From NCBI GenBank assembly GCA_963837465.1, contig CAWINB010000001.1, positions 369,929 through 433,928 of the forward strand: a DNA stretch of 64,000 nt, written 5' to 3'. A program made the translations under genes and the position numbers. Within the stretch, counting starts at the first letter, position 1, and every line of letters begins with the position of its first letter. Below are positions 1-64,000 of the stretch, piece by piece. The DNA comes from Candidatus Doudnabacteria bacterium (GTDB lineage: Bacteria; Patescibacteriota; Doudnabacteria; UBA920). The notes beneath the pieces are model-generated. The model ran no database searches, was not told where the DNA came from, and saw nothing but the letters and a program-made list of their open reading frames with translations.

Positions 1-222
1 GAGCCATACTTAAGCACGTTTGTTTTAATCCTTAAACAAGAAATTGATCGACGCTTACGAAAGCTGTATGATACCCAAAAGTGGTATGGTAACCAAAATT
101 GATTCCGCCGATTATGGTAACAGTTATTAATGAGCTATATCGCGACAAAGTAACCCTTAGCTTAATTCTTGCCTAGAGTGCTATAATTAAGGAAGTCAGA
201 CTTTATAATTAAATGAGAATCT

Positions 223-852
223 ATGAAAATTAAAAAAATAGGCCATTCGTGCCTGCTTATTAATGAGGGCGGCTTGAATATTTTAACCGATCCGGGAAGC
301 TATACCGCCGAAGCGGTTAAAGATTTAAAAGCTGTCGACGTTATTTTAATTTGCGACGAACATATGGACCATTTTGATGTTCCATCCATCCAGGCTTTGC
401 TGAAAAACAACCCGGAGGCGAAAATAATAACCCAAAAAGCGGTACAAAAACTGTTGACCGAAAAAGGCATAAAAAGCGATTTGCTTTTGGACAAAGAACA
501 GACGGAAATTAAAGGAGTAAAATTTGAAGGTTGCGGCCAAAAGCACGCGCTGCTGCACTCCTCCATTCCCCAGTCCGACAACACCGGCTACATAATCAGC
601 GACCGGTTCTTTTACCCCGGCGACGCCTTAACCATCCCCCACAAACAAATAGAAGTCCTGGCGCTGCCCGTAAGCGGCCCCTGGCTAAAAATGTCGGAGG
701 TCATTGATTACGTCCTGGCTGTTAAACCCGAATTCTGCTTCCCGGTACACGACGGCATGGCTAACAGCGCCTTTATGGCCAATATGATAGGCCGGATGGT
801 GGAAAAAGAAAACATAAAAATGGTGGCCGCCGATGGTGAGATGGAATTTTAA
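223..852 (+). CDS. MBL-fold metallo-hydrolase (beta-lactamase-like)
   Basis: 209-aa ORF with the HxHxDH-type metal-binding motif (CDEHMDHF) and downstream His/Asp ligands (HDG) typical of the metallo-beta-lactamase fold. Confidence 0.75.
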   Translation: MKIKKIGHSCLLINEGGLNILTDPGSYTAEAVKDLKAVDVILICDEHMDHFDVPSIQALLKNNPEAKIITQKAVQKLLTEKGIKSDLLLDKEQTEIKGVKFEGCGQKHALLHSSIPQSDNTGYIISDRFFYPGDALTIPHKQIEVLALPVSGPWLKMSEVIDYVLAVKPEFCFPVHDGMANSAFMANMIGRMVEKENIKMVAADGEMEF

Positions 853-1021
853 AGACCCGCGGTGTTATAATAAAAATATCCGATTGGGAGACAATCGAAG
901 ATTGGAGGCTGTATGACGGCCCAAAAACCGGGCCAAAAAGAAGAACCGGCAGTGATGCCGGTAGGAAACCAATGCGTGGGGCCCTGGGGGTTTATTTAGG
1001 GTCCGACTAACAAAAGAAGTT

Positions 1022-1468
1022 ATGATGGGGTCGTTATTTGAAATCATACTACCCTACGGAACTTCTTCCATAATAGCAGGCCTTGCCGCTGGCCTGCTGG
1101 AGAAATATCAGGCTGGCAAACTGGCGGCCATACTTTTGGAGTGGTTGGCGGAAAATTCCGCTTACTACATTACTGCTTGGTTTTGCAAACGCTTTAGGAT
1201 CATGGAACAAAAACAGGCCGACTCCGAAAAAGAGCCGCTGAAAGAAATGATCGTGGTTGAGGCGTTTGACATAATGGTTCGCTTGGGCCTGTTTTGGCTG
1301 GCCAGCGAACTGCCGGAGCGGCACAGAAGCCTGGGCGCTTTGGCGGCAACTTCAATGGCAGACATCAGCTTTATGATTACGCTGAAAAGGAGCCACCAGC
1401 TCCTTAAGATCTGCGAGGCTTGGTCAAACCGGCCTAGGCCGTTAGTTTTGCGCTTTGAGCCGGCTTAA
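1022..1468 (+). CDS. hypothetical protein
   Basis: 148-aa ORF with coding-like composition but no recognisable motif. Confidence 0.35.
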   Translation: MMGSLFEIILPYGTSSIIAGLAAGLLEKYQAGKLAAILLEWLAENSAYYITAWFCKRFRIMEQKQADSEKEPLKEMIVVEAFDIMVRLGLFWLASELPERHRSLGALAATSMADISFMITLKRSHQLLKICEAWSNRPRPLVLRFEPA

Positions 1469-1474
1469 GTGGCG

Positions 1475-2710
1475 CGAGGCGGTTTCCCCCAAGTTACCGT
1501 TCGGGAATCCGTTGTTAGTAATCGCTTTTTTCGAAAAAATTTATTTTGTTAATTCCTAAAGTTTTTAAAGTTTCAGGCCACAGGGCCTGTTTTTTAATGG
1601 TAAATTCCAGGGAGCAGTGTTTGTTTAAATATTTAAATTTTTTGTCGCAATCGGTAAAAGTCTTGCTGCGGCGCCGAATCATCCAGGCGTTAAGCCAGCG
1701 ATTTGCCGACTTAAAACTCTGGAAACCCTTGATGGTTTTAAGGCGGCCGTTTAAGTGGGAATTAAAAAGTTCTATGAGGTTGGTGTTGTTGGGACAGTCT
1801 TTGACTTTCAGGTAATTAAACAAGGCTTCGCGTCTACGCTTAACTTCCCAGATAATATCCTGGAGTTTGGGGCTGTGTTGGGCATGATTTCTTAAGACAT
1901 GCTCCAGTCCGGCGTCAATTTTTTCCTCATCCGCTCCTTCGGTAAACACATGGAGCTTAAGTGAATTAAAAAAGTGTCTGTAGCGCTCCTCGGTTTTAAC
2001 CCTAAGCACAGCGCGGATGTTTTCCAGGAAGTGGACATGGCAGAGCTGCAGCCGCGCGTAGGGAAAGACCTTGTTTAGAGCCTGTTTTATGCCTGCTCTG
2101 TCATCGGCGACAACTATTTTAAGGTTGTAGCCCAGGTCTTTTAGTTTCTGAAAGTACTGGGAGAAAGCCGCTTCGTCCTCAGAAAAGAACAATTCTCCGT
2201 GTAAAATATCGTGAGTCAGGTAATCAATGCCGAACAGGAATGGAATCTTCCGCTCAAAGCCTTTAACCGCGATGTATTTGCCGTCAAGGATTAAAATCCC
2301 CTGGCAGCGGGCCAAATCACAGAGGGTTTTGGTCAAAAAGTCGTTTTTTGGCAGCTGATCCAGCTCTGTGATGACGCGCGCGTAGGTCTGGGGCCCTGAC
2401 AGGGTGTTTTCATCGCCTAAGCGTCTAAAGCCCACGCCGTCAATATGCTCTATCCAAAGGTTGTGAGAATCCTGGCCGTGGTAAATGGAAAAGGTGCGCT
2501 TACAAAAATGGCAGAGGTAGCGATGACTCTTGCCATCCTTACCAAATTTAATTGTTTTTAAACTGCTGCAATGTGGACAAACATGGCGACGTTTTTTTTG
2601 GCATGACTAGATTCCTTTCTTAGTTAACTGGTTAAACCTTGGTTTTATCGCTTAAGCTTAACAGGAACATCTGATTTCACCAACGGATTTCCGAACGGTA
2701 TCTTCCCCCA
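1475..2710 (-). mobile_element. IS1595/ISXO2-like insertion sequence (about 1.24 kb) with imperfect roughly 38-bp terminal inverted repeats
   Basis: Left end 1475..1514 (cgaggcggtttcccccaagttaccgttcgggaatccgttg) is the near reverse complement of right end 2671..2710 (caacggatttccgaacggtatcttcccccaaaccgcctcg). The ends bracket a single transposase gene. No clear target-site duplication was seen, so the boundaries are approximate. Confidence 0.55.
1515..2601 (-). CDS. DDE transposase, IS1595/ISXO2-like, whose N-terminal zinc-ribbon is in a different frame from the catalytic body (A8 tract at about 2588..2595)
   Basis: The 306-aa track ORF (1515..2435) has the DDE-region motif DDRAGIKQ...LQLCHVHFLEN. 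The same frame stays open upstream without an ATG and encodes CPHCSSLKTIKFGKDGKSHRYLCHFCKRTFS, the zinc-ribbon typical of IS1595/IS1-type transposases. An ATG at 2599..2601 joins this frame only if the A8 run is read as A7. This is either a +1/-1 frameshift or a homopolymer error. Confidence 0.6.
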
Positions 2711-2768
2711 AACCGCCTCGGATTTTAATTTTAAATCCATATAAATTTATTTTTCAGACAAACTAAAA

Positions 2769-2805
2769 CTCCGTCCCTCGACTTCGCTCGGGACGGAGTT
2801 TTTTG
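2769..2805. terminator. bidirectional rho-independent terminator hairpin
   Basis: ctccgtccc - loop - gggacggag (a 9-bp GC-rich stem) followed by TTTTTT. It sits just downstream of the minus-strand CDS ending at 2825. Confidence 0.5.
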
Positions 2806-2824
2806 GCACAATCAATAAAAATGT

Positions 2825-4226
2825 TTACTGACCGCCGCTAGTAACGGAAACCGCCGTGGAAGTTGAGTTATAAGTCCTGGAAAGATCCTGGACTATGGTT
2901 GCGGTAAGGTTGGTTGAACCGGAAACAGCCGAACCCCAAACTTTTACCTGGTCATTGACCTGGAAGTTGGAAAGGCTGCCGCTGTGGCCGTGTTCAAACC
3001 TGACCCTGGCTTTGCCGGCATCCACGCTGTAGCTGGTGCTGCTGGCGTTAACGACAGTTAAACTAGTACCGCTAATCGCCTGGAGCGCTCCGGTTACCGT
3101 CATAGAAGAAACTTTAATGGTAACGCGTGTCGCCGTAATGTTGCTGTTGGTCCTGTCCCAAACTCCGCTGACAGTTACGGTTTGTCCCGCTGCCACCGCG
3201 GACAGGCTGGAAGTTTGCGAGCCCTGTTTAAAGACAGTCGCGCTTGTGGTATTTACAGTCTGGCTGCCGCGGTCTTTGCTTTGCAAAGTAAAACTGGATC
3301 CGTTAACCGCGGTGACCGTGCCCACAAAGGTGCCCGGAACGCGCCTGAAGCGACATATCGCGGACTGTGGAAGCGGTAACGTTGTCGCCGTTAACCAGGC
3401 CGCGAACCTGCAAACTATCGCCAACCTGCAATTCGCTTAAAGTGGTGGAAGCGCCGTAGCGGCGGGCGATCTTTTTAACGCTGGAAGCGTCCACCGTGTA
3501 AGTGGTGGAACTGGTGCCGGAAGAAGTAACGGTTAAGGTCGTGCCGGAAATGGATGTCAAGGTGCCGGTTATGGTTTCGGTCTTTACCACTATAGTGACA
3601 ACGGAAGCGGCAACCGTACTGGCGGTGCTGTCCCAGACACCGGAAACGTCCACATTTTCACCGGTGGTTATATTGCTCATGCTGACGGATGTTTGTCCGA
3701 GTTCCTTAAAAGTAGTTGAAGAATCGGTATTTACAGTCTGGGCGCCGCGATTTTTGCTGGCTAACACAAAACTACCGCCGTTGACCGAGCTGACCGAACC
3801 GCTGAAGCTGGCATTCTTTTGCTGCTGCGACATATCGCGAATGCTTGTGGCGGTAATGTTGGTACCCGAAACCGCACCCTGTACGTTAAGCGTATCGCCG
3901 GTTTGAATGTCGGTAATGGCCATAGTTGAACCGTACTTGCGCAAAAACTTGGCGCCCGAAGCGTCCACGCTGTAGCTGGTGCCATTGCTGCCGGTCAAGG
4001 TTATGGTCGTACCGCTGGCTGAAGCCATCGTCCCTGTTACAACTTTGTGGACAGCGGCTTGATCGCTGTGCTTTAGGCTCATCATCGTGCTGCTGGAGTC
4101 TGTGCCCATGCGCGTATCACGCATTTCCATCATGGATTTCATGCTGGCGCCGCCGGCCGCAAACGCCAAAGCCGGGACGAGCATGGAACCGGCCAACATT
4201 AAGGCAAAAAATTTCTTTAAGTTCAT
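2825..4226 (-). CDS. secreted DUF5666-like beta-repeat protein (signal peptide plus at least four roughly 70-aa repeats), frame change around 3303..3424
   Basis: The N-terminus MNLKKFFALMLAGSMLVPALAFA is a signal peptide. The repeated unit (GT.TAVNG.S.TL.S..G...TV......F..G.....S.I..G..V.V.G........ITA..V.D) continues unbroken from the 307-aa ORF (3303..4226) into the 199-aa ORF (2825..3424). This indicates one gene carrying a frameshift. Confidence 0.55.
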
Positions 4227-4434
4227 TTTTATTGTTTCCTTTTGTTATTTTATTAATTATTTTTAAACTTTATATTGTGTGCTTTGACTAGTCGACCTTT
4301 AATTATTGCCGCTATAATTTAAAACGTCTGTGTTTGATAAAAGTTTCAGCCTTATGAATATAGCAGAAATAGCGCTTATTTTGAAGTTACGGAAATTTAG
4401 GCTAGAATAAAAGTATTATTTAAGTAATCCACGT

Positions 4435-5163
4435 ATGGATAAAATCCCGGGCACAAAATTTGAGATTTATAAAGCCCCAGGCCCGCGGGCGGCAGCGGCC
4501 GAAGGCGGGGAAATTTTAAGCGGGCTTTTGGCTCAAAACCAAAAACGCCCTGTTTTATTAATGCTTTCAGCAGCATCTTCCTTGGCTTTACTGGATTACG
4601 TCGGCATGTCATCTTTAGGGGAAAATTTAACTGTTTCGATGCTGGATGAACGTTTTAGCCAGGATGAAGCCGTAAATAATTTTTCCCAGTTGCAAAAAGT
4701 GGAATTTTATAAAGATGCCTTAAACGCGGGCTCTAATTTTTTTGGCACTCTCCCCCGTCCCGGAGAAACCATGCAAGAGCTGGCCGCCAGGTGGGAAAAA
4801 AATTTACGGGCGTGGAAACAAGAAAACCCTACCGGTTTGATTATGGCGACTTTAGGCATGGGACCCGACGGCCACACCGCCGGAATTTTTCAGTTTGACG
4901 ATAAAAAAGAATTTGACGGTTTATTTAATGGCGAAAGCTGGATAACCGGTTATGACGCTGCCGGCAAACATCAGTATAATCTCCGGATAACCACGACCCT
5001 GACTTTTTTAAAACTTATTGATATCGGCCTAGGCTACGTCTGCGGCTTGGATAAAAAAAACAAGCTTGATGAGCTTGTTGCAAACCAATCATTAGTAAAT
5101 AAATTTCCGGCGATGTTCTGGCGCGAAATAAAACAAATAAAAATTTTTACTGATTTAGAATAA
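4435..5163 (+). CDS. pgl: 6-phosphogluconolactonase / glucosamine-6-phosphate deaminase family protein
   Basis: Family motifs are present: DERF, LGMGPDGHTAGIF (the GxGxDGHTAS-type active-site motif) and C-terminal RITTTLTFL. Confidence 0.7.
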   Translation: MDKIPGTKFEIYKAPGPRAAAAEGGEILSGLLAQNQKRPVLLMLSAASSLALLDYVGMSSLGENLTVSMLDERFSQDEAVNNFSQLQKVEFYKDALNAGSNFFGTLPRPGETMQELAARWEKNLRAWKQENPTGLIMATLGMGPDGHTAGIFQFDDKKEFDGLFNGESWITGYDAAGKHQYNLRITTTLTFLKLIDIGLGYVCGLDKKNKLDELVANQSLVNKFPAMFWREIKQIKIFTDLE

Positions 5164-5312
5164 AAATACTTGGCCACTCGACACCATGTGTCCATCCCGG
5201 GCGAGCGCATCCGAGACCCGGGATCCAGATCGCCGCTTTGCTCTGGATCCGGATATTTTTACAGCCCTAAAAATTCCGGGTGGGCGCATGGCGCTACCCA
5301 AACAAATAACTC

Positions 5313-6641
5313 TCAAGGTTTAAAGCTGTTTACAATAGCGTCAAATTCCTTATTTGTAATCATCTTGTGCTTTTCCACAATCACCTGCCTCAGCGTTTGG
5401 CCCGAAGCCACGGCTTCCTTTACGCATTTACTTACTTCTTCATAGCCCAGTTTTGGGGTCAGTAAAACCCCGTAAGCAGTGGAAAGTTCCAACAACTCCC
5501 CGCAGCGTTCTTTGTTGGCTTTAATGGAAACCACGCAGGTCTTGGTAAATTGCTGTAAAACCTCGCTGGTCAGTTTTAATGTTTGCAGCAGGCGGTCGGC
5601 AATGGTCGGGAACATAACGCCCAGTTCCAGCTGCGCGGCGTGGGCGGCGTGTTCAATGGTTAAATTATTGCCGGAAATTAAATAATAAAGCTGGTTTACT
5701 GTTTCCGGCATAACCGGATTTACTTTGCCGGGCATTATGGACGAACCGTTTTGCAGTTCCTTTAAGCTGATTTCCCCCAAGCCGCCCCGCGGACCGCTGG
5801 CCAGCAGCCTAAAATCACTGGCCATTTTTGAACAGTCCAGGCACAGCGCCGTTACTGCCTGGGAAATAGCCAGAAAATCGGTCTGACTGCTGGTGTGGGC
5901 CATTAAATTTTTCGCCGGCGAAAAACGCTGGCCGGTAATTTTATTCAATTCCCTGTAAACGATTTTAATGTATACGGGGCTGGCGTTTACGGAATTGCCC
6001 AGCGCCGTGCCTCCCAGGCTCAAAATCTGGCTGTAATAAACCGCGCGGTTTATTTTTTCCTGGTGCCAGCGGATAATCTGGGAATAGGAAGCAAATTCCG
6101 CGCCCAAAGTCGTGGGAGCCGCGTCCTGCAAGTGAGTGCGGCCCAGCTTAACCACATCTTTAAAACCGCGGGCTTTGTCCTCCAGCGCTTTGGCCAAATT
6201 TTCCAGTGTCCCCTGCAGTTCCTGGGTCAGTTTCAATGACGCCACTTTTATGGCCGAAGGGTTGACATCGTTCGTAGACTGGCTGCGGTTAACATGGTCG
6301 TTGGGATGGACTGTAATATTTTGTCCGGCTTTTTTTAAAATTTCCGTGGCCCTGCCGGCTATAACCTCGTTGACATTCATGTTTATGGATGTCCCGGCCC
6401 CGCCCTGCAGCGCGCGCAAAGGGAACTGGTCCTTATAGCCGCCGGCCAAAACATTATCGCAGGCTTTTACAATGGCGTTTTTTATCCCGCGGCTAAAATT
6501 GCCGGCTTCAAAATTAGCCGCGGCGGCCGCGCGTTTGATTTGCACCAAAGCGAAAATAAACTCCTTGTGGACTTTGTAAACGTGGAAAGGAAAATTCTTG
6601 ACGGCTTTTTCGGTTTGCGGCCCGTAGTATTTTTTACGCAT
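5313..6641 (-). CDS. aspA: aspartate ammonia-lyase / class II fumarate hydratase (lyase-1 family)
   Basis: The lyase-1 signature GSSIMPGKVNPVMPETVNQ is present. The VNPVxPExVNQ form is aspartase-like rather than fumarase-like. The N-terminal YYGPQTEKAVKNF matches the AspA/FumC N-terminus. Confidence 0.8.
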   Translation of the reverse strand: MRKKYYGPQTEKAVKNFPFHVYKVHKEFIFALVQIKRAAAAANFEAGNFSRGIKNAIVKACDNVLAGGYKDQFPLRALQGGAGTSINMNVNEVIAGRATEILKKAGQNITVHPNDHVNRSQSTNDVNPSAIKVASLKLTQELQGTLENLAKALEDKARGFKDVVKLGRTHLQDAAPTTLGAEFASYSQIIRWHQEKINRAVYYSQILSLGGTALGNSVNASPVYIKIVYRELNKITGQRFSPAKNLMAHTSSQTDFLAISQAVTALCLDCSKMASDFRLLASGPRGGLGEISLKELQNGSSIMPGKVNPVMPETVNQLYYLISGNNLTIEHAAHAAQLELGVMFPTIADRLLQTLKLTSEVLQQFTKTCVVSIKANKERCGELLELSTAYGVLLTPKLGYEEVSKCVKEAVASGQTLRQVIVEKHKMITNKEFDAIVNSFKP

Positions 6642-6743
6642 AAATTATTTTTTGGATATCGAGAAGTTACCGTATCAATTTAGTTTTGTAGGGGCTGGCT
6701 AAAGCCAGCCCGCTTTCTGTCGACGGGCGGGCAAGCCCAGCCC

Positions 6744-8030
6744 TTACAAAGCCTTATCTGTCTTATACATGTTTAACTGTAAATTTCCCGGGCCGCCCAA
6801 GGACAGCACTTCTTTAATGGCTTTGACCGGATTTTGGACTTTAAGCTTGTGGATATTTTCCTTAACGTGCTGGTAAGCGTCCCTAAACGGCATCCCCTCT
6901 TTAACCAGGCGGTTGGCTTCGTGGACCGCGAAAAACTCCGGCGCCAAAGACTTCATCAGCACGGGCTTGTTGGGTTTTATCCCGGACATCACCAGAGCCA
7001 CAACCTCCAGGCTGCGGCGCGCTATACCCATGCCTTTTATCAGCGGCTCTTTGGTCAGCTGGGTATCGCGATTATAACCCGAAATTAAATTTTTGGAAAT
7101 ATCCTTAACCTGGGTCTGCAGCGCCACTATGACATTCACGTTGCTGCGCACAATTTCAAAAATATCGGGATTGCGCTTTTGCGGCATTATGGAAGAGCCG
7201 GTGGTAAATTCCGGAGGCAGATGGAAAAAATTATATTCCGGCGTGGTAAACCAAATCATCTCGTTGGCCAGCCTGCCCAGAGTCATCATAATTTTGGTTA
7301 AAACGGAAAGGATATAGCTTTCCGTGGTGCCGCGGCTGTTAACGCAGTAGAGCGAATTAACCTGGACGCGTTTAAAGCCCAAAAGTTTTGTGGTCAGATT
7401 TCGGTCCAGCGGCATGTTAACGCCAAAACCGGCCGCCGCGCCCATGGGATTTTGGTCGTTCAGCCAGTAAGCGGTTTCCAAAAGTTTGTGGTCGTTGGTC
7501 AGCTCTTCAAAATAAGCCGCGGCCCAGTGGCCCACGCTGGAGGGCATGGCGCGGCGGGTGTGGGTGTAGCCGGGCATGGGGATAAACTCGTAGCGTTTGG
7601 CCATAGCCAAAAAAACTTTTTCCAGTTTTATTAATTCCGCGCTAATCTGCTTTATTTTTTTGCGGCTGTACAGGCGGGTGGCCACCAAGACCTGGTCGTT
7701 ACGCGAGCGGCAGGTATGGATTTTTTTGCCCAAATCCCCCAGCTTTTCCACCAAGTGGCCTTCTATGGCCGTATGGCAGTCTTCGTCGGATTGTTTAATT
7801 ACAAACTTGCCGTCCTGGCGCAATTTCAAAATCTCGTTTAAAGCTTTGCTTAACTTTGCGTACTCGGCCTTGGTTAAAATCTTAGCCTTTACCAAAGCCG
7901 CCGCGTGGGCTTTACTGGCCTGGATATCAAAAGGCAGCAGGCGCATGTCCAAAATATAATCATTGCCTACTGTGTATTTTTCCACGAGAGGATGAAGTTT
8001 GGTGGATTTGGTTTGCCAAAGTTTTGCCAT
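6744..8030 (-). CDS. argH: argininosuccinate lyase
   Basis: The signature GSSIMPQKRNPDIFEIVRS matches ArgH GSSIMPQKKNPD. The N-terminal MAKLWQTKSTKLHPLVEKYT...LLPFDIQASKAHAAAL follows the ArgH pattern. Confidence 0.85.
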   Translation of the reverse strand: MAKLWQTKSTKLHPLVEKYTVGNDYILDMRLLPFDIQASKAHAAALVKAKILTKAEYAKLSKALNEILKLRQDGKFVIKQSDEDCHTAIEGHLVEKLGDLGKKIHTCRSRNDQVLVATRLYSRKKIKQISAELIKLEKVFLAMAKRYEFIPMPGYTHTRRAMPSSVGHWAAAYFEELTNDHKLLETAYWLNDQNPMGAAAGFGVNMPLDRNLTTKLLGFKRVQVNSLYCVNSRGTTESYILSVLTKIMMTLGRLANEMIWFTTPEYNFFHLPPEFTTGSSIMPQKRNPDIFEIVRSNVNVIVALQTQVKDISKNLISGYNRDTQLTKEPLIKGMGIARRSLEVVALVMSGIKPNKPVLMKSLAPEFFAVHEANRLVKEGMPFRDAYQHVKENIHKLKVQNPVKAIKEVLSLGGPGNLQLNMYKTDKAL

Positions 8031-8112
8031 AAAAGTTAGCCGTTAGCGTTTAGCATCTAGTGTATAGGGTTTAGTCACTAGACGCTAAACGCTATACCCT
8101 TTACGCTATTTA

Positions 8113-9093
8113 CTATTTAATTGATAAAAGTTTTTTTCCGTTAATTGACGCTATGTCAGCCAATTTTTCAAAATCATAAAACCTGCAGGCTTCCATTAAC
8201 ATACGAAGCTCTATCCACATATCACCGTCCACGAACGGCAGGTAAAAATCACAAACATTATCTACTCCCAAACCCACATTAATGCCGGCCTGGAGCATCT
8301 CGGGCACATTAGCTATAGAATTATGCATTGGACTTACACTGTCTTCAAACATGACCTGAGAAAGCATGGCCGAAGGCGAGCAGGCTACGTGCATGCCCAC
8401 ATCGGCCATTTTTTTGTAAAGGTCCGTTCTATAAGCTTTGGGTTGGGCAGAGGGAGAAACCGCGTGAACAGCGACTACCCGGCCCTGATAGCCGTGTTTG
8501 ATAGTGGCATTGACCAATTTTTCAGTATCGAATTCGTCGTGACGGTTCAGTTGGTCTATATGCGCGTGAATAGGCTTGTTTAAATTTTTTGCGATGCTGA
8601 ACATCACGTCCATATTTTCTTCCTGGCGGGGACGATCCTTAGATGGCAAACCGCCTGCTATGTCGGCTTTGGCAGTAATTTCTTCATAAAGCTTTTGCGC
8701 TTGCGGAGTAAGCAGTCCGTCCAAAGGCTGAGTCGCTATCACAACCTTGATTTTTCCTTCGAACTCTTTTCTGACTTTTAGCGCGGCATTTATGGATTTA
8801 TGGCCAACGGCACTGTAAGCATCAACAAAAGTCATGGTAAACCGGCACCCTTGGGCCACTAAAATATTGAGGCCGGTTCTAATACGCTCTTCAATTTGTT
8901 CCTGAGTTGAGTTAATTTTGATATCATCGCTCAAGCGCCATTTTTCTTCCATGGTAAATTTCATGCTTTGATCCAAGGTCTCTTTGCTAATATAAAACGC
9001 CTTGTCAAAATGCGCGTGGCAGTTTACAAAACCGCCTTTTTGTTTTATGGCTTCCAGTAGTTGTGATTTTAGGTCCCAGGGGTGGTTTGTCAT
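8113..9093 (-). CDS. amidohydrolase-family metal-dependent hydrolase (cytosine-deaminase-like)
   Basis: N-terminal VNCHAHFD and a later HAHIDQ give the His pairs of the amidohydrolase TIM-barrel metal site. The substrate is not assignable. Confidence 0.55.
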   Translation of the reverse strand: MTNHPWDLKSQLLEAIKQKGGFVNCHAHFDKAFYISKETLDQSMKFTMEEKWRLSDDIKINSTQEQIEERIRTGLNILVAQGCRFTMTFVDAYSAVGHKSINAALKVRKEFEGKIKVVIATQPLDGLLTPQAQKLYEEITAKADIAGGLPSKDRPRQEENMDVMFSIAKNLNKPIHAHIDQLNRHDEFDTEKLVNATIKHGYQGRVVAVHAVSPSAQPKAYRTDLYKKMADVGMHVACSPSAMLSQVMFEDSVSPMHNSIANVPEMLQAGINVGLGVDNVCDFYLPFVDGDMWIELRMLMEACRFYDFEKLADIASINGKKLLSIK

Positions 9094-9428
9094 TTTTGGT
9101 TTGAGGTTAATGGTAAAAATTTTTGCGTTAATTTATTTAGAATCTATTTTAAAAATAGGTTCTTAGGTTATCCGCCGTCGCCAAGGCTATGGCGGATTGC
9201 CCTCTATATAATAATTATAATATCGTGGGCAAAAAAATAACCCCATAGCCTGCGCGGGCTTGGGGCTTGAAACTGTAAAATTGTGGTGGATAAATTTATC
9301 GGGCATTGGATTGTTTGTTTATTATCCAGTATAAGATATCAGAGCCATAAATAGCCGTCAAGCCCATTTGAATTTTACCGCGAATTGGAATATGATAGAA
9401 GCATAGGAAGCTTCCCTCAAAGACAGCC

Positions 9429-10733
9429 TTGGAGGGGATTTATAAAATGGGAAAATTCGGCAGGAAACAAAAACAACTTGTCAGCATAATAGGGCCGGGA
9501 GTCATTACCGGGGCGGCGGATGACGACCCTTCGGGCATAGCCACTTATTCCCAAACCGGGGCGCAGTTTGGCTACGGCCAATTGTGGACCGCTTTTTTGC
9601 TGTTGCCTTTTTTAACGGCGGTTCAGGAAGCCTGCGCCAGGATTGGCGCGGTTACCGGCAAAGGCATTGCCGCGGTCATTAAGGAACATTACAGCAAAAA
9701 AATCCTTTACTGCATGCTGGCATTGGTTTTGCTGGCCAACACCATTAACATCGGAGCTGACCTGGGGGCCATGGGCGCGGCCGCGCATCTTGTGCTGCCG
9801 GTAAATTTTGCCGTCCTGACGCTTTTTTTTGCCGCGGTTATTTTACTTTTGGAAATATTCACTTGCTACAAAACCTACGCCAAAATTTTAAAATGGCTGG
9901 TGCTGGCGCTGCTGTCTTATCCCCTGACCTTATTTTTAATAAAGGAACCTTGGAGGCTTTTGCTTAAAGCCACCTTTGTGCCCCACATTGAGCCCAGCTT
10001 CGCTTTTTTATTTATTATTACCGGCGTCTTTGGCACCACCATATCCCCTTACATGTTTTTTTGGGAAGCATCCGAGGAAGTTGAGGAAGAACGGGAAAAA
10101 AACATGATAAAACAAGGCAGGCCCCGGCTGACCAAATCTTTTTTGCGCAACCTCAGGATTGATAATTTTGTGGGCATGCTGTCATCGCAAATAGCCACCT
10201 GGTGCATTATAGTCGTGGCGGCAACAGTACTGCGCTCAAACGGCGTAACCAATGTGGCCACGGCCGCTGACGCGGCCAAAGCCCTGGAGCCGCTGGTGCA
10301 TACTTTTCCCAACGCCGGATTTTGGGCCAAAGTTATTTTTGCCATCGGGATAATCGGACTTGGCATGCTGGCGGTACCCGTGCTTTCGGCCTCGGCCTCG
10401 TACGCCATTGCCGAAACCGCGGACTGGAAAGAGGGCCTGAATTTAAAATTCAAACGGGCGCGCGGCTTTTACGGGGTAATCACCATTGCTACTTTTATTG
10501 GCCTGATGATAAACTTCATCGGCATCAATCCCATAAAAGCCCTGGTCTTTACGGCGGTTTTTAACGGGGTGGCGGCCGTGCCCCTGATATTCATAATCGC
10601 CAAAATAGCCGGAAGCCAAAAAATTATGGGCGAATACAAAAGCGGCATTCTTTCCGGTGTTTTTGTCTGGGGCAGTTTTGTGATTATGGGCGCGGCGGCA
10701 GTGGCCATGTTTTTTACCTTAGGACATGGCTGA
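9429..10733 (+). CDS. NRAMP/SLC11-family transporter with non-canonical metal-site motifs
   Basis: TM1 region GPGVITGAADDDPSGIATYSQTGAQFGYGQLW matches the Nramp GPG...DPGN.AT..QAGA.FGY pattern but with DPSG in place of DPGN. The TM6 region reads SPYM in place of MPHN. About 11 hydrophobic segments are present. Confidence 0.75.
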   Translation: MEGIYKMGKFGRKQKQLVSIIGPGVITGAADDDPSGIATYSQTGAQFGYGQLWTAFLLLPFLTAVQEACARIGAVTGKGIAAVIKEHYSKKILYCMLALVLLANTINIGADLGAMGAAAHLVLPVNFAVLTLFFAAVILLLEIFTCYKTYAKILKWLVLALLSYPLTLFLIKEPWRLLLKATFVPHIEPSFAFLFIITGVFGTTISPYMFFWEASEEVEEEREKNMIKQGRPRLTKSFLRNLRIDNFVGMLSSQIATWCIIVVAATVLRSNGVTNVATAADAAKALEPLVHTFPNAGFWAKVIFAIGIIGLGMLAVPVLSASASYAIAETADWKEGLNLKFKRARGFYGVITIATFIGLMINFIGINPIKALVFTAVFNGVAAVPLIFIIAKIAGSQKIMGEYKSGILSGVFVWGSFVIMGAAAVAMFFTLGHG

Positions 10734-10912
10734 CAATAAGCGGCAAATTCCAAATAAGCACGGGCGGCACGGGAGCCAAAAATCACGGCCATTGCCGCCG
10801 GAATTGTTCGGGAATGTTTTCAGCGCGGGCGGGAAACGGCGGGCCCGCGGCGAATAAAACTGCCGTAATTTTTAGCCCACCCCATGGAGGCATAATCGTA
10901 ATCGTAAAATCG

Positions 10913-10941
10913 TTGACAAAATCCCCGGCCAAAGCTATAAT
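10913..10941 (+). promoter_or_regulatory. consensus sigma70-type promoter upstream of infC
   Basis: TTGACA (10913..10918), a 17-nt spacer, then TATAAT (10936..10941). Confidence 0.5.
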
Positions 10942-10977
10942 AAGCGGGCTAATCATAAAATAAACTCTTTATATTAA

Positions 10978-11484
10978 GTGTTAAAAGTACGGCTTAATCA
11001 TCAAATTAAAACTCCGACGCTGCGGGTTATCAACGAAGAAGGCCAGCAAATCGGGATTATGAAAACTTCGGAGGCTTTAGCCTTGGCTTTGGAAAATGGC
11101 CTGGATCTGGTGGAGGTCTCGCCGGTGGCCAATCCGCCAGTGGCCAAACTGATTGATTTTGCCAAATACAAGTACCAGCAAAAAAAGATGGAGCAGCAGC
11201 AAAAAAAGAAGGCTAAAAAAACCGAAGTCCGTACCATTTGGATTTCCATGAGGATTTCCGAGCACGATATGGGAATCAAAGCCGCCAAAGTCAGCGAATT
11301 TTTAACGGACGGGGATTTGGTAAAAATCGAACTGCGCATGCGCGGCCGCGAACAGGCTTACGGCGAACTGGGCCGGAAAAATCTGGATACCTTTTTAAAC
11401 TTTATCGAAGTCCCCCACCGCGTGGAAGTACCCATGAAAAGAATGGGCGGAACCTGGTCGGCGACGGTAGCCCCAACTAAATAA
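10978..11484 (+). CDS. infC: translation initiation factor IF-3
   Basis: RVINEEGQQIGIMKTSEALALALENGLDLVEVSPVANPPVAKLIDFAKYKYQ matches the IF-3 N- and C-domains. The canonical infC-rpmI-rplT gene order supports the call. Confidence 0.9.
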   Translation: MLKVRLNHQIKTPTLRVINEEGQQIGIMKTSEALALALENGLDLVEVSPVANPPVAKLIDFAKYKYQQKKMEQQQKKKAKKTEVRTIWISMRISEHDMGIKAAKVSEFLTDGDLVKIELRMRGREQAYGELGRKNLDTFLNFIEVPHRVEVPMKRMGGTWSATVAPTK

Positions 11485-11581
11485 TTAAATAAAATTTGTT
11501 AATTGAGTAAATTGACAAAATTGGCTGCATAAAATTTTACTTAATTTTATTTATTTTTTAAATTTTACTTATATAGTCTAT

Positions 11582-11776
11582 ATGCCCAAAGTAAGAACCC
11601 ATCAGGGAACAGCCAAAAGAATAAAGAAGACCGGCGGCGGAAAATTAATGGCCCGCGCCACCGGACAGGATCATTTTAATTCCCGCGAGACTGGCAAATC
11701 AACCAAGAACAAGCGCCGGGACCTGAACCTTGCCAAAACCCATCAGAAGCTGAGAAGTTTAATACCTTATAAATAA
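11582..11776 (+). CDS. rpmI: 50S ribosomal protein L35
   Basis: MPKVRTHQGTAKRIKKTGGGKLMARATGQDH... is a 64-aa basic protein with the L35 pattern. Confidence 0.9.
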   Translation: MPKVRTHQGTAKRIKKTGGGKLMARATGQDHFNSRETGKSTKNKRRDLNLAKTHQKLRSLIPYK

Positions 11777-11841
11777 TTCCAGCGGTTAGCGTATAGCGTC
11801 AAGTGATTAGTTCTATACCCTATACCCTATACCCTAACTTT

Positions 11842-12186
11842 ATGACCAGAGTCAAGCGCGGCGTTGCCGCCCACAAGCGAAGAAAAAATTTACTCAAACG
11901 GGCCAAGGGTTTTGATAACCGCCGCTCCACCAATTTTGCCCTGGCGCGGGAAGCCCTGTTGCGCGCCGACAAGTATTCCTACCGGGATCGCCGCAACAAA
12001 AAGCGCGATTTTCGGGCCCTGTGGCTTATAAGAGCCAATGCCGCCCTGCGAGAAAACGGCATCACCTGGAGCAGGTTTGCCGGAGTGTTAAAAAAGCAAA
12101 ATATTTTAATCAACCGTAAAATGCTTGCGGAACTGGCGGTTACTCATCCCGAGCAGTTTGACAAGATGGTTAAGAGCATTATTTAA
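11842..12186 (+). CDS. rplT: 50S ribosomal protein L20
   Basis: MTRVKRGVAAHKRRKNLLKRAKGF...RDRRNKKRDFRALWLIRANAA is L20. The start is placed at the internal ATG at 11842 rather than the track start at 11803. Confidence 0.9.
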   Translation: MTRVKRGVAAHKRRKNLLKRAKGFDNRRSTNFALAREALLRADKYSYRDRRNKKRDFRALWLIRANAALRENGITWSRFAGVLKKQNILINRKMLAELAVTHPEQFDKMVKSII

Positions 12187-12291
12187 AAAGCTGTCCGGAA
12201 AGCCGCTTTCGTCGCGAAATTCTAAAATCGCGGCAGAAATGGATCTTTTCAGACAGCCTCTGAGACAATAGGCTCAAGCTTACAAAAATAA

Positions 12292-12322
12292 AAGGGCAAC
12301 CCTTTAAAGGGTTGCCCTTTTT
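12292..12322. terminator. bidirectional rho-independent terminator
   Basis: aagggcaaccctt-taa-agggttgccctt is a perfect 12-bp stem followed by TTTTT. It lies between the convergent rplT and the 12339..12911 gene. Confidence 0.6.
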
Positions 12323-12338
12323 ACTTTTCAGTTCGGGA

Positions 12339-12911
12339 TTATTGAGCCGGAGTTGAAGTAGCTTGGTTGCTGGGATTGGCTTTATAGGCTTCTATGGCTT
12401 TAACAACCTGGCCATCCGCCTTTAAGTCTTCGTAAAACAGGATTTGGGCGCGGGAGATACGCATTTCATCCACCGGACCATGAAGTTCGTTGCCAAGTTT
12501 GACCAAAGAAATTTGCGGCTGCGCTTGGGACGCCGCGGCCGCGGCTTGACCGCTGCCCTGCAGCGGCGGCTGGACAACTTGCAGGTAAAAGATGTCTTTT
12601 AAGTCGGCGTAATTGCCATTGGCATCGGACATCTTGCCGAAGTAAACCTGGCCGTTGGTCAAAAAGACCGCTTGGTAGCCTGAGGGCTGGTCGCCCGTGG
12701 CTGTCATGGCGCTTGATTGCCTGTTAAACAGGTTGTTTCGGAACAAAATCCCCAAAATAACCAACACCACGACTACCACTCCCAAAATTATCCAGGGAGC
12801 CCTGGAATTTTTTTGCTGCATCATGGGTTCGCTTTGCGGCTGATACTCCGGGCGTGCCGCGGGCTGCTGCGACGGCTGGGCCGGACGGGTGACTCTAATT
12901 TCATCTGACAT
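12339..12911 (-). CDS. hypothetical single-pass membrane protein
   Basis: 190 aa. A Pro/Gln-rich N-terminus is followed by one TM (WIILGVVVVVLVILGILF) and an extracytoplasmic domain. No family was recognised. Confidence 0.5.
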   Translation of the reverse strand: MSDEIRVTRPAQPSQQPAARPEYQPQSEPMMQQKNSRAPWIILGVVVVVLVILGILFRNNLFNRQSSAMTATGDQPSGYQAVFLTNGQVYFGKMSDANGNYADLKDIFYLQVVQPPLQGSGQAAAAASQAQPQISLVKLGNELHGPVDEMRISRAQILFYEDLKADGQVVKAIEAYKANPSNQATSTPAQ

Positions 12912-13798
12912 AATATTTTAAATTTCCAATATCAAATTTCAAATTTCCCCGCCTTTGGCGGAAAATTAAAAAAGAAACTGAATTTGATTTAATTAATTAA
13001 GTAGAGATTGTCATGCTGCTGTCTGAGCTTGGGGTGTCAGCATCTTAAAATCCGGGATTGGTTAAAATTCGGCTTGAAATTTATGTTTAAACTTTCGGGA
13101 GGCAATAATTTCACGAATATTTTTTTGCCTCGGTCTTCAGTGAGCAAAGCTATGATAAAAATACCGGCTACCGCTACGGGAAGACTCGCGGAAAACGGAG
13201 CCGGGGCAACGTCCGGGTTGGGCGAGATAGTCTGACTGCCAATTTTTACGGCCAATGTAAACCTTGGCGCGGCCAAAGGCCGTACTGCCAGATTAATATG
13301 GTTCCCGGCTGTCTCAACCTGGGATTTGAGGAAAAAACAACCGGCCGGCTGGTTTAAATTTATGATATTCGGCCCCAAGGCAGCCGAACCGGAAGGTTCT
13401 GACAAAGCGGGAAAACAGGCGTTTGCCGATATTGGCGCATCCGCGACAACCACCGTCCCGCTTTGGGTGTTTGGCGAAACTTTTACAAAAATCTAACCTG
13501 TTTTAACCAAAGCCCCGGGGGGAAAAGCCGCCACGGCCATGGAAACAGGACTTGCCGCGGCCCGGGATGGCTGATACCCCGGCCAAAGGAGGCAAAATAA
13601 GAGCAAAAAGGTTAAAATTCCCCTGCTTTTATCATATATTTTGTTGGCTGTATTTTTATTCAAAATCTTTTGTTTCTTCCAAATTTATATGAATTACGTC
13701 TGCCAAAATTATATCACAAATATCCCGTAACCCATAATATTTCAGCCGGGACCGGGTTTGGAATAAAGGCTTAATTTTGTTATTATTACAATACCTTT

Positions 13799-14275
13799 AT
13801 GTCCAGAATTTTCAACCAGCAAACTTTACAAATACTCCGGGAAGTCTCCATAAATTCCGGCGCCGGACAAAGCCAAAAACTTTTTGAAATTTGCGGCAAG
13901 GACTTGTCTTACAAAGATTTTTACAACACTCTTTACCGGCTTAAACAGCAGGAACTGCTTTCCGGCAGCAACCAAAAGCTGGCCATTACCCCCGAAGGCC
14001 AAAAACTGCTCAGCCGCCATAATCCGACGCGCGACGGCGTCTGGAAACTGGTAATTTTTGATATTCCGGAAAAACAAAAATACGTCCGCGTGGTTCTGCG
14101 GGCGAAACTCAAAGCCCTAAACTTTAAGAAATGGCAGAATAGCATCTGGATTTCCCCCTACGTTTTGGATGAAGAAATAGAAAAAGAACTCAAAGAGCTG
14201 GGAAAAAAATTCTTTGTCAGGCTGATACAAACCAAAAACATAAATTTGACCGAGGATTTGGAAAAAATGTTTTGA
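13799..14275 (+). CDS. PaaX-family-like small transcriptional regulator (wHTH plus Cas2-fold C-terminal domain)
   Basis: The C-terminal VWKLVIFDIPEKQKYVRVVLRAKLKALNFKKWQNSIWISP resembles the PaaX/Cas2-like W.LV.FDIPE...R..LR..L...GF..LQNSVW.SP pattern. The N-terminal half is winged-helix-like. Confidence 0.5.
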   Translation: MSRIFNQQTLQILREVSINSGAGQSQKLFEICGKDLSYKDFYNTLYRLKQQELLSGSNQKLAITPEGQKLLSRHNPTRDGVWKLVIFDIPEKQKYVRVVLRAKLKALNFKKWQNSIWISPYVLDEEIEKELKELGKKFFVRLIQTKNINLTEDLEKMF

Positions 14276-14364
14276 ACCTGTTTGAAAAATAATTCGCGGG
14301 CGGAATTTAAGAATTTTAGCCAAAATTCTTAAATCGCGGCCCGAAGTATTTTTAAAACAGGTTC
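14274..14364. repeat. palindromic MITE/REP-like element (family core AAATCGCGGC), copy 1
   Basis: GAACCTGTTTGAAAAATAAT...GGAATTTAAGAATTTT-AGCC-AAAATTCTTAAATCGCGGCCCGAAGTAT...AAAACAGGTTC. It has terminal inverted repeats, fills the gap between two convergent stop codons exactly, and reappears at 62433..62593. Confidence 0.7.
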
Positions 14365-14784
14365 TTAATTAAAATCCCCCGCCTCCCGCCAGGAATCCAC
14401 CCGCGTGGCGGCGGGAGGGCCGCTTTGCCATTGAGCCTGGATTTCAACTTTCCTGATTACACCGTTTACGCCGGCCTCGGTTTCAACAGTGTACTCGCTG
14501 CCGTTAAGCAAAACCGGCAGTATGGAACAACTGCCTGTGTTTAAATTTACCGCCTGCCCTCCGGCGTAACCCGGATTCTGGCGCAGCGAGTCGAGGGCGC
14601 TTTCGGCGCAGGCATCGGCCAGGGCGGCTGACCGGGCGGATTGCTGTAAAATAAAATTGGTCTGGCTGTGGGCTAAGGCCAGCAAAATTAAAGAACCGGC
14701 TACGGCCACGCCGATAACGCTGAGTAAAATCACGCTGAACAAAACTATGTAACCTTGCTGGTTTGGAAAATTTTTTTGGAGCAT
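14365..14784 (-). CDS. pilin-like minor pilus component with a non-canonical N-terminus (ComGG/PilX-like)
   Basis: 139 aa. The N-terminal hydrophobic helix QQGYIVLFSVILLSVIGVAVAG lacks the +5 Glu. It is the last gene of the pilB-pilC-pilin operon. Confidence 0.4.
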   Translation of the reverse strand: MLQKNFPNQQGYIVLFSVILLSVIGVAVAGSLILLALAHSQTNFILQQSARSAALADACAESALDSLRQNPGYAGGQAVNLNTGSCSILPVLLNGSEYTVETEAGVNGVIRKVEIQAQWQSGPPAATRVDSWREAGDFN

Positions 14785-14803
14785 AATAAATCTGCTGTCA
14801 AGC

Positions 14804-15307
14804 CTACCTCAAACTCGCTGAATCATAAAAAGTGGAGCTGTAATTATATTCTTCGCCCGTAGAGTCAGTGTTATAATTTAAAGTCATTTGGATTTGGACA
14901 ATGCCCGGAGTGGCGGGCCGGGAAAGATTATTAAAAATAAGGCCCGTGACATTAATATCTGGCGACAGCAGGCTGATCGCGGATCCGCTGCCCACTGTTT
15001 CCGTCAGGCTGCCGCCGCTGCCGTCAAAAATCACGGCACCGCCCGAAGAATTTAAAGATAACAGGCTGCCGCCCGTGCCCGCGGGCGGCTGGTTAATAAT
15101 TTGGGCGTTTCTTACGGCCTGCGTCATCACGGATACCGCGAACGCTCCCTGCTGCTCAACTTCGCTTACGGTCTGGTACTTAACGCGCGCCTGCAGTACC
15201 GCGGCCAAAGACAGGCTGATGGCCAACAGCAGGGAGCCGGCAATGGCTAAGTACAGCAAAGTTTCAATTAAAGTGAAGCCGGATTTTTTTTTATTGGTAT
15301 CTTGCAA
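14804..15307 (-). CDS. type IV pilin-like protein (prepilin N-terminal cleavage/methylation motif)
   Basis: KKSGFTLIETLLYLAIAG is a class III signal peptide, G^FTLIE. Confidence 0.75.
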   Translation of the reverse strand: MQDTNKKKSGFTLIETLLYLAIAGSLLLAISLSLAAVLQARVKYQTVSEVEQQGAFAVSVMTQAVRNAQIINQPPAGTGGSLLSLNSSGGAVIFDGSGGSLTETVGSGSAISLLSPDINVTGLIFNNLSRPATPGIVQIQMTLNYNTDSTGEEYNYSSTFYDSASLR

Positions 15308-15404
15308 TTATTTAAAAAATTAATTACGGCCTGAAATTTCTAATGTGTCATCCCGGAATTTTTTAGGGCTGTAAAAAATATCCGGAATCCAGTAATTGAG
15401 AGGG

Positions 15405-15851
15405 TTAATCCCCTTTCCAATCGGTTAACCAACTCTCCAAAGAAACAGAACCATCGCGCTGCAAATTTTCCGGCCAGGTTACGGTAACCGTAACATCCTG
15501 GGTGGAAGTGGAATTTACCACCGGGGCAATGGTGATTTGCCGGCTAAAAATACCGGTAATATCCGGCCCGCCGGCCAAAACCCAGACGCCGTTTTGGACC
15601 ACCAGGCCAAAATTTCCGTCCCGCAGATTGTTAAAATTGCCGTCCCGGATATTGCGCGCGGCTTCCAGGCCTTCCTGGGCCAGTTCCACGGCGCGCGCCT
15701 GCTGGCCGGCCATGACCGCGGTATCCAAGCCGTAAATAATCGCGCCGACGAACACGCTTATGGTAAGGGCAAAAAGGGCGGCGGCCAAAAGAATTTCCAC
15801 CAGGCTGAACCCCTTATCCTGTTTTTCCTGTCCATAAATGCGCTTGTTCAT
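15405..15851 (-). CDS. type IV pilin-like protein (pseudopilin)
   Basis: DKGFSLVEILLAAALFAL is a prepilin cleavage motif. Confidence 0.75.
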   Translation of the reverse strand: MNKRIYGQEKQDKGFSLVEILLAAALFALTISVFVGAIIYGLDTAVMAGQQARAVELAQEGLEAARNIRDGNFNNLRDGNFGLVVQNGVWVLAGGPDITGIFSRQITIAPVVNSTSTQDVTVTVTWPENLQRDGSVSLESWLTDWKGD

Positions 15852-15914
15852 AAATAGAATTCTCGATATCAGAACATCTCTCCCGGCTGCGTCTGGCCCT
15901 GGATGAGGCGCGTT

Positions 15915-16376
15915 TCAATAACTTACCATCCCGGCGGCATTAACGCTTATGGTCCGGCTTTGGCCCAAAGGATCGGTTATTACAAATGACCCGCTGGTTT
16001 GGGGCTGGCCGGAAAATTTATTAAAATCAATCTCGGTTAAACCTCCGGAAGCCACAGCCTGGGGAAAATTTAAAACCTGGTCAAAATTGGAATTCCTGCC
16101 CGCGAAACTGCTGCCGGAAAAAACAACAACATCCTGGCTTTGCAGCTCAACTCCCCAGGGAGTGTCCTGGTCAACGGCCGTGGCAAAAGTTTGGGCGGCG
16201 CGCAACGATTGCGCTATGATAATCGCGGACAAATCCAGGTCGTTCCGCTCGGAAAGCGACCAGGCCACAGGCCCGACAGTGGCGGCAATCAGCACCAGCA
16301 AAGCCAAAACCAGCAAGACCTCGATTAGGGTAAAACCGCCGGGAAAAATTTTTTTAATTTTTTTCTGGACACGCAT
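15915..16376 (-). CDS. GspH/FimT-like minor pilin
   Basis: PGGFTLIEVLLVLALLVLIAA is a prepilin motif. The size and position are those of a minor pilin. Confidence 0.7.
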   Translation of the reverse strand: MRVQKKIKKIFPGGFTLIEVLLVLALLVLIAATVGPVAWSLSERNDLDLSAIIIAQSLRAAQTFATAVDQDTPWGVELQSQDVVVFSGSSFAGRNSNFDQVLNFPQAVASGGLTEIDFNKFSGQPQTSGSFVITDPLGQSRTISVNAAGMVSY

Positions 16377-16501
16377 AAGTGCGTCAAATCAATCCGCAAA
16401 AAGTTTTGCGGGGGCCGGGCTTGCCTGCCCGTCAGCCGCGGCGGACAAAACCGGCCCCGCAGGAACCGCGGTAAAAACATAAAAACCTTTCGGGCAAACA
16501 T

Positions 16502-17995
16502 CTACCGAACCAGGGAAGCGTACCGGCTTGAAACCCATCCAACAGTCCCGTCCCGCGGGGAAATAAAATACCAGCCCTGCTGCTGCCGGGTCAGGGCAAA
16601 AACCTGTCCGGGGTAAACTTGTCCAACGGCCGCCGAACCCGATGCCGGCCGGCTCCTGACATACAAATAATTAATACCCGGAGAAATTACAATTGCCAGT
16701 CCGGGTTTTTGGATGAAAGCTCCCCTGATTGCGGGCACGGGCCCGACCGGGCTGGATGTCGCGGTTTTCAACTCCGCGGCCGTTTGCGGGGTGGAAGTGG
16801 CCGCGGGCAAAAGGTTTTTTGAAACAACAGCCGGAGCGTTGGTGCTGCCCGTGGTGGCGTCCTGGAGGCCCCCTATTAAACCATACAAAGGCAAAATCAC
16901 GCCCAGAGCCACCATTGCCACGCCTATCCAGACTATAATAAGCATTATCGGCTCAAGGACAACAGTCAAATTCTGCGCGGTCAAAGCGCTTTTTTCCTCA
17001 TAATTTTTACCGATGGTCAGCAGGGAATGTTCCAGCTTGCCCGACAGCTCCCCCGCGACCACAATTTGCTGGACCGGCACGGGAAGCATTTTTTTTAAGC
17101 CGGAAAAATCGGCAAAACTTTTTTGAAAAGATTTGCCTTCTTCCAGGCTGTTTTTCAAAAAAGCAAACAGCCGCTTGTAATTTTCAAAGGAAGCGGCGCG
17201 GCTGAGCAAATCCAGCGCCTGGACTACGGGCACTCCTGCCCCAAGCAAACTGCCTAGCACATAGCCAAAACGGGTTATTTCCGTTTCCCGGACCAGCGTC
17301 CCCACCCCAGGCAAAACAAACAGGAATTTTTGGCCGATGAATTTGGTGGGGCCGAAAATAAACAAAAAATAAAACAGCGTAAAAAAACCGAGAATAAAAC
17401 ACGGGATAAACACAAGGCCGTGGGCCTGTAAAAAAGCCCCGAAACGGATAAGGATAACGGTCAACAGCGGCAGTTTGATTCTTAACTGCGAAAAAACCGT
17501 GGCCAAACGGGGCAAAATAAACCAGGCAATGGCCGTGCCCAAAATAACGGTCAAGCCTAAAACAATAGCCGGATAAATCATGGCCGACTTTATCCGCTCC
17601 TTTAAAATCCTTTCTTTTTCCTGCTGCTGGCTTAAAAATTTTAAGTTTTCGCTCAAACGCCCGGACTCTTCCCCGATACGGATCAAAGAGATGGCATATT
17701 CCGGAAACAAACCTGTTTTGGCGAAAGCTTCCCAAAAATGCTGGCCGGTTTCAATGTCATTTTCCAGTTCCGCCACAATGGCCAGCAGCCTTTTTGAACT
17801 GACCGATTCCTTCAGGGACTTAAGAACTAAAGACACGGGCATGTCCGAATTCAGCATCAGCGACAGGTTTTCAACAAAAGATTCCTTTTCCCTGCCAATG
17901 CCGAAAGTTTTAAAAAAACCGGGCGATAAAGAAGCTTGGCGCTTGGAAGCGGCCGGTATTGATTTTGTCATAGCTGATTGATTTAGGGCTTCCAC
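16502..17995 (-). CDS. pilC: type IV pilus platform protein PilC (two T2SS-F domains) with a C-terminal SH3b-like extension
   Basis: GspF/PilC repeats are present (GLFPEYAISLIRIGEESGRL...; VPVVQALDLL...IVVAGELSGKLE). About 60 extra residues follow the last TM: YLYVRSRPASGSAAVGQVYPGQVFALTRQQQGWYFISPRDGTVGWVSSRY, a bacterial-SH3-like pattern. Confidence 0.85.
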   Translation of the reverse strand: MEALNQSAMTKSIPAASKRQASLSPGFFKTFGIGREKESFVENLSLMLNSDMPVSLVLKSLKESVSSKRLLAIVAELENDIETGQHFWEAFAKTGLFPEYAISLIRIGEESGRLSENLKFLSQQQEKERILKERIKSAMIYPAIVLGLTVILGTAIAWFILPRLATVFSQLRIKLPLLTVILIRFGAFLQAHGLVFIPCFILGFFTLFYFLFIFGPTKFIGQKFLFVLPGVGTLVRETEITRFGYVLGSLLGAGVPVVQALDLLSRAASFENYKRLFAFLKNSLEEGKSFQKSFADFSGLKKMLPVPVQQIVVAGELSGKLEHSLLTIGKNYEEKSALTAQNLTVVLEPIMLIIVWIGVAMVALGVILPLYGLIGGLQDATTGSTNAPAVVSKNLLPAATSTPQTAAELKTATSSPVGPVPAIRGAFIQKPGLAIVISPGINYLYVRSRPASGSAAVGQVYPGQVFALTRQQQGWYFISPRDGTVGWVSSRYASLVR

Positions 17996-18169
17996 GCTTG
18001 GCAGGAATGGCTAAGACTGACGGTTTATATAAAACATGGGGATGATAAACACGGATTTGAATCAGATGAAGACGGATATCATGGCATCCTGTCTGTGTTT
18101 ATCTGTTTGAATTATCTGTGTTAATCCGTTTCCAAAAATTTGTTCCCTTGTCATTAAAACAGGTTCCGG

Positions 18170-19822
18170 TTAAACCGGCGGCGCTATCCTGACCAAATCT
18201 TCCAGTGTCGTTGTGCCGTTTTTGACTTTTTCCAGTCCGTCTTCAAACAAAGTCCGGAAGCCCCGCTTGCGCGCCAGCTCCCAAATTTCCTGGGCGGAAG
18301 GAGCTTTAACGATAAAATCCTGCAGCGCTTTATCCACTTTAATAAACTCAAAAATACCGATACGGCCTTTGTAGCCCGTATGGTTGCAGGCCTGGCAGCC
18401 TTTGCCTCTGTAAAAAGTAATCATGGGCGCGGGAAAATATTTAACCGCGGCCGGAAACCTGGCGGCCAGTTCGGACTGCTGGACGTTGACGCTGTAACGG
18501 CAACTGTCGCAAATCCTCCTGACCAGGCGCTGGGCAATAATCATTTCCAGGGTTGACGCCACCAGGTAAGGTTCCACTCCCATATCCAACAAGCGCGGAA
18601 TGGCCGTGGAAGCATCGTTGGCGTGAAAAGTGGAAAACAGCAAATGCCCCGTTAAAGCGGCGTTAATCGCGACTTCGGCGGTAGCCCTGTCCCGGATTTC
18701 CCCGACCAAAATAATGTCGGGATCCTGCCTTAATATAGAGCGCAGGCCGTCGGCAAAATTTAAGTTGGTGGCGGTGTTAACCTGTATCTGGTTCATGGTC
18801 GGTATGCGGTACTCCACAGGATCCTCAATGGTGGTGATATTTATTTCCGAGTGGTTAAATGTTTTCAGCAGCGCGTACAGGCTGGTGGTCTTGCCGCTGC
18901 CGGTCGGACCGGTAACTAAAATCATGCCGAACGGATGCTCGGATGCTTCCAGCAGTTCGTCGTAAGCGTGGGCCGACAGGCCCAAATCGCTTAAGCTCAA
19001 ATTTTTTACGTACTCCGTAAGCAGCCGCATAACGACTTTTTCCCCGTTGACCGTGGGCACAATGGATATTCTTATGTCTATAACAATTTCCCCTTTGCTA
19101 AAGCGCATGGACCCGTCCTGGGCGCTGAAGTGTTCGTCAATTTTTAACCGGGCCTGGACTTTAATCCGGTTTAAAATATTTTCATAATAAATTTTGGGAA
19201 TTTTGCCAACTTCCTCCAGCACGCCGTCCACGCGGAAGCGGGTACAAACCTCGTCTTCGCGCGGCTCAAAGTGGATATCGGAGGCGCGGTAAATAATGGC
19301 TTCATCCAGGATTTGATCCAAAATTTCCGGCGCCACCCTTTTTTGAGCTTTGATAATCTGCACAAAACGCGCCTCCAGCGACTGGCGGTAATGGATAAAA
19401 GCCTGCTGCAAGTCTTCGGAAAAAGCGTAAGCCAAAACCAGTTTTTTCCCGGGAAAAAATCCCGAAAGCAAACCTGGGAGGGCGGGATTTTTGGGATTGT
19501 CCGTGGCAATTTCCATCTGGCTTTCAGTATTGGAAACAACAACAACATGCTGCTGTTCCGCGATGTCCTTGGGAATTTTCAACACGTCCTGCTTTTGCGG
19601 CGGGCGTTTGGACAAATCCGCGAAAACCGTGCCAAAACTTTCCGCCACAGCCTGACCCAAAAGCTCTTTGGTTAAAATACCCCCGGACAACAAATGTTCC
19701 AGGGCGGTCTGGTGGTGCGACAGCGCGTGCTGCTCGGCCGCCGCCATATCTTCGGCAGTAACGTAATTGCCGCGCAATAAAATATCCTTAACATTTATAT
19801 GGTCCAAATTCATAACTGACAA
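18170..19822 (-). CDS. pilB: type IV pilus assembly ATPase PilB (GspE family)
   Basis: Walker A VTGPTGSGKTTSLYA, ITTIEDPVEYR, Walker B/His-box ILVGEIRD...FSTFHANDA and the C-terminal tetracysteine CDSC...CQAC are all present. Confidence 0.9.
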   Translation of the reverse strand: MSVMNLDHINVKDILLRGNYVTAEDMAAAEQHALSHHQTALEHLLSGGILTKELLGQAVAESFGTVFADLSKRPPQKQDVLKIPKDIAEQQHVVVVSNTESQMEIATDNPKNPALPGLLSGFFPGKKLVLAYAFSEDLQQAFIHYRQSLEARFVQIIKAQKRVAPEILDQILDEAIIYRASDIHFEPREDEVCTRFRVDGVLEEVGKIPKIYYENILNRIKVQARLKIDEHFSAQDGSMRFSKGEIVIDIRISIVPTVNGEKVVMRLLTEYVKNLSLSDLGLSAHAYDELLEASEHPFGMILVTGPTGSGKTTSLYALLKTFNHSEINITTIEDPVEYRIPTMNQIQVNTATNLNFADGLRSILRQDPDIILVGEIRDRATAEVAINAALTGHLLFSTFHANDASTAIPRLLDMGVEPYLVASTLEMIIAQRLVRRICDSCRYSVNVQQSELAARFPAAVKYFPAPMITFYRGKGCQACNHTGYKGRIGIFEFIKVDKALQDFIVKAPSAQEIWELARKRGFRTLFEDGLEKVKNGTTTLEDLVRIAPPV

Positions 19823-19895
19823 TTTATAATATTATGCCGGGGGTTTGAAATGCTTCCTGCTTATTGACGGCATTAAACGGGGAAGTTCTATTGCC

Positions 19896-20267
19896 CTACT
19901 GTAAATAAATTTTTACCAAATTAAGTATTTCAGCCGGCGTAACAGTGCTCTTGATAATGTATTGCTTGGCTCCGTAAGCCTTAACCTTCACAATATCTTC
20001 GGTTTGGCCCAGATTGGAAAGTACCACTACCGGCGTAACAATCCCCAACTCCTGCATTTTTTTTAAAACGTCAAAACCGTCCATTTCAGGCATCATCAAA
20101 TCCAGAAGCACCAAATCGAAATGCTCGTGCTGAAGATTGGGAATAACCTGGTCCCCGCTGATGACATGCAAAGTACGTATGCCCTCGGCATTGAACTTAT
20201 GGGCCAAAACGCTTGCCATGGCCTGTTCGTCTTCCGCGATGAGGACCTTTTTATTTTTTTCCGTCAT
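19896..20267 (-). CDS. single-domain response regulator (CheY-like REC)
   Basis: 123 aa with LIAEDE, LVLLDLMMPEMDG and a conserved Lys. It lies immediately upstream of pilB. Confidence 0.8.
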   Translation of the reverse strand: MTEKNKKVLIAEDEQAMASVLAHKFNAEGIRTLHVISGDQVIPNLQHEHFDLVLLDLMMPEMDGFDVLKKMQELGIVTPVVVLSNLGQTEDIVKVKAYGAKQYIIKSTVTPAEILNLVKIYLQ

Positions 20268-20374
20268 ACAATAATAAGCGCGGGTTTATTTTTATTTCCT
20301 TAATTTAAGAGTTTTATCAGCTCGTTTATTATAACATATTTTGTAAAAAACAAAAGCCGCGAACTTTTAATTTT

Positions 20375-20404
20375 TTGACAAAAGGGACAAAACTATATTA
20401 TACT
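20375..20404 (+). promoter_or_regulatory. candidate sigma70-type promoter for pilA
   Basis: TTGACA at 20375..20380, with TATTAT/TATACT-like -10 candidates 15 to 18 nt downstream, in the divergent intergenic region. Confidence 0.35.
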
Positions 20405-20435
20405 ATTGTCAAATTAATTTTAATTAAAAAACTAA

Positions 20436-20975
20436 ATGAAACAAAAGCAAATTTTTTCTTTTAGCCATACAGGCTGGGGAGAAACTAAACCTTCCAAGTT
20501 CCAAGGGGTTGGAGTTACGACTCAACAAAGCCGGGGTTTTACTCTAATTGAAATTTTGCTGGTTATCGCCCTTATAGCCTTGTTGGCCGGTATTGTCATA
20601 TTAGCCGTTAATCCGGCCAAGCAACTGGCTGACGGCAGAAATACCCGAAGAATAGCCGATGTCAGCACAATCCTCAACGCCGCGCACGAGTATGCCATAG
20701 ACCACAACGGCAATTTGCCTTCAACCATCCAAAATAATACGGATTGCAGCGGAACCGCTTCCAATGAAATTTGCCAAACCGGCGGCAACTGCAGCGGCCT
20801 CACGGATTTGTCAGCGCTGACAAACAACCAAACCTATTTGACCGCCATACCCGTGGACCCTTCCATAACCACAACCAACAACGCGGGTTATTTTATTGAC
20901 CTTAACAACAATGGTCGCGTAACAGTTTGCGCCCCTAACTCCGAACTCGGAATAAACATCAGCGCCACCAGATAA
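20436..20975 (+). CDS. pilA: type IV major pilin (PilA-like)
   Basis: SRGFTLIEILLVIALIALLAGIVILAVNPAKQLADGRNTRRIADVSTILNA is a class III signal peptide plus a conserved pilin alpha1 helix. The C-terminal Cys pair gives a D-region. The 32-aa leader is unusually long. Confidence 0.8.
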   Translation: MKQKQIFSFSHTGWGETKPSKFQGVGVTTQQSRGFTLIEILLVIALIALLAGIVILAVNPAKQLADGRNTRRIADVSTILNAAHEYAIDHNGNLPSTIQNNTDCSGTASNEICQTGGNCSGLTDLSALTNNQTYLTAIPVDPSITTTNNAGYFIDLNNNGRVTVCAPNSELGINISATR

Positions 20976-20991
20976 ACTCCCATCGCGATTT

Positions 20992-21025
20992 AAACCCCCG
21001 GCTTCATAGCCGGGGGTTTTATTTT
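20992..21025 (+). terminator. rho-independent terminator after pilA
   Basis: cccccggc-ttcata-gccggggg followed by TTTTATTTT. Confidence 0.6.
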
Positions 21026-21047
21026 ATCGTTTTGCCTGAACCGCCAA

Positions 21048-21070
21048 GTGTCAAGGGTCACCCTTGACAC
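21048..21070. repeat. 23-bp perfect palindrome GTGTCAAGGGTCACCCTTGACAC (copy 1)
   Basis: It is a perfect inverted repeat. A near-identical copy (centre G instead of C) lies at 46943..46965. Confidence 0.7.
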
Positions 21071-21076
21071 TGTCCC

Positions 21077-24000
21077 CTATTGGCCTGTCGCGCCAGGAGC
21101 GGATGAACCCGGAGAAGAATTATCAGAGGCATCCGGGGCGCTGGCTGTACCGGAAGAAGCCGAAGGATCGGAAGCGGAAGTGTTGACGGGGGTTCCGGTT
21201 TGGCCGGAGGAGCCGGAAGCATCACTGCTATCCCCTGCCGTAGAGCCTGTGGAGGAGCCGGAAGCCGCCTGGCCGGTAGAATTTGGATCTGACTGCGGGG
21301 TTGAAGACCCGGAACCTGGCTGAGCAACTGTTTGCCCGGATGTATCTGGGATAGCGGACCCCGAACCCAAAGTCTGCCCACCGCCCTGCTGGTTATTATT
21401 GTTCTGGCTATTGCTGATTATCTGCCCCTGATTGCTCGGCTGGTTTACCACCACAATTTGGGAATTTAAGCTGGACTGCGACGGCGTGGTAGTCGGCTGG
21501 GCCAGGGCTATCCAGTCAAAACTGGTGTCGGCCGAAACCGGCTGGCTGGTCTGGATGGTAAAGCCGGTCAGTGTTTTAGTGGCGACGCCGTAGTAGAAGT
21601 TCGGCAAGCCCTGCGCGGTGACCGCAATTTTCGGCATAGTTTCGTAAGGCACATTAAAGGTTACCGCGGTCTGGTTGTTTCCGGCTGTAATTACCGCGGT
21701 TCCGGCGGTGTCAGCCCCCACGGTTATATGGCCGGCAGCCGTAATGCTGAACTGAGTGGTGGAGCCGTTATTCACCGTTAATATAGTGGAGGTGGCGATG
21801 GTGGAGGTGGCCAATAAACTGAACGAGCCGTCATTGGCAATAAGCAAGCGGTCCGCGCCGTTCTGCTGGAGCTGCAGGACATTGCCGCTGCCGGCCTGGT
21901 TTATCAGCAAAGCCGTATCGGTGGAGCTGGAAGCCAGCCGCATAAAGCTGGTAGTGGAAGTGGCGCTTGACAACTGTCCGTCATTTTGCCCAAAGACAAA
22001 AGTATTGTTAATAACCTGGTAGCCCGGTTTAACAAACACTAATATAGTGGGATTGGAAGATGTGTTGGCGGCCGGGTCGTAATCCTCCAGAGCCTGGCCG
22101 ATGACCTCGCCGCTGACTTCGGCTTTCATGGCGAGCCCTGGAATGTCGGAAGATGTCAGGAAGTCGCCGGCGTGGATGACCGTGGAAGTGGCAATTTGTA
22201 CCGGCACGCGTCCGGCCAAAGCGATGGCCGGATGCAGCGGATCCACAACATAGTTGGCTCCGTTCATAAACTGCACGCTGTTGCCTTCTATAATCATGGC
22301 CGGGTTGGTGGAAACCACTCCAAGCAAATGGCTGTCGTAAGCCGTGGCTGTCTCGCCGATTAAGCTGCCGGTGGAAGATGCCGTGCCAAGCGAACTAACC
22401 AGTTGGCCGGCGGCCACGGGATCCCGCGACGGGTAAATTTCGGCGTAATCGGTACAAGCGCCGGAACTCTGGAAAGTCAGACAATTAGCCGCCACCACAA
22501 AGGCCGAACCCGGAGTGGTAGTGCCCACGCCTACATTGCCGCCGGTAAATACCGCGGCGTAGTTGTTGCTGGCGCCGGTTGGGGCATTTACGTACAAACC
22601 GTAACCGTTGGTTACCGCGCCGCTGTTGGTAACAGATCCGCCCTGGATGGTCAAAGCCGAGGAACTGGAAATCGTCATATGGTTACCGGCAATCGCCGCG
22701 CCGGTAATGTTGATGACCGAAGCGTTGGCAATGGTGGTGGCGCTGGAAGAAGCCAGGGTGTAAGCGTTAAACAACGAACCGTAGGCAATTTGGTTTGTGT
22801 TGATGGCGCTGCCGGCGGAAAGCGTGTAAGTCAGGGCCGGAATGTTAATAGCGCGGTAATCGGAAACGGCAGTCAAAGTCGGGTTAAAGTTAATACCGGT
22901 AACAACACCGCTGGCGCCGCCGGTTTGGTTAATTGTCGGGCTGGCATTGATGGTATTAAACTGGGAGCTGCCGGAAGTAGGCCCAATAGGCTGCTGGATG
23001 TCCAGAATATTTACGGTGCTGCCGTTATTCTTGGTCAAATTGGAACCGGAAGAAATACGCAAACCGGCCGACATGCTAGCGCCCATCTTAAACACAAAGG
23101 CCGCGTTGGTTGTGTTGGCGGTGTTGGCCGTGGCGTCAAAACTCTGGCTGGCGCCGCTGCCGTAAATAAAGTCGCCGCTGCTGTCGACAGACAGCTCTTT
23201 GACGCCGTTGTCCTCGAATGTCAGGAAGTTGCCGCTGAAGTTGGATTGCGAATTAATGCCAAAATAAGTACCGTTGGCGGAGGCGCTGGACAAAGCCGTG
23301 GAGCCGAGACTGAGCAGCTCGGTGGTGTTGCTGGACGAAGCGTCTGTCGGAATGTTGACGCGGCCGGCCGGGGTAACAGTCAACAAAGACGCGCCGGTGG
23401 ACGAAGCAATGCTTAATAAGTTTGTAGCTGAGCCCGCTGACCCCTGAAGTGTCAATAAAGAGCCGGGCGTAGTTGTACCGATGCCGACATTGCCTCCGTT
23501 AAACACAGCCGCGTAATTATTGGCCGCTCCGCTGGGAGAATTAACTTCCAATCCGTAAGCGTTGGTGGTTGAAGCGTTAACGGCATCAGTATCTACCAAT
23601 AAACCATAAGAGTTGGTGAGTTTGACATTCTTTCCAACTAAAGGTAATCCGTTGACATCAAGACTGGAAGAAGTTGCTATAGTGTCAACAACAGTGGAAG
23701 CAGTCTGGTAAGTTATGGGATTAAACAGGACGTTGTAGACAGTATTAACGGGAGTGCCGGTAGCTAAGTTGTCAATTAAGCCGGATTGGGTTTCTATACT
23801 GCGGTAATCCACGGCGGAAGTTAAAGTCGGACTGACTAACAGGCCGCGGGTAATGCCGGAAGCGGCGGCGGTTTGGATGACAATCGGATGCAAGTTTTCT
23901 TCATTCCATACGGCGGAGCCTACTCCGGCGAACAAGCCGCCGGTATTTATCTGCCCGCCCGTGCCGGTCGTGGCTTGTTCGTAGTTGGTTGTGCCAAAAA

Positions 24001-27000
24001 CATATCCATAATAGGCCGCTCCGGTATTGTATTCGTCCACGTCAAAATTCATCTGACCACTGCTTCCGGCGTCAATATAAGTATCTCCTACCGAGCCAAG
24101 GTAAAGAAAACCGGAAGTGGATTGGATGTTTCCAGCGGCAGTAATAGCGCCATTGTTAGTTATGGCTCCCCCGTTAGTTAGCGTAAATTCATTAGTGCCG
24201 TTTTTTTGCAAGTTAATCAGGTTGCCGCTGAAATTTGACGGAGAGTTGATTGCCAGATAAGTTCCGTTGGCAGAAGGTGAGGATAATGAAGTGGGGCCAA
24301 GCTCGCAGAACAGGGACAGTTGAGGCAACAGACGTTGAAGAATTAGTGCTGGAAGCGTTTTGGGAAAGCAGGACGCCATTGGTTGGCAGGACTTCCAAGA
24401 TAGATTGGCCTGATGAAGATGAAACATTAACAGGAGTATTCATTCCCGTCCCCTGAATGTTAAAGTTTACCGTTGAGCTGGTAGCGTTTACTCCCGATAC
24501 AGTTCCGTTATCCTCAATATCCCCGCTGGCTGCCAAAGCGCTTGACCCTGTCCAGATGGCATTGTACCCATTAGTCCCCGACCCTGTAAGGCTGCTGCCG
24601 GCAGCAGTAATAGTTATCTGCCCCGGTGTAGAGGTGGTAATAGTGATGTTGGTTCCCGCGACCAGATTGGTGGGAGCATAGTTGTTTCCTGTGCCATCCG
24701 CGGCCAGCAGCTGTCCGGTAATGGTGGGAGCAGTGGAGGTTCCGGTACCGCCGTTGCTTACTCCTAAGCTACCGGTAACCTGGGAGCCATTTAGGGTAAT
24801 GGCGCTGTTGTAAAGATTACCGGATGCCGTGCTAAACACCGGCAGGTTCTGGGTTAAGGAAGATATTGTGGTGGAACCATTGGCGGCAACAGTCAGCAGG
24901 GAAGCTCCCGATGACGAAGCCACATTGAAAGGATTTAAGGTTCCCGTGCCCTGGATGTTAAAGGAGACGGTGGAAGATGTGGCTCCGACACCGGCAACCG
25001 TACCATTGTCCAGCAGCGCTCCGGCAGTCAAGGTGTTCGGTGAAGTCCAGATGGCGTCGTAGCCGGTGGTACCGGACAGGCTTGAGGCCGAAGCAAAGCC
25101 CAGGGTGGAAGTGGCTATCCACTGGGTGGAGTTGCCGGTGGTTTCCAGGATTTGTCCCAGGGTGCCCGAAGCATTGGTGCCGTCAAACAGGGCGCCGGTT
25201 AACTGTTCGCTGCCGGCAACCGTCAGCAGCTGGGCCGGGGTGGATGTGCCGATGCCGACGTTGCCGTTCTGCGAGCACGGTCAGCAGCTGGCTGCCGGTG
25301 GAGGAAGCTATGGTAAAGGGATTAACTCCCCCGCTGCCCTGGATGGCCAGGGTGGTAGAAGGGGTGGTGCTGCCAATGCCCAAAGAGTCGCCAAAGTAAG
25401 AGGGAGTGGAGGTGGCGGAGATGGCTAAGGCGCCGGAGCTTAAATGCCGCCCGCTCCCACGTTCAGGCCGCCCTGGATCTGCAGCTGGCCGGCTATCAGA
25501 GCGTCATTCCTGACCTGCAAGTTGCCTATGTCGGCGCTGCCGGCTACCAGGGAGGTGGTTTCCGTGCCGGAGATGTTGACGACGGAGATGGAGTTGGAGC
25601 CATAATTGGCCACATAGGCGTAGCGGCCGGAGACGTAGATGGAATAGGGACTGGTGCCCACGCTGGCGGTAGCCACCTGGGTTGGAGCTGTGGGGTTGGA
25701 GATGTCAACGACGGAGATGGTGTTGGAGTTTTTATTTGCCACATAGGCGTAGCGGCCGGAGACGTAGATGGAATAGGGACTGGTGCCCACGGTAGTTGTG
25801 GCCACCTGCACCGGAGCTGTGGGGTTGGAGATGTCAACGACGGAGATGGTGTTGGAGTTAAGATTTGCCACATAGGCGTAGCGGCCGGAGACGTAGATGG
25901 AATTGGGCAAGCTTCCCACGGTGGTGGTAGCGATTTGCTTGGGAGCGCCGGGATTGGAGATGTCAACGACGGAGATGTTGGCGGAGCCTTGGTTTGCCAC
26001 ATAGGCGTAACGGCCGGAGACGTAGATGGAATTGGGCTGGAATCCCACGCTGGCGGTAGCCACCTGGGTTGGAGCTGTGGGGTTGGAGATATCAACTACG
26101 GAGATGTTGGAGGAGTTAAGATTTGCCACATAGGCATAGCGGCCGGAGACGTAATGCTTTGAGGATTATTTCCCACATTGGCGGCGGCAACTTGAGTAGG
26201 GCTCGAAGGGTTTGAGATATCAACTACGGAGATATTATTGGAGATATTATTTGCCACATAGGCATAGCGGCCGGAGACGTAGACGGAAACGGGCCCGGCT
26301 CCCACGCTGGTCGTGGCTACCTGGACCGGAGCTGAGGTATTGGAGATGTCGACTACCGAGATGGTACCGGAGCTATAGTTTGCCGTGTAGGCGTAGCGGC
26401 CGGAGACGTAGACGGACTCGGGATTGCTCCCCACGCTGGTAGTAGCCACCTGGGTAACCTGGGAGCTATTGGCAATGATGTTGGAAATGCTGCCGGTTAC
26501 GGTTAAGGCTTGGCTGGGGGTGGAGCTGCCGATGCCGACGTTGCCGTTGGCTAAAACAGTCAGCAGCTGGCTGCCGGATGAGGAAGCTACGGTAAAGACC
26601 GGAATGGTGGGATAAGTGGAAGTGCCTTCCACCGTTAACGTGGAGCCGGGAGTGGTGGAGCCAATGCCCACTCGCTGGGTGGCCGTCACCCTTAATACGG
26701 ATATACCGCTGGAGGAAGCTATGTTGAGCAGGTCGCTGGATCCGGCTGTGCCCTGGATGGCCAGGGTGGTAGAAGGGGTGGTGCTGCCGATGCCCAAAGA
26801 GTCGCCAAAGTAAGAGGGAGTGGAGGTGGCGGAGATGGCTAAGGCGCCGGAGCTTAAGATGCCGCCCGCTCCCACGTTCAAGCCACCCTGGATCTGCGAG
26901 CTGGCCGGCTATCAGAGCGTCATTCCTGACCTGCAGGTTGCCTATGTCGGCGCTGCCGGCTACCAGGGAGGTGGTTTCCGTGCCGGAGATGTCAACGACG

Positions 27001-30000
27001 GAGATGGTGTTGGAGTTAAGATTTGCCACATAGGCGTAGCGGCCGGAGACGTAGATGGAAATGGGATTGGTTCCCACGCTGGTGGTGGCTACCTGGACCG
27101 GAGCTAGAGGGTTTGAGATGTCGACTACCGAGATGTTGTTAGAACTATAGTTGGCCACATAGGCGTAGCGGCCGGAGACGTAGATGGAATTTGGACTGGT
27201 GCCCACGGTGGTGGTGGCGATCTGGATGGGAGCTAGAGGGTTTGAGATGTCGACTACCGAGATGTTGTTAGAACTATAGTTGGCCACATAGGCGTAGCGG
27301 CCGGAGACGTAGATGGAAATGGGATTGGTTCCCACACTGGTGGTGGCCACCTGGGTTGGAGCTTTGGGGTTGGAGATATCAACTACGGAGATGTTGGAGG
27401 AGTTAATATTTGCCACATAGGCGTAGCGGCCGGAGACGTAGACGGAAACGGGATTGGTTCCCACACTGGTGGTGGCCACCTGAACCGGAGCTGTGGGGTT
27501 TGAGATGTCAACTACGGAGATGTTGGAGGAGTTAATATTTGCCACATAGGCGTAGCGGCCGGAGACGTAGATGGAAAAGGGATTGGTTCCCACGGTAGTG
27601 GTGGCCACCTGAACCGGAGCTGTGGGGTTTGAGATGTCAACTACGGAGATGGTGTTGGAAGTACGATTTGCCACATAGGCGTAGCGGCCGGAGACGTAGA
27701 CGGAATAAGGATTGGTTCCCACATTAGCGGTGGCCACCTGGATGGGAGCTGAAGGATTGGAGATGTCAACTACGGAAATGGTGTTGGAGCCGGAATTCGC
27801 CACGTAAACATAGCGGCCGGAAACATAGATGGAAGCGGGGAGATTGCCCACGCTGGTAGTAGCCACCTGGGTAATATTGGCATTGCCGCCAATTAAGTTG
27901 GAAACACTGCCAACAACAGACAAGGCCTGGGTGGGAGTTGTGGTGCCGATACCCACATTGCCATTGCTTGCCACAAACAGTTCAGAAGCTCCCGATGACG
28001 AAGCCACATTGAAGGGATTTAAGGTTCCCGTGCCCTGGATGTTGAAGGAGACGGTGGAAGATGTGGCGTTGACTCCGGCTACGCTGCCGTTGTCAATAAT
28101 GGCTCCGGTACCAAGAGCGGAAGGAGAAGTCCAGATGGCGTTATAACCATTAGTACCACCCGACAGTCCCCCTCCGGTGGCATTTAAAGTGTTACCGCTA
28201 AAGCTTAAGCCGGTGCCCAGCTGTACGGATTCCAGGTTGCTGTTGGCATCGGACATTACTAAACTTGAAGGGGTCAGCGTAGCAACGTTTACGTTGCCGA
28301 TGGAAGAAATATTAAAGTAAGGCGAACCGCTGGAAGAAGCTACGGTCAACAGGTTTGAAGTTTGCGACGAGGTGGCAATTATTAAGACTGTTGGTTGGGT
28401 GGTGGAAGATGAGGCTACGGATAATTGAGCGGTCGGAGTGGTAGTGCCTATACCCAACCAACCTTGAGCACTTACTACCGAATAAGTCGTAGCTCCTCCG
28501 CTACTGGCCCAAACTTGTAGGTTTGCAGTTTGACCACCCGCGCCTCTTATATTGAACGGAACACCACCACTGTTAGTGGAAGTAATAATGACTTGGCCGG
28601 CAGCTATAGTCCCAGCCACATCCAAAGGATAAACAGCAGTATTTTTTCCAATCCCCACATCCCCATTAGCCAGCACCGTTAAGCCAGTAGCGCCCGACGA
28701 AGAAGCAATGGTCAAAAGGCTGCCGGATTGTCCAGCGGTTCCTTGAACCAACAAATTACTCGTCGGCGCACTGGTTCCAATCCCCACATTGCCGCCCATA
28801 ATAGCAGCAGCATAGTTACTCGAGGCGCCAGTGGAAGCCTGGAGATAAATTCCATAAGCATTTGTGGTGGAAGCGTTCAAGGTGCCACCCAATATGGATA
28901 AAGCCGAAGAAGAACTGATGATAACTTGGTTAGCCACTTGCGGATTATACAGCGCCATAGTGGCGGCACTGTTTAGGGTGGTTACCGCGGTAGTGGAAAC
29001 ACTGTTATACGTTATGGGGTTAAACAGGGCATTGTACTGGTTTAAGGCCGGGGTAGTAGAAGCGTCCAGGTTTACGGTAGTACTTGTGGCAAGCAAGTTG
29101 ATATACTGATAGGCTTGGGTAACGGTTGGATTAAAATAAAGGCTGGTGGTGGTGCCACTGGCATTTCCCTTTTGATTTATAGTAGTTAATAAATCTAAGA
29201 GGTTATTTGTTGCGGAACCGGATGCTGGCGAAAAAGTTGATGATATTTTAACGGCTCCTCCTTCACCGCTGGTAGAAATTGAGGGACCTAAAGGTTGCTC
29301 CAATATATTATATCCCGCATTAGTATTGGTTATTTCACCGTATAAAGAAAGCGGTTGTCCACTGGAAGCTTTAAAGGTATTTCCGGCAGTAAAATCAATT
29401 TCCCCATTTAGCGAAAGGAGGCCCGCACTGGTAACTTTAAACTCACTCGTTCCGCCATTAATTAAATTCAATAAATTTCCACTTGTTCCCTGAATATCAA
29501 CCAAATCAGCCGGGGTAGTTGTTCCTATCCCCACGTTCCCCGCTTGCGTAACATGCAGGAAGGATGTTCCGGAAGAAGAAGCCACGTCAAAGGGATCCAG
29601 CGTGCCGCTGCCCTGAAGTTCAAAGGCTACTGTAGAAGAAGTGGCATTAATGCCGGCGACTGTGCCATTGTCGAGAACAATACCCTTAGACACGGAAGTC
29701 GGAGAAGTAAACATGGCATCATAGCCAACCGTGCCGCCGGTTACCCCCGCTCCTCCGGTAATGCCGAGAGTTGAAGTAGCTACCCACTGCGTGCCGCTGC
29801 CCGTGGTTTCAAGCAGCATGCCCGGAGTACCAGAGGCATTTGTTGAGTCAAACAGGGCGCCGGTCAATTGCTCATTTCCGGCAACAACCAGCTTTTGGCT
29901 GGGGGTAGTAGTGGCAATACCCACATTCCCACCAGAGGTAATGTGTAAGTAAGACTGGCCGGTGGAAGTAGAGACGTCAAACAAATCCGAACTGTAAGAG

Positions 30001-33000
30001 GAGCTCGCCTGGACTTGCAGTAAAGTTTGCGGCGTAATGGTGCCAATGCCAAACTGACCGTTCTGGTCAACCACATCGTAAATTCCCTTACTCGTCCTGC
30101 CCCACTCTGCAATGGGTACAGATTGGCCGGTAGTGCCGGTTACAGTTAAAATAATCTGGCTGCCGCTTCCGTTACCGATGAGATTAGAAGTATTAAAGTC
30201 TAATATACCCCCGGTCAAAGTGCCGCCGTTGGTTACGGATAAAATACTACCACCGACATTATTGAAAACTTGAAAAGGAACGGTCGTTTGCGTACTATTA
30301 GACCGCACAACCAACTGCTGCTCGTCGCTACTGCCCTGGATATACAAGGCTGCCTGGGGGCTAGTCGTCCCAATCCCGACATTGCCGCTGTTGGCAACAT
30401 ACAACACACTACTGCCACTGGAAGAAGCGATATTCAAAAGCGAGGCAGTAGAAGTAGTTCCCTGCAAAGTTAACAACGATGAAGCGGAAGTTGTGCCGAG
30501 CCCAAGATTACCACCAACCCAGACATTGCCATTAAATCCACCGGCATAAGCATTGGTAATAGACCCGGCGGTAATGGAAGGTGCGTCTCCATAAACACTA
30601 TAAGCAAGAGTAGTGGTACCTACTCCGCTATTTTTAACTTGTCCATAAACACCGTAGGCTAGTGGAATGCCGGTGTTAGCCGCGCCGCTAAAAGTCGCGG
30701 TACCAGAAACTCCCACTAAAGTTGATGGCGAGTTGCTGGCAAGAGTTCCGGCGGAACGAATAGCCGAACCCAGGACTCCGGCTCCAAGGCCGGTATTTGC
30801 GGAGCCGCTTAGCGTTAAAGTAGCACTGACGTCGGTAGAGCTTGCCGTAGCTGAAGTGCTGGCACTGATAATAAGAGTGCTTGCGTCAATTTGGTTAACT
30901 CCGCTAAATGTACCAAACTGGCTAAGATTTACACCGGCACCTGGAAATACATATCCACTATTAAGAGCCGTCGTCAGGGTTCCGCCCCCATACGGCCTGG
31001 CATAACTGCTTTGTTCCAGTTGCGGCCCCCAGGCGGCTATAGCTGATGTACCAACAACAATTCTGGCAACCACGCTGGTAAATACTCCTGTTAAATTGCT
31101 GGTGACGGCATAGCGCTGCCAGCTTGGACCTATGGTAAAAGTCGTAGGCGTACCTGAGGCGACGTTGGTATCTATTTCCAAAGCTGTGGTGGTTGCGCCG
31201 CCCTGGGATTTTAAGTAGACCGAAAAAGTCCAAGGCGTAGTCGAGCCGCTAACTACAGCCTGGCTGATGTTGCCTGTGGCGGAAGTTCCGGAAAGGTTTG
31301 AGGCAAGAAGGGCATCCAACGGAGATGTAGCAGTAGCCGCGGCAACGCTATTCATATTAACTTTTATCCATTGGCTGGCAGAAAAATTCGTAGCACTGAC
31401 CAAAAAGTTTTGCCACTCCCCCATACCCAACCAAGGCGTGCTAAGGTAACCGTCAATTTCCGTAGTTTGACCATCACCTCCATTGGTAATACCGTTACCA
31501 ACGTCCAGGGGGCCAATAGGATATTGGTTATCTACACCAATATTGCCCGCGCTGTTAATATACAAATTACTGGTTCCTGAAGAAGAAACTACATTCAAAA
31601 TATCCTGAGCGCCGCTTCCCTGAATAGCCAAAGTCTGACCCGCGGTTGTAGTCCCAATCCCCACATTCCCCGCACGGGTCACGACTAACTCACTAGCTCC
31701 CGATGACGAAGCCACATTGAAGGGATTTAAGGTTCCCGTGCCCTGGATGTTGAAGGAGACGGCGGAAGAAGTAGCTCCAATGCCCGCCACCGCGCCGTTG
31801 TCCAGCAGTGCTCCTGCGGCAAGAGTGCTTGGGGAAGTCCAGATGGCATCGTAACCTGTTGTACCGCCGGACAGGGAGCCTGCGGCATTTAAAGTGTTAC
31901 CGCTAAAGCTTAAGCCGGTGCCCAGTTGTACGGATTCCAGGTTGCTGTTGGCATCACTCATTACCAAAGAAGAAGGAGTTAAAGTGGCGATACTGACATT
32001 GCCGATGGCAGATACATTTAAGTAAGACGAGCCACTGGAAGAAGCTACGGTTAGGAGGTTTGAAGTTTGGGAAGAAGTGCTTTGGACAAAGAGCAGAGAG
32101 CTTGGAGCAGTTGTCCCAATTCCGACGTTGCCATTAGTTATTATTCTCATTGCTTCTGTTCCGCCGTTGTTACCAACTACAAATTTAATATAATCAGCAG
32201 TTCCTGCGCCGCTCGTTGACTTAAGCGTAAGAAAACCATTTGTTGCTCCGCTTCCATAAAGTGTAGTGTTATTGCCAGAGTTGTTGTTAATGTTTCCAAA
32301 AAGAGCAGTCCCATTTAAGTTAGCCTGGAAAGTACCCGACGCAATCACTGCCGCCCCTCCACTTACACTCAATTGCCCATCCGTCTTAATCGTCCCCGCT
32401 CCGCTTCTGTACAAATCCGCCGTAGCATCACCAAAATTTATGCCGCCGGAAGCAAGAGTGGAAGAAGCAAAAGACAAAGCCGCTATTGGTGTCGTTGTCC
32501 CAATCCCGACATTGCCGAGCATATAGTTATTCCCTGCCCCATTTGCACTCAATGTACCTGCCGTTATAAGGTTTGCCCAGCCAGTAGAGCTATTTAAACT
32601 AGCAAATGTGCTGTATGCTCCGCTATTGGCTGAAATATCAAAATTCAATTGTGCCCCTACACCAGAATAACCTGCTATTGGTGTGTTATACATTCTGATT
32701 ATGCTTGACTGAGAAGTGTTGCCGTTTGTTTTTAATCCCGTGCCTGATAAATACAATGCTGGGGATGCTTGGGAATTAACACCAGCAGTTGCCGCGGTTA
32801 AATTTTGAAGCGTCAATCCATTTGACGGCGTGGCTCCAAGACCCTCACTATCTACTGTTAGCAAGCTCCCCGGACTCGTAGTCCCAATCCCAACGTTGCC
32901 ACCATTGAATATCGCGGCGTAGTTGTTAGTGGCGCCAGTAGGAGCGTTCACATAAAGACCCGCACCGTTAGTGGTAGAAGCATTTAGTGTTCCACCCTGG

Positions 33001-36000
33001 ATTAAAGCTCCATAGGAATTGGTTAATAAAGTATTACCAGTGGTGGAAGCAATCGGAGCGCCGCTGATAGTTAAGGTGGAAGAAGTGGCAATTGTGTAAG
33101 TTGAAGTCGAAGCCGTACCGTAAGTAATGGGATTAAATAATACATTGTAAACCTGGGAGGCAGGGTTGGCGGCATTGGAAATAATCTCGCTTATGCCGGA
33201 GGCAGTTTCTAGGGAACGATAATCGTAAACGGATTTTAGACTCGGAGTAAGATAAATGCCACGGGTGATACCGGAGGCTGAACCTGTTTGATTGATGGTT
33301 TCCAACGAGGTTACTGCTGCAAAATTTCCTGTACCAGAAGAAGGCTGGAAGTCAGCGTTAGTTCGTCCAATTTCCAATATGCCTCCACTACCATTAGCAT
33401 AGCTTTGTGTTGAGTTTGCAAGAATATTTACTTGATAACAGCCACCACCACAACCATTCCCCCTAACACTCAATGTCCCACCACTTGGAGGTTGAATTTG
33501 ATGCAGTATAAAAACAGACGCATCTGTCTGAATTATCCCCGCTCCGCTCCTGTACAAATCTGCCGTGTCATCGCCAAAGTTGATTCCGTTGGCGGCAGTG
33601 GTGTTAGTGCCACTACCGACAGTTAATAATGCCGCTGGTGTCGTTGTCCCAATCCCCACATTGCCGCCATTAAATATGGCGGCGTAGTTGTTAATGGCGC
33701 CGGTTGGGGCGTTAATAATGGCGCCGTAGGCGTTAGTTACGTTGCTTACAGCGTTACCCTGGATCATTAAAGCCGAAGCATTGGTAACGGTGGCGGTGGA
33801 AGAACCCAGCGGCGTGGCCAGGTTTAAGGTAGAAGCATTGGCTAAAGTGTAAATGGAAGACGAAGCCGAGGCGTAGGTGAACGGATTAAACAGAACATTG
33901 TAAGCCGTGGAAATTGCGGAAGAAGTGGAAAGGGTGGTTGTGGTAGCCGCGACTTCCAAGGAGCGGTAGTCAGCCACGGAAGTTAATATCTGGTTCAAAT
34001 AAAGTCCGCGGGTAATGCCGGAAGCACTGCCGGTTTGGTTAATCTTATTCTGAAATACCATGGTATTCAAAACAGCGGTGCCGGAAGTAGGGCCAAAAAT
34101 ATCACCTGTTGAACCAACTCCAGCTATTCCGTAAGTGCCGCTGGTGCCGGTCATAATATCGCTATTATTGGATAGGGTAATACCTATTGCGGCATTGTTG
34201 GTATTATTACCAGCCAAGGTGATTTGCGTACCACCAGCAGCAACTATAAAACCAGACGGGGTTATTTGGAGGTTGCTACTAATATTCACCCTACCGTTCG
34301 GATTCACCCAGAACAAAGGCAAGCCCGTTGATGAAGCCACGGTAAAAGCGTTAGTCGTACCTGCTGCTCCTACAACCGCCAGAGTGCTTTGCGGCACGCT
34401 CGTTCCAATGCCCACATTACCGTTAGCCGAAACAGTCAGCAAGGAAGAGCCGGATGAGGAGGCTACATTAAATGGATTTAAAATTCCCGATCCCTGAATG
34501 TTGAATGAGACAGTGGAAGAAGTAGCTCCAATGCCCGCAACCGTACCGTTGTCCAGCAGCGCTCCTGCGGTAAGAGTGCTTGGGGAAGTCCAGATGGCGT
34601 CGTAGCCTGTTGTACCGCCGGACAGGGAGCCTGCGGCATTTAAAGTATTACCGCTAAAGCTTAAGCCGGTGCCCAGTTGTACGGATGACAGGTTATTGTT
34701 GGCATCACTCATTACCAAAGAAGAAGGAGTTAAAGTGGCGATACTGACATTGCCGATGGCAGATACATTTAAGTAAGACGAGCCACTGGAAGATGCAATG
34801 GTCAACAGGTTTGAAGTTTGTGAAGATGTGGCGATTATTAAAACCGTTGGCTGGGTGGTGGAAGAAGAGGCTACGGTTAGCTGGGCTGCTGGGGTTGATG
34901 TTCCAAGACCAATATTACCGCCAGCCAATACTTCCATAACCGACGCGCTATTTGTTTCCAAATCCATTAGTGCCTTGGTACCGGTAGCCGAAGACAAAGC
35001 GCCTAAGGTATTTACATAAATAGCCCTAAACCCGCCTCCCCCTGTTGTGCTATCGCCGACGATTATTGACAAACCCTTTGAACTTTGCCCGTTACCGCTG
35101 GAGGCCGTAAAGTTTGTGTTCATCATCTGCTGACTCGTAAGGGAGGTGCCATTTATTTGAAGCCCTGTTACCCCGGCAGTCGGCGATAAAATTAAAAAGG
35201 TGCCCTGTATAAGCCCAGTACTATTAACACTAAATTCACTCGTCCCGCCATTAAATGCTTGGATTAAATTGCCGCTCGTACCTTGGACGGATAAAGCCGC
35301 TGACGGGGTAGTTGTCCCAATCCCCACATTCCCACCCATAAAGGCAGCGGCGTAGTTGTTGGATGCGCCGGAGTTGGCGTTAACGTAGAGGCCGTAGGAA
35401 TTAGTGACGCTGGTAAGCGCTACGCCCTGGATGCTTAAGGCGGTGGAAGATGAAATCGTTGTGGAAGCCGTAGTCCCATTTGGCGCTCCGGCAATGTTTA
35501 AGGTGGAGGCGTTGGCTAGGGTGTAGAGGGAAGAAGAAGCGGAAGTATAGGTAAGCGGATTGAATAATACATTGTATGCTGTGGAAATGTTGGTTGAGGT
35601 GGAAAGAGTGGTGGTGGTGGCTGCGGTTTCCAGGTTGCGGTAGTCAAAGACGGAAGTAAGAGTAGGTGCCAGTATAATTCCTCGGGTGATGCCGGTGGAA
35701 ATTCCGGTTTGGTTAATGGTTGGGTTTATGCTTAAGCTATTAAAAGTTCCTGTTCCCGAAGTCGGCGCAAAAGTATTTTGGATTTGAGCAATACCATTAA
35801 CGCCACTTACCGGAGTTTGGAGGGCATTCTCCGATCCCAAGGTAACTTCGTAACCACTGGTGCTGCTAAGACTTCCTAAAATTTTTATGTTTTCGCTTGA
35901 CCCGCTGTTTTCAATAGTTCCAGAAGTTAGTATGGTACCTATAGTCAAACTACCGACAGCGGTTATATTTCCTGAGCTATCGACTTTAAACCGATTTAAA

Positions 36001-39000
36001 CCGCTATTTTCAAACTGAACAAAATTCCCGCCAAAACTGCTTGGGGAATTAATACCTAAGTATGTGCCATTAGCAGAACCGGCAACCAGCGAGTTGCTGC
36101 CTAAAAGAACAGCCGGTGTAGTGCTGGCAGTTAATGTCCCCCCCGCTGTAGTAGTAGCATCCACAGCCAACTGGGTAGATTGGTTGGCAAAGACTTGCAG
36201 TATAGAGGAGCCGGAAGATGAAGCAACTTTAAACGGATTCAAACTGCCTGTTCCCTGGATGTTAAAGCTAACGGCGGAAGAACTGGCGTTGACTCCAACG
36301 ACCGTACCGTTGTTCAGAAGATCGGCAGACGATGTTAGAGTATTGACGCCATTGTAGTAAGCATCCTGGCCTATGGTACCGGAACCGATATCAGAAGCAG
36401 GGCCGATGTATAATCCCCCTGATCCTGTGGAGTAGACTGTGCCTGCTGTCAGGGAGCTTAAGGTGGTGGAACCTGTTACGTTTAAGCTGTCGCCAATATT
36501 CTGGTTGCCGGTAGCGGTTAGGTTGCCGTTAAAGTACCCGTCCCCTACCACGGAAAGTTGCGAAACCGGCGACGTGGTATTAATGCCAAAGTAACCGGCC
36601 GAAGTAATGACGCTGGAAGTCGCGCCGGAGGTATTGTAAATATCTAAAATGTCAGCGGTCTGGCCCGAAACGGGGGTTAAGCTTAACACCGGCGTGGTGG
36701 AAGATGTGGAACCTACGGCAAGTTTGGCTGTTGGATTAACAACGCCAATACCGACCAAATCTGTGGAGGTGGCCAAGTGGACAATGTTGGGGGAAATCCA
36801 GGTCCAGCCGCCGGCCGAGGAGCCGCCGATGCTGGTAATGGTGCCGCAAGTCAGCTGGCCGCTGCCGTCGGTCTGGATGGCGGAAGCGGAATTATCACAG
36901 TTAAGCACGGCGCCGACGCGCACGTTGCTGCCCGCCACAACATTGCCGCTGGTTTGCAAACTGCCGGCCGTGGCGTTAAGCACGCCAAGCCCCAGGCCGC
37001 CGCTGGCAAAAATATTTCCCGCGACCGAAAAATTGGTTACCGGCGAACTGGAATTTATGCCGACATTGCCATTGGCCAAAATACTTAAAATTTGCGCGCT
37101 GGAAGAAGACGCTACGGCAAAAATCTGCAGCGTGGATTGGGTTGAAGATCCCTGCACTGTAAAAATGGCGGCCGGCGAAGAAGAATTAATCCCCAGCTCG
37201 CTTCCGTTATCAAACAATAACGAATTGCCCGTGGTGGACGAGCCGGTGTATTTAACCAGATAATTGTTCGCGCCGCTGCCGGAAAGTTTGTTGTTAAAAG
37301 CCAGCCAGTCGGAATTTTGCAGCTGGCCGGTGTTGACGGAGGAAGCAAACGGCAGGTTAATGCTGAGGGAGTTTGTGGAAGTTGAGATGTTGAAAATATT
37401 TCCGGTTGTGCCGGTGGCAACATTCGCAATGACGTTTGGGGACAAGCCAATGGCTGTGGAAGTACCGATAATAATTTGGCTGCCATCGCCGCTTGTAAAG
37501 GCAAGGCCGCCGCCCAGGGCCAAATTGCCCAGGGTGGTGGTGCCGGTGCCGCCGCTGGCCGGAGTTAAGGCGCTGGTTAAAGTTAATTGGCTGATGGTGG
37601 TAGTTGCAAGAGTGGAAAGTCCGCTGACATTAATCTGGCCCGCGGTTAAGACAGTAAGAGTTGTGGAAGCAAGCGAGCTGGAGCCGCTCACCGTAAGCCG
37701 GCCAATTGCGGCGTCGGCCAAAGTTGATGTGGCGCCGACGCTTAACTGGCCGAGCAAAGTTTCGTCGCCGGTCAGCAGAGCATCTCCCACCACGCTTAAA
37801 GCGCTGCCCGGTGTTGAAGTGCCGATGCCCAGGTTGCCGCCTGCCGTTACGGTGAGCAAAGTTTGCCCGGAGGCCGATGCAAGCGTAAACAAATTCGTGG
37901 GTGAACCCGTAGCCTGCAAAAACAACTCGGAGCTTGGCGCGGTGGTGCCGATCCCCAAACTGGAACCTGAAAGGAATAAAATGTTTTCCGGGCTTACCGT
38001 CGTGCCAAAGGATTGGTAATAGGCGAAACTGCCGGGCGTCCCCGTCGCTACCCCGCTGCTGCCGCCCGTACCGCTGCCTACCAGGCTCCAGGCCGTACCG
38101 TTAAAAAAATTGTACTGGTCGGTGTCCGTGTTAAAAATCAAAAGTCCGGCGGCGGGGCTGGCAATCGCGTCACGCTGCGCCTGCGTCATGCGCGGCGCCA
38201 AAAATCCCTTGCTGGAAGAATCAAGCTCCAGCAAACTTGACGCGTCCGGAGTCGTAGTGCCTAAGGACAACTGGCTGGTAGAGGCTGTGTAAAATAAATT
38301 GCCGTTATCCTGGCTTAAGCCGTTGGCGCCCTGAAAAACCACGCTGCCGGCGGTGAAACCGGGGTTAATATTTGAAACATTTAAATCGGCAATTGTCGTG
38401 CTGCCGCTAAAAGAGGCGTTGCCGTTAAAATCAGAACCGCCCCGCACGTTCAAAGAAATTATATCGGCCTGGTTGGCGCTCAGCGAGTCGCCGGACAACT
38501 GGCTGAAGCCGGCTATTGAACCTATGGTGCCGTTTGAATTTTCCGAACCTACGTAGGCAATCGGCGCCGCCGGTCCGCCGATAAACGACTGACCCGCCCC
38601 GGCGGGACCTTGCGGCCCCTGGGCTCCCGGCGCTCCGTTTTGCCCTTTGAATTTTCCCCGCGCGAGATAAGCGTTCAGCCTGTCATCAATAATCGAATAA
38701 ACTTGGGATTCGTTCAGACCCAAAAGCTGGTTTATAATTTGCGTTCCATCCTGGCCATTAACCACAACAGGGCTGTTGGCATTATCCGCAATACCGGAGG
38801 TGGAGTTTCGCGCTCCTGACTTGCTGTATAAAATATTTGTAATGCCGCCCCGGACATCCGGTTGTTTGGGGGAAATTAAACTCGACCACGCAACGGAAGC
38901 CACAAGTCCGGTTAGCGCGATAATTCCGGTGGCTAAAATCAGCGGAAGATTTGAGGATACCGGTCTGGCAAAACTGCCGTAAAGCTGTTTGATTTTTTCT

Positions 39001-39782
39001 TTGCCTAAAACCAATCCGGCCAGGAATTCCCCGTTCTGCCGCTGAGGCTCAGTCCCGGTTTCGGAAGGCAAATCAAAATTGGAAACAAAATTTTCCATTA
39101 ACGGCAACCGTTCGGCTGCCCGGGTCACCGCCGGCATGGCAATCGGAACGACCGCCGGAATTGAATTCTGAACCAAAGCTTGCTCCGCTTGGTCCGCGAT
39201 TTTTTTGGTCTTTTGTTCCGCCTCCGCCAAACCCCGTGACAGGGTATCAATACGGTTTTCAATATTTTCAAAAACCTCTTTTTTTAAATTGCTCAGCCGC
39301 ATAATTTGCTCCGGCAATTGCTGGACCGGTAATGCCGGTGCCGAACCAATAATATGCTGCTGGGGTGCTTGGACCTGCTGGTTATTCTGCCCGGACCCTG
39401 GCCGATCCAAACTTTGAATATTCGCTTGCTCGGAGGCAACGTGCACGGGGATTTTGTTTCCCGTCTCGTCCAGGACTTCGGAAATCCCATTTTTGTAATT
39501 TTTTATAAAATCATCCAAAGCCGCCCTGGTTGTTACCCAGTTCCGGCCCATTTTGAAACCCTTTAACTTGCCGGTTCTGCAAAGGAAACCAAGGTAGTCC
39601 TGATGGTAGTGGGTCAGCTTACTGGCCTCGGAAAGGGAAACAAAGTCAGATTGGTTTTGAGCCGGAAAAGGAGGCTGGAACGAAGCGCCGGTTGTCTGCC
39701 TGGAATCCGAAAAGCCCAATCCAATTTCCGTATGGTTTGGTTGGCTCGGGTTTTCTAAATTTTTATCTGTTTTTTCGTCCAC
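21077..39782 (-). CDS. giant (about 6,200 aa) type-II membrane surface protein: cytoplasmic excisionase-type HTH, single TM, extracellular collagen-like / tail-fibre-like / YVTN beta-propeller region, interrupted by at least four frameshifts
   Basis: The track ORFs 26466..39782 (4438 aa), 26096..26881, 25440..26129, 25183..25383, 24213..25031 and 21077..24427 carry the same repeat families (GNVGIGTTTP units, YVSGRYAYVAN blades) across their junctions. N-terminus: HTH LSEASKLTHYHQDYLGFLCRTGKLKGFKMGRNWVTTRAALDDFI, then a coiled coil, a TM LPLILATGIIALTGLVASVAW near aa 285 (positive-inside), the collagen-like stretch GAPGAQGPQGPAGAG, and KGFLAPRMTQAQRDAIASPAAGLLIFNTDTDQYNFFNGTAW. Confidence 0.7.
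25560..27830. repeat. imperfect tandem array of about 120-bp units (16 or more, each one YVTN beta-propeller blade), plus a roughly 370-bp segmental duplication
   Basis: The unit gatgtcaacgacggagatg...tttgccacataggcgtagcggccggagacgtagatggaa recurs with a roughly 120-bp period. The segment 25240..25610 matches 26510..27030 apart from indels. Confidence 0.75.
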
Positions 39783-40889
39783 TTTTTTTGGAAAATGCTT
39801 TCGGAAAATTTTATATTATTTGGCGTTCCGGATTAAATTTTGCGTTTATTTTTGTGTCATTTTTCCTAATATCGGATAAGCGATATCTGTATTAATTATA
39901 GCCTTTACCTAAAATCGGGGTCAAGGAATATAAAATAAAAAATGATTGATATTTATAAAATTTGTGTTTCATAATTTAGTAAAAACTAAACCGGAATTTT
40001 GAATAAAATAACTACAAAACCAGCCATGAAAATAAGAGCTTTGGCGGGTAATTATAAATCTGCTTACTTTTTCTTTTTTTGAATCAGGTTTTTTATTTAG
40101 TTTATGAAACATCAATATTCACTAGCTGATTACTCAAAAATACACTTACTCTGCCGACCCATAAATATCGGCTTCTAAAAAACCCATAAACGCTTAGCAA
40201 GCCCGCGGTTAGCGCGATTGAGCAATTTCAAGCTTTTTAAAATGAATAGCGATAGCGTTTTAAAATTTAATATCGGAGCGATTCTAAAATATTTCATTTA
40301 AGAAGCTTCGCAAAAATTACCTCTTATCGAATAACAAAATTAACCATCTCGGATATCCCAAATGGGATAATTTTAAACAAATTTTTGCTCCTAAAGCAAA
40401 ACTGCTTATAAGGCAGATAATTTATAATTAGCTTAGGATAAAATAATTAATTGATTAGATGACACTTTATATTTATTACGCTCAATGAATATAAAAATTA
40501 TTATTTTCAACCCTTATACCATGAAACAGCAATTGTTTAAAGAAAGTTGACTTTATTTTGTTGCACAGCTTGATTTTGAATAAATTCAGCGGAATCTGAT
40601 TATCTAATTAAATTATCCACAGCTAGTATCACTCAAACTGCTTTCTTTTTGTTTTATGCTGCTATATCATCGGCTCGTTTGACAAGAAATTTTTTATGGA
40701 ATAAGCTTAAAAAGCCAAAGAAATTCCTTAACAAAAAGAGTCTTATTTGGGGAAGTCGGGTGAGAATTATCATAATAAGATGATTCAATTCCCGCGCTGT
40801 GCCGCAACTGTAAATTCGCCCTTCGGCGGATAAGCCAGATCGCCGAATAAGGTCTATTCCCGAGCAGGACAATTGCACCCGTAATTTCA

Positions 40890-40914
40890 CCGTCCCTGCC
40901 TGGGGCGGTTTTTT
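40890..40914 (+). terminator. intrinsic terminator-like hairpin immediately upstream of the 40930 start codon (possible attenuator or sRNA 3' end)
   Basis: ccgtccc-tgcct-ggggcgg is a 7-bp stem including one G-U pair, followed by TTTTTT. It lies 15 nt before the ATG at 40930 at the end of a 1.1-kb non-coding region. Confidence 0.35.
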
Positions 40915-40929
40915 AATTAACAACCCCTC

Positions 40930-43399
40930 ATGGACATTCCTGGAAATAATCGAGGTGAATTAACTACGGAAGGTTTTAGCTCTGCTGAAAATGCCTTGGA
41001 TTTTTTGTCGCGCTCGGATAACTGGAGGGAGGGAACAAAATATAACGGCACTGTGTTTACCCATCGCTTAACAGAAAAGGATGAATGGATTCAGGAAGGA
41101 GACGGGATAGAAACTAACAAGACAGAGGAAAAGAGAGCGGGAGACAGACTTGAGCTGCGGGAGCACTCACAGATTATAAGTGATTTAAGAAATAAAGGTT
41201 ACTCAATAATTAAAAAAGAATGCCTTACAAATTCACTCGGGAAAAGAAGAAGCAAAAGCGGGATACGATCAAAAAACCTACGCAGCTGTTTATGTTCTAA
41301 GGGGTGAGATAATTGAAATACACGATTTTGAGGGAACCGAGGAAGAATTTAATAAACGTTTCGCGAACGAACAATGGCTTCAAGATTTAATGGATGACGA
41401 TGACGAACAGTCGCCTGCTCCCCAAGGGGGGAAGGAAACGGTTTTGGATTTAAATAGTTTTTTTGGTTCTAAAAAGGGTGGGCAAAAGCGGGAAGAAAAA
41501 ATGAGTGTTTGGGATGGAGGGTTTTGGCAACGGTTGTTACAAATCGGGAGCAAGACCGAGGAGCAAGATCTCGACAGGTACGAAGATGGAATTTTTAATA
41601 TATCCCAAAGCGTCAAACCAGAGGCAACAAACGACGACATTGGCAAAACAACTGAAAAAAATATTGATTTTTCTTTTTTGGGTATAGCCCCTTTTGGCAT
41701 CACTGTTGAAAAAGGTATTCCTATTACACCGAGATCTGAGTTAAAACAAAAGTCAAAAGCGAGCGACCCGGCCATCAGATTACTTCCAACTAACCCCGAA
41801 CCGTCTTTAGTCCCCTCTTTGGAGCAAAGCGATATCCAAAGCCGCGGCGCGAAACCGGTTTTGGAAATCGCCGTCATGGAAGCGCGAACAGAGAGTCTAA
41901 CGACCGAAGACGGTAATAATTTTTTGGAGATTATTACAATTAAGCAGCGCTCTGTCAACGAGCAGACTAAACATCCGGCTCCGGCAAAAGAGCGCCTGGC
42001 TGTTCAAAATTCAAGCTCTGGCTACGAAGGACAGCCGGCCAAACACCGGGATCTGATTCAGTCGCAAGATGTTTTAACAGAGCCGGTAATAAACAGAGTC
42101 GTTGGCCCGGCTGAAAATGCTGAACAAAAAACCAACCCCACCTTAAGCTTTAAACATCCGGCTCCGGAAATATTAAATATTGACGCCGAAAAAAATAACG
42201 ACAACCTACCGGGCGTAAACATTCCCAACACAACAGCCAAAAGCGCCGATAAGCCAATTTCCACAAAAATTAAAGCTCAGGTAAAAATTCCCATAAAAAA
42301 CAATGCCCCGGAGTTACAACCGGAACCCGAAATGCCGACTGGCATTAAGCTGGGCGATAACGAACCTTATTTAGAAGAAAAGGCCTTCGAGCAAACCATC
42401 ATTCCAACGGAAATTGTAAAAAGTCGACCGGAGATGATTTTGGACAATGCCAATGGCGTTGCTGATGCGGAGGTTGCCGTAGGTTTATTGGAAAAATTAA
42501 GCCTGCCTGACAATGAAAATGGCGCTAAAGAACCAGTAAAGACCCAAAAATCTATCAAAGAAATTTCCACCAACCCGATGATTATTACGGAGAAGGTTCA
42601 ACAATCATCTAAAGATCCTGCCGAAACCCACGTATTGGAAGTTACCAAACCGGCTGAAATACCCGCAAATGAATTGGCGCGAACCGGGGAGGCCGCCGAC
42701 ACACCCTACAACCTTAGGATGGAACCATTAATCCTGACCACGCGAAGGCAAATCCGGGCCTTAGACAAAATGCTTGTTAAAGTAGCGTTACCGGCCGAAA
42801 TTGAAGAATACAAAGAACTCCCCGATGCGTCAGACGAAACAAAAAATCAAGCCGGAGCAACAGAGGCAACCCTTACCGCGAACCCGGAGAGCCGCCAAGT
42901 CGCGATAAATCCGCGGCATGAACCGCGGACAAAACCGGAAAATAAAAACGCGGGCAGTTTTGCCCAAAAGGCCATGGTTTTAAAACGGGAAACCGCCTTT
43001 AACAGGTCGGCTGATTTTGGCCAAAAATCCCGTGCGCGGGAAGTTTCCGTCTCCTCTATATTAAACACCCTATCCAAACTTCAGGATAGCATCCCCGAAC
43101 CAAAAACCCGAACGGCTTTGGCGTTAAATGAAAAACCGGCAATAGCCAAAAACCGCGAACAACAGATATATCCAGACACTTCCAAAGAGCCGGCCGGCGC
43201 TTTCCAAATGATTAACCATAACAGAGCAATATCCGAGCTAAAAAAACCGGCTAAAATTAAACCACCTAAGACAAAAGCCGCGGCTAAATATTATGAAGCC
43301 GATATGGCGAGACAATCATTGATATCAATAGCTCAACTACAGCAGGATCAAACAGACCTAACCGACACTCAAGCCATCACCCTAAAAATGGCCGCATAG
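40930..43399 (+). CDS. hypothetical protein with a globular N-terminus and a long K/E/P-rich low-complexity region; probable frameshift at the A6 run about 41212..41217
   Basis: The track ORFs 40930..41307 and 41390..43399 are joined by an open reading frame: frame 2 is open from 41210 and encodes ...GKEEAKAGYDQKTYAAVYVLRGEIIEIHDFEGTEEEFNKRF. The 125-aa ORF ends in junk-like KRRSKSGIRSKNLRSCLCSKG. The short motif KHPAP recurs. Confidence 0.45.
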
Positions 43400-43436
43400 C
43401 CCCTGACCCCTATCCGCTAAAACCTAACCCCCACCT

Positions 43437-45104
43437 ATGTCCCCGGATTTTTCTAAAATCGGCTACTACGACTTAAAACTGGAAGCGCGAAACCTGCGCC
43501 TGCCCAAAGTTGTGGGCCTGCAAAAGGAAACCGCCCGCTTAAACCGCATCCTGGCGCGCGACCTCCAGCACAACGCCATAGTTTGCGCTCCGTCCGGCTG
43601 CGGCAAAACCGCGCTTGTTGGCGCTTGGGCATTACAGGCGCTTGAAAACCCCTTGTTTGGGGGTAAAAAAATAGCCATGCTGGATTCCGGAAGCCTGCAA
43701 AAAATCGGCCAACTGCCGCAAAGCTCGCTGGCCGGTTATCAGGAAGCTTTCCTGTCGCTTTCAAACTGCGTGTTGATAATAGACAGCTTCGGGGAAATGA
43801 TTTACCAAAGCCTGGGCTCCTTACAAAACTGGAATACTCTTTTAAAGCCGTTATTTTTTAAGCCCGATGTTAATATCATCCTGAATACGCAGCCGGAAGA
43901 ACTGAAATGGCTGCGGGACAACAAGAGCCATTTCTTAAGCCACTTTGAAGTCTTGAAACTGGAAACGCAAAAGACAGAAGAGCTGAGAGAAATTTTAAAC
44001 CAAGCCGCCAAAAAAACCGGCGGGAGGGTTGGCATTGATGCCGATGCCCTGGATTTGATGCTGCGGCTTTGCGAACGTTTCCCAAGCCTGGGACAACTGC
44101 CTAAAAGCGCGCTGCAGTTACTGGATGAATCTTTGGCGGAAATTAAATCCCTCCCGGGCGCGTTATCGCACCGGCTTACGCGAGCGGTTGTGGAAAAAAT
44201 CGCCTCGGAAAAAACCGGCGTTCCCACCGGCCGCCTGGCCGAGGACGATAAAACCATGCTTAAAAATTTACCGGATATTTTGCAAAGCAAAATTATCGGC
44301 CAAAAATCCGCGCTTTTAAAAATGGCTTCGGTTATCCAGCGGGCCCGCCTGGGCCTGCGGGGCCAAACCAGGCCGCTGGGTTCCTTTTTGCTGCTGGGAC
44401 CCTCGGGCGTGGGCAAAACCGAAACCGCCAAAATTTTGGCGGAAACTCTTTACGGTTCCGCTTCCAGCTTTTTAAGAATTGATATGTCGGAGTTCGGCGA
44501 AAGCCACTCCGCGGCGCGCCTGCTGGGCAGCCCGGCCGGTTACGTGGGTTTTGAAGCCGGCGGCCAGCTGACCAATCATTTTAAAAACCATCCTTACAGC
44601 CTGCTGCTTTTGGACGAAATTGAGAAAGCTCATCCGAAAATTTTTGATATTTTTCTGCAAATCCTGGATGACGGCCGGGTAACATCGGGGGGCGGCGAAA
44701 CCGCGGACTTAACGCAGAGCATTATTATGGCCACGTCCAACCTGGCTGTGCAAAAAATTCTGGATGCCTTTGCCGAAAACCCCGAAGCCGGTGATGAAGA
44801 TTTCCTGAAAAATTCCGTCATGCCCGAACTGCTGAAACATTTCCGCCCGGAATTTTTAAACCGCTTTGACAGCATTTTAATTTATAAACCTCTGTCCCTG
44901 GAAGACTTAACCGACATTGCCCTGCTGGAAGTTGGCAAGATAGAAGCCAGGACAAAAGCCCACAATATTAAATTTGCCGTAACCAGGGAAGCGCTGCGGG
45001 ACAAAATCATAGCTCTGGCCGATCCCCGTTTTGGCGCCCGTCCGGTTAAACGCTTTGTGGAAGAAGCCTGTGAAAATCTGATAACGCGGGCGCTGCTTAA
45101 ATAG
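43437..45104 (+). CDS. truncated Clp/Hsp100-family double-AAA+ ATPase (ClpB/ClpC-like, no N-domain or middle domain)
   Basis: The D1 region matches ClpB (RLNRILARDLQHNAIVCAPSGCGKTALV; KIAMLDSGSL; LLKPLF...DVNIILNTQPEE; the sensor region RLCERFPSLGQLPKSALQLLDE) but its Walker B is IIDS, not DE. D2 is canonical: LLLGPSGVGKTETAKILA, LLLDEIEKAHPKIFDIFLQILDDGRVT, SNLA. Confidence 0.8.
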   Translation: MSPDFSKIGYYDLKLEARNLRLPKVVGLQKETARLNRILARDLQHNAIVCAPSGCGKTALVGAWALQALENPLFGGKKIAMLDSGSLQKIGQLPQSSLAGYQEAFLSLSNCVLIIDSFGEMIYQSLGSLQNWNTLLKPLFFKPDVNIILNTQPEELKWLRDNKSHFLSHFEVLKLETQKTEELREILNQAAKKTGGRVGIDADALDLMLRLCERFPSLGQLPKSALQLLDESLAEIKSLPGALSHRLTRAVVEKIASEKTGVPTGRLAEDDKTMLKNLPDILQSKIIGQKSALLKMASVIQRARLGLRGQTRPLGSFLLLGPSGVGKTETAKILAETLYGSASSFLRIDMSEFGESHSAARLLGSPAGYVGFEAGGQLTNHFKNHPYSLLLLDEIEKAHPKIFDIFLQILDDGRVTSGGGETADLTQSIIMATSNLAVQKILDAFAENPEAGDEDFLKNSVMPELLKHFRPEFLNRFDSILIYKPLSLEDLTDIALLEVGKIEARTKAHNIKFAVTREALRDKIIALADPRFGARPVKRFVEEACENLITRALLK

Positions 45105-45109
45105 ACACT

Positions 45110-45228
45110 TAACACGGATATACCGACGCGACGCGGATCTACGGACATCTACTGATTCTAAGAGCCTGGCGACATCCGTAGGCATCGGTAAATCCGTTTC
45201 TAATCCGTATATCCGCGTATATATATTT
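45110..45228. repeat. duplicated intergenic spacer, copy 1 (about 119 bp, runs from stop codon to start codon)
   Basis: The repeat reads taacacggatataccgacgcgacgcggatctacggacatctactgattctaagagcctggcgacatccgtaggcatcggtaaatccgtttctaatccgtatatccgcgtatatatattt and is followed directly by an ATG. Its ends are inverted repeats (cggatatacg / cgtatatccg). TATATAT sits 3 to 4 nt before the ATG. Confidence 0.8.
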
Positions 45229-45531
45229 ATGAGCAACGAAACACTCCATCCCAAAGAATTTCCGCCAATAACTCCGCCGCGAAACGGCGGCGGTACGGAT
45301 AATTTAAGCAAACAGCGGATTCAAAGCCTGGCGGTCCAAAGGAAGCAATGTTTGGAAGGAATCAAACCGGATATTTCCCGCAAGCTTTATTTTATGCTGG
45401 AAGAAAAGCTGGAAAAAGAACAAAAAAACCTGGAAGAAATTCTGGACTGGCAACAGGGAAAATTAAGCCGTCTGTCCAGGTACTCGCTGATTCTGGATTC
45501 GCATTATTTTGAACAGGAATTTTTAAGCTAA
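45229..45531 (+). CDS. hypothetical protein (100 aa)
   Basis: The ORF is bracketed exactly by the two copies of the duplicated spacer. It has a coiled-coil-like C-terminal half and no recognised family. Confidence 0.45.
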   Translation: MSNETLHPKEFPPITPPRNGGGTDNLSKQRIQSLAVQRKQCLEGIKPDISRKLYFMLEEKLEKEQKNLEEILDWQQGKLSRLSRYSLILDSHYFEQEFLS

Positions 45532-45653
45532 CACGGATATACCGACGCGACGCGACGCGGATCTACGGACATCTACTGATTCTAAGAGCCTGGCGACATC
45601 CGTAGGCATCGGTAAATCCGTTTCTAATCCGTATATCCGCGTAATATATATTT
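45529..45653. repeat. duplicated intergenic spacer, copy 2 (about 125 bp)
   Basis: It is near-identical to 45110..45228. It carries one extra gacgcg hexamer and one extra A. It again spans stop codon to start codon. Confidence 0.8.
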
Positions 45654-46943
45654 ATGAACTACGTTACCCTGGGCCACAATGTTTTCCGCGGCAAGTCCAC
45701 ACCCATACAGTTTTTGGATAATGACCGGCTGCGGCATATGTATATGATAGGCAAAACCGGCGTGGGCAAATCCACCCTGTTTGCCAATATGATGCTGCAG
45801 GACATTATTAACCTGCGCGGCGCCTGCTTTATAGACCCTCACGGCGAGGCAATATCGTGGCTGCTGCAAAACATCCCCAAAGGCCGGCTGGAAGATGTGA
45901 TATTGTTTGACCCATCCAATACGGAAAATCCCGTAGGCTTAAATCTCCTGGAAGCTAGCACGGAAAGCGAGCGGGATTTTTTGGTTGGCGAACTTATTGA
46001 AATTTTTTACAAGCTGTTTGATCCGCAAAAAACCGGCATCATCGGCCCGCAATTTGAACATTGGCTGAGAAACGCGGCGCTGACTATTATGGCCGACCCG
46101 GCCGGTGGCAGTCTTTTGGAAATTCCGCGGCTGTTTACCGATAAAAGCTTTGAGCGCCACAAACGCGAATTTGTTAAAGACCCCCAGGTAATGGAATTCT
46201 GGACCGGACAGATGGCTAAAACGAGTGATTTCCACAAAAGCGAAATGCTGAATTATTTTACTTCCAAATTCGGCCACTTTTTAAACAATTCGCTCTGCCG
46301 CAATATCATCGGCCAAAACCACAGCGGCTTTAATTTTGGGGACATTTTAAAAAAAGAAAAAATCCTGCTGGTGGATTTATCCAAGGGAAAAATCGGCGAA
46401 CTTAATTCCAGATTTTTGGGTTTGATTTTAATTTCCAAGCTGCAGGCGGCGGTGCTGAAACGGGCGCGCCTTAAACCCGGCGAGTATCCGCCGTTTTACC
46501 TTTACGTGGACGAGTTCCAGAACATGACCACGGATACTTTTGCCAGCATGCTTTCGGAGTCGCGCAAATACGGGCTTGGCGTGCACCTGACCAACCAGTA
46601 CTTCCAGCAGCTGCCGCAAAATATCCAGGACGCGGTCCTGGGGAACGCGGGCACGCTGCTGAGTTTTGCCCTGGGCGTGGAAGATGCCGAACTGTTGGAA
46701 AAGCAGCTATATCCTTTTACCAAAGAAGACCTGTCCAATTTGGGAAAATTTAATTTTTACATTAAGCTGATGTCCAACGGCCAGGCCACGCAGGCTTTTT
46801 CCGGCATCAGTCAACAGCCCTTAAAGCGGGCCGAAACCGACCACGGCGAAACCATAAAAACCCTGAGCCAGCTGGCCTACGGCAGTCCCCGCCTGCTGGT
46901 GGAACAGGAACTCCAGCGCAGAATAAGAACGAACGGCATTTAG
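45654..46943 (+). CDS. soluble VirD4/TraG/TraD-like (type IV coupling protein family) P-loop ATPase
   Basis: Walker A is YMIGKTGVGKSTL. Walker B plus the downstream motif FYLYVDEFQNMTTDTFASMLSESRKYGLGVHLTNQYFQQL...LGNAGTLLSF matches the TrwB/VirD4 pattern hhhDE...(R/K)K.G....Q...QL. There is no N-terminal TM segment and the protein is only 429 aa. Confidence 0.65.
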   Translation: MNYVTLGHNVFRGKSTPIQFLDNDRLRHMYMIGKTGVGKSTLFANMMLQDIINLRGACFIDPHGEAISWLLQNIPKGRLEDVILFDPSNTENPVGLNLLEASTESERDFLVGELIEIFYKLFDPQKTGIIGPQFEHWLRNAALTIMADPAGGSLLEIPRLFTDKSFERHKREFVKDPQVMEFWTGQMAKTSDFHKSEMLNYFTSKFGHFLNNSLCRNIIGQNHSGFNFGDILKKEKILLVDLSKGKIGELNSRFLGLILISKLQAAVLKRARLKPGEYPPFYLYVDEFQNMTTDTFASMLSESRKYGLGVHLTNQYFQQLPQNIQDAVLGNAGTLLSFALGVEDAELLEKQLYPFTKEDLSNLGKFNFYIKLMSNGQATQAFSGISQQPLKRAETDHGETIKTLSQLAYGSPRLLVEQELQRRIRTNGI

Positions 46944-46965
46944 TGTCAAGGGTGACCCTTGACAC
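46943..46965. repeat. 23-bp perfect palindrome GTGTCAAGGGTGACCCTTGACAC (copy 2)
   Basis: It overlaps the stop codon of the T4CP-like gene. The same element is at 21048..21070. Confidence 0.7.
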
Positions 46966-46978
46966 TAAATGTAAATTT

Positions 46979-47011
46979 AAACCTCCTTGAGGGTAGACCT
47001 CAAGGAGGTTT
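46979..47011. terminator. terminator hairpin between convergent genes
   Basis: aaacctccttgagg-gtaga-cctcaaggaggttt is a perfect 14-bp stem. A T-rich run follows on the plus side. Confidence 0.55.
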
Positions 47012-47053
47012 AGTTTAAATTCTAATTCTTATAAATCAGATAGCTGTCGGATA

Positions 47054-47866
47054 TTACTTCAGGGCCGCGTCAATTGCCTGTTCAAAAGTGGTCACGGGTT
47101 CGGCTCCAACTATAATTTGCCCGTTAACAAAGACGCTGGGGGTACCCGACACGCCGTAAGATTTACCGGCCGCGGTTTCCTTTGCGACCTCGGCCGCGTA
47201 TTTGCCGCTGTCCAAACATTGGTCAAACTGGGTGGTATTTAAGCCAAGGGTGGCCGCAAATTGTTTTTGGTGCACAGCCGTGGCCCAGCCAGTGTTTTCT
47301 TCCTGCTGGTTGTTGAACAAATAATCGTGATATTGCCAAAACTTGCCCTGGTCTTCGGCGCAATGAGCGGCCTCCGCGGCAGTGGTGGAATCGGCGCCCA
47401 AAAAAGCAAAATCCTGATAAACAAATTTAATTTTGCCGGTATCAACATATTTGGCTTTCAGTTCCGGCCAGACGGTTTTGTAAAACTCCTCGCAGAATGG
47501 GCACTGATAATCGGCAAATTCCACAACCGTCACTTTGGCTTTGTCATTGCCCAAATAGGGAGTATTGGGGGCTAAAGTAATGTTAACCGGACCAGCAGCC
47601 GCGGCCTGGGGAGCCGAAGGAGGGGTAACGGCCGAAGGAACGGCGGCGCTTTGAGCCTGCTGGCTTGACGCGAGCTGAGCAAAGCCTAAATTAAGATGCT
47701 TAAACAGCAAATTAAAATTATAAAATAAGCTGGCGGAAATTAAAACCGCGCCAAGCAGAAAACTGCCTGCTAAAATCCAGGTTTTCAAACCGACATTTTT
47801 ATTTTTTGCTTCCAAATTTAAATCCGCGCTGATATTTTGGTTTTTTTGATCCGGAGGATTATCCAT
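47054..47866 (-). CDS. membrane-anchored DsbA-like thiol:disulfide oxidoreductase
   Basis: It has a thioredoxin fold with CPFC (YQCPFCEEFYKTVWPEL) and an N-terminal TM anchor, following the DsbA/BdbD pattern. Confidence 0.75.
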   Translation of the reverse strand: MDNPPDQKNQNISADLNLEAKNKNVGLKTWILAGSFLLGAVLISASLFYNFNLLFKHLNLGFAQLASSQQAQSAAVPSAVTPPSAPQAAAAGPVNITLAPNTPYLGNDKAKVTVVEFADYQCPFCEEFYKTVWPELKAKYVDTGKIKFVYQDFAFLGADSTTAAEAAHCAEDQGKFWQYHDYLFNNQQEENTGWATAVHQKQFAATLGLNTTQFDQCLDSGKYAAEVAKETAAGKSYGVSGTPSVFVNGQIIVGAEPVTTFEQAIDAALK

Positions 47867-47946
47867 AAAGCTTAAACTTTTAATTAATTAAACGATGAAA
47901 TAGGTCAATTCTGTCCTGACTCTGTCCAAAAAATCTTTTGATTTTT

Positions 47947-50900
47947 TTAAGACAAATTCTGCGGTATCACCAACTCATACCCTACCTTAAGCGTCTTGGT
48001 ATTGCCGGGGATGCTTAAACAACGGGGGTTGGCGGCCAGGATGGCTCTCCAGTTGGAGACGCTGCCCGTCAGCTTTTTGGCAATTCCCGACAGGGTGTCT
48101 CCTTTCTTAACCGTGTAAGTAGTGGAAGCCGACGAGGTAATAGAAGCTCCCTGGACCTGCGGCGATGGTTGCTGCGGATATTCCATCTGCAGTCCCTGGA
48201 AATTGGCCGGCATCTGCAAGCCCGTAAAGGGTTGGGTTACGGCCGCGCCAAGCACGGAAACACCGCCCGTTGCGTTGACTTGAATGCTAAACTGGCAACT
48301 ACTGCTTATGTTCAGCTGGTTGGTAACCTGGACAATAAAATTGTAGGTACCCGCTGTCGTAGGCGTGCCGGAAATTTGGCCGGTGGAAGTGTTAAAGTAA
48401 AGTCCCGGCGGCAAGGAACCGCTGATAAGGCTAAAGCTGGTGGAAGAAGCCCCTCCGACCAAAATATTGCTGTTGTAACCCTGGCCTAAATTAGCCTGGG
48501 GCAAAGAAGTGGTAAGGAAATAAGGATAGTAGGAAGTGCCGTAGCTATAACCATAACTGGTACCCGTCCCGCTGCCGGTTGATGTGCTGCCGGTTGAGCC
48601 GGTATTGCTTGTGCCGGAGTTACCGGAACTTGCGGCCGCGTTAATGGTAATCGTCAAGGGCACGGAACTGCTGACCAGGCCATTGCCATCGGTAACCCCC
48701 GCGTAAAAAGTATAACTGCCGGCTGTGGTTGGGGTGCCGCTTAAGCTGCCATTCTGGCTTAAAGTTAATCCCGGGGGCAAATTTCCGGTATAAGAGAATG
48801 TCAGGGCAGTGTTGCTGGAAGACGAAGCCTGCAAATTAGTGGTCGGGTAAGCCTGTCCAGCCGTGCCATTGGGTAATGATGTTGTGGTTAATACAGGCGG
48901 GGCAACAGCAGAAGCCCCTCCCGAGGCGGCAGCAGGATTAACAGTCAGGCTAAACTGGACTGAAGTAAAATTACCCAGGGAGTCCGTGGCCACAACCGAG
49001 AAACTACTGCTACCGGCCGTGGTTGGAGTGCCGCTGATAAGTCCGGAAGGGCTTAAAGTCAACCCGACCGGCAAGGTACTGCCGGTGGCCAGGGCGAATG
49101 TTATGGCTCCCGTGCCCGTGCCGGACAGGATATTTAACTGCTGGCTATAAGCAGTCCCCACAGTGGCGGCGGGAATGGAAGTCGTGGTGATAACCGGAGA
49201 GGCGGCAGTTCCGGTGGTTCCGGATGTCTGAGCAGCGGAAGACGCGGCGGGCACGGTTACGGAAAGAGCGTTGGAAAACAAAGTGGGATTAGCGCCATTG
49301 GCCACCTGTATTGTATATTGTCCGGCAGACAGGGCGCCATACAGTACCGTAATTTGGCTGTTATTGGCGGAAAGAATGCTTACCCCCATTACCTGGCCGG
49401 CGCTGTTGGTCATATGGACAATATCCGAGGTAGCGTTGGCGGCAAAGCCGCTGCCGGTAATTACTATCGTACCAGCCTGCTGGTTAATCGTGGCAAGGCT
49501 GATGGTGGGGGCAGCAGTGGAGCCGACAACCGCGGAACCTCCTGTTGAGCCTCCGGACGAGCCTGCAACGGTTGAAGCTACCAGCATACTCCATGGCAAA
49601 CTTACAGTATTACCGGCGCTGTCTGTAACAACCACCGTAAAACTGTAAGTGCCGGCTGTGACTGGAGTCCCGGTAATTGTTCCGTTGGCATTTATTGTAA
49701 GTCCAGGCGGAAAATTTCCGCTGCCGGAAAACTTATAGCCTGTACCGCTGCCGCCGACAGCGGAAAACTGCCCAACGTAGGCTACCCCAACCGTAGCCGT
49801 GGGAGTGGCCTGGCCGGTTATGAAAGAGAGGGTCGAAGATGTTGCGGCCGCTCTGCTGGCCTGTACGGTAAAATTTAAATTACCTATTGCCGTGGCCGAT
49901 GATTGAGAAGCACCCACGGACCAGGTTTCCGCCCATGCGCCAATATCAGCGGTTACCATCTGGCCGGATATAACCAAACTGCCCGACGCGGGTATGGTTC
50001 CATAATTGGTTGTCGATAACGCGCCCGCGTTTTGAGAGGCGCTGCCATAAACATTCAAACCAGCGGCACCGGTAATGGTAAGCTGCCAATTATCCCCTAC
50101 GGCCAAAGTGGCGGCATTGGCAGGCGATGTAAGATTGGCAAAAGTCAGGCTGGTGGCCGCGCTGCCCACTGTGGGTCCGTTCACAACAGTCGCTCCTGTA
50201 GTACCGCCGGTTCCGGATCCCGTGGTTGCTGCTGTGGATCCGTTAAGGGCGACCGGATTTGTGGTCGCGGTAGAAGATGGTTTGCCTATGTAATTGGTGG
50301 TGGAAACAAACGAGCCCGGTTGAGCATTAGGGTTGTCGTGATAATATTGAGCCGCGGCTATCTCGCTCTGTACAAATCCTGTAGCCACATTTGCCGGCGA
50401 GGTTACAAACCATTGGGCCAGGTTGCCGGCATTCATTTGGGTACCGTCGGGAAACTGGATCATCCACTGGCTGGCGCCGGCGGCATTGGCTTGGAACGGG
50501 CTGGCCGCAGTATAAGTGGTAATAGGGACCAGTACAGCCGTGCCGCCAAACTGCTGAGCCAGCCACTCGGCAGTTGCCTGGGTGGCATAGTTGGCAGGGT
50601 TAAGCGCCTGACTCTGTCCGGTTGGTAAATAAACTACGGCAGCATTGGTAATAAATGTCGGGGTAAAAGGAACGGTTGCGGGGCTGACTGTAAAATTAAG
50701 GGTATTGCCGACCTGCTTAAGGCTACTGATGCTTGGGTTACTGGGCGGTGTTGCGTTTGCGGCAAGAGAACTTCCAACCATAATGCTGACGCTCCAAGTG
50801 CCGACATCGTTATTTGTTAAAATCGGGCCCATGGTCTGCAAATTACCGTTGGCATCTGTTATTCCAAGGTAAATGGTTCCGTTTTGGTTGATACCATAAA

Positions 50901-53900
50901 CAGGCGCGTTGGGAGTGGCGCCGGTAACGTTAATCACCCAGTTATTTCCAACTCCTATGGTATTGCTGGAGGTGCCAAAGGTACTCATGGTCGCCGTAGA
51001 GCCGGTTACGGGAGTGCCGGTGGGGACTACCCCTTCGCTACCTGTAAGCGAAGGAGCGGCCGGAGAGGTGGCTGACTGCCCTAACTGCGGCGTTACGCTA
51101 AAATTCAGGGTGCCCGCGCTTACTGCCGAACTGCCGCTGGCAGCGCCAATTGTAAATTGCTCGCTCCAATTGCCTACTTGCTGATCGCCGACAGTTCCAG
51201 CCAATACCAACTTGCCGCCTTCAATAGTACCCATCTGGGTAGTAGTCTGGACACCATTTTGGATACTGGTGGCGAACACGGGAGTACCATCTTTAGTGCC
51301 GGCAGGAGCCGTAATAGTAATAGTCCAGTTATTGCCTACGGACAGGTTTGAATTATTGCCTGAGTCGGTGGAAAAACTAACATTGCTGCCCGAAGTACCG
51401 TTAACTACTGTAGGGGTAGCTTGGGCGCCGCTTGACGCAAGAGAATTATTAGCGGCTCCAAGTTGATTATAGGCCTGAACAAACAACTGAAAAACCGCCT
51501 GAGAGACCGGGGTCACGGTACCGGCATTATATGCCTGTAATTGAGAACTAAGACTGGCTAGATTTGAAGCCGTAATCGGCGGAATACCCGCTACCGAGTT
51601 ACCATTGGCATCAACAACAGTTACCGTCACGCTGCCGTTGCTGTTTTGGGTAATTTGGGTAGTAACACCTGCCGGGAGTGTTGCTGGGAGAGAAGGCGCG
51701 GTACCTATGGTACCGGACGACCCGCTCCCGGTGGCGCTGCCCACCGTACCCACGGTTAATTTCTGACTTTGTCCAATGCTGGCAATGGCCGATAAGGTGG
51801 CCTGGGAAATATTGGGATTAAGAGTGCCGTTAACGTAGCCTGAATAAGTGCCATTGGCGTTCTGGACGACCGTAACATCACCATTGATGGCGTTACCATT
51901 GGCATCTGTTCCTACATAAGCCAAAACTCCGGCAGTATTATTGACAGTGGAAGGAAATACTGTATATGGAGTGTTGTCGGTCACGCTACCGGCAGTAAGC
52001 GCGCTTTGGATTGCGGCAACTTGCGCGGCTGAAAATTGATTGGTAATATCAGCACCCGAAGAGTCTAAAATTCTTCCGGTGGAAGTTACGGTAAGAATTT
52101 GAGGTGTATTATTTACATTTATAGTTGCGGACAAACCTCCGCCAGAAACTTGAGTGACAGATGAACTAAGCGTAACAGTAGGATACGCAGTAGTGATGGA
52201 ACCAATACCACTAGCTCCAACAGTAACAGGCTGGCCGCTGGCAGTCGAGTAAGGGGAACCGCCGACCGGTACGTTGTAGTAAGGTGTACCATCGGAAAGA
52301 GTTCCGGCAGGAGTTAGATTTGCGTAAAGAAGCGGCTCGTCCCAGGAATTACTAGAAGCGTTGTAAGTCCATGTATTCCCGGAAGAATCCGTATAGGTTG
52401 CGCCATTGGCCGGGTTGGTTGGAAAAGTTGTTGAAGTTGCCGCAGTAACATTAACAGTCCGGCTTGTCGAAACTGTAGAGTCGTTCGGATCTGTATAGGT
52501 AATGATATAAGTGCCCGCGGGGGAACCGGCAGGGACAACGCCGCTGACCAAGGGAGTGCTACCATCGGAAATAGTGGCGTCGGGATCAGTAAAATACTGG
52601 CCGACAGTCAAGTTCATCACAGAATCACCATTTAATGTTATGGTGGGGGCGGCAGGGGCGGTAACAGTTACAGTCCTTGTTACTGGAGAAGCATTCGTAA
52701 AACTATAGGTAACGGTGTAAGTGCCTGGCTGACTAGTATTAACATTCCCGCTTCCTGTGATATCACTACTAATTTCATTGTCATTTTCATCATAGACGTT
52801 TGCGCCGGCATCCGCCCAAGTACCGCCTTGTTGAACCGTATCGTTGCCAGTATTTAATTTGATTGTGTAGGAAGCATCTTGGGTGGGGTCAGTAACATTA
52901 ACAGTCCGGCTTGTCGAAACTGTAGAGTCGTTCGGATCTGTATAGGTAATGATATAAGTGCCCGCGGGGGAACCGGCAGGGACAACGCCGCTGACCAAGG
53001 GAGTGCTACCATCGGAAATAGTGGCGTCGGGATCAGTAAAATACTGGCCGACAGTCAAGTTCATCACAGAATCACCATTTAATGTTATGGTGGGGGCGGC
53101 AGGGGCGGTAACAGTTACAGTCCTTGTTACTGGAGAAGCATTCGTAAAACTATAGGTAACGGTGTAAGTGCCTGGCTGACTAGTATTAACATTCCCGCTT
53201 CCTGTGATATCACTACTAATTTCATTGTCATTTTCATCATAGACGTTTGCGCCGGCATCCGCCCAAGTACCGCCTTGTTGAACCGTATCGTTGCCAGTAT
53301 TTAATTTGATTGTGTAGGAAGCATCTTGGGTGGGGTCAGTAACATTAACAGTCCGGCTTGTCGAAACTGTAGAGTCGTTCGGATCTGTATAGGTAATGAT
53401 ATAAGTGCCCGCGGGGGAACCGGCAGGGACAACGCCGCTGACCAAGGGAGTGCTACCATCGGAAATAGTGGCGTCGGGATCAGTAAAATACTGGCCGACA
53501 GTCAAGTTCATCACAGAATCACCATTTAATGTTATGGTGGGGGCGGCAGGGGCGGTAACAGTTACAGTCCTTGTTACTGGAGAAGCATTCGTAAAACTAT
53601 AGGTAACGGTGTAAGTGCCTGGCTGACTAGTATTAACATTCCCGCTTCCTGTGATATCACTACTAATTTCATTGTCATTTTCATCATAGACGTTTGCGCC
53701 GGCATCCGCCCAAGTACCGCCTTGTTGAACCGTATCGTTGCCAGTATTTAATTTGATTGTGTAGGAAGCATCTTGGGTGGGGTCAGTAACATTAACAGTC
53801 CGGCTTGTCGAAACTGTAGAGTCGTTCGGATCTGTATAGGTAATGATATAAGTGCCCGCGGGGGAACCGGCAGGGACAACGCCGCTGACCAAGGGAGTGC

Positions 53901-54717
53901 TACCATCGGAAATAGTGGCGTCGGGATCAGTAAAATACTGGCCGACAGTCAAGTTCATCACAGAATCACCATTTAATGTTATGGTGGGGGCGGTCGTGGT
54001 TTGAAGCGGGTCGTTCCAGGTATCAGTAGAAGCGTTGTAAGTCCATACAGTCCCGGAAGGATCAGTATAGGTATCACCATTGCTTGGATTGCTTGGAAAA
54101 TTTGCCAGATTGCTTTTACTAGTTCCTGTGCTAGGGTCAGTAGTCGTTACATCCAAAATCTGACTGTTGGGATCTGATGAAGCATAATAATTACCATCGG
54201 AGCCCAGGTAAACAGTGACTGCCGAGCCGTCACTGACATACCAAGCATTTGTAGGAGTGGTGCTAACGGTGACAGTATTAGGGTCAGTAGTTACACCGCC
54301 GCCATCCCCGCCGCCATCCCCGCCGCCGGAAGCGCCTTGGTCAGAAGCACCCGCGTCGCCGCTAGCGGCAAGCATCTCTTCTGCTTTAGCCTGCTTCGGG
54401 CCTATGGTATTTTGGTAAATGCCGCCGAAAATTTTATTTAACGTATCTTTTATTTTGGATGTGCGGGCTGTTTGCTCCTGGCTCTGCGTGCTGACAAACT
54501 GGGTATCCTGGGTTTTTGGCACTACTGCTCCAGCTCCCCCAAGCAGCGTAGCTCCCACGCCCAAGCCCGCGACCACTTTTTCCTGGGTTGTAATTTTTTT
54601 CTTATTTCGTTTTACGCGTTTTATTTTAACCTTATTCATGGGGTTTTTATAATGATTGGCTGGTGAATGTTTAGGCTCGTGCTTGCGAGTCTTCCCAGGA
54701 GGTTTTGTTTTAGGCAT
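47947..54717 (-). CDS. giant (2,256 aa) TM-anchored surface protein: basic cytoplasmic tail, single TM, tandem Ig-like (DUF5011-type and putative-Ig-type) domains, C-terminal LysM
   Basis: The N-terminus [17 protein letters not shown]...KRVKRNKKK is followed by the TM [19 protein letters not shown]. A 149-aa unit ([28 protein letters not shown]...[24 protein letters not shown] plus [69 protein letters not shown]) is repeated 3.5 times identically. Later regions such as [69 protein letters not shown] are putative Ig domains. The C-terminus is LysM: [31 protein letters not shown]...[10 protein letters not shown]. Confidence 0.85.
   Translation of the reverse strand: [2256 protein letters not shown]
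52440..54000. repeat. perfect tandem repeat, 447-bp unit x about 3.5
   Basis: Identical small ORFs recur in the track at a 447-bp period (52511/52958/53405 and 52879/53326/53773). The repeat lies inside the CDS and encodes two Ig-like domains per unit. Confidence 0.9.
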
Positions 54718-54787
54718 AGTTGTAATTTAGTATTTAAATTATACCATAAATCTTAATTTTGTATATAAACAGGATTAAAATTTACTT

Positions 54788-55770
54788 TTACCGCCACTCG
54801 CCGGAAATACTGTAGCGCAACGGGTGTTCCCATTGCCTCCATTGGGAGTAAAAATTCGCGGGCAGAAAGCCGGCGTCCGTTATTTCCTTAAAAACCGACA
54901 GGGTCAGCTTTTCCAAAAGCTCGTCGCACATATCCGTGCTTATAGCGGCGGCGCATTGCTCAACTAATTCCCTGTATGGCTTTAGCCCCGCTCTCTGCTT
55001 CGCCATAAGATACAAATTATGAGAGTCAAAAAAATAATTATGCCTCAAGCACAGCAATATCAAATTCAGCTTAACCAATTTGGCCCGCATAGGTATTATG
55101 CTCAAAGTATCTTTATAAGCCAAACGGCGGGCCAGGCGGGCCAGGATTTTCATCAGCTCCCAGCCGGTGAAAATAATTTTTTCTTTTAAAACTTCCGCCG
55201 GATAGCTGTTTAGGCGCTGTACCCTGCCGGGAAAAATATTTTTGGGGTCATACAAAGCGGCCGCTTCCGATAACGCGTGCAGTAAAAAATCGTTGTTCCA
55301 GGCCGCTTCCGAAAAAAGCGTTTCTTCCGGGTAGGAAAATGAAAAATCAATGGAATAGGCGTGCCAAAATTCGGCGGAGGCTTTCTGACATCCTGTTCGC
55401 GGGACCGCGAAAGCTGCGCCGGTAAAAATAAAAGCAGGTCGGCATCGCTGCCGATTATCATCTGTCCGCGCGCGGCCGAACCGTAAAGTATTAAAAGGCC
55501 TTGTCCGCGGGCAAAAGGCAATTTATCCAGCATTATCGGCACAAAAGATGCCTGAAGCGCTGCCGCAATTTCTTTTGAGGGTTTGCCGATAAAATCCGGG
55601 GCCTGAAAATTTAACATAGGATGTGGTTTAAAAAATAATTTCCGGCTGGCCGGTTTGGGAACAAATATTTTGTCGGATTTGCCGTCCATAAAATCTGCCG
55701 CGGTCCGGGCGATTTTTTTACCCGCTCGCCCAAGCTCCCCAGGCCGGCCATCGCTGTCCGCCATTGCCAA
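54788..55770 (-). CDS. nucleotidyltransferase-domain protein (Pol-beta superfamily, GlnE/DUF294-like) with an apparent frameshift near 55380..55400
   Basis: The upstream ORF (55210..55770) carries LYGSAARGQMIIGSDADLLLFLP, the GS...SDxD NTase motif, and then degenerates into junk. The downstream frame (54788..55255) is open much further upstream (..AEFWHAYSIDFSFSYPEETLFSEAAWNNDFLLHALSEAAALYDPKNIF) and is the plausible continuation. Confidence 0.55.
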
Positions 55771-55845
55771 TTCCGGCTAAACCGGCGGGGGCGAAACAAC
55801 GGCGGGTCAATTCCAAAGACGGTTATTTTCATATATCGCGTCGCG

Positions 55846-57138
55846 CTACATCCCCGCCATCTGCCAAACTTTTGCCGCCACGTCGCGCGGTCGGCCCAGG
55901 AGCGGATCGTGGTGGAGGTTAATAAAAGGCAGGGAGTTGACTTCTATAAAGCCGCAAATCTGATTTTTGTAAGATTGGGCGATATCGGGAATAATAAAAT
56001 CAAATCCCACCAACGGATCGCCCAGGGCCCGGGCAGCCTGTTCAAACAGCTTAAGATTATCCGGATGGCAAACATCAAACTCCTCGGCGGACGAGCCGCC
56101 GTAATTAACGCCGATTTTTTCGGACAGGTTAACTGTTTCGCCCGCTTTTGGGACAGATTGCAAACCAAGGCCCTGCCTGGATAAAAATAATTCCGCGGCC
56201 TCATCGGTCGCGATATTTTTTACGCCCGGATGAAGCGCCTGGTTTTTAATATCCGCCAGTTGGCTTATTGTATTATTCCCGTCCCCCGTTATTGTCGGCG
56301 GATCGCCGCGCAATACTCCCACGGTTTCAAAATTAACCGCGGCGCCGCGGTAAACAGGACCGAAAATTTGCCGCTCTATTATTACCCAGTGGCACAGCTG
56401 CTTGGCAATTTTAAAAGCTTGCGCCAAATCTTTTTCCGTACGGACAAATGTCGTGGTATGGCGGCCGCGGCTGCCTGCCCGCGGTTTAACAATTACGGCT
56501 GACTGCTGACTGCTGACTGCTGACTGCTGGATTTCCCTAAAAATTTTCCTGGCCTGGCTGAAATTCGTTGCCGATCCCCCTTTGGGAACCGGCAAACCGC
56601 GCTCCATCATAATCTGTTTAAACAACCACTTGTCGTCCATCAAATCCAGCAAGGGATTGCTGTAGCCCTCCGGCCGCGGCAGTCCGCTAAAGAGAATCGT
56701 GGAGTCGGCAGCTGACAGCCGACGGCTGACGGCTGCGTACGTATCAAAGGGCTTTCCGAATATCAGCAGCTCGGACATTTTAATCCCCCGCTTATCCGCC
56801 TCCTCCCACAAAACCTGTGCCCGGCGGACGGCGCATTTGGTCCGGTCATTTTGCCGGCTGATAATCTTTAACCGCTCCGCGGCAGCCAACGCGGCCAGGG
56901 AAACTTTTTGGTCCCAGGCTTTTTTTTTAATATAGCCGGTAAAGCGATTGTACAATACTTTTTGCCGCAAAGGCGTAAGAAGGATATTCAGGCTTTCGTT
57001 GTACCAGTAAAGCCGGTGCGGCACCGGATTGTTGCCGCAAAACCGGCAGGCGGTTTTTAACCCAGTATTTTTTTTCTTTTGATCCATAAAAAGGCCGAAG
57101 CCGCCGCGATAAGCGACCCATAAATTATTAAAGTCCAC
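55846..57138 (-). CDS. ATP-grasp domain protein resembling the N-terminal/ATP-grasp half of cyanophycin synthetase (no Mur-ligase domain)
   Basis: NLSEKIGVNYGGSSAEEFDVCHPDNLKLFEQAARALGDPLVGFDFIIPDIAQSYKNQICGFIEVNSLPF resembles the CphA ATP-grasp C-terminal region. VIVKPRAGSRGRHTTTF is an ATP-grasp K-loop-like motif. The true start may be internal, since the first ATG overlaps the neighbouring gene. Confidence 0.6.
   Translation of the reverse strand: MDFNNLWVAYRGGFGLFMDQKKKNTGLKTACRFCGNNPVPHRLYWYNESLNILLTPLRQKVLYNRFTGYIKKKAWDQKVSLAALAAAERLKIISRQNDRTKCAVRRAQVLWEEADKRGIKMSELLIFGKPFDTYAAVSRRLSAADSTILFSGLPRPEGYSNPLLDLMDDKWLFKQIMMERGLPVPKGGSATNFSQARKIFREIQQSAVSSQQSAVIVKPRAGSRGRHTTTFVRTEKDLAQAFKIAKQLCHWVIIERQIFGPVYRGAAVNFETVGVLRGDPPTITGDGNNTISQLADIKNQALHPGVKNIATDEAAELFLSRQGLGLQSVPKAGETVNLSEKIGVNYGGSSAEEFDVCHPDNLKLFEQAARALGDPLVGFDFIIPDIAQSYKNQICGFIEVNSLPFINLHHDPLLGRPRDVAAKVWQMAGM
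56497..56526. repeat. heptanucleotide microsatellite (GACTGCT x4) inside the ATP-grasp CDS
   Basis: The sequence is gactgctgactgctgactgctgactgctgg. It encodes QQSAVSSQQSAV. The unit length is not a multiple of 3. Confidence 0.7.
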
Positions 57139-57440
57139 GCGTTATCGTCATCCGAAGCAGCCCCGGCCTCCCCGGCCGCGGGCGGGGCGGCAGTAGCCGG
57201 GCTTCCGGAAGAACCGGCAGGTTGCCCGGCATTGCCGGATGACTCGTTGTAACCGCTTTCCCGCAGCTCTACATTATTGTTAAAGTTAGCCCGGACAAAA
57301 GGCGGCGGCGGCTGCAGCGGCTGCGGATGAGGCACCGTGCCGGGAATCGGGCGCGCCGCGTAGGCAGGGGTGAAGATGACAAAGGATAATAAAATTATGG
57401 CGGCAAGGTATTTCATAAAACGTAAATAAGATAACTTCAA
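57057..57440 (-). CDS. small secreted/membrane-anchored Pro-rich protein
   Basis: It has a signal peptide (MKYLAAIILLSFVIFTPAYAA), a Pro-rich stretch and a C-terminal TM plus KRKK anchor. Confidence 0.45.
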   Translation of the reverse strand: MKLSYLRFMKYLAAIILLSFVIFTPAYAARPIPGTVPHPQPLQPPPPFVRANFNNNVELRESGYNESSGNAGQPAGSSGSPATAAPPAAGEAGAASDDDNAWTLIIYGSLIAAASAFLWIKRKKILG

Positions 57441-57478
57441 ATTACCGCGGCATCATTTGTAATTTGGTATTTGTCATT

Positions 57479-58891
57479 TTAATTACTGCTCCAGCTAATC
57501 TGCTGATAACCCGAAGACGACAAAGGAAAGCTCGGCGGCGGGGAATACAATAAATAAGAGTCGTAGTTCTCGTACGTATTGGTGTATCCCGATACCACCG
57601 GTCCGTTGGTGCTGTTTACCCAGTTCCAGGTCCAGGTAGTGTTGCTGGCCAGGGTGCCGTAAACTGTAATTGAATTTTTAAGGCTGCCGGGGTAGTACCA
57701 GAGCTGATCAGCGCCGTTTTGGGCAATAAGCGCGGCGTCAATTTCCAGATTATTGGGCGACTCGTAAGTTACCAGAATATTCTGCTGGCCGATAAGCCCC
57801 AAGGAATTGGTGCCATCTTTGACCGCGTAGACAATATTGTTGGGGATCATAATGTTCGGAGCGGTTAACGAGTTATAAGGCAGCATGGCGGCCGCCACCA
57901 TAACCCGCCCTTTAACCGTCCCCTCCACCCAAACATTGTCTTCAATATAAATAATACCGTTGGCGGGAATTGGTATATTGTAAAGCAGGGTCCGGTTCTG
58001 ATAATCCAGGCTGTTGGTATGCGCGTTGCCGCTGGTATCATAACCTTCCGGCTCCCCTGCCACCAGCGAAGTCACCTTGTAAACATTTACCGTGCCGTTA
58101 TTTTGGAAAACCAGGGAATAGCCCTGGGCGTTGGAAGGCGGTAAAAACAAGCCTCCGCTTTGGGCGCTGCTCTGCAGCGCGGCTAAATTGGCGGTAATGG
58201 AAGAAAAGTCGGTATTGGGTACCGGAAACTGCCAAAAATTCCGGGTTGAGGTTGCCGCGCTCCCCCAAATGCCGTTTTGGGTGGAAGGGCAGGGCGGACT
58301 GCCGTAAATAGCCGCTTCGCAAGTGTAGGTGCTTTTAGCGGACATAATAGGCGCGTTAGCCGTGCCGTCAAAACGGACACCCCCGTTTGTAAAATATTCA
58401 CCGCTGACACTCTCGGTGCTGCCGATCCAGTCGTCGCTGTTGGCCAAAAACGCGTACTGGGCCAAGGAAGGAATGCCGTAGAGTACTGTAACCGTACGCG
58501 CGGCTTGCGGATCCGCCAGGGTGTAACCGGTGGACCGCACGGCGGTTATGGTTGAGCCAATGCTTGGCGGAGTAATAGTCAGGCTGAACCGGCCAATGGT
58601 TTGGCCGGTGCTCTGGTCCACGTAATTATGGACATACGGTCCGGGGGTGGTACTGGCGTTACCGTCCCAAAAATCAGAGGGAAAATTGGCCAGGTGCCAT
58701 TCATAATAATTAGTCCCGGCTTCGGCAATCTGAAAAGCCTGGTCGCTGGCAATGGTACTCCTGGTCACTCGCAATTCCAGGCTGGCCGAACTGAGCAATC
58801 CCACCATAACCAGGCTGAAAATAAAAATCATGATCACCATGTAGATGAGGATGGAGCCGGATTGGGGTTTTTCATTTAAGCATTTAAGCAT
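57479..58891 (-). CDS. PilX-like minor pilin / pilus tip-associated protein
   Basis: The N-terminal hydrophobic helix followed by SSASLELRVTRS matches the PilX_N pattern (..SSLELRMAGN). The 470-aa size and position in the minor-pilin operon fit the call. Confidence 0.6.
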   Translation of the reverse strand: MLKCLNEKPQSGSILIYMVIMIFIFSLVMVGLLSSASLELRVTRSTIASDQAFQIAEAGTNYYEWHLANFPSDFWDGNASTTPGPYVHNYVDQSTGQTIGRFSLTITPPSIGSTITAVRSTGYTLADPQAARTVTVLYGIPSLAQYAFLANSDDWIGSTESVSGEYFTNGGVRFDGTANAPIMSAKSTYTCEAAIYGSPPCPSTQNGIWGSAATSTRNFWQFPVPNTDFSSITANLAALQSSAQSGGLFLPPSNAQGYSLVFQNNGTVNVYKVTSLVAGEPEGYDTSGNAHTNSLDYQNRTLLYNIPIPANGIIYIEDNVWVEGTVKGRVMVAAAMLPYNSLTAPNIMIPNNIVYAVKDGTNSLGLIGQQNILVTYESPNNLEIDAALIAQNGADQLWYYPGSLKNSITVYGTLASNTTWTWNWVNSTNGPVVSGYTNTYENYDSYLLYSPPPSFPLSSSGYQQISWSSN

Positions 58892-58918
58892 AATAGCATT
58901 TAAGCATTATGGCACCGG
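58872..58918. repeat. left arm of the roughly 40-bp imperfect inverted repeat bracketing the four-helix-bundle cassette
   Basis: tcatttaagcatttaagcataatagcatttaagcattatggcaccgg pairs with the reverse complement of 59358..59398 (ccggtgctcccatgcttagatgcttctatgcttaaatgccc). It overlaps the first codons (MLKCLNE) of the PilX-like gene. Confidence 0.65.
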
Positions 58919-58955
58919 AACATTTAGCGTAGAAGCATCAAAGTATGAAAACATT

Positions 58956-59333
58956 CTAAGAGGTTGCCTCTTTAGATTTTTTAATGGCCTCAACTGCTTT
59001 CCAAAGCATTGCGCCTATTTCTTCCGACATTTGAAATCCCTCATTATATTCTTCCTCAGTTATCCAGTTCTCTTTAAAAGCAAAATAAAGAAGATACTTT
59101 GATTCCTTTAATGAACCGTAAGAAATTTCCCAAAAATTTATTTTTACCGCCAATCTTTGTCTGGCGTAACCTTCTATGAAATTCAAAATGACGGACAAAG
59201 TCGCTCTCCTAAATTGCGAATTTGCTCCATATAACTCTTCCTTAGGAAATTTTCTTGTAATTTTATACACGAGATGCGTATAAGTATCCATTTTATTTTT
59301 TAATGAATCTAAAAATGAGTCATTCTTTGCCAT
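58956..59333 (-). CDS. four-helix-bundle protein (23S rRNA intervening-sequence protein family)
   Basis: YKITRKFPKEELYGANSQFRRATLSVILNFIEGYARQR matches the family pattern ([26 protein letters not shown]). The protein is 125 aa. Confidence 0.8.
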   Translation of the reverse strand: MAKNDSFLDSLKNKMDTYTHLVYKITRKFPKEELYGANSQFRRATLSVILNFIEGYARQRLAVKINFWEISYGSLKESKYLLYFAFKENWITEEEYNEGFQMSEEIGAMLWKAVEAIKKSKEATS

Positions 59334-59357
59334 GCCATTTGTTTAAATGATTGTATA

Positions 59358-59398
59358 CCGGTGCTCCCATGCTTAGATGCTTCTATGCTTAAATGCCC
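59358..59398. repeat. right arm of the inverted repeat bracketing the four-helix-bundle cassette
   Basis: See the left arm at 58872..58918. Confidence 0.65.
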
Positions 59399-59405
59399 TA
59401 TGAAT

Positions 59406-60041
59406 CTAACTACCCAAATTTGTCTTTAAATTCCTGATTGCCGCGCTGGAGGTTACCGTGTAAGTGTTGGTGTCCTTTACCCCGGCTTTATTGTAAATCT
59501 GGAGCAGGACTTTAACAAACTTAACCTGGGTAACGTTGACCGGCTGGACGAGTGAGGCCTGGGTAGTGGAGCCGGTATAAGCGCCATCATAATAATAAAA
59601 TACCGGACTTAAACCGTTGGCCAGGTCTTTTTGCACCACGTAAGTTGTTTCCGTGGAAGTGTTGTAAGTGCTGCCGTTATAGCTGGTCAGGCCTTCCCAC
59701 AGCTGATTATTCTGAGTAAAGTACCTGATTCTTTCCACAGCCGGATTGTTATTGATGGTGGAGTAAAAAATAATCTGCTGGGCGGCCGCGGTGTCCAAAA
59801 CATAAGCGCCGTTGCTGCCGGTTTGGGCGTTGCGGAGCTGGCTGGTTATGTTAAAAGCCAGCGCTCTGGCCTGGTCGCTGTCGCTTAAAAGGCCGGCCTG
59901 CCGGTTGCCGTAAAAAAAGACACGGGCGACCAAGCCTATCATGCCCCAGGCAATAAGGCTGAAACCTAAAATCACCACCATGATTTCCACCAAAGTAAAT
60001 CCCGACTGTTTTTGATTCTTAATTCTGTATTCTATATTCAT
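59406..60041 (-). CDS. type IV pilin-like protein (minor pilin)
   Basis: QSGFTLVEIMVVILGFSLIAWG is a prepilin cleavage/methylation motif. Confidence 0.75.
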   Translation of the reverse strand: MNIEYRIKNQKQSGFTLVEIMVVILGFSLIAWGMIGLVARVFFYGNRQAGLLSDSDQARALAFNITSQLRNAQTGSNGAYVLDTAAAQQIIFYSTINNNPAVERIRYFTQNNQLWEGLTSYNGSTYNTSTETTYVVQKDLANGLSPVFYYYDGAYTGSTTQASLVQPVNVTQVKFVKVLLQIYNKAGVKDTNTYTVTSSAAIRNLKTNLGS

Positions 60042-60050
60042 AATTCTTAT

Positions 60051-61883
60051 TTATGGGCTCATTAACACCGTCAGCGGCGGCTGGTCGGCGCTAATGCTGA
60101 GCGGAATATTGCTCTGGGTTTGATAACCGGCCATGGAAACGGTAACGCTGTAATTATTGCCGGCGGTTAAGCCGGTAAAAATTACCTGGCCCGGGGTGAA
60201 GCAGCCGGTAACAAAATTGGCCGCCACCGAAGTTAACACCGGCGTTTTAGCCGGGTCTTGGCTTGACAAAAAAACCTTATAGCGAAAATAACGGTTGCTG
60301 TTTAAGCTTGGACCTATGTCCTGCCCAGGGGTAGTAAAATAAGTATTGGCGGTACCGTCGGGGCCGACGTAATTCCAGGTAGCATTGTCGTTATTGGCCG
60401 CCACCTGAAAGGCCAGGCTGGTGGAAGCGCTTTGTGAAGAAGGCAGCCAGGTCAAAATTGTATAATCAGTCTGGCCGGTTCCGGTATCAAAAGTGGAAGA
60501 TTCCAAAGTGCCGGTGGCCGTTACATAACTGCCGCCGACCTGGTTTAAAACCACGCTGCCGGGATTGGTAACGTTAACATTACCGTTGTCCTGGAAATAC
60601 TGGTTGGGGGTGGTGGTGCCGAACGAAGAAGCGCCGCTGCCGCCACTCCAGTCATTCTGGGTCCAAACGCTGCCGCCTGTAAAAAGCGTTTCCAAAGGAG
60701 CCAATCCCCGCGAAAGCGTTACCGAAGCGTTTTCCAAAGCTGTGCCGCTGGAAGCATCCTTAACTATGACCAATAAATTGTTCGGCGTGGGACTGGTGCC
60801 CAAGATTATTGTAAAGGTCTGGGCAGTAGCGGGCAAAACCGAAACTTGCTGGACAGGCGAAGTGCCGAACACCACCCACGGCTGGCCGGTCAGCAAAACC
60901 GGAGTGTAAGTATCCCACTCAATGTTGTTTAAATTAATAACGCCGCCGGACGAAGAAAAATTTTGGCTGTACTTATACAACCCGCTGCCCGGAGGCGTAG
61001 TAGTGGCCGCGCCGATAAGTTTTGAACCCGTGACATTAACATTTACTCCGCTTAAGGCATTGCAGGTGGAATCCAGAGTTTTAATATTCAAGTTAGCCAA
61101 CCGGTCGATGGAAAGCGTCAGCTGGGTTATGGTGCCGGTGGCTACGGTCGCGTCGGGATGGATGGGATTGGGATTTTGCGGGGTTATCGGGTAGGTCTGG
61201 TCGGTAGAATAACCAGGCTCCGTGGCCACAATACGGTAATCATTGACAGCGGCCGGCAGGCCGACTTCCGTAACCTGACCGCTGCCGTTGCTGGTATCGG
61301 GCAAATCGTAGGTATACGGGCTGGTGGTGGGATAGGTAATTGTCACCGAAGCTCCCTGCAGATACTGGCCCTGGGAATTAATCACGTTAACCTGCAGGGC
61401 GCCTGTATTCGGGTTGGTAATAAGTCCCTTGGGAGAGACTGTGGTTAAAAAATCAGTCACTTGCCCGGAAGAAGTATTTAAAATACTCATTTTTACCTGT
61501 TTGTAATCCGGCGTACCCGTGGCCGTATCAGCAGCGTCGTGCACATAGCTGACTTTGTAATAAATATCGTAGGTATAAGGCCCTATGGTCTGGCTGACGG
61601 CATTGGGCAAATCCGGCAATTGGCCGCTTGGATTGCCCTCCAAAGTGCCAACCTGGCTGTAGGGCATGTTGCGCGCAATTTCCAGATAATTGGTGGCTAG
61701 GCTGGAAAGGATAATTTTTTCCCGGGCCTTTTTCACCGATTGCCCAAGGACGGCAAAACTGGCCAGCATAGCCGTGGCCAAAAGGGCAAAAATAAACAGA
61801 GTGACCAGGAGTTCCATAAGGGTAAATCCTGAATGACTTTTGCCGGACTTTGGTTTAAAAAAATAGCTTAAAAATTTAGTCAT
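60051..61883 (-). CDS. large (610 aa) prepilin-type protein (PilV/PilY-like minor pilin or tip adhesin)
   Basis: HSGFTLMELLVTLFIFALLATAML is a prepilin motif. The long Thr/Ser/Gly-rich beta-type C-terminal region is consistent with a pilus-associated adhesin. Confidence 0.7.
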   Translation of the reverse strand: MTKFLSYFFKPKSGKSHSGFTLMELLVTLFIFALLATAMLASFAVLGQSVKKAREKIILSSLATNYLEIARNMPYSQVGTLEGNPSGQLPDLPNAVSQTIGPYTYDIYYKVSYVHDAADTATGTPDYKQVKMSILNTSSGQVTDFLTTVSPKGLITNPNTGALQVNVINSQGQYLQGASVTITYPTTSPYTYDLPDTSNGSGQVTEVGLPAAVNDYRIVATEPGYSTDQTYPITPQNPNPIHPDATVATGTITQLTLSIDRLANLNIKTLDSTCNALSGVNVNVTGSKLIGAATTTPPGSGLYKYSQNFSSSGGVINLNNIEWDTYTPVLLTGQPWVVFGTSPVQQVSVLPATAQTFTIILGTSPTPNNLLVIVKDASSGTALENASVTLSRGLAPLETLFTGGSVWTQNDWSGGSGASSFGTTTPNQYFQDNGNVNVTNPGSVVLNQVGGSYVTATGTLESSTFDTGTGQTDYTILTWLPSSQSASTSLAFQVAANNDNATWNYVGPDGTANTYFTTPGQDIGPSLNSNRYFRYKVFLSSQDPAKTPVLTSVAANFVTGCFTPGQVIFTGLTAGNNYSVTVSMAGYQTQSNIPLSISADQPPLTVLMSP

Positions 61884-62165
61884 TTTTGTTTCAAAGTTTC
61901 CAGATTTATTTTATTTATTATACCATTTTTAAGGAGAAAACAAAAATCGCGGGCCAAACTGCGCAAGGGCGCCCCTTTGCAGCAAAGGGGCGCCCTTGTG
62001 GATACTATTCCGCGCTTGATCGAGTACGAGGTATTTTTTGAGGATCTTTGGAGGCGTAGTCAGGCTACGACGGCAAAGACCGGAAGAAAATAACGAAGCA
62101 ATCGGACAAGCCTTTAGATTTTAAGCTTTTATTTAATACTTATGGCTAAAACGCGGAAGTCATAC

Positions 62166-62399
62166 TTAGTCGCAAACCTGGTTTTTATTTTCCTGCATGC
62201 ACAGCTCGGGACTATCCTGGCACTTGGCCAAATCCGGCGAGCAGGTGCCAACAGGCTGCCGAAGCGAAGACTTAATTACCGTTGGCTGGACCGGCTGCTG
62301 TTTTAGCTTTTGGTATTCAACCGTAATAAAAACCAGAGCCGCTATAACCATAAGGCCTAAAATTATAAAGATGATTTTGGTGGGAGTATGCAGGCGCAT
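62166..62399 (-). CDS. small membrane protein with a Cys-rich C-terminus (hypothetical)
   Basis: 77 aa with one TM (IIFIILGLMVIAALVFITV) and C-terminal CSPDLAKCQDSPELCMQENKNQVC. Confidence 0.35.
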   Translation of the reverse strand: MRLHTPTKIIFIILGLMVIAALVFITVEYQKLKQQPVQPTVIKSSLRQPVGTCSPDLAKCQDSPELCMQENKNQVCD

Positions 62400-62432
62400 A
62401 AATAAAAATTATTTTGATTCCGGAAGTGTTTA

Positions 62433-62593
62433 GAACCTGTTTGAAAAAATAATATGCGGGCGGAATTTAAGAATTTTGAGACAAAATATCAAAACAAATT
62501 TTGAGGTTTAACCTTAAGTTAAGCGGAGAAATTTTTTTGGGATTTTGGCCAAAATTCTTAAATCGCGGCCCGAAGTATATTTAAAACAGGTTC
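62433..62593. repeat. palindromic MITE/REP-like element, copy 2 (with a roughly 70-bp insertion in the central loop)
   Basis: It has the same ends and arms as 14274..14364 (GAACCTGTTTGAAAAAATAAT...GGAATTTAAGAATTTT ... AAAATTCTTAAATCGCGGCCCGAAGTAT...AAAACAGGTTC). Confidence 0.7.
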
Positions 62594-62719
62594 TAGGAAT
62601 TTACTTTGGTTTTATGGACAAAAGGGCTTTCTTTTGGTTGTTCTTGCGCGCGTTTGAAGATTATTACAATTGCTGAAAATATTACAATCCCTCAACGCGT
62701 TCACTATCTGTATCTGTCC

Positions 62720-62986
62720 CTATCCGTTCTTTAAAGGCACAAAAGGAGCGGTTGGTTCGTTGACTTCCACACCTTCCACTTTCGCGCCAACGGGACCCCG
62801 ATGGCACCATTCCACAAATTGGCTTAAGGCCTCTTCCGGGCCCTGGGCGTTTATAACCAGACTGCCGTCTTTGGTATTTTCCGCCAGGCCCAACAGCCCC
62901 AGCTCCACAAATTTATCATAAGCGGAAAACCGAAAACCCACTCCCTGTACCCGCCCTGTAATTTTTACGCTAATATGTTTAATCAT
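62720..62986 (-). CDS. acyP: acylphosphatase
   Basis: VKITGRVQGVGFRFSA is the acylphosphatase signature V.G.VQGV.FR. The protein is 88 aa. Confidence 0.85.
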   Translation of the reverse strand: MIKHISVKITGRVQGVGFRFSAYDKFVELGLLGLAENTKDGSLVINAQGPEEALSQFVEWCHRGPVGAKVEGVEVNEPTAPFVPLKNG

Positions 62987-63008
62987 AAAAAATCGTCCCT
63001 GAACCTGG

Positions 63009-63063
63009 CTGAGAGGCTGTTTGAAATCGCGGCGGAAACGGATCTTTCCGGACAGCCTCTGAG
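63009..63063. repeat. palindromic element of the same AAATCGCGGC-core family (related copy at 12191..12264)
   Basis: ctgagaggctgtttgaaatcgcggcggaaacggatctttccggacagcctctgag has terminal inverted repeats. Copy 12191..12264 reads ctgtccggaaagccgctttcgtcgcgaaattctaaaatcgcggcagaaatggatcttttcagacagcctctgag. Confidence 0.6.
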
Positions 63064-63077
63064 TTACAAATAAGCCT

Positions 63078-63503
63078 TTAATGCTGGAACGAGGACAGGA
63101 ATTTTATCCAATCCTTGGGCAGATGGTTTTGGGTCGCGCCCAAAATTACACGGTTTAAATACTCGCCTTTAATATAGTCGCCGTCAAACAGGTCGCTGTT
63201 TTCTATGTAAACCCAAGCCTCAAAACTGTCGCCGTTCTCGTCTTCCACCTGGACTTTGGCCCGATTAAAAACTTCCGGGTAACCCTCAAATTCGTCCAGG
63301 GTATCAAGACAGCGCTGGTCTAACTCATACAACACTCCCAGCACCCGGCTGCGGTCTTTTGGGCGAATGTTGGCATAACCCCGTCCATCGGCGCCGAACT
63401 CAAAATCGCGCAGATTGGCCACGCCCAGCAAAGTAAAATGCCAGCCGCACAGCCTGCGCATATGCTCCATATTCATGTTGGATCCGTAGGCGAAATAGTA
63501 CAT
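63078..63503 (-). CDS. gamma-glutamyl cyclotransferase-like (AIG2/GGACT family) protein
   Basis: YYFAYGSNMNMEHM...GYANIRPKDRSRVLGVLYEL gives the YGSNM and GVLYEL family motifs. Confidence 0.75.
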   Translation of the reverse strand: MYYFAYGSNMNMEHMRRLCGWHFTLLGVANLRDFEFGADGRGYANIRPKDRSRVLGVLYELDQRCLDTLDEFEGYPEVFNRAKVQVEDENGDSFEAWVYIENSDLFDGDYIKGEYLNRVILGATQNHLPKDWIKFLSSFQH

Positions 63504-63549
63504 AGCAAAATTATCTTACAACAATAAAGTTGCCGGCGCAAGAGAAAAT

Positions 63550-64000
63550 TTAAGCCGTTTTTTTGATGTGGGACAGCGCGTACCCGAGCGAAGCGTTGAC
63601 TTTTTTGCCCGGATTAAAAATATTTCGCGGGTCAAAAATTTCCTTGGTCCGCTGAAACAAAGCCATAATTTCCGGTCCGTACATTTTTGCCAAATAAGGA
63701 CTGCGGATAAGCCCGTCATTATGCTCGGCTGTAATGGATCCGTTATATTTAAGCACCAAATCGTAAACCCGGTCAGCCAGCTTGGGTATGATGTCCCTCT
63801 GATCCGCCTTGGTTAAATCCATAAGCGGAATAATGTGGAAATTGGCGTCCCCGGCATGCCCGGCAATTGTATAAATTAAAGACGGGTATTGGTTTAAAAT
63901 GGCGTTCAGTTCCGGCAAAAATTGCGGCAGCTGGGCGGGATGGACCACGATGTCGTCTATAAAAGGCGCGGTGGAAAGTCCGTGGGTGTGCTGCCTCAGC
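63550..64000 (-). CDS. FAD-linked oxidase (GlcD / D-lactate dehydrogenase-like), C-terminal part. The gene continues beyond the window end.
   Basis: GSITAEHNDGLIRSPYLAKMYGPEIMALFQRTKEIFDPRNIFNPGK matches the C-terminus of FAD-linked oxidases. The reverse-strand reading frame is still open at position 64000. Confidence 0.7.
   Translation of the reverse strand, partial: LRQHTHGLSTAPFIDDIVVHPAQLPQFLPELNAILNQYPSLIYTIAGHAGDANFHIIPLMDLTKADQRDIIPKLADRVYDLVLKYNGSITAEHNDGLIRSPYLAKMYGPEIMALFQRTKEIFDPRNIFNPGKKVNASLGYALSHIKKTA

Follow-up and report, generated by a model that had tools for sequence, protein, structure and literature searches.

Between two minor-pilin genes of the window (the whole 64-kb stretch of DNA that was analysed) lies a small gene of the PF05635/TIGR02436 family enclosed by inverted arrays of an 8-nt unit. 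The explanation that we favour, with moderate confidence, is that this is a resident, promoter-less cassette with the anatomy of an rRNA intervening sequence (IVS), which was inserted once and is probably processed by RNase III within the pilin mRNA. Its features, with the arms named in the sense of the transcript, are the following:

59406..60041, minus strand: minor pilin of prepilin type, 211 aa, the host gene upstream of the cassette (N_methyl / TIGR02532).
59358..59398, minus strand: 5' arm, 8-nt tandem units xxAAGCAT (inverted repeat I1, TRF array 59369-59396, MFE pairing with the 3' arm).
58956..59333, minus strand: four-helix-bundle gene, 125 aa (PF05635/TIGR02436 matches, AF2 model, selection).
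58921..58954, minus strand: inner degenerate units of the 3' arm (inverted repeat I3, 58923-58947 / 59368-59392, 25 nt, 84%; unit matches 58925-58954).
58873..58918, minus strand: 3' arm, tandem units ATGCTTAA (inverted repeats I1 and I2; TRF array 58873-58908, 4.5 copies).
58889..58891, minus strand: ATG start codon of the PilX-like gene, within the 3' arm, 12 nt from its outer end (ORF list).
57479..58891, minus strand: minor pilin of PilX_N type, 470 aa, the host gene downstream of the cassette (PF14341).
57453..57479, minus strand: solo heptamer array at the next operon junction, AATGACA AATACCA AATTACA AATGATG (TRF and sequence).

The initial annotation had described imperfect inverted repeats of about 40 bp flanking the gene, and these proved real: the arms (58880-58918 / 59358-59396) are 39 nt long, 82% complementary and 439 nt apart, with 517 nt between their outer ends. 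The 5' arm, which begins 12 nt past the stop codon of the 211-aa pilin gene, reads in order GGGCAT TTAAGCAT AGAAGCAT CTAAGCAT GGGAGCAC CGG, and the 3' arm reads CCGGTGCC ATAATGCT TAAATGCT ATTATGCT TAAATGCT TAAATG, each arm holding three to five copies of the 8-nt unit. The inner degenerate units, found between the stop codon of the four-helix-bundle gene and the main 3' arm, offer the 5' arm an alternative pairing register. Matches to GCATTTAAGCAT with at most one mismatch number five in the 64 kb (0.64 expected), all within the arms. The search for further arm copies suggested earlier gave nothing beyond chance for the cassette's unit elsewhere in the 64-kb window, and the other arrays in the window are built of different units. 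We regard the solo heptamer array at 57453-57479 as a probable hairpin of this general kind, ORF-less and now decayed. At this next operon junction array hairpins are significant in the orthologous loci L002, L083 and L012 (z = -4.2, -6.7 and -3.7); in the window z is -1.1 there, with no significant array hairpin.

When the minus-strand transcript 58860-59410 was folded, the check that the initial annotation had proposed, the arms paired (z = -6.6; 0 of 100 shuffles as good). Taken alone, the two arms form a stem whose 35 bp fall into four segments (-52 kcal/mol). RNase III needs roughly 20 bp, and a stem of about 35 bp is long enough for the enzyme, making cleavage here plausible. Stability is nearly equal on both strands (sense -52.0 vs antisense -52.9 kcal/mol), and among 57 cassettes the sense-strand arm mismatches show no excess of G:U (69, vs 97 A:C); these two results together do not demonstrate selection for a stem in the sense RNA and, given the missing G:U bias, function at the RNA level is what we infer. 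Since unit arrays slip register, so that positional homology is ambiguous, position-by-position covariation in the four syntenic orthologs was replaced by locus-against-locus complementarity of the arms.

The assignment of the encoded protein to the IVS family is borne out by both profiles and by the fold. The 125-aa product is a family member by PF05635 (87.6 bits, cutoff 33.8) as well as by TIGR02436 (84 bits, cutoff 24), and its AF2 monomer model (pLDDT 95.4) has four helices at residues 2-26, 34-56, 61-87 and 93-124. The best PDB match of this model in Foldseek was 2GSC (TM 0.82, rmsd 1.4), followed by 2RLD (TM 0.80) and then Avd, 4DWL (TM 0.75); phmmer also matched the protein to 2GSC (E=6.7e-9). 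As each of these three PDB entries contains five chains, the Avd-related protein of the window is likely, by analogy, a pentamer. The source annotation starts the gene at M15 (111 aa), and the N-terminus conserved among orthologs supports the ATG at 59333 instead. With dN/dS of about 0.08-0.1 among orthologs, the protein is under strong purifying selection. Composition sets the gene apart from its neighbours (GC3 0.31 vs about 0.6), and GC within the cassette is 0.33, down from about 0.52. Our promoter scan found nothing promoter-like ahead of the gene. Its stop codon is covered by a weak hairpin that resembles a terminator. A tblastn search of 50,697 phage records returned zero matches, leaving carriage by phages unsupported.

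Matches to PilX_N and N_methyl agree with the earlier placement of the gene between a PilX-like and a pilin gene, and an Rfam scan of the 64-kb window detected no family, both flanks of the cassette being protein-coding pilin genes. This host operon is conserved: orthologs of the 470-aa PilX_N protein were found at 48-68% identity in 42 metagenome loci, and the gene order p610-p211-p470 is kept in 40+ loci. The arm was also said to supply the first codons of the PilX-like ORF, and it does. Its units encode the leader MLKCLNE, and no later start is possible because the PilX_N HMM begins at residue 11. The start codon lies inside the arm in the orthologous loci L002, L083 and L012 too, and at the independent site L085 arm units likewise open a pilin (MLKCK, then SFTLIEL).

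About 35 orthologous pilin operons have a compact pilin-PilX junction without the cassette, while the carriers (the window, L002, L012 and L083) together with two ORF-less remnants (L088 and L089) form one clade. This distribution suggests that the cassette entered a single time, long ago, in an ancestor shared by a small clade of Patescibacteria (Doudnabacteria-like), and was then inherited vertically. Of the mobile IVS-type insertion proposed earlier, the insertion itself therefore stands, given the empty operons, and a recent jump out of rRNA does not, the event being single and ancient. Ortholog identity is 72-79% for the four-helix-bundle protein vs 62-70% for the flanking proteins. L088 and L089 keep tandem units, but their folds are on a par with shuffled sequence (z = -0.6 and -0.7), and we call them decayed remnants rather than hairpins. 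In L003, L085, L036 and the window clade, which are from different genomes, the lineage with unit xxAAGCAT (proteins 63-73% identical) occupies at least four distinct junctions.

The same architecture was found well beyond this clade, in a survey across 80 genomes from many phyla, with 86 PF05635 genes in the arm tests. An inverted-repeat score of at least 24 was reached by 74% of these 86 genes vs 4.9% of 511 control ORFs (p=3e-31), and at least 20 long-range flank pairs formed in the folds of 77% of cassettes vs 18% of controls. The arms sit close to the ORF (median distances of 12 nt on the ATG side and 7 nt on the stop side) and are locus-specific, the best partner of the 5' arm being its own 3' arm in 47 of 57 loci. 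Two-sided tandem arrays flank 67 of the 86 genes vs 22 of 482 controls, an approximate comparison in which any period was admitted for PF05635 genes and only 7, 8, 14 and 16 for controls. Periods 7 and 8 dominate the flanks of PF05635 genes, and the median number of units per arm is 4.25. Most cassettes are co-oriented with both neighbours (55 of 68, with three antisense to both), and the 5' arm is richer in purines than the 3' arm in 41 loci, the reverse holding in 15.

None of 80 relatives from other genomes lies in rRNA, and an Rfam scan of 13 loci with poor ORF neighbours found no rRNA or other family at the cassettes; among the sampled relatives, PF05635 genes reside in operons rather than in rRNA. 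In Xanthomonas, accB and accC flank XCC0516, the source of a solved 'S23p' structure, whose arms are GGGAATC arrays. Chitinophagaceae cassettes share a site with identical neighbours. Cassettes that share a genome frequently differ in their units (L051, L066, L076). The window cassette is one copy of a very widespread, promoter-less and apparently undescribed operon-resident type: full-text searches of the literature outside subscription journals turned up neither a description of an operon-resident cassette nor a link between PF05635 and heptamer arrays.

The closest known relatives are the ORF-bearing IVS of 23S rRNA in Coxiella burnetii, Leptospira and Haemophilus, which share with the window cassette a PF05635 protein, a stem enclosing its ORF, a GC content below that of the host, a sporadic distribution and ORF-less relatives. 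In Coxiella the IVS is 428-444 nt long (517 nt in the window), has a 28-bp terminal stem (35 bp in the window), carries an S23p ORF with GC below that of the genome, and is excised by RNase III in vitro (PMC4990558). Cleavage is thus demonstrated for the IVS and predicted for the window cassette. The host RNA also differs, being helix 25 or 45 of 23S rRNA for the IVS and a polycistronic minor-pilin mRNA here, and here a start codon of the host falls within the arm. The Coxiella S23p is reported to be decaying and probably not made in vivo (PMC4990558), in contrast to the purifying selection on the window protein. We class the cassette with the ORF-bearing intervening sequences of rRNA, as a variant, rather than with the Avd of a diversity-generating retroelement (DGR). 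It has the long enclosing stem, the S23p-family ORF, a length within about 0.4-0.8 kb and the low GC of the intervening sequences, and differs from them in not being inserted in rRNA.

Under the favoured explanation, the cassette would be transcribed as part of the pilin operon, and in vivo the paired arms (about 35 bp) would loop out the whole ORF, bringing the 3' end of the pilin cistron next to the 5' end of the PilX cistron. RNase III would probably cut the stem, as in rRNA intervening sequences, thereby releasing the cassette RNA, separating the two host cistrons and freeing the PilX start codon, which would otherwise be buried in the stem. The Avd-related four-helix-bundle protein, for its part, probably recognises the unit arrays. 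Dependence on host transcription is supported by the orientation of the surveyed cassettes (55 vs 3), by the absent promoter and by the purine bias of the 5' arm. Against this explanation speak the missing G:U excess, the nearly equal stability of both strands and the remnants L088 and L089 that fold like shuffled sequence. In addition, simple pairing leaves the tandem 7-8-nt build of the arms unexplained, and the Coxiella S23p is probably not made whereas the protein here is selected, so the two cases may differ.

In a second reading, compatible with the first and to our minds a tentative possibility, a pentamer would act in trans by binding runs of about four to five cognate units, both in its own arms (autoregulation) and in ORF-less arrays or hairpins of that unit at many further operon junctions. 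On this view, a genome-specific repeat family would have the cassette as its ORF-bearing ('autonomous') member. Binding of short repeats by a protein is known from TRAP, which binds GAG repeats. The median of 4.25 units per arm and the five chains in 2GSC, 2RLD and Avd crystals suit this reading, as do the ORF-less array hairpins at the next junction in L002, L083 and L012. When cassettes were masked, 49 extra sites with the locus's own arm unit were found within +/-5 kb in 26 of 55 loci, about half, vs eight sites with the reversed pattern as control (p=4e-5), and many of these additional sites form inverted pairs. This enrichment could, however, stem from common descent or local duplication; moreover, the 64-kb window has no further arrays of the cassette's unit, and the differing units among cassettes of one genome (L051, L066, L076) also argue against the reading.

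The arms of XCC0516 are, in addition, made of the same heptamer as 186 dispersed GGGAATC arrays of Xanthomonas, which typically have four units, lie mostly between co-directional ORFs and are transcribed (PMC4692102). Arrays of TAACTGA are reported from Beggiatoaceae, Cyanobacteria and Bacteroidetes (PMC4679880). Like cassette arms, dispersed heptamer arrays have about four copies of a 7-nt unit between co-directional genes; they often end at a start codon, often form convergent pairs, are positionally conserved and are transcribed. The papers describing them name no associated gene and read them as G-quadruplex or translational elements. The window differs from these arrays in that its unit has 8 nt and was found, within the 64 kb, at the cassette alone. 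Cyanobacteria also have dispersed tandem heptamer repeats known as STRR. We entertain, while leaning against it, the wider idea that PF05635 cassettes are the protein-coding members of a very large and unrecognised class of prokaryotic elements, with a pentamer that recognises about five copies of its own unit and controls the processing, translation or spread of arrays genome-wide. GGGAATC, TAACTGA, the cyanobacterial STRR and ORF-less rRNA intervening sequences would be its ORF-less members. If this were true, the 30-year-old IVS/S23p puzzle and the heptamer-repeat puzzle would share one system.

It is also conceivable, if rather unlikely, that the cassette is a mobile element at the DNA level, its arms serving as terminal inverted repeats for insertion or excision, as arrays of protein-binding sites or as single-stranded-DNA hairpins, and the RNA hairpin being incidental. 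The arm mismatches without an RNA wobble signature and the equal stability of both strands would be expected of such an element, and arms diverge together with the protein; the presence of the xxAAGCAT lineage at several junctions in different genomes and the existence of empty sites fit as well. There is a further likeness to IS/MITE and RAYT-REP/BIME systems, which combine a protein-coding copy with many ORF-less hairpins sharing its terminal sequences in each genome. Unlike those, however, the cassette has no known catalytic domain (its only ORF, a small helical bundle, contains no transposase, recombinase or nuclease domain), its arms are tandem units rather than a single palindrome, and its sites are stable over long times, across species and families (the window clade, Chitinophagaceae). 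Outside the window arms we saw no direct repeat or target-site duplication, and the 64-kb window holds no second copy of the cassette; the element thus lacks the marks of a transposon or MITE. The 55:3 orientation bias would also be unexpected, but could reflect the need of the ORF for a host promoter.

We give little credence to the idea that a small gene is flanked by chance by repeats for slipped-strand phase variation, or by a common intergenic hairpin or terminator. Phase variation would suit units of 7-8 nt, a length not divisible by three, and their overlap with the starts of pilin genes, namely the leaders of p470 and of p211 (the latter at 60022-60051); but every ATGCTTAA unit brings an ATG, so that gain or loss of copies need not alter the frame, and paired complementary arrays recur at PF05635 genes in unrelated operons of many phyla, with no restriction to surface proteins. 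A terminator could account for the hairpin over the stop codon of the four-helix-bundle gene, yet terminator-like sites are not enriched (four found vs 7.1 expected).

Still less credible, and rejected here, is an Avd of a DGR that targets the adjacent pilin genes: the PF05635 family and Avd are homologous (PMC10053308), and the Bordetella phage BPP-1 bAvd (4DWL, 8UB7), a four-helix bundle with five crystal chains, resembles the window model (TM 0.75), but the matches to the Avd models are weak and below cutoff (NF033474 equivalog, 30.4 bits, cutoff 80; bAvd PF22296, 29.2 bits, cutoff 40), none of the 26 window ORFs scanned nor the surroundings of 10 other cassettes contained a reverse transcriptase, and self-BLAST of the window gave no template/variable repeat pair near the cassette, the only 135-bp repeat lying 13 kb away and differing by indels rather than at adenines. 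Avd itself is a basic, nucleic-acid-binding accessory protein.

We know of no function or origin established for rRNA intervening sequences and S23p since about 1990, while diversity-generating retroelements require a protein of this fold. The window and about 130 related loci make the ORF-bearing IVS a special case of a cassette that usually lies between co-transcribed genes, with a conserved and peculiar construction of its arms as inverted arrays of a lineage-specific 7-8-nt unit. Such cassettes interrupt housekeeping operons (accBC, MoxR-DUF58, polysaccharide genes and pilus genes), and host genes can acquire stop and start codons from the arms. From a published report (PMC10910872), we suspect that cassette arms may be miscalled as CRISPR-like arrays. 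The PF05635 protein becomes a candidate partner for the long-unexplained heptamer repeats of bacteria, and accB-XCC0516-accC with the GGGAATC arrays of the cultivable Xanthomonas campestris makes the problem experimentally tractable.

All genes around the cassette lie on the minus strand, and the ORF list gives the transcript order 610-aa, 211-aa, 125-aa, 470-aa:

60051-61883, minus strand: 610-aa prepilin-type protein (p610; N_methyl and CarboxypepD_reg)
59406-60041, minus strand: 211-aa prepilin-type protein (p211), upstream of the 125-aa ORF in transcript order
58956-59333, minus strand: 125-aa four-helix-bundle ORF (PF05635, TIGR02436)
58880-58918 and 59358-59396: inverted arms from a repeat search, 39 nt each, 82% complementary
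57479-58891, minus strand: 470-aa PilX_N protein (PilX-like, p470), downstream of the 125-aa ORF in transcript order

The 125-aa protein is a member of PF05635/TIGR02436, scoring 87.6 bits (cutoff 33.8) and 84 bits (cutoff 24), respectively; PF05635 genes routinely carry the annotation "four helix bundle protein". An AlphaFold model using 33 homologs as input has four long helices (pLDDT 95.4). Its top structural match is 2GSC (XCC0516; TM 0.82), followed by 2RLD and then by Avd, the accessory protein of diversity-generating retroelements (DGR; TM 0.75). The source annotation (P0001) starts the gene at Met15, giving 111 aa and leaving window 59291-59333 at issue; the conserved N-terminal motif of its orthologs, (F/Y)LDxLKxKMD, argues for the ATG further upstream, at 59333.

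Both arms consist of an 8-nt unit in a short tandem array (in the transcript, xxAAGCAT in the 5' arm and ATGCTTAA in the 3' arm). The 12-mer GCATTTAAGCAT, with at most one mismatch, has five matches in the 64 kb (0.64 expected), all within the arms, and no second array of this unit was found elsewhere in the window. The arms pair when the minus-strand transcript 58860-59410 is folded (z = -6.6); in isolation they form 35 bp in four segments (-52 kcal/mol), and the predicted stem is as stable on one strand as on the other. GC content drops across the cassette from ~0.52 to 0.33, and a promoter scan found no promoter-like site ahead of the four-helix-bundle gene. The 3' arm contains the ATG of the PilX-like gene (58889-58891), and no later start codon is possible, since the PilX_N domain begins at residue 11. 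The initial annotation had described a gene of the intervening sequence (IVS) family within inverted repeats, one of which provides the first PilX-like codons; as an observation, this was correct in every particular.

The cassette has the same parts and build as ORF-bearing IVSs of rRNA. The Coxiella IVS is 428-444 nt long, with a 28-bp terminal stem, an ORF for S23p and a GC content below that of the genome, and is excised at the stem by RNase III (PMC4990558). However, rRNA location is the defining test of an IVS, and the window cassette sits in a pilin operon.

Searching with a profile of the PilX-like protein gave 42 orthologous loci from metagenomes. The order p610-p211-p470 is the same in every one that spans the junction; p211 and p470 are mostly separated by about -3 to 60 nt, with a few spacers reaching ~130 nt, and the four-helix-bundle gene is absent from the junction in all that span it. 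Three more loci (L002, L083 and L012, the last a Doudnabacteria MAG) carry the cassette at exactly the window junction. Neighbour joining on the concatenated sequences of the three host proteins places these and the window in one clade with two further loci, L088 and L089, and every outgroup has a compact junction. L088 (2905-3050) and L089 (3880-4030) are the closest operons without the gene, and have ORF-less spacers of 120-140 nt with tandem 8-nt units (AAGTATGT/AAGGATGT x3.5; AATTGACA) that fold no better than shuffled sequence. These spacers look like decayed remnants of cassette arms, and the simplest history would be a single insertion and vertical descent, with the ORF lost twice. The mobile IVS proposed initially was largely right, but the clade tree and the compact outgroups make it an old, stable and vertically inherited one.

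Among carriers, the cassette protein is 72-79% identical, vs 62-70% for its neighbours. The gene is under purifying selection (dN/dS ~0.08-0.1; synonymous sites saturated between orthologs), which indicates that the protein is made and matters. GC3 is 0.31, vs 0.58-0.62 in the neighbour genes; given the long vertical residence, the AT-richness seems to have been maintained and not to stem from a recent transfer. The PilX-like start lies within the last 3'-arm units in all four carriers (leaders MLKCLNE, MLICLD and MFKCLNE).

We fetched 80 loci of relatives from species-representative genomes of Patescibacteria, Bacteroidota, Nitrospirota, Verrucomicrobiota, Planctomycetota, Omnitrophota, Desulfobacterota and other phyla. 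In nearly all, cassette GC is below that of the flanks. To score arms, we aligned the upstream 150 nt locally with the reverse-complemented downstream 150 nt. A score of at least 24 was reached by 74% of 86 PF05635 genes, vs 4.9% of 511 other ORFs from these loci (Mann-Whitney p=3e-31), and at least 20 flank-to-flank base pairs formed in minimum free energy folds of the sense RNA for 77% of cassettes and 18% of size-matched control ORFs. These comparisons exclude chance. Tandem arrays (TRF) lie on both sides of 67/86 genes at any period and of 22/482 controls at periods 7, 8, 14 and 16 only, so the two counts can be compared only approximately; periods 7 and 8 predominate, with a median of 4.25 units per arm. 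The arms are packed tightly against the ORF and the host genes (median gap 12 nt ahead of the ATG and 7 nt past the stop).

Arm sequences are unrelated from locus to locus and complementary within each locus: of 57 5' arms, 47 matched best with their own 3' arm, and 56 had it among their top three partners. We read this as covariation at the family level, the complementarity being conserved while the sequence is free to change. Mismatches on the sense strand showed no G:U excess (69 G:U vs 97 A:C). One feature is strand-specific: purines are more frequent in the 5' arm than in the 3' arm in 41 loci, vs 15.

Co-orientation with host transcription is near-obligatory. Both neighbours lie within 400 nt in 68 cases; here the cassette points the same way as both in 55 and is antisense to both in three. 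The neighbours are ordinary host genes, including the classic operon pairs GT2/GT2, SmpB/PLD, RF2/PAP2, MoxR/DUF58, epimerase/UDP-GlcNAc 2-epimerase, GH57/UppS and XerC/UvrD. None of the 13 loci with poor ORF neighbours contained rRNA. Every copy among the 80 sampled relatives, and XCC0516, is in an operon and none in rRNA. In CPR bacteria, 23S_rRNA_IVP ORFs were found in a few 16S and 23S insertions, among hundreds carrying mostly homing endonucleases (PMC11270868).

XCC0516, the source of the structure cited as "the S23p structure" (2GSC), has accB and accC as its neighbours in Xanthomonas campestris and is not in rRNA (ortholog region in GCA_035012225.1, locus L130: 3430-3464, 3501-3830, 3845-3872, 7260-7287). 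Its arms are inverted GGGAATC arrays, the accC ATG directly follows the last unit, and another GGGAATC array lies 3.4 kb downstream. This heptamer has been reported in 186 dispersed arrays in X. campestris, typically of four units and mostly between co-directional ORFs, with 70 convergent pairs; the arrays are transcribed, 90% are positionally conserved between species, and they were read as G-quadruplex sequences with no mention of the PF05635 gene (PMC4692102).

The unit family of the window (xxAAGCAT / ATGCTTAx) recurs, with proteins 63-73% identical, at other junctions in other Patescibacteria (L003, after an ATP-grasp gene; L085-L087, between prepilin peptidase and pilin; L036; L016), which indicates that arms and gene travel together. 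The first 5'-arm unit of L085 contains the upstream stop codon, and the last 3'-arm units encode the downstream pilin start (MLKCK, then SFTLIEL), a second, independent instance of a start codon donated by an arm.

With all PF05635 cassettes masked, own-arm 14-mers (at most one mismatch) had 49 more sites within +/-5 kb, in 26 of 55 loci, vs 8 for a reversed-pattern control (Wilcoxon p=4e-5). Many of them lie at other gene junctions, as solo arrays or in convergent pairs. ORF-less arrays of the local cassette unit include:

L073: 247-303, 2126-2168
L032: 766-793, 4269-4296, 6834-6899
L062: 6379-6458
L036: 8433-8560
L024: 6585-8256
L048: 3044-3078, 7123-7157
L079: throughout

In the clade of the window cassette, significant ORF-less array hairpins also lie at the next junction of the operon, between the PilX-like gene and p127:

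L002: 5783-5885, z = -4.2
L083: 3712-3792, z = -6.7
L012: 6848-6950, z = -3.7

Their unit varies between species, that of L002 belonging to the cassette-arm family; the window has a decayed solo array there (57453-57479, z = -1.1). In a large screen for CRISPR systems, "23S rRNA IVP" is listed among CRISPR-array-associated proteins (PMC10910872); the array finders may have detected tandem-unit arms.

The window has heptamer arrays of other units at 60022-60051, 57453-57479, 56498-56529, 56711-56735, 11813-11836 and 12915-12947; one encodes the leader of the 211-aa pilin (MNIEYRIKN). Two direct arrays lie in an ATP-grasp ORF (GCTGACT x4.6, perfect; GCTGACG x3.6), and two further ones near 12 kb. 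Longer repeats are also present. Inside a 2256-aa ORF (47947-54717), ~3.5 copies of a 447-bp unit, 100% identical, occupy 52443-53993; they reflect either an assembly artefact or an expansion of very recent date. A 4438-aa ORF (26466-39782) and the ORFs just upstream (25295-39782) have many diverged internal repeats, ~130 bp and longer, 77-91% identical. The copies of a 135-bp direct repeat (45110-45238 and 45529-45663; 94% identical, differing by indels) each end at an ATG and have internal inverted repeats; its appearance is that of a duplicated upstream region and not of a DGR template/variable pair. The region 40000-47000 may be an integrated mobile element: non-coding DNA of low GC (0.34) at 40-41 kb precedes a 669-aa ORF with no assignment, a ClpB-like AAA+ protein and a coupling protein of TraG/VirD4 type. 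The ORF at 1515-2435 is probably a truncated IS copy, since it matches only the C-terminal two thirds of a Mutator-family (IS256-like) transposase model.

We favour, with moderate confidence, a model in which the cassette would be transcribed together with the pilin operon and the arms would close into the 35-bp stem, looping out the ORF. RNase III would then cut the stem, parting the pilin and PilX cistrons and exposing the arm-encoded PilX start; this last step is hypothetical. Because there is no G:U excess and both strands are equally stable, pairing may be selected at the level of RNA or of DNA. Pairing alone does not explain arrays of ~4-5 short units, and these, together with the ORF-less arrays bearing the cassette's own unit elsewhere and the five chains in the assemblies of 2GSC, 2RLD and Avd, point to the main rival, or complement, of the stem and RNase III model: recognition of the unit arrays by the four-helix-bundle protein, a tentative reading that we consider less likely. 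A purely DNA-level, transposon-like element seems improbable, as there is no catalytic domain or target-site duplication and the position has been stable over a long time. DGR Avd was rejected (Avd models below cutoffs, no reverse transcriptase in the scanned ORFs, no adenine-mutated repeat pair), as was phase variation or a terminator, given that paired arrays recur around PF05635 genes in unrelated operons.

In the full-text literature searched, with subscription journals mostly outside it, we found no description of operon-resident PF05635 cassettes, tandem-unit arms or the orientation rule, nor of a link between PF05635 and dispersed heptamer arrays; any of these may have been reported before. 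This broader pattern of cassettes and arrays is a more interesting result than the window feature alone.
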